Source: Psammoneis japonica
Taxonomy: Eukaryota
Direction of reading: 5' to 3'
Length of the DNA stretch: 20,000 nt
NCBI GenBank assembly: GCA_008632985.1
Contig: QPGO01000074.1
Span: 371,470-391,469, forward strand
Shown: piece by piece, positions 1 through 20,000 of the stretch
Layout of the letters: every line of letters starts with the position of its first letter
Position numbering within the stretch: position 1 is the first letter of the stretch
The notes under the pieces: model-generated
What the model was told of the DNA's origin: nothing
The model's database searches: none
What the model saw: only the letters and a program-made list of their open reading frames with translations
Translations under genes and position numbers: made by a program

Positions 1-1
1 C

Positions 2-2674
2 GATCCCAACGCGGTCCGTGAAAACCCCCGCAAGTGTTGCACCGTGATTGCACAATTGTTGCATTTGCAAAACACGGGACAATTTTTGTCAGGACCGGAA
101 GCGACCGAAGTGTTTTTTGGTGTGACCAAGCTATTTATGAGTGACGATGCTTCGTTGCGACGCATGGTGTATCTGTTCATCAAGGAGGTGGCGGAAACGT
201 GCAATCCCGACGATGTCATTATCGTCACGTCGTGTCTGACGAAAGACATGACGTGTGATGTGGACTTGTACCGTGCCAATGCACTGCGTGTGTTGGTGCG
301 GATTGTCGATGCCGCCATGTTGGGTGCGATTGAACGGTACGTCAAGCAAGCCGTGGTGGATTCGTCGGGACAAGTTTCGAGTTCGGCACTGGTGAGTGCC
401 TTGCATCTCTTTTCGAATTCCCCCGAGTGTGCCGCTGTGGTGAAACGGTGGATTTCGGAAACGACCGAAGCCACGTCGTCGCAGAATGAAATGGTTCAAT
501 TCCATGCCATGCAACTCTTGTATCAAATCAAGGCACACGATCGTCTCGGCATTTCCAAGCTTGTGACGCAGTACAGTCAACGCAACTCGCTCAAATCACC
601 ACTCGCCGTGGTGTTGTTGGTGCGCTACACGGCCAAGTTACTTCACGATGAAGTTTCCGAAGGACGTTCCGGTACATCTCTCCAAGACGGTTCGCCCATT
701 ATGCAATCGGGCTATGCCTTTTTGGAAGCCAGTCTCCGACACAAATCGGAAATGGTGGTTTACGAAGCCGCCCGGGCCATTTGCAATTTGCCCGGATTGG
801 AACCCCAAGATTTGTCACGGCCATTTCCGTCTTGCAATTGTTTCTATCGAGTCCCAAGCCCGCCACGCGCTTTGCTGCCATTCGCGTCTTGGCTGCCGTG
901 GCCCATGTCCATCCCCGCATGGTTTCCAAATGCAATGAAGATTTGGAGGGATTAATGAGCGATGCCAATCGGTCCATTGCGACCTTGGCCATTACGACTC
1001 TACTCAAGACGGGAAGTGAAAATTCCGTCGATCGGCTCCTCAAGCAAATCTCGGCGTTCCTGACGGACATTGCCGATGAATACAAGATTACCGTGGTGCG
1101 GAGTTTGCAACAACTCTGTCTCACGTACCCGTCCAAACACCGCGTGTTGGTGGGATTTCTATCCAACTTTTTACGCGAAGAGGGTGGTTTTGATTTCAAA
1201 AGGTCCATTGTCAATTCCATTGTTTCGCTCATTCGTAGTGTCCGGAAACCACCGAGAGTTCTTTGTTGCATTTGTGTGAATTTATTGAAGATTGTGAATT
1301 CACCATGCTTCGACGCAAATTTTGCATCTATTGGGAGAACTCGGCCCGACCACGGCGGCACCGGCACGGTATATTCGCTTTATCTACAATCGCGTCATTT
1401 TGGAAAACGCCGCCGTCCGTGCCGCCGCTGTGAGTGCGTTGGCGTCCTTTGCCGCCACGTGTCCGTCGTTACGAGCCAGTGTGCTTGTTCTTTTGAAGAG
1501 AAGTTTGGCCGATGAAGATGATGAAACCCGTGACCGTGCCGCCGTGGCGGTGCATGTCTTGGAGGATGCCATGGCCAAGCACCCCTATGTCGCTCCCGAA
1601 GAAGATGCCGAAGCCGAAGACATTGCTCCGGACCGTCCCGATGAAAATGATCCGGCTGCCTATGTCTTGCTCGAACCACTTCCCATGTCCTTTGACAAAC
1701 TCGAACGGAGTCTCAAGTTGTACGCGGCCACGGAAATGGACAAGCCCGAGCAAATCACGCTCGATGCACTTCCCGTGGTGGAAGATACACCGGAAGATTT
1801 GAAAAAGTCCTCCAGTCACGGTGTGCAAGATCAAGACGATGTGGTCGTTCCCGGCATGGCGGCTGTCGCCGAACCCGAACCCGTCGATCCCGCCGCGGAT
1901 GTCTATGCCATTCCCGAATTGGCATCGCTCGGACGAGCCTTTCGTTCGTCCATTCCCGTGCCTCTTACCGAGAGTGAAACGGAATATGTCGTGCAATGTG
2001 TCAAGCACATTTTCCCCAATCACGTTGTGTTGCAATTTTTGGTCCAAAACACCATTGAAGACCAACGGCTCGACAATGTCACGGTGGCCATTGATGCGGA
2101 TTCCGATGTGTTTGCCGTTTCGGGAGAAGTTGCCGTCGATGGCATTACCTATGGAACTACCAAGAGTTGTTTTACCGTGTTGGAAAAGGCTGGTGATCCC
2201 GAACAGGCGTCTCAGTTTGCCTGTGAACTCAAGTTTACCGTCGTTCAAGTCGATCCAACGACGTTGGAAGAAGAGGGTGATTCGTTTGAAGAAGAGTATC
2301 CGTTGGAAGATTTGGAAATTACCACTTCGGATTTCATGGCCAAGGTGTCGGTACCCGACTTTCGCAAAGCCTGGGAAACGGTGGGCAATGAGAATGAAGT
2401 TCTCGAAAAGTACGCTCTATCCTTCAAGGGTCTCAAGGATGCCGTCACGGCTGTGTTGTCGTATTTGGGCATGCAACCCTGTGATGGCACGGGCATGGTT
2501 AAGCCGGATACCAAGACGCATATGCTGCATTTGAGTGGTGTCTTTAGCAGTGGCAATCAAGTCTTGGCACGTGCTCAAGTGGCGGTGCAGAGCGATTCGT
2601 CGGTGGTTTTGAAGATTGCCGTGCGCAGTGACGATGCGGGAGTGTCGCGCATGGTGGCGGATTGTATTCATTGA
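2..2674 (+). CDS. COPG: Coatomer subunit gamma (gamma-COP), 5'-partial, with three apparent 1-nt deletions (~816, ~1241, ~1310)
   Basis: Recognisable gamma-COP motifs: [100 protein letters not shown]. ORFs 44-955, 781-1515 and 1322-2674 join through a third-frame stretch ([20 protein letters not shown], ~1242-1305). The frame is open from base 2. Confidence 0.97.
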
Positions 2675-2887
2675 GAGAAATACAATAGTAGTGTTGTAGT
2701 AGCGTAGTAGAAAAAGAAAAATGATTGTTGTTGCTTTTTTAGACTTGTCTATATAGGAAATAGCTTTAGCACGAGTACGGCATGTTCCGGTATCGCGATT
2801 TTGTTGAGATGGTTTCTGTTCCTTCACAACATATTGGGAACGAATGAAGCAACACTATTTAGACTACAGAACGGCTAGAGCAAGGCG

Positions 2888-3698
2888 TTATCGCCCTTCT
2901 AGAAACACTGCATTTCCCTTGGTGGAGTCTTTGATTGACTCTTTTAACCTTGCAAGGTCCTTTGTTTCACACGTTGCCGTGACTGTCATGTCCCCATTTG
3001 CTTCGTATTCTTCGTCACTAATCTCTCCACCCACCCTTCGCACAACGTCATAGATGGAACCGACATGCACCGACGATAGCTTGACGTGTATACTGGATTT
3101 TGGAATGAGAATTACTTTGGGTGCCTCTCGCAAAACGAGCCGTGCCGCTCCACCATAGGCACGAATCAACCCACCCGCTCCAAGCTTGATGCCTCCAAAG
3201 TATCTCACTACAACACAAACCACGTTTGCAAGTGATTCTCCCTTGATGGCACCCAAGATGGGTACACCCGCGGTTCCCGTGGGTTCACCATCATCAGAAC
3301 ATCGTTCTTGTTCGATGCCTCCATTATTATGGCATAAAATCCAAAACAGCATGACGACATTTTGGATGCATGGATCTCACGTGTTGCATCACATCTTGTG
3401 CTTGTTGCCACGAGTCCACGTTTTGTGCGTATCCAATAAACCGACTCTTTTTCACTTCCATTTCAGATTCATGCAATCCAACATCCAGAGTCGTTTGCTC
3501 GTGCATAACAGCCAAGGAATCATTATCATCCGTACTTTTGCCTCTGCAAACAACAACATTTCGAAACATGCCATGGTGGCGTTGTTGCTGTTGTTGACGC
3601 ACTACTGCAAGAGCCAGAGAGAACATGTCCTTTCTTTGTTGCAATACTAAAGAAAACATGATGATCCCTATACGAATAATTGCTCTACTGCAACTCAT
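2888..3698 (-). CDS. IMPACT/YigZ (UPF0029) family protein with an N-terminal extension; apparent frameshifts near 3330-3350
   Basis: EVKKSRFIGYA...HPKCRHA in ORF 3327-3719 continues into SDDGEPTGTAGVPILGAI...VVVRYFGGIKLGAGGLIRAYG in ORF 2888-3352. Start codon uncertain (ATG at 3698 or 3659). Confidence 0.92.
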
Positions 3699-3795
3699 TA
3701 TTGACGTTACCGATGTCAATGTGGTGGTGATTCAATGAAAATGGGCCATGGTCCATCGTGATGGATGGAAGGGAAGCGGTGCACAGCGGTACGTG

Positions 3796-3892
3796 TTTTC
3801 ACAAACCGGCGACTGTGCTCTAGCTTAGGTCTGGGTTGAGCGCGCGAGCGCGTGTCAGGTGCCCATTTTTCACGAACAGGCGACTGTGCTCT
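3796..3892. repeat. 26-bp imperfect direct repeat in the divergent YigZ/DnaJ intergenic region
   Basis: TTTTCACAAACCGGCGACTGTGCTCT (3796-3821) versus TTTTCACGAACAGGCGACTGTGCTCT (3867-3892), 24/26 identical. Confidence 0.8.
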
Positions 3893-4112
3893 TCGAGAAT
3901 TGGCGGGAAAAGAAAAAAAAGTCGTCGCTCCCGCGATGATCCTCCACGCGTCTCGTTCGCGTCGTCCATGACCGAGTTGCCAATAAGACGACGACCATAC
4001 TCATTACATTGCTTTCATCAAAAGCTCGAAAGCTTCTATCTGAATATTGTTTATAGATTGAGGAAATCAAAATGAAAATGGCAACAAAAAATCGAAAAAA
4101 GATCGACGATGC

Positions 4113-6073
4113 ATGATTGACACCGGTATTCCATCCGCATGTTGGATGGGATTGCCATTATTTGCCTTGCTATTCTTGTTTTGCTTTTGCAACAATGCTT
4201 TTGCACAACCCACATCATCATGTGCACCGCCATCGACTGATACATATGATTGGGAAAAATATGACTTTTATCAAGTCCTTGGGCTATATTGCCAGAACAA
4301 GACGGTAGCAAAAAATCTCGCAAACAACGACGCAAGGAACGCTCACGCTTCAAATCTGCCGATATTCGAAAGGCCTATCGCAAACAAGCACAGCTATTTC
4401 ATCCAGACAAGTTGGCTTCCAAGAAATCAACAACAACAAACAACAATGCTACGACATTGACAAAAGAAGAGAGTACGGCTCGTTTTGCCCGAATTGCAGA
4501 AGCATATGAAGTACTGAGTGATGAGAATAAACGCTACGAATACGATGAATTGCTTTTGGATTGTGAGGATCAACAATCCATGTCAAAACAAGCACCAAAA
4601 CAACAGCAACAAGGGTATGATGCTGGAAACAACAATCCTTGGTCCTTTTTTGACGACCTCACGACGGATCCATGGCATGTCTTTGAAGACTTTTTCTTTG
4701 GAGAATCATCCTTTCACGAGCAGGCCAACAACCGAGCCAAGGATACAATGAATTGGGACGACGGTAGATCACAACATTTCACGGATGACTCTACTACTAA
4801 TCCACGTCGAGTATACGAACGCGAGGAATTTCATTATGATCCCTACCGCAGAGTGGAAGTTCTTCGTATCTTGAGGACGGAAGAATTTGACGTGGATCCA
4901 CAAAACCACTCCTACTACTACCGGGTGATTGCTCAGGACTTTGTAGAACAGCACGATCCATTTCATGGGTGGGAATATCATCCAATCAATCATGCCTTTG
5001 TCATTGATGAAGGCTACAAACGAGAGCAACAACAACAGCAAGAGCATTCCAGGGCGTCGGATAATAATTTCGAAAACAGCCATCGCCAATACAAGGACAA
5101 ATTGCTCGCGAGTGAGGCACTGTACCCTTCTTCGGAACCATTGTTGACGTCTTTAAATGGCCGCTACTACGCGGGAATTTCTGCGGAATGCGAAATTCTC
5201 GTCATGTCGGATGATTCCTCCCGGCACGGGCCCAACGTAAATGACAAGGTTGTGTGGTCGTCGGAAACCTTTGTTCCCGCAGCGCAGCTCATGGCTGCTG
5301 GTGGGTGCTTTCTCTCGCTTCAAGGACCGCGACTCGTTCTAGCCTTGGGCAATCCCGAGTTTCCCGGAAGCATTTTGTGGTACAGTGAGGTTTCGCGAGC
5401 CGAGGAGGCAATGGCACAGTCCTCGGGGACGGCCTTTTTTGCGCGATTGGACAATGACGGAAGTTTGGCCGTGTACAGTGAAACCATGGTGGCGTTGGAG
5501 GGAAATGACGACTACTCTGCAGAGACGCTTCGCTATCAGTGGTGGTCAAAAATGAACAACAAACTAGAGTCTTATCCGTGGTGGAAGAACTTTGTAGAAA
5601 AGGCAACGGTTCAACCAAAAACAAGGGCGGCAAAAGCCTGGGTTGCTTGTCGTTCGTGGGTTGGCAGGACGGTGCTGGGGCAAAAGATAAAGTCCAAACA
5701 ATACAATTCTTCGCGTGATTCTTCAAGTCAAGCGAGGATTCGAACAGAGGAGACGTGTATTTACGCAACCGGTATGATGGGCTGCAACTCGTCTGCCAGA
5801 AAACTGCTCCACGTAGCTTCGGATGTGAAGCAAACCATATCACACAAGGTGAGACACACCGTGTCAAGAGTAGATCAGGCAATGGACGGTTTCGCCGATT
5901 ATTTGAATGAAGAAGTGGAAGAAGATGATGATGTCTTGGACACTTTACTAAGGGTCTTGAGCGCAGCTGGAAGAGGCATTGGTAGAGCTGGTCACAAGGC
6001 AGCTCGACGAGGGGCGAACGCAGTCCGAAACACGATAGAGGAACATCGCTACAAGTTGAAACGGTCAAAGTGA
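4113..6073 (+). CDS. Signal-peptide-bearing DnaJ (J-domain) protein with a bulb-type (B-) lectin-like domain; apparent frameshift ~4286
   Basis: The hydrophobic leader (LPLFALLFLFCFCNNAFA) and YDFYQVLGL in ORF 4113 join IRKAYRKQAQLFHPDK...FARIAEAYEVLSDENKRYEYD in ORF 4289-6073. The region 5141-5480 (LTSLNGRYY..VVWSSET..LSLQGPRLVL..ILWYS..RLDNDGSLAVY) resembles B-lectin repeats. Confidence 0.85.
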
Positions 6074-6179
6074 CTAGACCGTCTGGGATCTTCACGAATG
6101 TGGCACTTCTACGATGGAGTTGCATGAGTCATCTACAACTTGGCGAGTGCTACATTGCCGGCTTACAATGTTTCTGATT

Positions 6180-7268
6180 TTAATGATGGAGTTTGGCCTT
6201 TAGAATCTCCAGGTGTCTTTCGTAACGAAGTTGGTAATTCTCCGAGTTGCCTAATGTCTTGGCCTTGGATATCAAATTTTCCAAAGCTTTGACGTGAGCT
6301 GTTTCCAGGGCTTGTTCTTGGGCCACCTTGATGTCCGGCTCAACTCCTGTTCCTTCCCAGTTGGTTTTGGTAATGGGATTGATGGCTCTGCCTTTGGGAA
6401 CCCACACGACAAAACGGTCCGTCGCAATCTCGACTCCACCGGGATGCGCTCCTCCGCCGGTAGTTTCTCCCACGATTACGGCCCTCTTCAGGTTTTTCAG
6501 ATTGTATGTGAATTCTTCCGCGGCCGAAAACGTGCGTTTGCTGGTCAAAATATAAGCTTCGGCGTTGGACCCAATCCTCTTGCCGGGGACATGAGGCAAC
6601 GTCGAAAAGTGTTCCATGGTATCGTCATCACGCCAATAAAAGCTGTTGAGGTGTACGGGTTTTTGTTCGGCATCATAGAGGTAGCTGGTGAGCAACTGGA
6701 TCATTGTTGGGCAACCACCATTGTTGTTTCGGAGATCGAAAATGAGGGCGTTGCAGTTGGCCACCAAATTCATGGCGGCAACGGCCGTTTCTCCCGCGAC
6801 TTGGGCTGCTGAGAAACTGCGAAGATCAATATAGCCTATGTTGCCCAACAGAATCTTGATTTCCTTGAAACCAAAGTTGCCAAATCGAAGTTCTTCGAGC
6901 AGACTTTCAGAAAGTTTTTCATAATTATCGTCAACATCATCTTCCTTTTCTTTTTCCGTCTGAGCCCGTATTTGTTGCACATTGCCGGGGTCAAAATCAA
7001 CGCGAAGATGCCCGTCGTGACTCACGGATTGCAAATCCTTTGTCAACCTGTCCGCATAGTGGCGAGCGTCGACCAGAGAGCTGTATTTCTTATCATTCAC
7101 ATTCTGCTCTAGCAGGGCAGCCATCTTTTCGGCTACGTCCGGAAATACGTATTTTTCACTGAGCAATCGGTTGATGCTTGTGACGACTTCTAGTTGCTCT
7201 TCTTCAGTGACTGCCACGTCTGCGGCGGTTGCTTCTGGCACTTCATTCGCTTCTTGGTCGGCCTTCAT
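6180..7268 (-). CDS. S41 family peptidase (IRBP-module-like), 362 aa, intronless
   Basis: Motifs YVFPDVA, LTKDLQSVSHDGHLRV, GNIGYIDLRSF, LIFDLRNNNGG, TFSAAEEF (catalytic Ser region), VGETTGGGAHP, NWEGTGVEPDI. Start taken at MKADQE (7268). Confidence 0.93.
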   Translation of the reverse strand: MKADQEANEVPEATAADVAVTEEEQLEVVTSINRLLSEKYVFPDVAEKMAALLEQNVNDKKYSSLVDARHYADRLTKDLQSVSHDGHLRVDFDPGNVQQIRAQTEKEKEDDVDDNYEKLSESLLEELRFGNFGFKEIKILLGNIGYIDLRSFSAAQVAGETAVAAMNLVANCNALIFDLRNNNGGCPTMIQLLTSYLYDAEQKPVHLNSFYWRDDDTMEHFSTLPHVPGKRIGSNAEAYILTSKRTFSAAEEFTYNLKNLKRAVIVGETTGGGAHPGGVEIATDRFVVWVPKGRAINPITKTNWEGTGVEPDIKVAQEQALETAHVKALENLISKAKTLGNSENYQLRYERHLEILKAKLHH

Positions 7269-7825
7269 GATTTGCACGTGGAACAATACAACGTTGTCAA
7301 AACACAAAACAATGGTACGAGAAGGACAACAAATGCTCGTGGTTTCTGCGTTGTTGCAAGCATCAGATGAATCAATTATGCAACACTGCTGCTGAAACCA
7401 AAACAGTAGCAACGTAGTGCACTGTGGATGCCAAAAAGTGAGAGACAGAGGTTCGAACGTGTTCCATCAAGTAGGGCCTTCCATGATCCAAGATCTGGAT
7501 TCGATCGACGAAAAGATCGCGGACCGGGCGGGTTAGCGATGTTTTGTTCCCGTCTCAAGATTAAAATTCCATGTTTTATATATCCAAAATTGACTATTGT
7601 ATTAATTTGTTACCAACTTATTTACGTGTATGATACCGTATGAAAGGAAATGATTGTGTCTTGAAAAGCCATCAACACGAATGGTTTTTCTGTCCATTCA
7701 CGATTCAACTCCTCCCGCTCGGAAATTGCGACGTGGAGCCTACCTCCGAGCTATGGACATGGACAAAAAAGAACGGCCAGTGGCGCTTGCGAGGCCAACA
7801 ACAAAGTGGTTGTATACAATACAAG

Positions 7826-9283
7826 ATGATTGGACGCCATAGCATCATTGGACACCGTCGTAGTTTAACCTCTTTGGAACGTGATCCGTTGCTCCCGCCA
7901 CCACACCATCCTCATCACGACCATCGCCCGAGTCAAGCACGTCGAGCCTCGTTGGCAAACATAACTGCGAATCATGAAGAGGGAGAAGTTTCCGTTGTGG
8001 AGCTGTTTTCTGACCTTGTGGTGGTTGTGGCTCTGCATAATTTGTCAGATATGCTCGGTGAAGGCACTGTTGGTTTGCACATGTATTTTTTTCAAGTCCT
8101 TCTGCTCTGGTGCCTCTGGCACAACTGTATTCTCATGATGAATCTGGCCAACATTTACACGGCCAACGAACCAAAAACATGGCATCACATTGTAGTGTTT
8201 ACCGTTATGGGATCAATTGTATTCATGACAACGTCTGAAAATCCTCTTTCCATGTTGATCGCCTTTTGGGTGGGAAGAGCCGTGCAATTGGTCGCCGTTG
8301 TAGTCATGGGAAACTCGAAACGACCCGTCTGGGTCGATCACGAGTGGCATGAAAACATGGTAAATCTATGCTTCGTTGTGATTCCCTTCAAGGCACTTTT
8401 AGAAAGTGTACCTCTTTTGGTCACGTTGTCTGTGTTGCAAAGTGACCGATTGGTGTTACTTGGCGGCGTAGTCTCGGCTGCTGTCGGCATTGGTTTCCAT
8501 TTATATTCTGCAAACATGCACGATGTCGTAGAAAAGGAACGGATGGGTTCAGTCAAAGTACTGGACGTTGAACACCTCACGGAGCGGCATGAGCTCGTTG
8601 TACTCATTCTCTTTGGTGAATTGTGCTTTGCCGCTGCATCATCGTCGGGCGCATATTACATGTCGCTTTGCACTCTCTTGACCGTCTTTGGGTGCTTCTT
8701 GTTGTACTTTGCAACACGTGTACCGGAGCGCCAGGAGCCTTGGACGCGATCGGCAGTGACAAATGCGCTCTGTCAGTACTTTCATTTGCTTTTGATGGGT
8801 GTTATGCCTCTCATTAGTGTCGGATTCACTAGGCTCATTTTGCATGCAGAAGGCAAGGAAGATGATGACAATGAACACGATGGTGTGGCGGCATTGCATT
8901 TCGCCACGGCTGGCTTCTTGTGGGTCATGGGACTGATTGACTTGATTGCTGCTGACCCCGAAAATCCTCGCAAGCAACCTCGATGGAGAAGGAGATATCG
9001 GCTGCTTCTTAGATTTGCAGGTGGATGCATCGTGGCCTTACTCTATTGGCTCCCTAGAAATTCAGATGTTGTGGCAGCGACCATTGCACCCTCTACGTTG
9101 CTCACCGTGGCCGCTATTGAGATGTGGGCCGTGCAGTTGGTTGATGTTTCTCTCGAGGATGATCCACAGCCACCGGGTTTGTTAGGGCGCAGTCGACGAT
9201 TGGGTGTGCTGTCGGACAATTCATTAGATGCGTCGGGCAGGTCAGTCGACGACAAAGATGATGGCGTGTCAAATCACTCCTAA
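7826..9283 (+). CDS. LtrA (low temperature requirement A)-like multi-pass membrane protein
   Basis: EVSVVELFSDLVVVVAL and EHLTERHELVVLILFGE match the LtrA-family ELFxDLVFV and HLxERxxLxxIIxLGE motifs. Many hydrophobic segments. Start uncertain (7826 preferred over 7640). Confidence 0.8.
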   Translation: MIGRHSIIGHRRSLTSLERDPLLPPPHHPHHDHRPSQARRASLANITANHEEGEVSVVELFSDLVVVVALHNLSDMLGEGTVGLHMYFFQVLLLWCLWHNCILMMNLANIYTANEPKTWHHIVVFTVMGSIVFMTTSENPLSMLIAFWVGRAVQLVAVVVMGNSKRPVWVDHEWHENMVNLCFVVIPFKALLESVPLLVTLSVLQSDRLVLLGGVVSAAVGIGFHLYSANMHDVVEKERMGSVKVLDVEHLTERHELVVLILFGELCFAAASSSGAYYMSLCTLLTVFGCFLLYFATRVPERQEPWTRSAVTNALCQYFHLLLMGVMPLISVGFTRLILHAEGKEDDDNEHDGVAALHFATAGFLWVMGLIDLIAADPENPRKQPRWRRRYRLLLRFAGGCIVALLYWLPRNSDVVAATIAPSTLLTVAAIEMWAVQLVDVSLEDDPQPPGLLGRSRRLGVLSDNSLDASGRSVDDKDDGVSNHS

Positions 9284-9611
9284 AAGCATTACCTTTTGTG
9301 CATAGGTCGTACTGTACTCTATCTCCAAGTGAAGATACAGACAGAGGACATTAATCAAGGACCTTTCCACTATGTATCTTTTCCCCACGTGCTATAGGCT
9401 TAACCGTAGTAGCCCATTTCAGGCAATGGCTGAAAGTGGAGAAGGGTGTTGTAGCTACAGAGTTTTCGGAGAAGGTATTCGACTGTATTCGTAGGCAAGA
9501 ATAACTCTTTGTTTTCGTGCGGAGCGAGTTTGAAAATTAAATTCGAACAATCTATGCTGTACCAGGGGTCGGCTTCTATGAGCCACACACAGTCCGCCAC
9601 ATGTACGGGTT

Positions 9612-9956
9612 CTAGACCTGCCAGAAACCGCAGTCAATTCCACCTTGAATTACAATGGCAAAGATTCCCTCGCCCGGTATCTCCATTGGATCCATGGCAA
9701 CTTTTGCTCCGGCCTTAACAGCCGCCTTGACGGCAGCATGAATGTCCTCAACAAGCATGTACGGTCGCACAACTGGAGTTTCCGTTTCCCGCATGGGCAT
9801 GCGAAGCCCAATCTTTCCTCCATTCAAAAAATCTGCGGTTCGGGCCCCACCAAAATTGGCATTGGGCTCGCTAAATGTCACACCGTGAATTGCCGAGTAC
9901 TGCTCGCACAAGGCATCAACTTTTGATGTGACAATCTCAAGATAATGGACTTTCAT
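9612..9956 (-). CDS. VOC/glyoxalase-bleomycin-resistance superfamily protein, 114 aa, bacterial-like
   Basis: MKVHYLEIVT...VVRPYMLVEDIHAAVKAAVKAGAKVAMDPMEIPGEGIFAIVIQGGIDCGFWQV has the typical VOC C-terminal pattern. Confidence 0.88.
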   Translation of the reverse strand: MKVHYLEIVTSKVDALCEQYSAIHGVTFSEPNANFGGARTADFLNGGKIGLRMPMRETETPVVRPYMLVEDIHAAVKAAVKAGAKVAMDPMEIPGEGIFAIVIQGGIDCGFWQV

Positions 9957-10699
9957 GGGCGTCCCTTTTTGTTGATGAAATCGAATTGACTGTCGAATCA
10001 ATAATAAACAGCAGAAGACAAGCCTATCTTCAATCTCAAGAATCTGCAACAGTAGAATGGCAACAAAGCAAAAAAAAAAAAAAAGATCTTTCGCAAGATC
10101 CACCAGCTGTCGTACCGGTACCAGCAATCAAGAAAAAAATGGCCAAAGAGCGCATTCACCTAAACTGTAACAAAAGCTCTATCGTGCCTTTGACGACTCG
10201 ATGACAGGATCCATCGCATCGGTCCGCCACCATGGTTGTTGTTGGTCCAGCTGCAAAGCTGTGATGCTTGCCATCTTGATCGGCAAATTCAAAGTCGGCC
10301 TCACAATGTCGCTGCTCCCTGCTTTCTTCCACATGGTGGTGCGTGGTGCTCTCTGCGATTCTGAAGCAGCCAGCTGCTCCTTCATCACAGGCAGCCCAAC
10401 CTTCTCAATGCATTTGAGTTGCTCATCGATTGCAGATTTTAGTGGGCATGCCCCATCAAACCCTGCACAAAGCTCCTGCAGTGTCTCTCTGGTGACACCA
10501 GCATGATCAGCACAAGCCAGCGCAACAAGAGAGCTGTGTTTTCTGACGTGAGCTGGCCTGGTGGCTGCTTTGCTTTTTCCACTGGAGCCACCACCCCGCA
10601 TTTCCTTCTGACAATGGGGAGAATGCCAAACTTCTTTCAAGATTAATGGCAGATTGGTTCTGGCCACCAAGCATCTTGCATCATGACACCACACTTTCA

Positions 10700-11727
10700 A
10701 CTGTGATTCAGCGCATCTTTCATTCGCTCGTCATCCGCTTTGATGCTGGACTTCCTGCAGCCACCAGCCATGTTGTCAAATGAGTCTAATGCAAAATTTT
10801 CTTTGTTGTCAAGGAGCTGCAGGACTCTTCCTCTGCTTTGCTGCTTCTGCAAAAATCTGCTTGGCTTTCTCATTGGGGAATGACTTTTCCAGGCATGGGA
10901 GCAAACCAGAAACGATGAAGCGGGCATTGGCAGAGTTGTGTGGAATGAAAGAAAATGTGACTGTGTCATCTTCTTGCTGGCATTGGTTGTCATGGTGCAA
11001 AAATCAAGCAAACCATTTGCCTCACAGGAAATGATCAGTGAGTGGAGAGAGTCGATTTTGACACCTTGCGGGGGGGGGGGGAAGACCAACCCTGCAATTT
11101 TGCAGGATTGACGTTCTGCAGCATGCGCTGTTTCCATGATGTTGTCACAGAAGTTTTTCTGATTGTCGCGGAGCCTCTTGCACTTGAACTCACAGTTTGC
11201 TGTTGCAAGGAATTTGTTCGCAGGGATGAAGTGTGCCCAAGTGTCAAGAGGAAACTCAACAGCCATGGATGAGCAAATGTCAGACACAGCATTGATGGCA
11301 TGGTTGCAGTCTCTTGTTCATGAGCAGCCTCATCATGAAGGATGCACGTGGGGTTCCTTCACTTGCACGCAGTCATTGTTGAGTTAAATCCTGGTCTTCC
11401 AGAGGCAATCACATGCCAGCGGAGGTCAGCTCTGCTCTTTTTCCATGTTTGGTCTAGATGCCTGCAAAAGTCAATCCGTCTAAGTGTTCCACATGAAAAT
11501 GCTGCGTGCACTGCCAGAAGATGCACAATTTATGTTCAAAATTGATTGTCGTTTTGTGCGTCACCGGGACCAGAACACGTCAAACAGCCATCCAATGTTG
11601 GGAGTTTTCTCAACATCTGGGGCAGCATGGAAATGAAGCCCATGTGAAGCTGCACTCAGCTCAGGTTGGGTCTTGTCAGTGAGTGCATTTGCACTGATTG
11701 TGGAGGCCAGAAAAATCAAAGCATGGT
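10700..11727 (-). pseudogene. Decayed repeat-associated ORF (possibly non-LTR retrotransposon ORF1-like), 3' part, interrupted by the LTR element
   Basis: Protein-like fragments in shifting frames: ALIFLASTISANAL..NIGWLF, SDICSSMAVEFPLDTWAHFIP..KRLRDNQKNFC, TVTFSFIPHNSANARFIVSGLLPCL. Family assignment is from recalled resemblance only. Confidence 0.35.
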
Positions 11728-11731
11728 GCAT

Positions 11732-12200
11732 TGAAGCAGGCATCCCTGCCATGTGGCTGCCAATGATGCCACTTTCCTGCGTCTGCAGGCTGTCCGCAGC
11801 AATGCTGATCCCGCAGAAGCATGTTGTAGAAAACACGACTCCCAGTGCAAGACCTGAGACAGGCTACAGGAGTGACCCACGCGACTGAGACCAGCGCGAC
11901 TGGCCATCGCGCACGTGACTCACCTTGCATGAAGGGTCTGCGCATCGCGCAGGATGCAGGGCCCTGCGCAGTGCCGAGCATGAGCCTGCGAATTGGCTCC
12001 ACATGAGTGTCAATGAGTGCCACAAAAGACTTGTGCTTGAGTCTTTCCAATGACTCATCATGCAACAAGAATTCTTGTTTCTTAGAAAAGAACACCATCG
12101 CGCATTTGTGCTCTAACTAAAACAATCTCATAATTTTCACAACACCCAAATCTATCTCTGCAGCGTTGCAAGCACTTGTTCCCCATTTCTGCATGGGTCA
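11732..12200 (+). repeat. 5' LTR (469 bp)
   Basis: TGAAGCAGGCATCCC...CTGCATGGGTCA; aligns end to end with 13700-14213. Confidence 0.92.
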
Positions 12201-12218
12201 TGGCGACATTGCTCCCGG
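12201..12218 (+). promoter_or_regulatory. Putative primer-binding site
   Basis: TGGCGACATTGCTCCCGG begins immediately after the LTR-terminal CA; TGG is complementary to tRNA CCA. The cognate tRNA is not identified. Confidence 0.7.
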
Positions 12219-12248
12219 CAAGTGCAAGAACAGTTTGCTTGGTTGACA

Positions 12249-13436
12249 ATGAAGGTCGGACAAACAGCGCTTAGCGCATTCATGACACTGGCGGTCGTTC
12301 CACCGATTGCCTTTCAACGTCCGGTCCCCAGGGTTCTGAAAGAGAACCAAAGTCAGACGTGCAAACTGCACACGAACCCAAATGACCCAGATGGTCCTGC
12401 GCATGAACTTGCGGTCACCTGCTTCTCGGCGCAGTCACCTGAAGAATGGCTCCTTGTTGTAAAGGACTGTGACCGTGCATGCATCAGGCAGAACATTGCG
12501 ACAGGACCCGGTGAATTTTTGCTCACAAGAAGGCTGTTAGAGGGTGATGCCCTTGCTGCCTTTGACAATGCAGCGGCGAACGAAAATGCAGAAATGGCAA
12601 TGTTGTTGGCATGTTGCATGGCTGCTGTCACCAAAAGTGTTTTCCCAGAAAGGGCTGCATTGACACAGAAGTGCCGTTTAAGGCATTTCATGCAAAAGCC
12701 GTTAGATGTCAAAATTCGTGAGCATGTCACTCGTGCCATAGAAATCAATGAGTGCATTCCAAAATTTCCACCAGTTGAAGACAATGGACAAGCTCCGCAA
12801 GTGCCATCCGAAGATGAGTTGGTTGATTTGTTGGAATGTGGCATTCCACGGCTGTGGCAGCGCCAAATGAAGTTGCAAGGATTCAATCCTTTGGCACACA
12901 CTGTTCCAGAATTTGTCTCATTCTGTGAGCATGTGGAAGAAGTTGAGGCTGCTGACAAGCTCATGGCCTCTGCCTCACCTCAAGACGACCCTGAAGACGC
13001 CAAGATGAAGTCAGCAGATGATCCGATTCCACGCTAACGATCAAGTTCCAAGAGTCCTGCACCAAGCGAGTTGATGTCGGCAGCAAAGGAGTGAGTTTCG
13101 ATGATGTCAGATGGAAAACGTGGTCACCCATGCATGCTTCACGGTGCATGCAACCCCAACACTGACGATTGTTGGTCTCTGAAACGTCAGGTCAAGAAGC
13201 TCAAGACTTTGGATGCACACAGATCCGAGTGCAAGAATGCGCACAAGCGTGACACTGGCGCAAGCAAGGAAGAAATCAACATCATCATTGAACAAGCCAC
13301 AAAAAATGCATTGAAATGTGTGGCACGTGATGACGCGAAGGCAGACAGTGAACTTCATGCCTTTGACAACGCATGCCTCTCTGAAGATTCTGATGCTGAC
13401 ACCGATGATGTGGCAGCAACGAGTCTCCAAGAATGA
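12249..13436 (+). pseudogene. gag: Mutated gag with two in-frame stops (TAA 13035, TGA ~13092) and a degenerate C-terminal Zn-knuckle
   Basis: KLHTNPNDPDGP..SPEEWLL..QNIATGP..RRLLEGDALAAF..VFPERA..KP..EINECIPKFPP..DELVDLLECGIP..WQRQMKLQGFNP..EFVSFCE resembles diatom gypsy gag. ORF 13101-13436 is in the same frame and carries CMLHGACNPNTDDC. Confidence 0.85.
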
Positions 13437-13690
13437 TGGCCGACATGGCAGTGACCTGTGCAACCCCAGTGGCTTGGACAATTTGACAAATGTCCCAATG
13501 CTCCTGAGTGCAGCACTCACTTGTGCATGTTCTGCTGCAGGCCACACATGGCAAAATGTCCAGTGAAATGGCAACAATGACAATGACATCCTTCATGCAT
13601 GAGAAGGCATGTGCGCTGGTTTTTTGGACACACCAACAATGTCCTTTTTCCAGCAGTGGGACCCTTCTGTCACTCATGCGACCTTGTCAC

Positions 13691-13699
13691 AGGGGCGAG
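13691..13699 (+). promoter_or_regulatory. Polypurine tract
   Basis: AGGGGCGAG lies immediately 5' of the TG that starts the 3' LTR. Confidence 0.7.
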
Positions 13700-14213
13700 T
13701 GCAGCAGGCATCCCTGCTGTGGCCGCCGATGATGCCACTTTCCTGCATCTGCAGGCTGTCCGTAGTGACGCTGATCCCACAGAAGCATGTTGTAGAAAAA
13801 ATGACTCCCAGTGTGAGCTGTCTGCAGCGATGCTGATCCCGCAGAAGTGTGTTGCAGAAAACACGACTCCCAGTGCGAGACCTGCAATGGGCTGCAGGAG
13901 TGACCCATGTGACTGAGACCGGTGCGACTGGCCATCGCGCACGTGACTCACCTTGCATGAAGGGTCTGCGCAGGATGTGCGCAGCACCGAGCATGAGCCT
14001 GCGAATTGGCTCCGCATGAGTGTCAACAAGTGTTGCAAAAGACTTGTGCTTGAGTCTTTCCAATGACTCATCATGCAACAAGAATTCTTGTTTCTTAGAA
14101 AAGAACACCATCGTGCATTTGTGCTCTAACTAAAGTGATCTCATGATTTTCACAACACCCAAATCCATCTCTACAATGTCATGAGCACTTGTTCCCCATT
14201 TCTGCACAGGTCA
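13700..14213 (+). repeat. 3' LTR (514 bp)
   Basis: TGCAGCAGGCATCCC...CTGCACAGGTCA. The length difference from the 5' LTR equals a +62 bp duplication and 17 bp of small deletions. Confidence 0.92.
13755..13878 (+). repeat. 62-bp tandem duplication inside the 3' LTR
   Basis: 13755-13816 and 13817-13878 both read GCTGTC...GCTGATCCC...GACTCCCAGTG.GA; the unit is single-copy in the 5' LTR. Confidence 0.9.
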
Positions 14214-14217
14214 GCAT

Positions 14218-14450
14218 GATTGGTTTCCCTCAACAGTTTGGGCAAATGTGGCTTTAAAGTCCTTTTGTGGTTTCACACTGTTGCAAGGGGTGTTGCTTGG
14301 GGAAAAGATTGCTGGGTCTTTGCTGTTGGCAGCACAGGCAGCAATTGCCAAGGTGGAGTCTCCTTCATCTTGGAGGATTTTGAAGAATTCCAGGCACGCA
14401 AGCTTGTCGCAGCTCCTCATTCACATGAGAGTGGGGTTTGATGGGTTGTC
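14218..14450 (-). pseudogene. Upstream part of the decayed ORF interrupted by the LTR element
   Basis: LEFFKILQDEGDSTLAIAACAANSKDPAIFSPSNTP..DFKATFAQTVEG runs up to the TSD. A 1-nt shift is needed to join HHALIFLAST on the other side. Confidence 0.35.
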
Positions 14451-16054
14451 CTTGATTTTGTGGTTCATGGCAGAGGTGATGATTGCACTTGATTGCAACA
14501 GCCGTGTTTGCATTGGATTGCAAAAGGTTTCAGCATTGCAAGGGGGGGGAGGGGGAACTCCTCAATGATTGTGGCAGAGTTCTCATTGTCATGAGCCAAA
14601 GTCATCACATGCCATTTGTGTTGGCTTGTTTGTGCACATTTTCTGCAGAGGGTGCACCAGTGAGGAGCATTGCTGTTGCACCATTGTTTTTGATGATGGG
14701 GGTGCAGTTGACCCTGGTGTGTTTGCTGCATGGCTTGAGGTTGGTGCGGGGAGGAGGCATTGTTGAGTGAGGTTGAGATGTTCCTGTGCAAAAGAGCAGC
14801 AGAAACCATGGGAAGTGTGCAGGACTTCAAAGCATTGTTGTCCACTCTGCCAAAAAGTGCAGGTCAAGCCCAACATGGTGATGCTCAATGCATGGCTTCT
14901 AATCATGCACAGCTGGGGTTCAGCAGTCAAGCTGCGGCAGGTTCTGTGCAGTCACGAGTCAAACACAGGATGTTTGAGCCTGCATTTAAGGTCTCTCTGC
15001 AGGGCTTCAGTGCTTGCATGGAATCATGGTGCTTAAATTGTGCAGGCCAGCCCCAGCTGCAATTGGGGTCCCTGAATGAAAATCAAGTCCAGCATCAGCT
15101 TCATCTTTGTCAAGATCAGCTGTGCACTCATGAGCAATTTGGTGGTGATTTTCCACATGGTTGGTTGAAGACTGGCTGGGTTGAGCATGGCAAGGTGGTT
15201 GGCCTCCTTGGCTCATGGCACAGAAGAAGAAGATCAACCAATCCACAAGCGCACATGATGAGAAGTTTTTCTGCTCTCAGCTCATGGTGGAGACAGTGCC
15301 GAAGCTCCAAAACTCAAATCCCAGAACCTCTCGTGCCAAACAGGAGTGTCAAAGGGGCACTTCTCTTGGCTGGGCTCCTTTGTGCTTTGTGGCTCAAAGC
15401 AGCTCCAGTGGCTGGGGTCCAAGAAGTCAACACACTGCTTCTCTGGGCTGCTGCACAACAATCCCCTCCTTCTGAAAATTTGGTGTCATAAATGCGCACG
15501 ATCGTACGGGTCAAATGGTCTGTCCATCAAACGATTTTCGATTTCGGCTCTGGCACTTGTTTCCCATGGAAGTGGTGGGGTCTGCGTGCACTTCTACGCA
15601 ATGCATGCTAAGAATGCTGCCAACAAATCACTTTTCCCAAGACACTTCATGGCGTTGTTGACCACTGCTCCTGCCTCACGCTGAAGCTTTCCTGCCTGTC
15701 CTTGGCATTGCAGCACTTCTTTTCATCACAATGGTTGTCAACATGAGTGAGTGTGAAGAAGAAATGGAGTCAATTGGCGAGGAAGACCTGGAGCCGCTTG
15801 ACCACAATGAGGCACTGCCGCCAAGCCTGACAGCTCCGAAACATTTGAAGATCGCCTGACAACACAAGGCATTTTACACGGAAGCTGACATGCCAGACAA
15901 AGGATGCAAATGCTTCCGAGTGGAAGAACCAGAAATCTTTGCGTGAGAGCTTCAAAGTGCCAAGGAGCGGAAGGCAGTGGAACAATCAACCATCGCATTG
16001 TGCTTTTCTGATTTGTCTTGTTCGGTTTGGTCCGGCAAGTTCAGGCTTGCACCA

Positions 16055-17233
16055 TCAGATGATGGCAGCAATTGGTGGTTGAATTGATTTGCAAAACCAT
16101 CTCAACAACTGCACTTCTGGTGTCTGGGTCTCTTTCATTGCGTTGAAGTCTTTCTCATTTAAGGAATCATTGAACACAAGAACAGCCTTCACATGAATCA
16201 GAATGAGCAACTTGAGATTCAGGAAGTTGGACTCCTTTGCAAGGAAATGCATTTTTGCAAGAGCATCTGGGTCTTCACAATTTTCATCAAGCAGATTTTC
16301 TTGTCAACTCGGGGGGCTCGGGAGAGCTTCTTGTTGCCACAGTGATTCGATGCTAACTCTTCTGCCGGCATCTGCCGGTGTGCCATCACCGACCATGCAT
16401 CAAACCCTGCTGCATCTTTGCCATGCTTTATTTTTAGTTCTGCATTGTCCACCATCAGCACAAGCCCATCTCCAGGCGCAAATTTTGCCCTGGGCTCAAG
16501 GCAGGCTGCAACAGATTCAGAAGCCTTTGCAACACCAGCCACCAACACAGATGTTGTCACTTTGAAGTTGGCAAGAGCATCTCACCAATGAGTCGCCTTG
16601 TCTTCCTTGCTTGTTCATCGTCTCCACAAAAGCGTTCACATCAGTGCCATTGACGGCAAATGCAAAAACAGACAGTGGCAAGGCCGTTCTGTTTTCTTCT
16701 GACATGAGGTGTTTGAGTGCATTTTTTGAGCTCATTGGGTCAGCCCCATTTCCTGTCATAGCCGCAGGCAAGAGCACGGACAACATGTTCTTGAACATTT
16801 TCGCAACAGTGAGTTTGGTTTGATTGTCATTTGCAGTGATGTCTCCTTTTCTATTGATTGCTGCAAATCCAACTGGGGTGTGTAGCATTTTGCCATCCCC
16901 ATCTGTTTCAACTGCCGCTTGCTCCGCAAGTGGCAGGCCATCTGTTCTGATTGTTCTTGATGCGGTGCCGTCATTTTGTTTCTCCCGGAGGAACTCCAAT
17001 GTTTGTGACTTGGTGGGGTTCCTCTTTTTCTTTTTCTTGACAGGAGCTGGGCATTCAAACTCGACTTCACTTTTTTCCAATTCACAATTTCTCTTTTGGA
17101 TGGTGCGAACTGTCGTGTGGCTGGTGGCGCGTTGATCACAATGCAGTGGGCTCTGGGATGTCTTTTCCACTGGCAAACGAACCATGAGTGAAGACAAATT
17201 TTGCAGCCTCAAGGAGTCAGAGTGACGATGCAC
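16055..17233 (-). pseudogene. Decayed coding-like sequence of unknown family
   Basis: Consecutive minus-strand ORFs (16517-17233, 16219-16560, 16055-16252) have protein-like composition, including the basic stretch PVKKKKKRNP, and no Tyr. No domain recognised. Confidence 0.3.
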
Positions 17234-18041
17234 TCCTCCTCTTGCTCCTCAGCACATTCAACACCATGCAAGTGACATTTTCAATTGTCGTCGTTGTTGT
17301 CGTAATCCGCTGGGGTCGCAACGAGATGGTGCAGGGAAGAAAGAGTGGCTTCACTTCTCCACTTCACGATTTTGAAAATTTGATTTTGGTGTGTTTTTAC
17401 GCACAAGTCTACAATCATCTGGGATGTTCTCAATCCAAGAATGCGAGCTTGGAGAGCTTTCTTGGGTCTCATGAGGGCCACAGGACAGAACAGGACATGT
17501 GATGGTGCACCCACAATGATGTGCAAACTCAGCAACGAACCTTCTGGCAGGGCCAGCTGATCAATCCGATGGAGTCAGTCAGAGTGCTTGACAACAAGGG
17601 CATGGAGTGCAATCAGAGGGAAGCACTGATGGTGTCAGAGCTGCAGATGGTTGCTCCAGTCTGGGTGCCCCCACACACATCAAGTTGCCCCAGCAGCTGG
17701 GGGCGAGCCAACCAGCCGAGCTCGCGTGCACACGGAGATCCAAGTGCCTTCCTGATGCACTGCCTGGATGACCACTCCAGAGCAGCACCTCAGACAGAAT
17801 GCAATCAGAGAGCATCTGCTGATGAGCAGCAGCAGCAAGAGCCCAGTCAACAGCTCAACAAAACTGCCAGTGCAGCCAAATCACAAGCTCTGCCCAAACT
17901 GGATCTGCTGAATGTTCCAAAGCAAGGTTCTCCCACACACTTGTACCAGAGACCAGTGCAAGTTTCAGGGACAACCATCTTCACAACAATCAACCAAGTG
18001 CTGCTGAAACAATCTATGGTGGTCCCAACATGTGCCGGTAG

Positions 18042-20000
18042 ACGGCCTGTGATCCGCAAAGCAACGAGCTAGAAATTCAGGGCGACCGGAAGATTGGGTC
18101 GGTGGACAGACGACCCTGGAGCGAGGCAACGCCAACGAACACAAACCCCAGCCATGATGATGCAAGCAATCGCGACGAGTGGCTCTCTCAGATCAAGGGG
18201 GAAATCCAGGATGAATTGGGCGCTGCATGGCGTGAAAGCCGTTGGACGGAGTTTATTGAGGAAGTATTGTGGTCCCTGCACGAGAATGATATCGTTGACG
18301 GAGACACGATTCGCACCGCCGAGGGCCTTATCAAGTGCGGAGTACGAACCAAGAAGCATCTGATTGCAATGGCCGGAAAGCCTCCCGACGATGAAAAATT
18401 GTCGAGAAAGCTTGAGGCGAAAGGCGTGTCTCTCGTCATCTGCGCTATGTTGTTCAACGAGTACGTCCATGTGAATCGAGATGGTAAGTCTGACTGGCGT
18501 TGTACATATTGAATATGTGTCAAACATACTGTACAGTATCTCGTTCTTGGTTTCTATTGTTCCATCGCATATACGGTTTCAACTATAAAAACTCATCCTG
18601 ATTGTACTTGTCTATTCTTTTCAAAGTAGCTTCACTACAGCAGCAGCAGCAGCGGACTGGCATGTTTACTGTCTTCGTGAGAAACCACAATTTGTCAGTC
18701 ACGAATGTTATTAAGTTCCACGATAAGCGTTTTCCATCGACTGTGGGTGAGTTCTGGGAGGCGACAGGCCTTGAATGGACCGTTGACTCTGCGTGTGTCA
18801 CGGTAAAAATGCTTATGGGCTGGGAAAAATTGAGCGACAATCCCAAAAATACAGCAAATTATGCTGAGGGTGACCCCAGCTTCGGGATTATGTTTCAGTT
18901 GTCGCCTTACCGTACTCCTACATCAAGTCCTATTAGCGACGAATACATCAGTATCCAGGCCGAGGAGGAGTCGAATTTTGCTGAATGTATCCAAAACTTA
19001 TTTCGCGAGAATCCTTTCAATGCAGCTATACCAGAGCTGTACGAAGACGGGGCGATCCGTGGGTTACGATTGTTCTTCCAGCAGGGAAGAGAAGAAAGAA
19101 CAAGGTCGTTGGCTTCGGAGGTGAAAACGCTTGCTCTGATATTTGCGATGCCTGGGGCAGGAAAGACTCGGACTGTACAAGAAGCAGCTCATAGTCTTGG
19201 TTTGGAGTATCACAGATTCAAGATGTCTAACGCAAACTTGTCCACGATGAGAGAGGTAAGGCAGTTCCTCTTGAAAAGGGTAGCAACACTCTGCGACTGC
19301 GAAACGAATGCGATACCTCTAGAGAGAAAGGTGCTGGTGCTTCATTTTGATGAAATTCAATCAATTATGAGAGCTCCACGTGATGACGGAGACAGAGATA
19401 ATTCCCTTGTGACCACGCTGGCCAAAGAATGTGATGCGTTGATTAACAAACATGGGGAGAACCAACGTTCGTGGCTCAAGTTTGTAATGACAGGCACCAA
19501 TATCTTCTCGGACACACAGATCAATGTGGGCAGTCAAGTGAAAACAGAATTGATACCGATGGGGGGCTCTTTTTCTCATGACTTTGTATGCCAGCTTGCG
19601 AGGAAATATAATCTCATGCCATTTTTCGCTGAAGACAACGAGAAATATCTGGAACGCTGTCGCCAACCGACGCTTTACCGAACGATTTTTCTGTGCTTTG
19701 TGGGACAAACGAGGCGAGGGCATCGCTGATCCCTCCGTTGTGGATGATGCGTATCACTCGGCACTCAGTGCAATGAGTCGACAAATTGCTGGAAACATGG
19801 GAGGAGAAACTATCAACGTATCTTCAGTTGCATGCACTGTCTTCGCAAAGATTCTGGATATCAACTCTGAGATGATAGTCAACGGCATCGCAATACTCAA
19901 AACTGTTCCATGACTGAGAAGTCTTATATTGCGGGTGGCGGGTTCAACGTGAAGGAAATGATGGGGAGCGATATTTCAATCTTCTACCCCGCTGGATGTG
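18042..20000 (+). CDS. Crinkler/RHS-like protein: helical (SAM-like) header, polyQ linker and P-loop NTPase; one intron, apparent frameshifts ~19665 and ~19910, 3'-partial
   Basis: Walker A AMPGAGKT and Walker B LVLHFDEIQ in ORF 18602-19729. The upstream exon (frame open from 18042 to 18483) splices in frame. Coding-like sequence continues in shifted frames (NRRFTERFF..., MTEKSYIAGGGFNV...). Confidence 0.65.
18484..18626 (+). other. Spliceosomal intron (phase 1)
   Basis: GTAAGT donor at 18484, AT-rich body, pyrimidine tract and AAG acceptor at 18626. The alternative TAG at 18629 is also in frame. Confidence 0.75.

Follow-up and report, generated by a model that had tools for sequence, protein, structure and literature searches.

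TpA and CpG depletion in a diatom transposon island, and its probable origin in hypermutation after integration

In the chlorarachniophyte Bigelowiella natans, viral DNA integrated in the genome is reported to undergo de novo hypermutation from TpA to TpG/CpA; according to the preprint's text, A→G and T→C changes occur at TpA only, at approximately 1000-fold the background rate, and transposon-like genes are also depleted of TpA (Mettrop et al., bioRxiv 10.64898/2026.01.13.699255). The original prediction for the DNA studied here, a targeted conversion of TA to TG or CA, was offered as a system for which no described counterpart was known; this 2026 preprint provides one. Among other systems, a TCG-biased hypermutation of transposons is reported from basidiomycetes (PMC3318451), the LTR elements of the diatom P. 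tricornutum are reported to be CpG-methylated (PMC2806351), and hypermutation by the animal deaminases APOBEC3 and ADAR is described as recorded in integrated retroelements (PMC4866542), a likeness to the present case.

The locus lies in a 20,000-nucleotide stretch of DNA from the diatom Psammoneis japonica (the window), in which mutation after insertion has turned approximately nine tenths of the TA, and more than half of the CG, of a 7.8-kb island into TG and CA. By direct count, the 7841 bp from 10200 to 18040 (the block) hold exactly 49 TA (6.2 per kb; observed/expected, o/e, 0.10), the number first estimated by hand at about 6 per kb, while the flanks hold 404 in 12159 bp (33 per kb, o/e 0.50). 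About 260 TA would be predicted for the block at the flank rate, and a count of 49 or lower has a binomial probability of 1.8e-59. TA o/e per 500-bp window is 0.03-0.21 in the block and 0.21-0.86 outside, with all windows from 10501 to 17501 at or below 0.21, and the long TA-free runs noticed earlier are present at 13035-13763 (728 bp) and 14255-14900 (645 bp). The reported abundance of TG and CA is equally real (836 and 829, o/e 1.63 and 1.77, vs 1.25 and 1.20 in the flanks), the excess being symmetric between strands. CG is depleted as well (n = 206, o/e 0.43 vs 1.05), a feature not stressed in the original prediction. Maximum-likelihood change points fall at 10181 and 18250 for TA, 9906 and 18035 for CG, and 10226 and 18035 for TG+CA; the borders of the two losses and of the excess nearly coincide, and the edges of the block are sharp (~10190 and ~18036), adjoining ordinary genes. 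TA and CG together are down by 6.1% of dinucleotides and TG and CA together up by 5.9%.

As in the RIP of ascomycete fungi, selfish DNA has here been hypermutated in situ by transitions at particular dinucleotides, which affect both strands and ruin coding capacity. RIP, however, changes C to T mainly at CpA, thereby making TpA and AT-rich DNA, whereas the present process destroys TpA and leaves base composition as it was; with TA ten-fold below expectation and a GC content of 0.50 vs 0.48 in the flanks, fungal RIP is rejected. Methylation-driven CpG decay, which converts CG to TG/CA in transposons, accounts for the CG half of the signal, but deamination of 5-methylcytosine cannot remove TA and is rejected as the whole cause. 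The inadequacy of both explanations had been foreseen.

A consensus artefact is unlikely, since independent contigs, from a sequencing run X1 (platform unrecorded, possibly from the same sample as the window), agree with the block. That run contains 76% of the 31-mers sampled from 9300-18900, and contigs of depth ~60 match 9300-11081, 11070-11452, 14133-14987, 14989-15551 and 17368-17967 with 0-6 differences each, covering 3.2 kb of the block or more; the longest X1 contig is 315 kb. The 1-nt frameshifts at short base runs in the coatomer gamma gene are typical of an unpolished long-read assembly, and modified heterochromatin bases might have been miscalled in such a consensus. However, miscalling of approximately 210 TA in 7.8 kb would abolish nearly all common 31-mers, and the X1 differences are CA for TG or CG for TG, with TA not restored at scale, which makes this reading very improbable.

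The block does contain a transposon, as had been thought. The element at 11732-14213 is a Ty3/gypsy-type LTR retrotransposon, a gag-only, non-autonomous derivative, with the TG..CA LTRs, target-site duplication, putative primer-binding site, putative polypurine tract and gag that are hallmarks of the type (Table 1). Summed X1 depth over the 5' LTR is 1200-2500, vs ~60 for a single copy. Homologues of gag number 1498 at E<=0.001 and 111 at E<=1e-30, and two relatives (L001 and L008) carry RT-RNaseH-INT downstream of gag; a tblastn search of the window with 148 ORFs from 79 related loci matched only 12213-13433, and pol is absent from the window. Gag has in-frame stops (TAA at 13035, TGA at 13092), and conserved residues have been lost, including Arg190 and Arg272, which are His here and conserved in at least 90% of homologues; selection is therefore not maintaining it.

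Table 1. Features of the depleted block and its LTR element (window coordinates)
Feature	Position	Strand	Basis
TA- and CG-depleted, TG/CA-enriched block (transposon island)	10181..18040	.	dinucleotide counts, change points; mostly multi-copy in run X1
Older depleted DNA, left of LTR element	10200..11731	.	TA o/e 0.07, CG 0.37
Target-site duplication GCAT, left copy	11728..11731	+	same GCAT directly outside both LTRs
5' LTR (TG...CA), ~40 genomic copies	11732..12200	+	alignment with 13700-14213; X1 depth
PBS-like TGGCGAC..., directly 3' of 5' LTR	12201..12216	+	sequence inspection
Decayed gag, 395 codons, no Tyr codon	12249..13436	+	homologue search, tblastn, residue analysis
Polypurine-tract-like CAGGGGCGAG ahead of 3' LTR	13690..13699	+	sequence inspection
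3' LTR with internal 62-bp tandem duplication (13718-13875)	13700..14213	+	LTR alignment
Target-site duplication GCAT, right copy	14214..14217	+	matches left copy
Older depleted DNA, right of LTR element	14214..18040	.	TA o/e 0.09, CG 0.33

The decay of gag has a direction. Tyr is missing from all 407 codons compared, against 1.8-4.6% in 38 homologues. None of seven conserved Tyr is kept (3-6 in homologues) and four have become Cys or His (0-1 in homologues), while of 14 conserved Arg six have given way to Cys, His, Gln or Trp (0-2 in homologues), the reference for this polarity being homologues 27-46% identical from other organisms. The replacement of Tyr by both Cys and His indicates that both strands were affected. 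All 79 related metagenome loci have a TA o/e of 0.45-1.11 (median 0.81), and a value below 0.35 occurs in 1 of their 867 1-kb windows. It could be argued that the elements, or a foreign donor, were naturally poor in TA and CG, much as RNA viruses avoid UpA and CpG; joint avoidance of the two with an excess of UpG and CpA is described as a known pattern (PMC3829696), and in four of the related loci (L004, L008, L062 and L070) TA and CG are together mildly depleted (0.48-0.67 and 0.43-0.56). We regard such native composition or selection as very unlikely, since 0 of the 79 loci approaches a TA o/e of 0.10, gag has lost conserved residues and its open frame, and the LTRs have diverged at these very dinucleotides.

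The two LTRs belong to one insertion bounded by a target-site duplication and should have been identical at integration. Their well-aligned core now differs at 41 of 440 columns; 39 of the mismatches are transitions and 35 are interconversions of CG, TA, TG and CA. Pyrimidine-purine (YR) positions account for 38 mismatches among 236 and all others for 3 among 204, a divergence of 16% vs 1.5%. The full alignment (54 mismatches) includes 9 TG↔CA doublets, 13 changes between CG and TG/CA and 5 between TA and TG/CA. Other genomic copies differ in the same way: among 40 of the 925 differences between run X1 and the window, there are 5 TG↔CA doublet pairs, 5 cases of CG opposite window TG, 3 of TA opposite window TG/CA (at 16000, 16020 and 16050) and 1 of TG opposite window TA. 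The Tyr-less gag, the far higher TA o/e of the 79 relatives, the differences between LTRs and those among genomic copies show that the loss of TA was mutational, took place in DNA and followed insertion.

These differences also bear on the idea that the element was edited during its retrotransposition cycle, by A-to-I editing at UA in its RNA or by deamination of its cDNA, and was already TA-poor at integration. The sole identifiable element in the block is indeed a retrotransposon, and editing of the ADAR/ADAT type is reported to favour a U before the edited A (bioRxiv 10.64898/2026.01.13.699255). However, the LTRs acquired their differences after integration, the products of both strands are equal, single-copy DNA without retroelement features is just as depleted, CpG decay, a DNA process, has the same borders, and the targets described in B. 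natans are integrated DNA viruses, all of which leaves this explanation improbable. APOBEC3 and ADAR are likewise described as acting with strand bias and ahead of integration, on RNA or cDNA (PMC4866542), in contrast to the post-integration LTR divergence and strand-symmetric products seen here.

On either side of the element, the older depleted DNA (10200..11731 and 14214..18040) gave no Pfam match and no similarity to pol. Depletion follows a gradient of age, from a TA o/e of 0.13 and CG of 0.60 in the LTR element to 0.07-0.09 and 0.33-0.37 around it. Besides the element, the block holds other relics, some multi-copy and some single-copy. Two single-copy stretches (at least 80% identity, depth ~60) are strongly depleted, 10905-11225 with a TA o/e of 0.00 and 14436-15398 with TA 0.05 and CG 0.12, and TA and CG are both normal in a multi-copy gene region at 18288-18900 (depth 260-350); restriction to repeats is thus unsupported. 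A targeted process that is mutational, acts on either strand and is confined to transposon-derived DNA is the supported part of the original prediction, and a repeat-restricted character is not. The target looks like a domain rather than a matter of copy number, and that domain is probably silenced chromatin.

The survival of TA in the block depends on context. YTAR accounts for 25 of 48 surviving sites, vs 49 of the 404 flank sites (Fisher p 9e-10) and 5183 of the 19922 sites at family loci (p 2e-4). Between the LTRs, TA differs at five sites, all non-YTAR, and is kept in both at three, all YTAR; non-YTAR TA stands at approximately 10% of its flank density. Relative to the family loci, densities in the block are 0.18 for YTAR and 0.057 for other TA, and an apparent full retention of YTAA thus depends on the reference chosen. 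CTAG, formally YTAR, is depleted, with 1 site in the block and 13 in the larger flanks, and a mass balance context by context with the flanks as ancestor proxy fails (r = -0.30). The context rule is that TAY/RTA are lost and YTAA/TTAR survive.

The best explanation of the whole, to which we assign a probability of about 0.7, is a transposon island in the diatom nuclear genome that underwent CpG decay and TpA→TpG/CpA hypermutation after integration. Two domain-restricted transition processes would have acted on self-complementary pyrimidine-purine steps of both strands. The first, from CpG to TpG/CpA, would be the usual outcome of cytosine methylation in silenced transposons; the second, from TpA to TpG/CpA, would be an A:T→G:C hypermutation like that for which B. 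natans provides direct measurements, carried here near to saturation. The footprint, its direction, its timing after insertion, the involvement of both strands and the borders in common with CpG decay are all observed at this locus. Because TA is palindromic, A→G is indistinguishable from T→C, and the deaminase chemistry is thus one that we infer. Most likely, the adenine of 5'-TA-3' would be deaminated by a polynucleotide deaminase (TadA/ADAT-like) recruited to silenced or foreign chromatin, and replication would read the resulting inosine as G. The destruction of Tyr codons and of TA-rich regulatory motifs would then disable the selfish DNA. TadA and ADAT tRNA deaminases, and the base editors derived from TadA, act on adenine with T or U immediately 5' (U33-A34 of tRNA), and the natural site of bacterial TadA, U-A-C, is reminiscent of the TAY rule. 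To our knowledge, a role as a chromatin-targeted DNA mutator is established for no natural enzyme of the TadA/ADAT family.

The same process, acting in situ on TpA in targeted domains, may have had another chemistry, although we give this a distinctly smaller chance. A modified T that mispairs with G, such as 5-hydroxymethyl- or 5-formyl-uracil made by a TET/JBP-type dioxygenase, would give T→C, and error-prone repair patches could be another route. T→C in 5'-RTA-3' leaves a footprint identical to A→G in 5'-TAY-3'; the 5-hydroxymethyluracil of dinoflagellates and base J of kinetoplastids lie mostly at T preceding A, and 5-formyluracil mispairs with G. Nothing in the window, however, favours these chemistries. 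The WA motif of a polymerase-eta-type enzyme, one of the candidates first put forward together with a TadA-like deaminase and a mutagenic base modification, fits poorly and is unlikely, AA not being depleted in the block (o/e 1.18 vs 1.23). The only experimental precedent, in B. natans, proposes an ADAT2-like deaminase, itself a hypothesis in the preprint.

Hypermutation at TpA, as preferred here, has much in common with what the B. natans preprint describes. Both show TpA→TpG and TpA→CpA on either strand, in blocks of foreign or selfish DNA only with normal host DNA around them, and a long-term depletion of TpA with an excess of CpA and TpG (0.10, and 1.77 and 1.63, in the diatom block). The hosts are both members of the Sar clade, the diatom within Stramenopiles and B. 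natans within Rhizaria. The target is an LTR-retrotransposon island here and a giant virus or virophage there, and the depletion is far deeper here (TA makes up 0.62% of dinucleotides vs 3.3% in the B. natans NCLDV region). The B. natans spectrum is described as almost exclusively AT→GC, whereas in the diatom block CG→TG/CA accompanies the loss of TpA; this CpG decay is co-located, and 'CpG' appears nowhere in the main text of the preprint. The tetranucleotide rule (TAY lost, YTAA kept) likewise belongs to the present locus, the words 'context' and 'trinucleotide' being absent from the preprint text. Mutations were observed de novo in B. natans, while the diatom block is known from its footprint.

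New here are that the host is a diatom and the target a retrotransposon, that CpG decay accompanies the TpA loss at the same place, and that a context rule applies (TAY/RTA lost, YTAA kept). We tentatively suggest, as one possibility and not the likeliest, that TpA-directed adenine deamination of DNA, preferring 5'-TAY-3', is a chromatin-guided arm of defence common to distant Sar algae and perhaps to more eukaryotes, sharing its silenced target domains with cytosine methylation and reaching saturation on diatom retrotransposon islands. If this is true, two distant hosts with the footprint would make the enzyme findable by phylogenetic profiling, in which TadA/ADAT-like or TET/JBP-like paralogues would be set against the presence of TpA-depleted islands.

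The block, a transposon-bearing island at about 10200-18040, bears a mutational footprint that is real, strong and open to interpretation, and its kind was described only very recently. In a window with a GC content of 49% over 20 kb, an exact count gives 49 TA dinucleotides in the block (observed/expected ratio, o/e, 0.10), as the original prediction had estimated, against 404 in the 12159 bp of flanks (o/e 0.50; binomial p 1.8e-59 for the block count at the flank rate), and the long TA-free runs that it described were recovered (728 bp from 13035 and 645 bp from 14255). CG is also short in the block (n = 206, o/e 0.43 vs 1.05 in the flanks), while TG and CA are both raised, and symmetrically so (836 and 829; o/e 1.63 and 1.77). 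By mass balance, TA and CG together account for a loss of 6.1% of the block's dinucleotides and TG and CA together for a gain of 5.9%, with base composition unchanged. Change points fitted separately for TA (10181-18250), CG (9906-18035) and TG+CA (10226-18035) coincide to about 50-300 bp. The CG loss depends on context: GCGC is not depleted (3.06 per kb vs 1.56 in the flanks), and TCGA, ACGG/CCGT and ACGA/TCGT drop 3- to 5-fold.

Among the contents of the block is an LTR element (see table), which is a gag-only derivative, since tblastn (E<=1e-3) found no pol remnants in the window. Its gag belongs to a large family: an exhaustive HMMER search returned 1498 matches at E<=0.001 and 111 at E<=1e-30, vs none in a word-indexed protein search, and metagenome relatives carry RT-RNaseH-integrase behind the same gag, in the Ty3/gypsy order. 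No credible Pfam family was found in 17 block ORFs or in six frames read through stops. The longest block ORF, at 306 aa, compares with a simulated mean of 215 and a 95th percentile of 294; block ORF lengths are near chance once TAA and TAG are rare. In the sequencing run X1 (single-copy depth about 60) the summed depth of the LTR is about 40 times single copy and that of most other block parts 2-10 times, and two stretches (10905-11225 and 14436-15398) have no second copy at >=80% identity.

Features in and around the block (window coordinates)
Feature	Position	Description
Coatomer gamma gene	2-2671	frame disrupted at short base runs by single-base frameshifts, not introns, near 790-800, 1235-1245 and 1305-1315 (within 780-1330)
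A run	10066-10085	about 17 bases, about 100 bp left of the block edge, in the spacer after the minus-strand ORF 9615-10127
Direct repeat (LTR), 470/514 bp	11732-12200 and 13700-14213	starts TG, ends CA
GCAT	both outer sides of the direct repeat	identical
Primer-binding-like TGG...	just after the first repeat copy	
gag frame	between the repeats	395 codons, two in-frame stops
Purine tract	just before the second repeat copy	
62-bp tandem duplication	13718-13875	within the 3' LTR; units only 65% identical, differing again by CG/TA/TG/CA interconversions
TG<->CA doublets against X1 contigs	10383-10385, 10449-10450, 12805-12806, 14461-14462, 16278-16279	
P-loop NTPase ORF	18042-19726	directly right of the block; weak Pfam AAA match

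The flanks carry ordinary intronless eukaryotic genes encoding coatomer gamma, a DnaJ protein, an S41 peptidase, an LtrA-like protein and a P-loop NTPase. The C-terminal part of the coatomer is 66-71% identical to proteins of Nitzschia inconspicua, Seminavis robusta, Fistulifera solaris, Cylindrotheca, Pseudo-nitzschia and Mayamaea, which identifies the host as a diatom. The LtrA-like ORF has one protein match (30% identity). For the P-loop NTPase ORF, atlas leads were STAND/NACHT-like and Crinkler-associated clusters, none reaching 0.9. Its summed depth in X1 is about 4-6 times single copy and its TA and CG are normal, so that the TA/CG loss has spared this multi-copy gene family. A second run, X2, whose kind is a guess, covers the flanks and leaves the block almost bare, which has no bearing on silencing.

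The frameshifts in the coatomer gamma gene point to an error-prone, unpolished long-read-style assembly, and the worry that miscalled modified bases in a long-read consensus caused the TA loss was therefore taken seriously. With about 210 miscalled TA, hardly any 31-mers would be shared with other reads. A comparison with X1 speaks against such miscalling: 76% of the 31-mers sampled from 9300-18900 are present in X1, and X1 contigs (depth about 60; the longest is 315 kb) match five block-overlapping pieces, 9300-11081, 11070-11452, 14133-14987, 14989-15551 and 17368-17967, with 0-6 differences each. X1, a run of unrecorded platform, may be the window's own source sample, and a small doubt therefore stays with the sequence.

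Four independent lines (residues, family composition, LTR divergence and other copies) show that the TA loss in the block is mutational. Tyrosine takes up 0 of 407 gag codons, vs 1.8-4.6% in 38 homologues; none of seven conserved tyrosines is kept (3-6 in the homologues) and four are now His or Cys (0-1 in the homologues), the products of TAY to CAY or TGY. Likewise, 6 of 14 conserved arginines are now Cys, His, Gln or Trp, the products of CGN to TGN or CAN, vs 0-2 in the homologues, and the whole pattern had the same outcome when repeated with 40 database homologues. At 12672-12677 a conserved Arg-Tyr pair (motif QKRYMRR) reads Cys-Arg; Tyr to Arg here needs TA to CG, a change of both bases for which a single TpA hit is insufficient. 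Low TA is not native to the gag family: TA o/e is 0.45-1.11 (median 0.81) in every one of 79 related metagenome loci, and only 1 of their 867 1-kb windows falls below 0.35. Four whole loci (L004, L008, L062 and L070) show a mild joint depletion (TA 0.48-0.67, CG 0.43-0.56, TG/CA 1.23-1.46), with the gag and pol ORFs of L008 still intact; such loci may represent early stages, or else relatives of the same host group.

This single insertion, bounded by a target site duplication, began with two identical LTRs. Of the 440 columns in the well-aligned core of the pair, 41 now differ; 39 of these differences are transitions and 35 are CG/TA/TG/CA interconversions. The 236 pyrimidine-purine positions hold 38 of them, the 204 others only 3. 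The 54 mismatches of the whole LTR alignment include 9 TG<->CA doublets, 13 CG<->TG/CA and 5 TA<->TG/CA changes, and a TG<->CA doublet requires that an ancestral TA or CG was hit independently in each LTR, on opposite strands. Other X1 contigs differ from the window in 925 rows; 40 of these include at least five TG<->CA doublets, at least five sites with CG where the window has TG, at least three with TA where it has TG or CA, and at least one with TG where it has TA. Several difference sites lie in single-copy-depth contigs that are otherwise >=99% identical, which suggests near-identical alleles still diverging at pyrimidine-purine steps. The doublets may be diploid alleles mutated independently from TA or CG, and this would be a hint of recent or ongoing activity. 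The residues, the LTR differences and the other copies thus all agree with the proposed conversion of TA to TG or CA.

The surviving TA sites have a distinct context. YTAR accounts for 25 of the 48 with full context (CTAA/TTAG 17, TTAA 7, CTAG 1); among the 404 flank TA it accounts for 49 (Fisher p 9e-10), and among the 19922 TA of the family loci for 5183 (p 2e-4). The block has no ATAT or ATAC/GTAT, and its GTAC is at 0.08 of flank density, while YTAA/TTAR stays at about flank density; between the LTRs, the five TA that differ are all non-YTAR and the three kept in both are all YTAR. On the simplest reading, the good substrate would be the A in 5'-TAY-3' or, equivalently, the T in 5'-RTA-3'. 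CTAG is depleted although formally YTAR, and relative to the family loci YTAR is reduced too, though less than other TA. A context-wise mass balance with the flanks as ancestor gives r = -0.30, the flanks reflecting the ancestral tetranucleotide make-up poorly.

Depletion is milder in the LTR element (TA 0.13, CG 0.60) than in the DNA around it (TA 0.07-0.09, CG 0.33-0.37), as expected for damage accumulating in place. The restriction to repeats that was originally proposed is not demonstrated: the two single-copy stretches are depleted like repeats (TA 0.00 and 0.05, respectively), whereas TA and CG are normal in the multi-copy P-loop NTPase region at 18288-18900 (summed depth 260-350). A chromatin domain common to CpG decay fits better as the target. 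Judging from the LTR pair, susceptible TA sites were probably hit with a probability well above one half per copy; the non-target positions of the pair differ by 1.5%, and the rate excess at susceptible TA would be of the order of a hundred-fold.

RIP makes TA, and 5mC deamination leaves TA untouched. The original prediction was right to set both aside as causes of the TA loss. Its polymerase-eta-like candidate (WA to WG) was rejected, as AA in the block is not depleted. Differences between the two LTRs, strand symmetry and the damage to single-copy DNA are at odds with RNA editing that retrotransposition then fixed. The CG half of the signal would be ordinary methylation-driven decay; LTR elements of the diatom P. 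tricornutum are CpG-methylated (PMC2806351). For the TA half, deamination of adenine at TpA in silenced DNA is favoured, because the footprint matches the TpA mutation of Bigelowiella natans. Since TA is palindromic, a thymine modification with T to C fits the same footprint and may act in place of adenine deamination.

The original prediction knew of no described system of this kind, and one is now in print. A eukaryotic process of TpA-specific A:T to G:C mutation in invading DNA was first reported in 2026, in one alga, and that preprint (Mettrop et al., bioRxiv 10.64898/2026.01.13.699255) describes, for B. natans, two integrated viral regions with 231 of the 302 de novo mutations, every one of them a TpA changed to TpG or CpA, a TpA mutation rate about 1000-fold above background, TpA-depleted clusters enriched in CpA and TpG along with transposon-type genes, and an ADAT2-like deaminase as a proposal only. 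The block footprint matches this directly measured mutation. Unlike the rhizarian B. natans, the host here is a diatom; TA makes up 0.62% of dinucleotides in the block vs 3.3% in the Bigelowiella NCLDV region as given there, and CpG decay is co-located in the block, 'CpG' being absent from the preprint's available text. Literature searches, which took in the accessible parts of PMC2806351, PMC4504042 and 10.1101/2025.10.24.684338, turned up no account of diatom transposons losing TpA. New here are a second, distant Sar host lineage whose footprint is much deeper, the targeting of a retrotransposon island where CpG decay is found as well, and the tetranucleotide rule, although the preprint's figures, Table S2 or Fig. 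2B may hold flanking-base context.

The window ties the TpA process to retrotransposons and to domains also under CpG decay, and provides a sharper motif (TAY lost, YTAA spared) for testing candidate deaminases or base-modifying enzymes. Dating diatom retrotransposons by LTR divergence would give badly inflated results (here 9.3% of core positions vs only 1.5% of non-target positions), and exact-word homology searches miss such elements, as they did this gag. Diatoms are a separate major lineage of great ecological weight, with genetic tools. Finding this footprint there, and at much greater depth, would therefore mean that the process is widespread and not a curiosity.

Follow-up and report, generated by a model that had tools for sequence, protein, structure and literature searches.

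Near-complete loss of TpA through A-to-G transitions on both strands of repeat DNA in Psammoneis japonica

A block of nested dead transposons in the window, by which we mean the whole 20,000-nucleotide stretch of Psammoneis japonica DNA analyzed here, has lost almost all of its TpA dinucleotides. Direction and rates were read from little-mutated and mutated transposon copies compared within the one genome. At the level of sequence, the analysis shows the product of the change, its direction (TA>TG), its action on both strands, its dependence on neighboring bases and its confinement to repeats. We regard the TA>TG/CA mutation pattern, mechanism aside, as nearly certain. For the mechanism proposed below as a whole, including adenine deamination by a candidate zinc deaminase and a role in defense, we estimate a probability of roughly 0.55.

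Surviving TA sites and structure of the block

An exact count over 10201-18060 (7,860 bases) gives 49 TA, an observed/expected ratio (O/E) of 0.10, with CG at 0.43, CA at 1.77, TG at 1.63 and AT at 0.94. The survivors comprise 25 YTAR (CTAA 10, TTAA 7, TTAG 7, CTAG 1), which read TAY on neither strand, 11 RTAR and 11 YTAY, which read it on one (one-TAY sites), and 2 RTAY, which read it on both; the latter are GTAC, starting at 15504 and 17943, and ATAT, ATAC and GTAT do not occur in this interval. The recount reproduces the figures of the initial annotation (~49 survivors, ~25 YTAR, ~22 one-TAY, 2 RTAY) and the absence of the same three tetranucleotides. Its chance expectation of about a quarter each of YTAR and RTAY rested on the wrong background: the flanks of the window have the opposite mix (47 YTAR, 210 one-TAY and 143 RTAY; chi-square against the block, p=7e-13), and the skew in the block is therefore stronger than had been stated. 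Excluding three survivors in the second LTR that duplicate first-LTR sites leaves 22/22/2 (YTAR/one-TAY/RTAY, p=5e-11). The skew also holds in the larger inside-versus-outside comparison of NTAN contexts that had been suggested. Among distinct 500-base pieces of sampled genome DNA, those of TA O/E 0.15 to 0.45 being excluded, 460 TpA-depleted pieces hold 481/379/28 sites in the same order and 243 normal pieces hold 1013/2920/1660; ordinary DNA, in which the annotation had allowed for the same YTAR excess, does not have it.

The last TA to the left of the block lies at 10180 and the following one at 10440, and repeat matches start at 10195 and stop at 18066-18070. With its edges matching repeat ends, the TpA change is restricted to mobile DNA, two inner stretches being of unassigned origin. 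The parts of the block are as follows.

10195..18066, no strand: TpA- and CpG-depleted block, its edges the ends of repeat-derived sequence
10195..10810, minus: decayed Mutator-like transposase element fragment, 74-79% to five copies elsewhere; TA O/E 0.08
10811..11449, no strand: depleted stretch, the other haplotype its sole match found; TA O/E 0.02
11450..11585, no strand: dispersed short repeat piece, 34 among the matches listed, 78-85%
11732..12216, plus: left LTR-like repeat, TA O/E 0.26, of a gypsy-like element with gag alone; matches its right counterpart at 87%
12117..13436, plus: broken gag-like frame, 67% DNA identity to a relative on C196
13700..14216, plus: right LTR-like repeat, 62 bases duplicated internally; TA O/E 0.20
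14217..15479, no strand: depleted stretch, no clear paralogue apart from the other haplotype; TA O/E 0.05, CG 0.12
15480..17413, plus: terminal-inverted-repeat element with an internal deletion; matches the little-mutated copy C116 at 83-90%
15504..15507, no strand: GTAC, an RTAY that survives in the terminal repeat, within a CGTACG
17412..18066, plus: solo LTR-like repeat belonging to a second family, 69-72% to paired repeats; TA O/E 0.09
17943..17946, no strand: surviving RTAY (GTAC), GCAC in the other haplotype

A Pfam search of six frames within the block gave no hits, the gag-like frame included; a 983-aa frame in the C62 copy of the Mutator-like element matches PF20700 (E 3e-7), and in the C196 relative the gag-like frame sits among gypsy-type pol fragments. 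This frame retains 1 Tyr in the 419 codons read; a little-mutated relative has 8 in 389. The family of the left LTR-like repeat has ~30 genome copies, four of them little-mutated, and relatives of the solo copy form paired repeats 7-8 kb apart on six contigs. The C116 family has 4-base target duplications (end flanks of C116, C107 and C9) and is probably a DNA transposon. All four TA surviving in 14217..15479 are YTAR. The differences reported between the two LTRs, ATAA/ATGA and CTAT/CCAT, are present at 12132/14145 and 12153/14166, respectively.

The two haplotypes differ in TA at 17 of ~55 sites in the block and at 2 of 92 flanking sites (p=8e-7), which shows, as read from the haplotype sequences, that the mutator has been active since they split. 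Among the changed sites is 15497, near the GTAC at 15504, where only the other haplotype has TA; that haplotype also carries ~470 extra bases at 11452.

Direction, strand and neighbor preference in copy pairs

The pair of DNA-transposon copies C116 and C107 (94% identical over 2.9 kb) illustrates the change most directly. From C116 to C107, TA became TG at 107 of 277 strand-sites, with TG>TA at 1/415, AA>AG at 2/491, GA>GG at 3/403, CA>CG at 9/415 and two transversions at TA. A>G at AAT, CAT and GAT reached only 0.05-0.06. The copy in the window, aligned to C116 in three pieces with 53 clean TA sites, shows 41 changes to TG or CA at RTAY or one-TAY sites plus 5 at YTAR.

The pooled set comprised 88 pairs (41,169 bases, 2,792 TA sites, each mutated site used once), and its counts are not independent since copies share history; the pairs were picked for difference in TA content, and reference copies carry changes of their own. 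TA was kept at 20/807 RTAY, 192/1,332 one-TAY and 119/407 YTAR sites, confirming the earlier proposal that survival follows the number of strands reading TAY, with RTAY least and YTAR most often kept. Where a site reads TAY on one strand, the change fell on that strand 753 times and on the TAR strand 387 times, and RTAY sites yielded 390 TG versus 397 CA. A competing-risk fit puts TAY:TAR at 2.3, or 2.7-2.9 once the 5' base is included; relative to TAA the rates are 2.0-2.7 for TAT and 2.6-2.9 for TAC, and an A 5' of the T raises the rate ~1.8-fold, ATAY being the best context. Pairs of at least 90% identity behave alike (kept: RTAY 5/108, one-TAY 38/190, YTAR 33/67; strand choice 109:43 for TAY over TAR), as does a count of one vote per reference site (196:79 for the TAY strand, 29 ties, p=1e-12). 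A two-rate model fits roughly only, with TAY:TAR at 4.3 from survival and 2.5 from strand choice. Fates from pairs excluding the window predict 21/25/3 survivors (YTAR/one-TAY/RTAY), in agreement with the 25/22/2 of the block (p=0.5). Judged from these copies, the true target is TpA, and the 5'-TAY-3' once put forward as the target motif is a context favored ~2.3-4.3-fold over TAR, which is not required, given that 288 of the 407 YTAR sites disappeared as well.

Several of these results bear on whether the pattern could be one of composition or artifact, with elements born TA-poor, YTAR kept by selection, or long-read miscalls at a modified base. Some survivors do lie at matching LTR positions, the assembly carries indel errors, and a public sequencing run used for comparison may be the source sample of the assembly, its platform not being on record. 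Little-mutated copies of the same families, however, have TA O/E of 0.6-1.1 with ~32% RTAY, which refutes a TA-poor birth composition; the differences run one way, the TG/CA pattern is individual to each copy, and contigs of the public run hold both haplotypes without two of the assembly's indels. We therefore give such explanations almost no weight.

In every copy examined TG and CA outcomes are interleaved, so it is chromosomal DNA that is hit, and repeatedly. This interleaving largely refutes pre-integration editing of the elements' RNA or cDNA by an ADAR- or APOBEC-like enzyme, for which one could cite a slight excess of adjacent outcomes on the same strand (1,080/2,084 versus 1,043 +/- 21 by chance, p=0.04) and the preference of ADAR for U before A, as cited in a recent preprint (10.64898/2026.01.13.699255). 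Both strands are altered about equally within single copies, hits are as heavy in the terminal-inverted-repeat element as in the LTR elements, and haplotypes at one locus are still diverging at TA; the hallmark of ADAR/APOBEC retroelement editing, one-strand changes in RNA-stage elements only, was not found. Such editing is very improbable here.

Proposed mechanism, CpG loss and candidate enzymes

We propose that a mutator limited to silenced repeat DNA would act on chromosomal DNA and convert the A of 5'-TA-3' to G on either strand, at a few sites per round across many generations, until TA is almost absent. A pyrimidine 3' of the A would multiply the rate by ~2.5-4 and an A 5' of the T by ~1.8; because a TAY strand reacts faster, RTAY, with two good strands, would be lost first and YTAR last. 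The likely chemistry is adenine deamination to inosine, read as G, the agent would be a zinc deaminase recruited to methylated or heterochromatic repeats, and the role may be genome defense. The sequence would look the same whether the A carried the lesion or the T paired with it was damaged or miscopied.

An alternative is that an error-prone polymerase engaged in the repair of methylated repeats inserts G across from T, as in polymerase-eta-like A:T mutagenesis. This would link TA loss with CpG decay, and a faint A>G bias of the same kind exists outside TA (AAY 18/816 versus AAR 9/1,089; CAY 41/910 versus CAR 25/968; p about 0.02 each). The polymerase-eta signature is described as A>C/G at WA, AA included (PMC4686820), whereas the copy pairs here have TA>TG at 321/819 and AA>AG at 16/1,270, with 8 transversions at TA and 2 at AA. 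We consider this route rather unlikely.

TA and CG losses covary (Spearman 0.56 over 120 pairs), and a mark could be envisaged whereby the A or T of TpA in repeats is modified and the modified base later, like 5mC at CpG, decays or miscodes, in which case the neighbor rule would be that of the writer. TpA is palindromic, as CpG is, and the dinucleotide specificity from C116 to C107 is very tight. Against this, TA loss (78-96%) runs far ahead of CG loss (12-57%), and ApT, the usual eukaryotic context of 6mA, is untouched, both in the block and in the low A>G rates at AAT, CAT and GAT given above; adenine methylation directed at ApT is ruled out, as ApT is not depleted. We know of no modified-base mark at TpA, and we regard this explanation as unlikely, if the least so of the alternatives. 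CpG itself decays more slowly and regardless of context, most likely through 5mC deamination. A 2-fold enrichment of GCGC in the block had prompted CpA as a second target, which was rejected: TA>CG accounts for just 35 of 2,581 classified sites, GCGC shows no protection from CpG loss, and little-mutated copies, where they cover single CG/CA or CG/TG haplotype differences, have CG in 32 of 44 cases. A faint trace of such activity is possible.

With respect to the deaminase we propose, profile searches (PF00383, PF14437, PF18778) found housekeeping types plus one orphan APOBEC-like gene on C2, for which a homologue search gave one unnamed protein among 34 candidates; this gene belongs to a clade known for acting on cytosine, which counts against the proposal. 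ADAT2-like and TadA-like genes are present, their presence not implying action on repeat DNA. The ADAT2-like gene shares with amphioxus ADAT2/3 an N at the position equivalent to N113 (alignment by eye); N is common there among ADAT2 proteins, so this gene is not singled out. Amphioxus ADAT2/3 is a natural tRNA deaminase described as deaminating A in DNA, with sites TCG and GAA (PMC10354150) rather than TAY. Native TadA is reported to need TACG or YTACGAA in an RNA stem-loop, a +1 C>T change abolishing editing (PMC12255301). The TadA-type likeness initially suggested thus extends to the T (or U) directly 5' of the A and to C among the favored bases after it; it fails in that the substrate here is DNA, TAT nearly equals TAC, A rather than a pyrimidine is favored at -2, and TACG is not preferred (change rates TACG 0.60, TACA 0.58, TACT 0.60, TACC 0.53).

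Relation to known systems and implications

Ascomycete RIP changes C to T and creates TpA. It shares with the present case transitions on both repeat strands, a dinucleotide preference and sharp edges, whereas TpA is removed here and TG>TA is nearly absent (the single case from C116 to C107). As for a RIP-type dependence on duplicates, depletion is strongest in the two stretches for which no paralogue was found, with the limit that searches miss decayed copies.

The closest counterpart is Bigelowiella natans, in which integrated DNA of NCLDVs and virophages was described as hypermutated at TpA (Mettrop et al., bioRxiv 10.64898/2026.01.13.699255). According to that preprint, TpA>TpG/CpA was measured de novo, its Table S2 covering 231 mutations, at a ~1000-fold raised rate, on in some lines only, TE domains are enriched in TpA-poor genes, and an adenine deaminase was proposed. 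Both cases involve TpA>TpG/CpA transitions on both strands of foreign or mobile DNA only. Here, in contrast, depletion is near saturation (O/E 0.10 versus 0.45), the rate is read from copies, the genome is diatom-like, both classes of transposon are affected, CpG decays alongside and a neighbor rule applies; the main text of the preprint mentions no neighbor rule, CpG or diatom, and Table S2 may hold flanks. Diatom transposons are reported to carry CG methylation by DNMT5a (PMC9998398), which would account for the CpG decay and could give a putative targeting mark, with no action of its own on TpA. A literature search at listing level, most subscription journals lying outside it, gave only the Bigelowiella preprint for a TpA neighbor rule or a diatom case; a putative TpA-erasing defense of this kind is found reported in just one other alga. 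That a dedicated natural DNA adenine deaminase is sent to silenced repeats of any class, converting 5'-(A)TAY-3' to TGY on both strands in mirror image to fungal RIP and in common with a distant alga, is a possibility to which we give slightly under even odds.

In summary, natural A-to-G editing has scarcely been documented in genomic DNA, and the neighbor rule (TA required, 3' pyrimidine 2.5-4-fold, 5' A ~1.8-fold, no TACG preference) provides a direct filter on possible enzymes and lets one ask whether the process in Bigelowiella is identical. Tyr codons and stop codons are erased in these blocks, so that long open frames within them are no evidence for genes, and TA content becomes usable as an age clock for repeats; both the dating and the annotation of repeats in such genomes need changing. 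If the proposal is true, the deaminase would be a natural counterpart of the engineered adenine base editors, findable by its TpA fingerprint.

Nested dead repeats and their surviving TpA sites

The window is the end of its contig in a 91-Mb eukaryotic assembly, and its TpA-depleted block (10201-18060) consists of nested dead elements flanked by ordinary genes, with the edges of depletion agreeing with the ends of repeat sequence within tens of bases.

10195-10810, Mutator-like transposase fragment
Between this fragment and the gypsy-like element, short dispersed repeat
11732-14216, gag-only gypsy-like element with two LTR-like repeats, 87% identical
15480-17413, terminal-inverted-repeat element (4-base target duplications in the family's three copies with both ends seen)
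17412-18066, solo LTR
10811-11449 and 14217-15479, the most depleted stretches, with no clear paralogue except the other haplotype

At 11452, the other haplotype carries about 470 extra bases matching a dispersed repeat family (L086 1830-2301). The neighbouring genes are as follows.

2-2674, coatomer gamma gene, broken over three frames
6180-7466 (-), peptidase S41 (IRBP-like) gene, of a family better known from bacteria
7634-9283 (+), LtrA-family gene, likewise better known from bacteria
18602-19729 (+), AAA-domain gene, right of the block

Residual indel errors in the assembly are likely, because coatomer gamma is split and the contigs of a public run lack the indels at 19663 and 19898. The AAA-domain gene probably belongs to a family of several copies, among them relatives that lack introns or carry deletions, given that depth over it rises 3-4-fold in run X1 and that joints of run X2 at 18473-18629 jump about 150 bases.

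In the block, TA occurs 49 times (O/E 0.10), with CG at 0.43, CA at 1.77 and TG at 1.63. The initial annotation had counted these sites by hand, exactly: 25 YTAR, 22 with TAY on one strand (one-TAY) and two RTAY, both GTAC (15504 and 17943). The classes are unequally depleted, as it had proposed; the flanks hold 47, 210 and 143, respectively (p=7e-13), a different mix, so that density per kilobase in the block relative to the flanks is 82% for YTAR, 16% for one-TAY and 2% for RTAY. The lowest trinucleotides relative to flank frequency are TAT (0.06) and TAC (0.10), TAG (0.32) and TAA (0.42) being milder, and the class skew is unchanged when three survivors that recur in the second LTR are left out. 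Across all DNA fetched, RTAY makes up 3% of TA in 460 depleted 500-base pieces vs 30% in 243 normal ones. The mutation signature is real, strong and confined to repeats; that composition or artefact produced it is scarcely credible.

In neighbouring DNA (L087-L089 and L095), normal and TpA-erased stretches alternate every few kilobases, and 39 of 60 half-kilobase bins of C79:10001-40000, on the contig of the other haplotype, fall below 0.15 by eye. At two loci, L017 and L019, unmutated LTR copies (TA O/E about 1) are embedded in DNA that is otherwise fully depleted, and their boundaries are abrupt, as would fit young insertions; from this pattern, TA content could serve as a clock to date insertions.

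Product of mutation and neighbour preference

Little-mutated copies of the block's families (TA O/E 0.6-1.1) are present in the genome, so fates could be read pairwise from natural copies. Between the little-mutated C116 and mutated C107 copies of the inverted-repeat element (94% identical), TA>TG was seen at 107 of 277 strand-sites and TG>TA at 1 of 415, with CA>CG at 9/415, AA>AG at 2/491, GA>GG at 3/403 and CG>CA at 20/286. The C116 element (L097 3681-6631) is 2.95 kb long, with terminal inverted repeats of about 66 bases; its target duplication measures 4 bases, and its 385-aa frame has no Pfam hit. The 13 pairs with an identity of 90% or more gave TA>TG 321/819, AA>AG 16/1,270, GA>GG 17/1,122 and CA>CG 76/1,236, the last inflated by changes in reference copies. 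An error-prone polymerase is a rather improbable source: its WA signature, as described in PMC4686820, takes in AA and A>C, which are not seen in this DNA.

For the neighbour rule, 142 alignments were chosen for TA difference and other-haplotype ones removed, leaving 88 contributing, a selection that biases the level of loss, not product or context. Among 2,792 TA sites (246 with other outcomes set aside), TA was kept at 20/807 RTAY, 192/1,332 one-TAY and 119/407 YTAR sites. At one-TAY sites, where strand choice is independent of copy age, the change fell on the TAY strand 753 times and on the TAR strand 387 times (109 vs 43 in the closest pairs; 196 vs 79 when each reference site casts a single vote, over eight reference loci); at two of 17 reference loci, L115 and L098, the TAR strand changed slightly more often. 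A competing-risk fit gives a TAY:TAR rate ratio of 2.3 alone and 2.7-2.9 with the 5' base in the model, and a value of 4.3 follows from how many sites survive in the closest pairs; together these place it between about 2.5 and 4. An A 5' of the T raises the rate about 1.8-fold, and an A at +2 lowers it. Fates from window-free pairs predict 21 YTAR, 25 one-TAY and 3 RTAY survivors, vs 25, 22 and 2 observed. The direction of the proposed TAY rule thus stands, but not TAY as the target itself: the mutator acts on TpA at its core and prefers TAY, and YTAR sites are lost too, only more slowly. That a mark at TpA decays is an unlikely origin of this pattern; an A lesion in TAY and a T lesion in RTA are indistinguishable from sequence.

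Stage and timing of TpA and CpG loss

TG and CA outcomes alternate inside single copies, and mutation affects a DNA-transposon-like element in the same way as LTR elements; both observations favour many rounds of editing on chromosomal DNA. Editing of RNA or cDNA is very improbable; same-strand adjacent outcomes show a small excess (1,080/2,084 vs 1,043 +/- 21 expected, p=0.04).

The other haplotype, C79, covers 9615-20000, with 150 difference events over 7,846 bases of block vs 7 over 2,520 of flank. The 150 comprise 84 CG vs CA/TG, 16 CA vs TG, 17 with TA, 16 other transitions and 17 transversions. Because little-mutated copies mostly have CG or TA at such sites (of the differences they cover, CG is present at 32 of 44 single CG ones and TA at 8 of 10 TA ones), both losses have been active since the haplotypes split; with TA almost exhausted, CpG decay is now dominant. 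Public-run contigs carry both haplotypes' alleles, each at about half depth, and lack the two assembly indels; the run is possibly the source sample, and so argues against consensus error only. Two of three flank haplotype transitions (18447 and 18606, 380 and 540 bases past the block's right edge) are TAY>TGY, a possible leakage of the mutator into adjoining unique DNA in numbers too small to decide.

CpG loss is much the same in all contexts (0.28-0.45) and trails TA loss, the pattern expected if 5mC is deaminated in methylated transposons (PMC9998398).

Candidate mutators and related hypermutation

We favour, at a probability of roughly 0.55, a targeted zinc deaminase that would deaminate adenine in repeat DNA. 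The TadA likeness suggested in the initial annotation fails on three features: close-pair fates do not match the TACG, +1 C and upstream pyrimidine requirements described for TadA in PMC12255301. A TadA-like gene and an ADAT2-like gene, the latter bearing an N equivalent to amphioxus N113 (PMC10354150), are noted for their presence only. A further gene is a candidate for the TpA or the CpG process; it sits in unmutated DNA, and one homologue (50%) was found.

L176 1057-2019 (-), G000:C2, orphan AID/APOBEC-like deaminase frame, 320 aa, intact-looking, HAE...PCxxC; SNAD4, NAD1 and APOBEC_N over cut-off

Elsewhere, a host-type gene of a deaminase family is present as a copy that has lost its TpA (L175 1330-1791 (-), G000:C151; local TA O/E 0.04-0.08), which indicates that mutation in such blocks also reaches gene copies not derived from transposons.

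De novo TpA>TpG/CpA hypermutation, with an A-deaminase proposed, has been described in integrated viral DNA of Bigelowiella natans (Mettrop et al., 10.64898/2026.01.13.699255); our literature search found no further report. The main text of that work contains no neighbour analysis and no mention of diatoms, and its supplements may list flanks. This kind of signature was first reported in 2026, and the window holds a variant of the same kind. It contributes fates read directly from closely related copies, a measured strength for the TAY preference, the effect of a 5' A, the finding that TACG does not fit as the motif, and evidence of recent activity from a pair of haplotypes.

What the first reader, a model, noticed from the sequence alone, without database searches (positions are those of the whole stretch)
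11732..14213. The LTR pair is an internal record of the mutational process
LTRs are identical at insertion (established). Here most substitutions fall in CG/TG/CA/TA dinucleotides. Six sites have TA in one copy and TG/CA in another: 11865 TA/13893 TG; 12131 TA/14144 TG; 12153 TA/14166 CA; 12159 TG/14172 TA; 11797 CA/13763 TA; 11827 and 13793 TA/13855 CA. Several sites are reciprocal TG versus CA (e.g. GTGCCG/GCACCG), implying independent hits on opposite strands of an ancestral TA or CG. A 78-bp stretch (12023-12100 versus 14036-14113) is identical and keeps TTAG, and the following CTAACTAA is also kept in both. Mutation therefore occurred in place after insertion, on both strands. LTR-divergence dating would overestimate the element's age.
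Basis: partly seen in the sequence, partly recalled or inferred. Interest (0 to 1): 0.8.

Follow-up and report, generated by a model that had tools for sequence, protein, structure and literature searches.

The report
TA-erasing hypermutation recorded by diatom LTRs
The two once-identical ends of a dead jumping gene in a diatom show that the DNA step TA is rewritten to TG or CA in repeats, partly after insertion and partly already in the parent copy, a mutation process described so far in one unrelated alga, which makes the usual dating of this element several-fold too old.

Summary
11732-14213 is a gag-only Ty3/Gypsy-type LTR element with a 4-bp target duplication, in a diatom. Of 41 differences between the LTRs, 39 are transitions and 35 lie in TA/TG/CA/CG steps. 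Across 25 genomic copies, columns fall into TA+TG+CA, CG+TG+CA or stable TG/CA, so TA and CG are sources and TG/CA are sinks. A TA-normal DNA-transposon copy fixes the direction: 97 of 130 TA became TG or CA (49/48) in a sister copy, and 0 of 398 went back. Conserved Tyr became Cys/His. About half the TA loss in these LTRs looks inherited from an already-mutated parent, and the 78-bp identical stretch is exhausted, not protected. Raw LTR divergence is 9.8%, against 1.6% at other sites. The closest known case is TpA hypermutation in Bigelowiella natans (2026 preprint); here it saturates the sampled repeats of both transposon classes. The enzyme is unknown; a chromatin-guided DNA adenine deaminase is my best guess. 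This scan already noted the process, and the LTR-dating point, on other pieces of the same genome.

The parts
11728..11731 (+). Left target-site duplication, GCAT
   Evidence: matches 14214-14217
11732..12200 (+). 5' LTR (TG...CA, 469 bp)
   Evidence: 49 matches in the own genome
12201..12218 (+). Probable primer-binding site (starts TGG next to the LTR); tRNA partner not tested
   Evidence: read; inference
12249..13037 (+). gag-like frame of Ty3/Gypsy type, 262 aa without a single Tyr; no pol in the element
   Evidence: related gags sit beside RT-RNaseH-integrase genes
13095..13436 (+). C-terminal remnant of the gag frame, separated from the main frame
   Evidence: similar to the end of the open gag on C196; by eye
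13691..13699 (+). Purine-rich tract just before the 3' LTR
13700..14213 (+). 3' LTR (TG...CA) with a 62-bp tandem duplication at 13755-13879
14214..14217 (+). Right target-site duplication, GCAT
12023..12100 (+). 78-bp stretch identical to 14036-14113; six TA-type columns already erased to the same state in both LTRs, one CG
10195..18070 (.). TA-erased repeat block containing the element (TA o/e 0.03-0.21 in 500-bp bins, 49 TA in about 7.8 kb); edges coincide with repeat ends
15480..17413 (.). Remnant of a terminal-inverted-repeat DNA element whose TA-normal copy on C116 polarises the changes
1..10150 (.). Host genes (gamma-COP, DnaJ, LtrA-like and others) with ordinary TA and CG; internal control, and the basis for calling the host a diatom
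18100..20000 (.). Host genes on the right (AAA-domain frame), 75 TA in 1.9 kb; internal control

Best explanation
The diatom has a targeted mutator that acts on chromosomal DNA in silenced repeat chromatin and turns T:A pairs into C:G at TpA steps only, on either strand (TA to TG or CA). SHOWN: direction, strand symmetry, strict 5'-T context with a 3'-pyrimidine preference, confinement to repeats, action on both retro- and DNA transposons, action after insertion and after the two alleles split, and a rate well above CpG decay in young copies. INFERRED: the chemistry is adenine-to-hypoxanthine deamination by a TadA/ADAT2- or ADAR-type enzyme, read as G at replication; targeting is by the same silencing mark that brings CG methylation, not by pairing of homologous copies; it disables elements by erasing Tyr codons and other TA-containing codons rather than by making stops. 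The LTR pair records two rounds: about half of its TA loss came with an already-hit parent (a non-autonomous copy needs no protein of its own and can still be mobilised), and the rest struck each LTR separately afterwards. My odds: process and direction 0.95; partly post-insertion at DNA level 0.9; adenine deaminase 0.55.
For: Column classes in 25 LTR copies: 38 TA-type (TA 204, TG 366, CA 307, CG 4), 33 CG-type (TA 2, TG 184, CA 176, CG 437), 37 stable (17 minority cells of 857). At TA-type plus five TG/CA-only columns there are 4 CG cells, where 113 are expected if the two positions were independent. TA-normal copy C116 vs sister C107: 97 of 130 TA changed (TG 49, CA 48), reverse 0 of 398, AA>AG 3 of 466, CG loss 20 of 137; TA rate about 65x other transitions and 9x CG decay. 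At 28 TA sites shared by two TA-normal copies (C116, C128), five other copies show TG or CA at 18 to 25 of the sites each covers. A followed by a pyrimidine is hit about twice as often as A followed by a purine (P=2e-5); a 5'-T, 3'-pyrimidine preference is what I recall for TadA. Tyr of the open gag on C196 faces Cys/His at 5 of 6 positions; in a copia pol 11 of 12 aligned conserved Tyr are Cys/His while Phe, Trp and His columns are unchanged. Between alleles, non-YR divergence is 0.48% in both genes and repeats, but TA-bearing sites differ at 16 of 55 in repeats and 2 of 89 in genes (P=2e-6). Host-gene duplicates at 85-95% identity in CG-normal DNA are not hit. The genome has an ADAT2-like gene, a TadA-like gene and two A_deamin-family genes. 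The same signature was measured directly in B. natans mutation-accumulation lines.
Against: Sequence cannot tell whether A or T carries the lesion. No deaminase expansion or chromatin-reader fusion was seen (9 PF00383 matches, two A_deamin loci), and ADAT genes are ordinary tRNA enzymes in eukaryotes (recalled). No methylation, chromatin or RNA data were available, so targeting rests on co-occurrence with CG loss. The inherited share rests on P=0.02-0.04 and could be LTR-to-LTR conversion. A tandem array of DNMT-like genes on C297 is hit, so duplication may matter in some settings.
Confidence: 0.6

Rival explanations
1. The lesion is on thymine: a repeat-directed enzyme, such as a diverged RID/DNMT4-like methyltransferase or an oxidase, marks the T of (purine)-TpA with a miscoding adduct (O4-methyl-T or 5-formyl-U) that is copied as C. 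This would be a true reverse RIP.
For: Same outcome in sequence. The genome has 27 C5-methyltransferase matches, several of them paralogues with one shared motif, plus duplicated broken copies. Diatom DNMT4 is related to fungal RID and has no known function (PMC9998398). RID-dependent RIP acts at CpA, a step of the same YpA type.
Against: The same paper found no DNMT4 in non-diatom MMETSP species, yet B. natans, which has MMETSP data, shows the same signature. No TET/JBP match (no positive control rang) and no N6/N4 methylase. I did not place these methyltransferases in a tree. No C5-methyltransferase is known to me to act on T.
Confidence: 0.2
2. Error-prone gap filling (polymerase-eta type, WA motif) during repair of deaminated methyl-C in repeats, as in the second phase of antibody hypermutation.
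For: TA loss and CG loss occupy the same domains and correlate across LTR copies (rho 0.53, P=0.006).
Against: TA is hit more than 100-fold more often than AA, transversions at TA are rare, the hit fraction barely depends on distance to a CG (31/38, 42/51, 37/50), and TA loss runs ahead of CG loss. Polymerase eta also hits AA and makes transversions (recalled).
Confidence: 0.08
3. No special process: CpG decay plus a context-free AT-to-GC bias (gene conversion) lowers TA observed/expected as a side effect.
For: CpG decay is present and does raise TG/CA.
Against: Forward simulation on the C116 element gave TA o/e 0.55 with CpG decay alone, and no lower than 0.21 even at 48% divergence and 72% GC. 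Observed values are 0.0-0.15 at about 48% GC. AA>AG and GA>GG stay under 1% in the C116-C107 pair.
Confidence: 0.02
4. Ordinary RIP or C-to-T change: TA is derived from CA/TG.
For: The majority state at two of the six sites is CA, and in the four-LTR set TA is a singleton at 11865 and 13763.
Against: TA is depleted, not enriched; stable TG/CA columns gain almost no TA (4 of 857 cells); 0 of 398 reverse changes; conserved Tyr is lost, and frames stay open for up to 1500 aa.
Confidence: 0.01
5. A-to-I editing of element RNA fixed by reverse transcription.
For: 5'-U preference of ADAR-type enzymes (recalled); it could contribute to the inherited half of the LTR changes.
Against: It cannot act on a DNA transposon, give both strand types intermixed in one copy, or make the two LTRs or the two alleles differ.
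Confidence: 0.03

Closest known systems
TpA-specific hypermutation of integrated viral DNA in Bigelowiella natans (Mettrop et al., bioRxiv 10.64898/2026.01.13.699255; read parts 1-3 of 5: abstract, results, discussion, conclusion, plus a term search; supplements closed)
   Same: T/A to C/G transitions only at TpA, giving TpG or CpA; local, on foreign DNA; patchy between lines or copies; ADAT2-like candidate present, enzyme unproven.
   Different: There: a rhizarian, two viral insertions, modest depletion (Rho 0.45), rate measured in culture. Here: a diatom; near-saturation (o/e 0.0-0.15) over LTR retroelements, DNA transposons and some duplicated genes; coupled with CpG decay; a 3'-pyrimidine preference; erased non-autonomous copies apparently still moved. 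The preprint's main text has no mention of diatoms, LTRs or CpG. Shared origin is untested.
Fungal repeat-induced point mutation (RIP; RID/DNMT4-dependent; passages of PMC12730594 and PMC9998398, otherwise recalled)
   Same: Dense, context-specific transitions confined to repeats; kills transposons; inflates repeat divergence.
   Different: Opposite direction (RIP makes TpA from CpA); here TA is lost and stops are not created. Duplicated host genes in CG-normal DNA are spared, and both strand types are intermixed within a copy.
Methyl-CpG decay in diatom transposons (DNMT5; PMC9998398 abstract and passages; PMC6604790 passages)
   Same: Present here as the CG-type columns, in the same domains.
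   Different: About 9-fold slower than TA loss in a young copy. In P. tricornutum mutation-accumulation lines the bias is towards AT and CG is the most mutable step; the term TpA does not occur in that paper.
Non-autonomous Ty3/Gypsy LTR elements with gag only
   Same: TG...CA LTRs, 4-bp target duplication, primer site, purine tract, gag related to elements with RT-RNaseH-integrase order.
   Different: Nothing unusual in the anatomy; the interest lies in the mutation record.

Membership tests
B. natans-type TpA hypermutation | A/T to G/C transitions restricted to TpA, both strands | tested here: met
   97 of 130 TA to TG 49/CA 48; AA>AG 3 of 466; reverse 0 of 398
B. natans-type TpA hypermutation | Confined to foreign or mobile DNA, host genes at baseline | tested here: met
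   TA o/e bimodal; allele test 16/55 vs 2/89; exception: a DNMT-like tandem array is hit
B. natans-type TpA hypermutation | About 1000-fold raised rate per generation in vegetative lines | not testable with these tools
   Only a relative rate of about 65-110x from copy pairs
B. natans-type TpA hypermutation | Patchy activity | tested here: met
   TA kept ranges from 0 of 25 to 26 of 34 among LTR copies and is unrelated to background divergence (rho 0.01)
B. natans-type TpA hypermutation | ADAT2-like protein with HxE/PCxxC and Asn at the TadA-108-like position | tested here: inconclusive
   Gene on C26 has HAE, PCxxC split by an apparent intron, and Asn at the matching place by eye; I recall this Asn as general in eukaryotic ADAT2, so it is not diagnostic
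B. natans-type TpA hypermutation | Same enzyme or common origin | not testable with these tools
   Enzyme unknown in both organisms
Fungal RIP | C to T at CpA, TpA enrichment | tested here: not met
   TA depleted; direction reversed
Fungal RIP | Triggered by duplication itself | tested here: not met
   Host duplicates at 85-95% identity on C10 unhit; C116 copy unhit beside 94%-identical relatives, though it may simply be young
Fungal RIP | RID/DNMT4 methyltransferase present and required | tested here: inconclusive
   Several C5-methyltransferase paralogues; subfamily not established (Atlas one search gave only generic hits); requirement not testable
Fungal RIP | Acts in the sexual cycle | not testable with these tools
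   No life-cycle data
Ty3/Gypsy-type non-autonomous LTR element | TG...CA LTRs with target-site duplication | tested here: met
Ty3/Gypsy-type non-autonomous LTR element | gag related to elements with RT-RNaseH-integrase order; no pol of its own | tested here: met

The most novel reading that the evidence does not exclude
The diatom process is a dedicated genome defence with its own enzyme, either a natural editor of adenine in double-stranded chromosomal DNA or a RID/DNMT4 relative that miscodes thymine. It is guided to silenced chromatin, rewrites the whole repeat compartment and occurs in more than one diatom lineage (a Tyr-less copia protein from another source fits this).
Probability: 0.35. 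Interest if true: 0.92.

Novelty: new member of a known kind. Interest (0 to 1): 0.7.

Why it matters
A mutator that raises GC at TpA runs against the usual AT-ward bias, and no enzyme for it is proven. One 2026 preprint reports it in a rhizarian alga. A diatom in which it saturates the sampled repeats extends it to stramenopiles and to both transposon classes, and puts it in a group where knock-outs are done, so the enzyme becomes findable. A natural DNA adenine deaminase would also matter for base editing. Practically, identity-based dating of diatom LTR elements (as in bioRxiv 10.1101/2025.10.24.684338, passages read; it reports an older peak in two species and never mentions hypermutation or dinucleotides) would be several-fold too old in any genome with this process. 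Majority consensus sequences misstate the ancestor, and dead elements keep long open frames that gene finders will call as genes.

Tried and rejected
Assembly or base-calling artefact: rejected, short-read contigs agree. Runs X2 and X3 laid nothing; no RNA holder listed. Strand coordination along a copy: none (runs test P=0.10-0.85 in four copies). L008/L013 first taken for a second LTR pair: rejected, same 5' flank and no target duplication, so a plain duplicate; both rows stayed in the 25-copy counts. The C171 pair (14.1% vs 2.3%) has a cut 3' LTR, so its target duplication cannot be tested. Enzyme searches: TET/JBP and MT-A70 gave no match but no control rang, so absence is not shown; N6/N4 methylase gave none with controls ringing. 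Pfam had no family for the gag or the other repeat frames; the erased copia RT frame no longer matched Pfam at E 0.001. Atlas: generic methyltransferase hits, and nothing for the DnaJ protein. Family property of the element: rejected, 9 of 9 related metagenome contigs keep TA o/e 0.44-1.00. Literature: nine full-text searches found no diatom report. Subscription journals are largely absent, and bioRxiv supplements were closed.

Full report
What the element is. 11732-14213 is one LTR-element insertion: both LTRs run TG...CA, GCAT is duplicated on either side, a TGG-starting primer site follows the 5' LTR and a purine tract precedes the 3' LTR. The interior holds only a gag-like frame, about 42% identical to five database proteins. 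Related gags lie beside RT-RNaseH-integrase genes, so it is a non-autonomous Ty3/Gypsy-type element. The flanking gamma-COP gene has diatom proteins as all its hits that name an organism, at about 79-83%. The element sits in a 7.9-kb block of repeats with TA o/e 0.03-0.21, against mostly 0.3-0.9 in the genes. The same two-state pattern holds in the other stretches fetched from the genome.

The observation. All named sites read as stated and the 78-bp stretch is identical. There are 41 substitutions in 452 columns, 39 transitions, 35 in TA/TG/CA/CG steps (P=1e-5). Short-read contigs reproduce the window and its allele.

Direction. The own-genome search gave 49 matches (40 of 104 candidates scored); 30 were fetched and 25 kept after dropping two allelic and three tandem near-duplicate rows. 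Two of the 25 later proved to be a duplicate pair. Column pairs split cleanly: 38 TA-type (TA 204, TG 366, CA 307, CG 4), 33 CG-type (TA 2, TG 184, CA 176, CG 437), 5 with TG and CA only, 37 stable, none mixed. TG and CA can both be one step from a single source only if that source is TA or CG, and CG is nearly absent at TA-type columns (4 seen, 113 expected under independence).

A neighbouring DNA-transposon family gives an outgroup. The C116 copy has gene-like TA and an open 385-aa frame. In its 94%-identical sister C107, 97 of 130 TA are TG (49) or CA (48), no TG/CA of 398 is TA, and other transitions average 1.1%. TA sites shared by two TA-normal copies are TG or CA in five others. Protein agrees: the window's gag has no Tyr, and has Cys or His opposite 5 of 6 Tyr of an open gag on C196; a copia pol has Cys/His at 11 of 12 aligned conserved Tyr with Phe, Trp and His untouched. 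Sites 12153 and 12159 lie in a poorly aligned part, and rest mainly on the C171 copy, which has TA at both. No full ancestral reconstruction was made, which leaves such columns less certain.

Properties. The change is strand-symmetric and intermixed along a copy. It needs a 5' T and prefers a 3' pyrimidine about two-fold, so YTAR motifs such as TTAA and CTAA survive longest. In the C116-C107 pair it is about 65 times faster than other transitions and 9 times faster than CG decay. It varies from copy to copy, independent of background divergence. It has acted since the two alleles split: non-YR divergence is 0.48% in both genes and repeats, while TA-bearing sites differ at 16 of 55 in repeats and 2 of 89 in genes, and CG-bearing sites at 84 of 253 and 3 of 130. 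It stops at repeat edges in this window. Host-gene duplicates in CG-normal DNA are untouched, whereas a methyltransferase-like array inside a repeat block is hit. Nine related elements from metagenomes keep their TA.

What the LTR pair really records. These hits were made in DNA after insertion. But 29 of 36 columns lost in both LTRs share the derived state, against 63-66% expected (P=0.02-0.04); this gives an inherited share of about 0.43-0.57. The simplest reading is that the parent was already partly erased and was still copied; conversion between the LTRs is the rival. The 78-bp stretch holds six such pre-erased columns and one CG, so it had little left to mutate. Its TTAG looks like a newer subfamily TA, and CTAACTAA has lost both TAs in the allelic 3' LTR. 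Raw divergence is 9.8% (36 of 393 columns), against 1.6% at non-YR sites (3 of 187, CI 0.3-4.6%), so dating is too old by about six-fold, with wide bounds. Most of the YR differences between the two LTRs are split between TA-type and CG-type columns, so CpG decay shares the blame.

Mechanism. Shown: a targeted TA-to-TG/CA process on chromosomal repeats. Inferred: adenine deamination by a TadA/ADAT2- or ADAR-type enzyme guided by silenced chromatin (0.55 for the chemistry). The genome has ordinary candidates but no visible expansion. A thymine lesion made by a RID/DNMT4-like protein is the main rival: methyltransferase paralogues are numerous and diatom DNMT4 has no known function, but it was not found outside diatoms in the MMETSP survey. 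Error-prone repair, CpG decay with GC bias (simulated), ordinary RIP and RNA editing fail on context, direction or target.

Known or new. Nine literature searches found no diatom report (listed under Tried and rejected). In B. natans, 230 of 231 mutations in two integrated viral regions were A>G or T>C, all at TpA, at about 1000 times the background rate, and an ADAT2 was proposed. The diatom case meets the sequence-level features of that process. Rate per generation, enzyme and common origin are untested, so it works like it and is probably a member. It is not RIP. This scan has already noted the process, and LTR-pair dating, on other pieces of the same genome; those notes are unchecked and are not counted as support. 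What this window adds from my own calls is the target-duplication-verified pair, the allele control, the unhit host duplicates, the inherited share, and a Tyr-less protein from another source.

Verdict. Real and well polarised; a new member of a barely described kind; enzyme open. Interest 0.7.

Noticed in passing
P0030 (ENA protein, 684 aa): One of 120 listed copia RT relatives has only 2 Tyr; 12 of 15 conserved Tyr columns are His or Cys. Its best scored match in G000 is 61% identical (65 of 1375 candidates scored), so it probably comes from another organism with the same process.
   Followed up: partly
G000:C297 about 4000-6600 and 36000-40300; C301 about 35300-36300: Duplicated C5-methyltransferase-like genes inside repeat blocks are themselves TA-erased (0-1 Tyr per frame).
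   Followed up: partly
G000:C10 about 611000-619500: Broken duplicates (85-95%) of a methyltransferase gene in CG-normal DNA show no TA loss; a useful negative control.
   Followed up: yes
G000:C297 18677-23176: Copia pol frame open for 1500 aa with 2 Tyr; many such long open frames exist in G000 and will be miscalled as genes.
   Followed up: partly
G000:C297 28426-30819: A 798-aa frame with 49 Tyr and normal TA sits as an island inside a 50-kb erased region.
   Followed up: no
G000:C196 12000-30000: TA o/e falls gradually from 0.9 to 0.16 over 18 kb of Ty3/Gypsy-type DNA, as if a domain were spreading.
   Followed up: no
L094-L096 (C62, C93, C75): Three copies 95% identical, with 0.7% background divergence, all have only 16-29 TA in 2 kb; suggests an already-erased element kept multiplying.
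   Followed up: partly
G000:C79 about 344200-345900 (L159): A second A_deamin-family gene besides the ADAT1-like one on C40; candidate enzyme, no extra domain seen in the two frames scanned.
   Followed up: partly
L121 (C79 87300-88800): Deaminase domain fused to a 2OG-Fe(II) oxygenase in one frame.
   Followed up: no
window 11450: The allelic contig C79 carries about 470 extra bases here, at a short repeat with more than 30 matches in the genome.
   Followed up: no
window 14218-15480: Strongly TA- and CG-depleted stretch with no match among the scored candidates except the allele; probably an old repeat.
   Followed up: no

What the first reader, a model, noticed from the sequence alone, without database searches (positions are those of the whole stretch)
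12249..13436. Gag with no tyrosine: Tyr positions read Cys or His
Seen: no Tyr in either gag ORF (271 + 111 aa). Inference from my recollection of diatom gypsy gag: positions usually aromatic or Tyr read TCKL, PAHEL (for PTYEL), TCF, REHV, INECIP and LECGIP, i.e. TAY to TGY or CAY. Arg-to-His/Cys/Gln changes (KLHT, QKC, FMQKP, FCEH) fit CpG decay. This polarises the change as TA to TG/CA. It also suggests inactivation mainly by missense load, whereas RIP generates many stops.
Basis: partly seen in the sequence, partly recalled or inferred. Interest (0 to 1): 0.7.

Follow-up and report, generated by a model that had tools for sequence, protein, structure and literature searches.

The report
Tyrosine-free gag from TpA hypermutation
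A dead diatom retrotransposon has lost every tyrosine because, after it inserted, almost every T-A step in its DNA was rewritten to T-G or C-A, a rare targeted mutation process that runs opposite to fungal RIP and closely matches one recently reported in an unrelated alga.

Summary
Confirmed and explained. The two frames are one gag (395 codons, two in-frame stops; first part 262 aa, not 271) of a 2.5-kb gag-only LTR element. No Tyr is left. All six named positions are Tyr in TA-rich relatives.

Cause: TpA>TpG/CpA change in DNA after insertion, on both strands. In 51 copies of a related gypsy family, 80% of TpA sites in hit domains changed, 289 of 306 Tyr cells became TGY/CAY, and TpA changes made 748 missense codons and no stop.

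The signature is published once in my searches (Bigelowiella natans, bioRxiv 2026), and this scan already found it many times on other DNA of this genome.

Added here:
- An all-or-none spared island over the protease region (23 spared, 20 hit, none between).
- CpG decay confined to the same domains.
- No strand runs; context TAY>TAR; AA not favoured.
- The same scars in gag relatives absent from this genome.
- A Pol iota orthologue as a rival to an adenine deaminase.

The enzyme is not identified.

The parts
10200..17950 (.). Block of nested repeats, TpA nearly erased, CpG partly decayed
   Evidence: TA 47 vs 491 expected, CG 205 vs 477; sharp edges; repeats found elsewhere in the genome
11728..11731 (+). 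Left target-site duplication GCAT
   Evidence: matches 14214-14217
11732..12200 (+). 5' LTR
   Evidence: differs from the 3' LTR by 9 TG/CA doubles, 5 TA, 12 CG, 4 other transitions, 2 transversions
12249..13436 (+). gag, 395 codons, no Tyr, broken by two in-frame stops
   Evidence: Atlas first hit Retrotrans_gag 0.94; homologue model ranks capsid proteins first, best E 0.038
12360..12362 (+). aa 38 TGC (Cys) at a Tyr/Phe column
   Evidence: TAC in L061; CAT/CAC in three copies
12402..12404 (+). aa 52 CAT (His) at a Tyr column
   Evidence: TAT in L067, L060, L061; TGT in two copies; Tyr in 6 of 6 outside homologues that cover it
12420..12422 (+). aa 58 TGC (Cys) at a Tyr column
   Evidence: TAC in L060, L061; CAC in L035
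   Evidence: TAC in L060, L061; CAT in the C79 copy; TGT in four copies
12723..12725 (+). aa 159 CAT (His) at a Tyr column
   Evidence: TAT in L060, L061; TGT in three copies
12753..12755 (+). aa 169 TGC (Cys) at a Tyr column
   Evidence: TAC in L060, L061; CAY in four copies; Tyr in 7 of 7 outside homologues
12837..12839 (+). aa 197 TGT (Cys) at a Phe/Tyr column
   Evidence: CAT in L061, TTT in L060; Tyr in L008, L028
13035..13037 (+). In-frame stop, private to this copy, a transversion, not a TpA product
   Evidence: absent from 7 other copies including the C79 copy
13092..13094 (+). In-frame stop at a CpG site (CpG decay)
   Evidence: shared with 3 copies, CpG-type codons in 4 others
13691..13699 (+). 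Purine-rich tract before the 3' LTR (PPT-like, inferred)
13700..14213 (+). 3' LTR with a 62-bp internal duplication
14214..14217 (+). Right target-site duplication GCAT
15480..17412 (.). Repeat whose relatives carry inverted termini (DNA-transposon-like, inferred); also TpA-erased
   Evidence: inverted end matches; TA o/e 0.11; 25 and 23 TA-site differences to a TA-rich relative on C116

Best explanation
SHOWN: after insertion, TpA in transposon DNA of this diatom is changed to TpG or CpA (A:T>G:C), on both strands, one site at a time, independently in each copy, hundreds of times faster than A>G elsewhere, until about 80% or more of TpA sites are gone. Tyr codons (TAY) are the best target and have no synonymous way out, so gag ends up Tyr-free. 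The process cannot create a stop codon, so it damages elements by missense load. It acts in bounded on/off domains that coincide with CpG decay. INFERRED: the domain is silenced, 5mCG-methylated chromatin, which recruits or licenses the mutator; spared islands are stretches kept in an open state. INFERRED, my pick for the chemistry: deamination of the A in 5'-TA(Y) to hypoxanthine by a TadA/ADAT-fold enzyme, fixed as G at replication. Confidence that the process exists as described is about 0.95, in chromatin targeting about 0.7; the number below is for the whole chain including the chemistry.
For: TA fate in 21 copies against two TA-rich copies: 406 TG, 315 CA, 277 TA, 4 CG, 6 other of 1008. 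51 copies: hit domains TA 8392/10515, CG 1585/11503; spared domains TA 105/1864, CG 34/1712; domains were called from TA only, so CG is an independent read-out. LTR pairs of single elements differ mostly at TA and CG sites, and a young TA-rich copy differs between its LTRs at 4 sites, all TA. Same-direction rate of neighbouring events 0.48-0.50 at all distances; 10/18 and 15/35 in two lightly hit copies. Mean hazard per A: TAC 1.86, TAT 1.81, TAG 1.01, TAA 0.75; private A>G at AA/CA/GA 0.0034/0.0027/0.0022. Engineered TadA variants show a YAY > YAR hierarchy (PMC12528748, passages). The same signature was measured in B. natans mutation-accumulation lines, whose authors propose ADAT2. ADAT2-like and TadA-like genes are present (labels are my reading of the sequences).
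Against: No methylation, inosine or expression data were obtained. The deaminase set looks ordinary (9 matches, no expansion or chromatin-reader fusion seen). TadA-type editors also edit CA, which here is no hotter than GA. TadA-type enzymes need single-stranded substrate (recalled), and no strand runs are seen. TA loss and CG loss per copy do not correlate significantly (rho 0.20, p 0.17), and TA hazard is unrelated to distance from a CpG (rho 0.04). In B. natans hypermutable regions only 1 of 231 changes was not AT>GC, so CpG decay is not a required companion.
Confidence: 0.42

Rival explanations
1. Error-prone gap filling by DNA polymerase iota, which puts G opposite template T, called in by a TpA-specific nick or excision in silenced chromatin.
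For: The genome encodes a Y-family polymerase whose best solved relatives are Pol iota (96 bits against 57 for kappa and 51 for eta) with the finger motif GQKHIIV aligned to human QQKYLVV. Human Pol iota prefers dGTP 5- to 6-fold opposite T, also with L62I (PMC3031609, passages). The chemistry gives exactly T>C/A>G, and it would act one site at a time on either strand.
Against: Specificity for TpA over other A is roughly 250- to 600-fold, too high for a polymerase alone, so an unknown initiator is needed. I found no passage giving a TpA context for Pol iota. Pol iota is common in organisms without this scar (recalled).
Confidence: 0.2
2. A thymine-modifying enzyme marks T in TpA (oxidation or alkylation), and the modified T pairs with G.
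For: The data cannot tell which base of the pair is attacked; read from the T, the preference is for a 5' purine (RTA 0.48-0.52, YTA 0.24-0.27). The genome holds several C5-methyltransferase-like genes (27 matches).
Against: No TET/JBP match, but the control rang nowhere, so this is inconclusive. No candidate enzyme.
Confidence: 0.15
3. Another, unrecognised enzyme or repair defect, for example failure to remove spontaneous hypoxanthine or T:G mispairs in silenced chromatin; a by-product rather than a defence.
For: A>G at non-TA sites is also raised two- to four-fold in hit domains, with the same 3' pyrimidine bias; CpG decay rises in the same domains.
Against: A passive defect does not explain the several-hundred-fold TpA specificity with unchanged transversions (143/126541 hit, 27/20404 spared).
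Confidence: 0.2
4. RNA editing (ADAR-like) or damage during reverse transcription, before insertion.
For: ADAR favours UA (as cited in the B. natans preprint).
Against: TG and CA are mixed within each copy with no runs; the two LTRs of one element differ; the window and its C79 counterpart differ at TA sites; a repeat with inverted termini is hit too.
Confidence: 0.02
5. Wrong polarity or artefact: TA-rich copies arose by RIP-like C>T, or assembly polishing made the TA-rich parts.
For: TA<>TG/CA differences alone have no direction; a majority vote over hit copies would give TA.
Against: Outside homologues carry Tyr. The 23 spared islands are 23 distinct sequences and carry private transversions at 15/8365 against 9/7236 in hit copies. 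Short-read contigs of one public run cover all 30 bins of one such copy at 98% or more (pieces are short, none spans a boundary, and the run may be the source sample).
Confidence: 0.01

Closest known systems
TpA hypermutation of integrated NCLDV and virophage DNA in Bigelowiella natans (Mettrop et al., bioRxiv 10.64898/2026.01.13.699255)
   Same: TpA>TpG/CpA, both strands, DNA level, confined to foreign or mobile DNA, on/off behaviour, enzyme unknown; they also saw TpA-poor reverse-transcriptase and DDE genes.
   Different: There: a rhizarian, caught live in two viral regions (the larger single-copy) with mild depletion (Rho 0.45) and almost no GC>AT change. Here: a diatom, near saturation (o/e about 0.1) in multicopy transposons, with CpG decay in the same domains, a TAY>TAR context and spared islands inside elements. 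The word diatom does not occur in their main text.
Repeat-induced point mutation (RIP) of Neurospora and other ascomycetes
   Same: Post-insertion, repeat-confined, dinucleotide-specific transitions on both strands that wreck transposons.
   Different: Exact reverse in direction (RIP: CpA>TpA), raises GC, makes no stops and removes TAA/TAG; dependence on repeat pairing or meiosis not tested.
Polymerase eta WA mutagenesis (antibody hypermutation)
   Same: A>G with TA as the hottest context.
   Different: AA is no hotter than GA here (82/23949 against 91/25669), and TA hazard does not depend on nearby CpG.
5mC deamination (CpG decay) in methylated transposons
   Same: Present here in the same domains; explains the Arg>His/Cys/Gln changes and one stop.
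   Different: About ten times slower per dinucleotide than TpA loss (14% against 80%), and it cannot remove TpA.
Ty3/gypsy LTR retrotransposons, non-autonomous gag-only derivative
   Same: LTRs, 4-bp TSD, capsid-like gag; a related family has PR-RT-RH-INT order.
   Different: The window element has no pol.

Membership tests
B. natans-type TpA hypermutation | Changes are T/A>C/G transitions restricted to TpA | tested here: met
   721 of 731 changed TA sites became TG or CA; non-TA A>G 0.2-0.3%
B. natans-type TpA hypermutation | Both strands, in chromosomal DNA | tested here: met
   406 TG and 315 CA; LTR pairs differ
B. natans-type TpA hypermutation | Confined to foreign or mobile DNA | tested here: met
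   Repeat block against flanking genes; tested at this locus and in fetched loci, not genome-wide
B. natans-type TpA hypermutation | About 1000-fold rate per generation, active in only some lines | not testable with these tools
   No mutation-accumulation data; historical ratio roughly 250-600-fold; on/off domains seen
B. natans-type TpA hypermutation | Almost no GC>AT change in hit regions | tested here: not met
   CpG decay 13.8% in hit domains against 2.0% in spared ones; read as a second, parallel process
B. natans-type TpA hypermutation | Same enzyme (unknown; ADAT2 proposed) | not testable with these tools
   An ADAT2-like exon is present, as expected in any eukaryote
Fungal RIP | C:G>T:A transitions at CpA/TpG | tested here: not met
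   Opposite direction, fixed by outside Tyr
Fungal RIP | Creates many stop codons | tested here: not met
   5 stops in 14,718 codon comparisons, none from TpA
Fungal RIP | Triggered by sequence duplication, premeiotic, needs RID/DIM-2 | not testable with these tools
   27 DNA_methylase matches, not classified; diatom DNMT4 is related to RID, function unknown (PMC9998398, passages)
Pol eta WA mutagenesis | AA as well as TA is a hotspot | tested here: not met
ADAR / reverse-transcription-stage hyperediting | One-strand runs fixed before insertion, LTRs identical | tested here: not met
Ty3/gypsy | LTRs TG...CA with short TSD | tested here: met
   11732-12200 and 13700-14213, TSD GCAT
Ty3/gypsy | Capsid-type gag | tested here: met
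   Atlas Retrotrans_gag 0.94, 124 of 256 features shared; fold search weak but capsid-only, best E 0.038; no Pfam match
Ty3/gypsy | pol in order PR-RT-RH-INT | tested here: inconclusive
   Absent from the window element; met in the related family whose gag is 44-48% identical
Ty3/gypsy | tRNA primer-binding site | not tested
   not searched

The most novel reading that the evidence does not exclude
Diatoms, and probably other SAR algae, run a chromatin-guided DNA mutator that rewrites TpA in silenced transposons to saturation as a heritable genome defence, the mirror image of RIP, using a natural A:T>G:C DNA editor. It is at work in more than one wild genome, and the protease region of this gypsy family acts as a bistable cis island that escapes it in about half of the copies.
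Probability: 0.55. Interest if true: 0.9.

Novelty: new variant of a known kind. Interest (0 to 1): 0.72.

Why it matters
It would extend a mutational signature that I found reported in only one alga to a second eukaryotic supergroup branch, at near saturation and on transposons. That makes the question of a RIP-like defence outside fungi testable in a lineage with working genetics. The enzyme would be a natural, TpA-specific A:T>G:C DNA mutator. Spared and hit islands in near-identical copies give a built-in control for what targets it. In practice, LTR dating, repeat annotation and GC-content models for such genomes are biased, and Tyr-to-Cys/His gags are a cheap marker for finding other genomes with the process.

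Tried and rejected
Pfam finds no family for this gag. Pol eta WA, ADAR or RT-stage editing, reversed polarity and polishing artefact: rejected, see rivals. GC-biased gene conversion: rejected because non-TA A>G is 0.2-0.3% and CpG moves toward AT in the same domains. Repair patches around deaminated CpG: no relation of TA hazard to CpG distance or density. ApT 6mA deamination: AAT and GAT are cold (35/5625, 30/6366). UV TA photoproduct (TA>TT, recalled): 3 of 1008 TA became TT or AA. A sequence variant that predicts a spared island: none outside TA sites among 43 copies. Periodicity of TA hazard: none. TET/JBP search blank with a blank control. No RNA holder listed. Short-read contigs could not phase an island boundary. 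A published TpA context for Pol iota: not found in passages of four papers. Literature searches for a diatom report returned only the B. natans preprint; the library lacks most subscription journals, and the preprint's supplements were not seen (they hold the per-mutation contexts). Two look-ups for earlier scan notes on spared islands or other genomes found none holding all words.

Full report
OBSERVATION. The stretch 12249-13436 is one reading frame of 395 codons with stops at 13035 and 13092; the parts are 262 aa (not 271) and 111 aa, with no Tyr. Against 61 Tyr in 2505 residues of seven homologues from other datasets, the chance of none in 393 is about 6e-5. The lack of Tyr is a shadow of a DNA feature: the gag has 7 TpA against 74.7 expected, the block 10200-17950 has 47 against 491, and genic DNA 1-9900 has 318 against 654. 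The block has sharp edges.

WHAT THE ELEMENT IS. It spans 11732-14213: LTRs at 11732-12200 and 13700-14213, a GCAT target-site duplication, gag, no pol. Pfam does not know this gag. The Atlas puts it with Retrotrans_gag (0.94), and a model of a homologue ranks Arc and retroviral capsids first, weakly (best E 0.038). The genome holds 147 matches. One family with 44-48% identical gag (family B) has protease, RT, RNase H and integrase in gypsy order. The host is a diatom: the nearest named relatives of the window's gamma-COP are Cyclophora (70%) and Attheya (69%), brown algae 51-53% (that these genera are diatoms is my knowledge).

DIRECTION. Outside homologues are mostly Tyr at aa 52, 58, 159 and 169, mixed at 38 and mostly Phe at 197; none of the seven has Cys at these columns, and one has His at 159. 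Across 156 homologues the eight Tyr-rich columns hold 612 Y, 231 F, 51 H and 23 C. Among copies, Cys and His alternate at one column, which needs TAY as the common source. In family B, six Tyr columns in 51 copies give 168 TGY, 121 CAY, 15 TAY and 2 other of 306. The Arg changes sit on CGN codons. One stop is CpG decay and the other is a transversion private to this copy.

SPECTRUM. Comparing 21 TA-poor family B copies with two TA-rich ones at sites where those agree, 1008 TA became 406 TG, 315 CA, 277 TA, 4 CG and 6 other; 192 of 1722 CG became TG or CA. I then gave 57 longer loci to one analysis: 55 mapped, 2 are references, 2 are lightly hit, 51 are hit. They were found with a TA-erased query, so this share is not a genome estimate. 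Splitting each copy into hit and spared domains on TA alone gives TA 8392/10515 and CG 1585/11503 in hit domains, TA 105/1864 and CG 34/1712 in spared ones; private transversions are equal (143/126541 and 27/20404). Mean hazard per A is TAC 1.86, TAT 1.81, TAG 1.01, TAA 0.75, against 0.002-0.003 for private A>G at AA, CA and GA, roughly 250- to 600-fold; counting only private changes understates the non-TA rate somewhat. Tyr codons are thus the best target.

TIMING AND MODE. In 13 copies, 172 of 194 sites show both TG and CA, and neighbouring events agree in direction 0.48-0.50 of the time at all distances. The window's LTRs differ by 9 TG/CA doubles, 5 TA, 12 CG, 4 other transitions and 2 transversions; a young TA-rich copy differs between its LTRs at four sites, all TA. 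The counterpart on C79, probably the other allele, differs from the element by 47 CG, 7 TA, 6 doubles, 3 other transitions and 6 transversions in 2482 bases, against 7 changes in 1440 genic bases. TG/CA doubles alone can also come from CG. A neighbouring repeat with inverted termini in its relatives is hit too.

CONSEQUENCE. TA>TG/CA cannot make a stop from a sense codon (genetic code). In 14,718 gag codon comparisons it made 748 missense changes (T>A 203, L>P 88, N>D 84, Y>C 83, V>A 82, Y>H 52), about 15 per copy; CpG decay made 266; there were 5 stops, none from TpA.

SPARED ISLANDS. Of 43 hit copies that hold the protease region, 23 have it nearly untouched (0-0.18 of TA changed) and 20 fully hit (0.71-0.94), none between; outside it the two groups are equally hit (80% and 73%), and CG decay inside it is 16/711 against 99/606. 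Edges vary from copy to copy around a shared core. The islands are 23 different sequences with private transversions at 15/8365 against 9/7236, which argues against polishing or recent conversion. No non-TA variant predicts the state. Single LTRs and a few other segments are sometimes spared. Short-read contigs cover one such copy throughout but cannot phase an edge. My reading is a bistable open-chromatin island; incomplete inward spreading of silencing is an equal alternative.

OTHER GENOMES. Of 72 metagenome loci with this gag, three (L137, L138, L149) have TA o/e 0.31, 0.11 and 0.41 with Cys/His at Tyr columns; I picked them on those two criteria, and a few others are TA-poor but keep Tyr. 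They form one family, 37-42% identical in protein to families of this genome and with no DNA match in it (the assembly may be incomplete). Only 1 of 32 TA columns is TA in all three, against 38 of 69 CG columns; TG/CA doubles are 38 in 3110 bases against at most 7.7 per kb in other pairs. Three of 156 proteins have at most 2 Tyr with Cys/His at Tyr columns and are at most 45% identical to anything in this genome; for these I have no DNA. The hosts are unknown.

MECHANISM. Shown: spectrum, context, both strands, timing, domains. Inferred: targeting by silenced, methylated chromatin, because CpG decay shares the domains. Chemistry is open. I favour A deamination at TA(Y) by a TadA/ADAT-fold enzyme (0.42): engineered TadA variants show YAY > YAR (PMC12528748, passages). 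Against it, CA is not edited here and the deaminase set is ordinary. The genome has a Pol iota orthologue, and Pol iota puts G opposite T (PMC3031609, passages), but it would need a TpA-specific initiator (0.2). T modification (0.15) and an unknown route (0.2) remain. Pol eta WA, RNA editing, gene conversion and artefact are rejected.

WHAT IS KNOWN. Mettrop et al. (bioRxiv 10.64898/2026.01.13.699255; I read parts 1-3 of 5, through the Conclusion, and ran a term search; supplements not seen) report the same TpA signature in viral insertions of Bigelowiella natans. Six literature searches found no diatom report. PMC9998398 (passages) relates diatom DNMT4 to RID with unknown function; PMC12730594 (passages) covers only C>T hypermutation; PMC4995076, PMC2194173 and PMC3434439 (passages) gave no TpA context for Pol iota. 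The scan has noted this process many times in this genome (71 notes hold the words); these are unchecked and are not counted as support.

VERDICT. It works like RIP in logic, is not RIP, and matches the B. natans signature except for the CpG companion and the degree of saturation. New variant of a known kind; interest 0.72.

Noticed in passing
L115 (G000:C79:88506-88676 -): A 491-aa frame joins a zinc deaminase domain to what reads as a 2-oxoglutarate/Fe(II) dioxygenase (my reading); probably nucleobase metabolism, but it fuses two base-modifying chemistries.
   Followed up: no
L125, L126, L127, L131 (G000:C301, C297): Copies of a C5 DNA methyltransferase gene lie in TpA-erased DNA (o/e 0.07-0.11), some with stops; possibly carried by a mobile element.
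   Followed up: no
Family B, gag-protease junction (e.g. L060, L053): An in-frame TGA separates gag from pol in 36 of 55 copies, including TA-rich ones, which suggests stop read-through; 12 more end at an alignment gap there.
   Followed up: partly
window 11450-11585; C79:1830-2301: A short high-copy repeat (over 30 matches) sits left of the element, and the C79 counterpart has about 470 extra bases there.
   Followed up: no
L052 and L082: Lightly hit copies (19 of 138 and 36 of 213 TA changed), useful as early stages of the process.
   Followed up: partly
L139, L157, L173, L174, L175: Metagenome gag relatives with strong CpG loss (o/e 0.04-0.27) that keep their Tyr: CpG decay without TpA erasure in other organisms.
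   Followed up: no
L228 (G000:C19:616608-617336 +): A fifth Y-family polymerase, between eta and iota by best matches, besides a clear eta (L226).
   Followed up: partly
window 6180-7466 (-), 7634-9283 (+), 9612-10127 (-): Intronless frames that read like a bacterial S41 peptidase, an LtrA-like membrane protein and a glyoxalase-like protein (labels recalled, not searched); TpA is at normal genic levels, so foreign-looking single-copy genes next to the block are not erased.
   Followed up: no
window 18602-19729 (+): AAA-domain frame right of the block with normal TpA.
   Followed up: no
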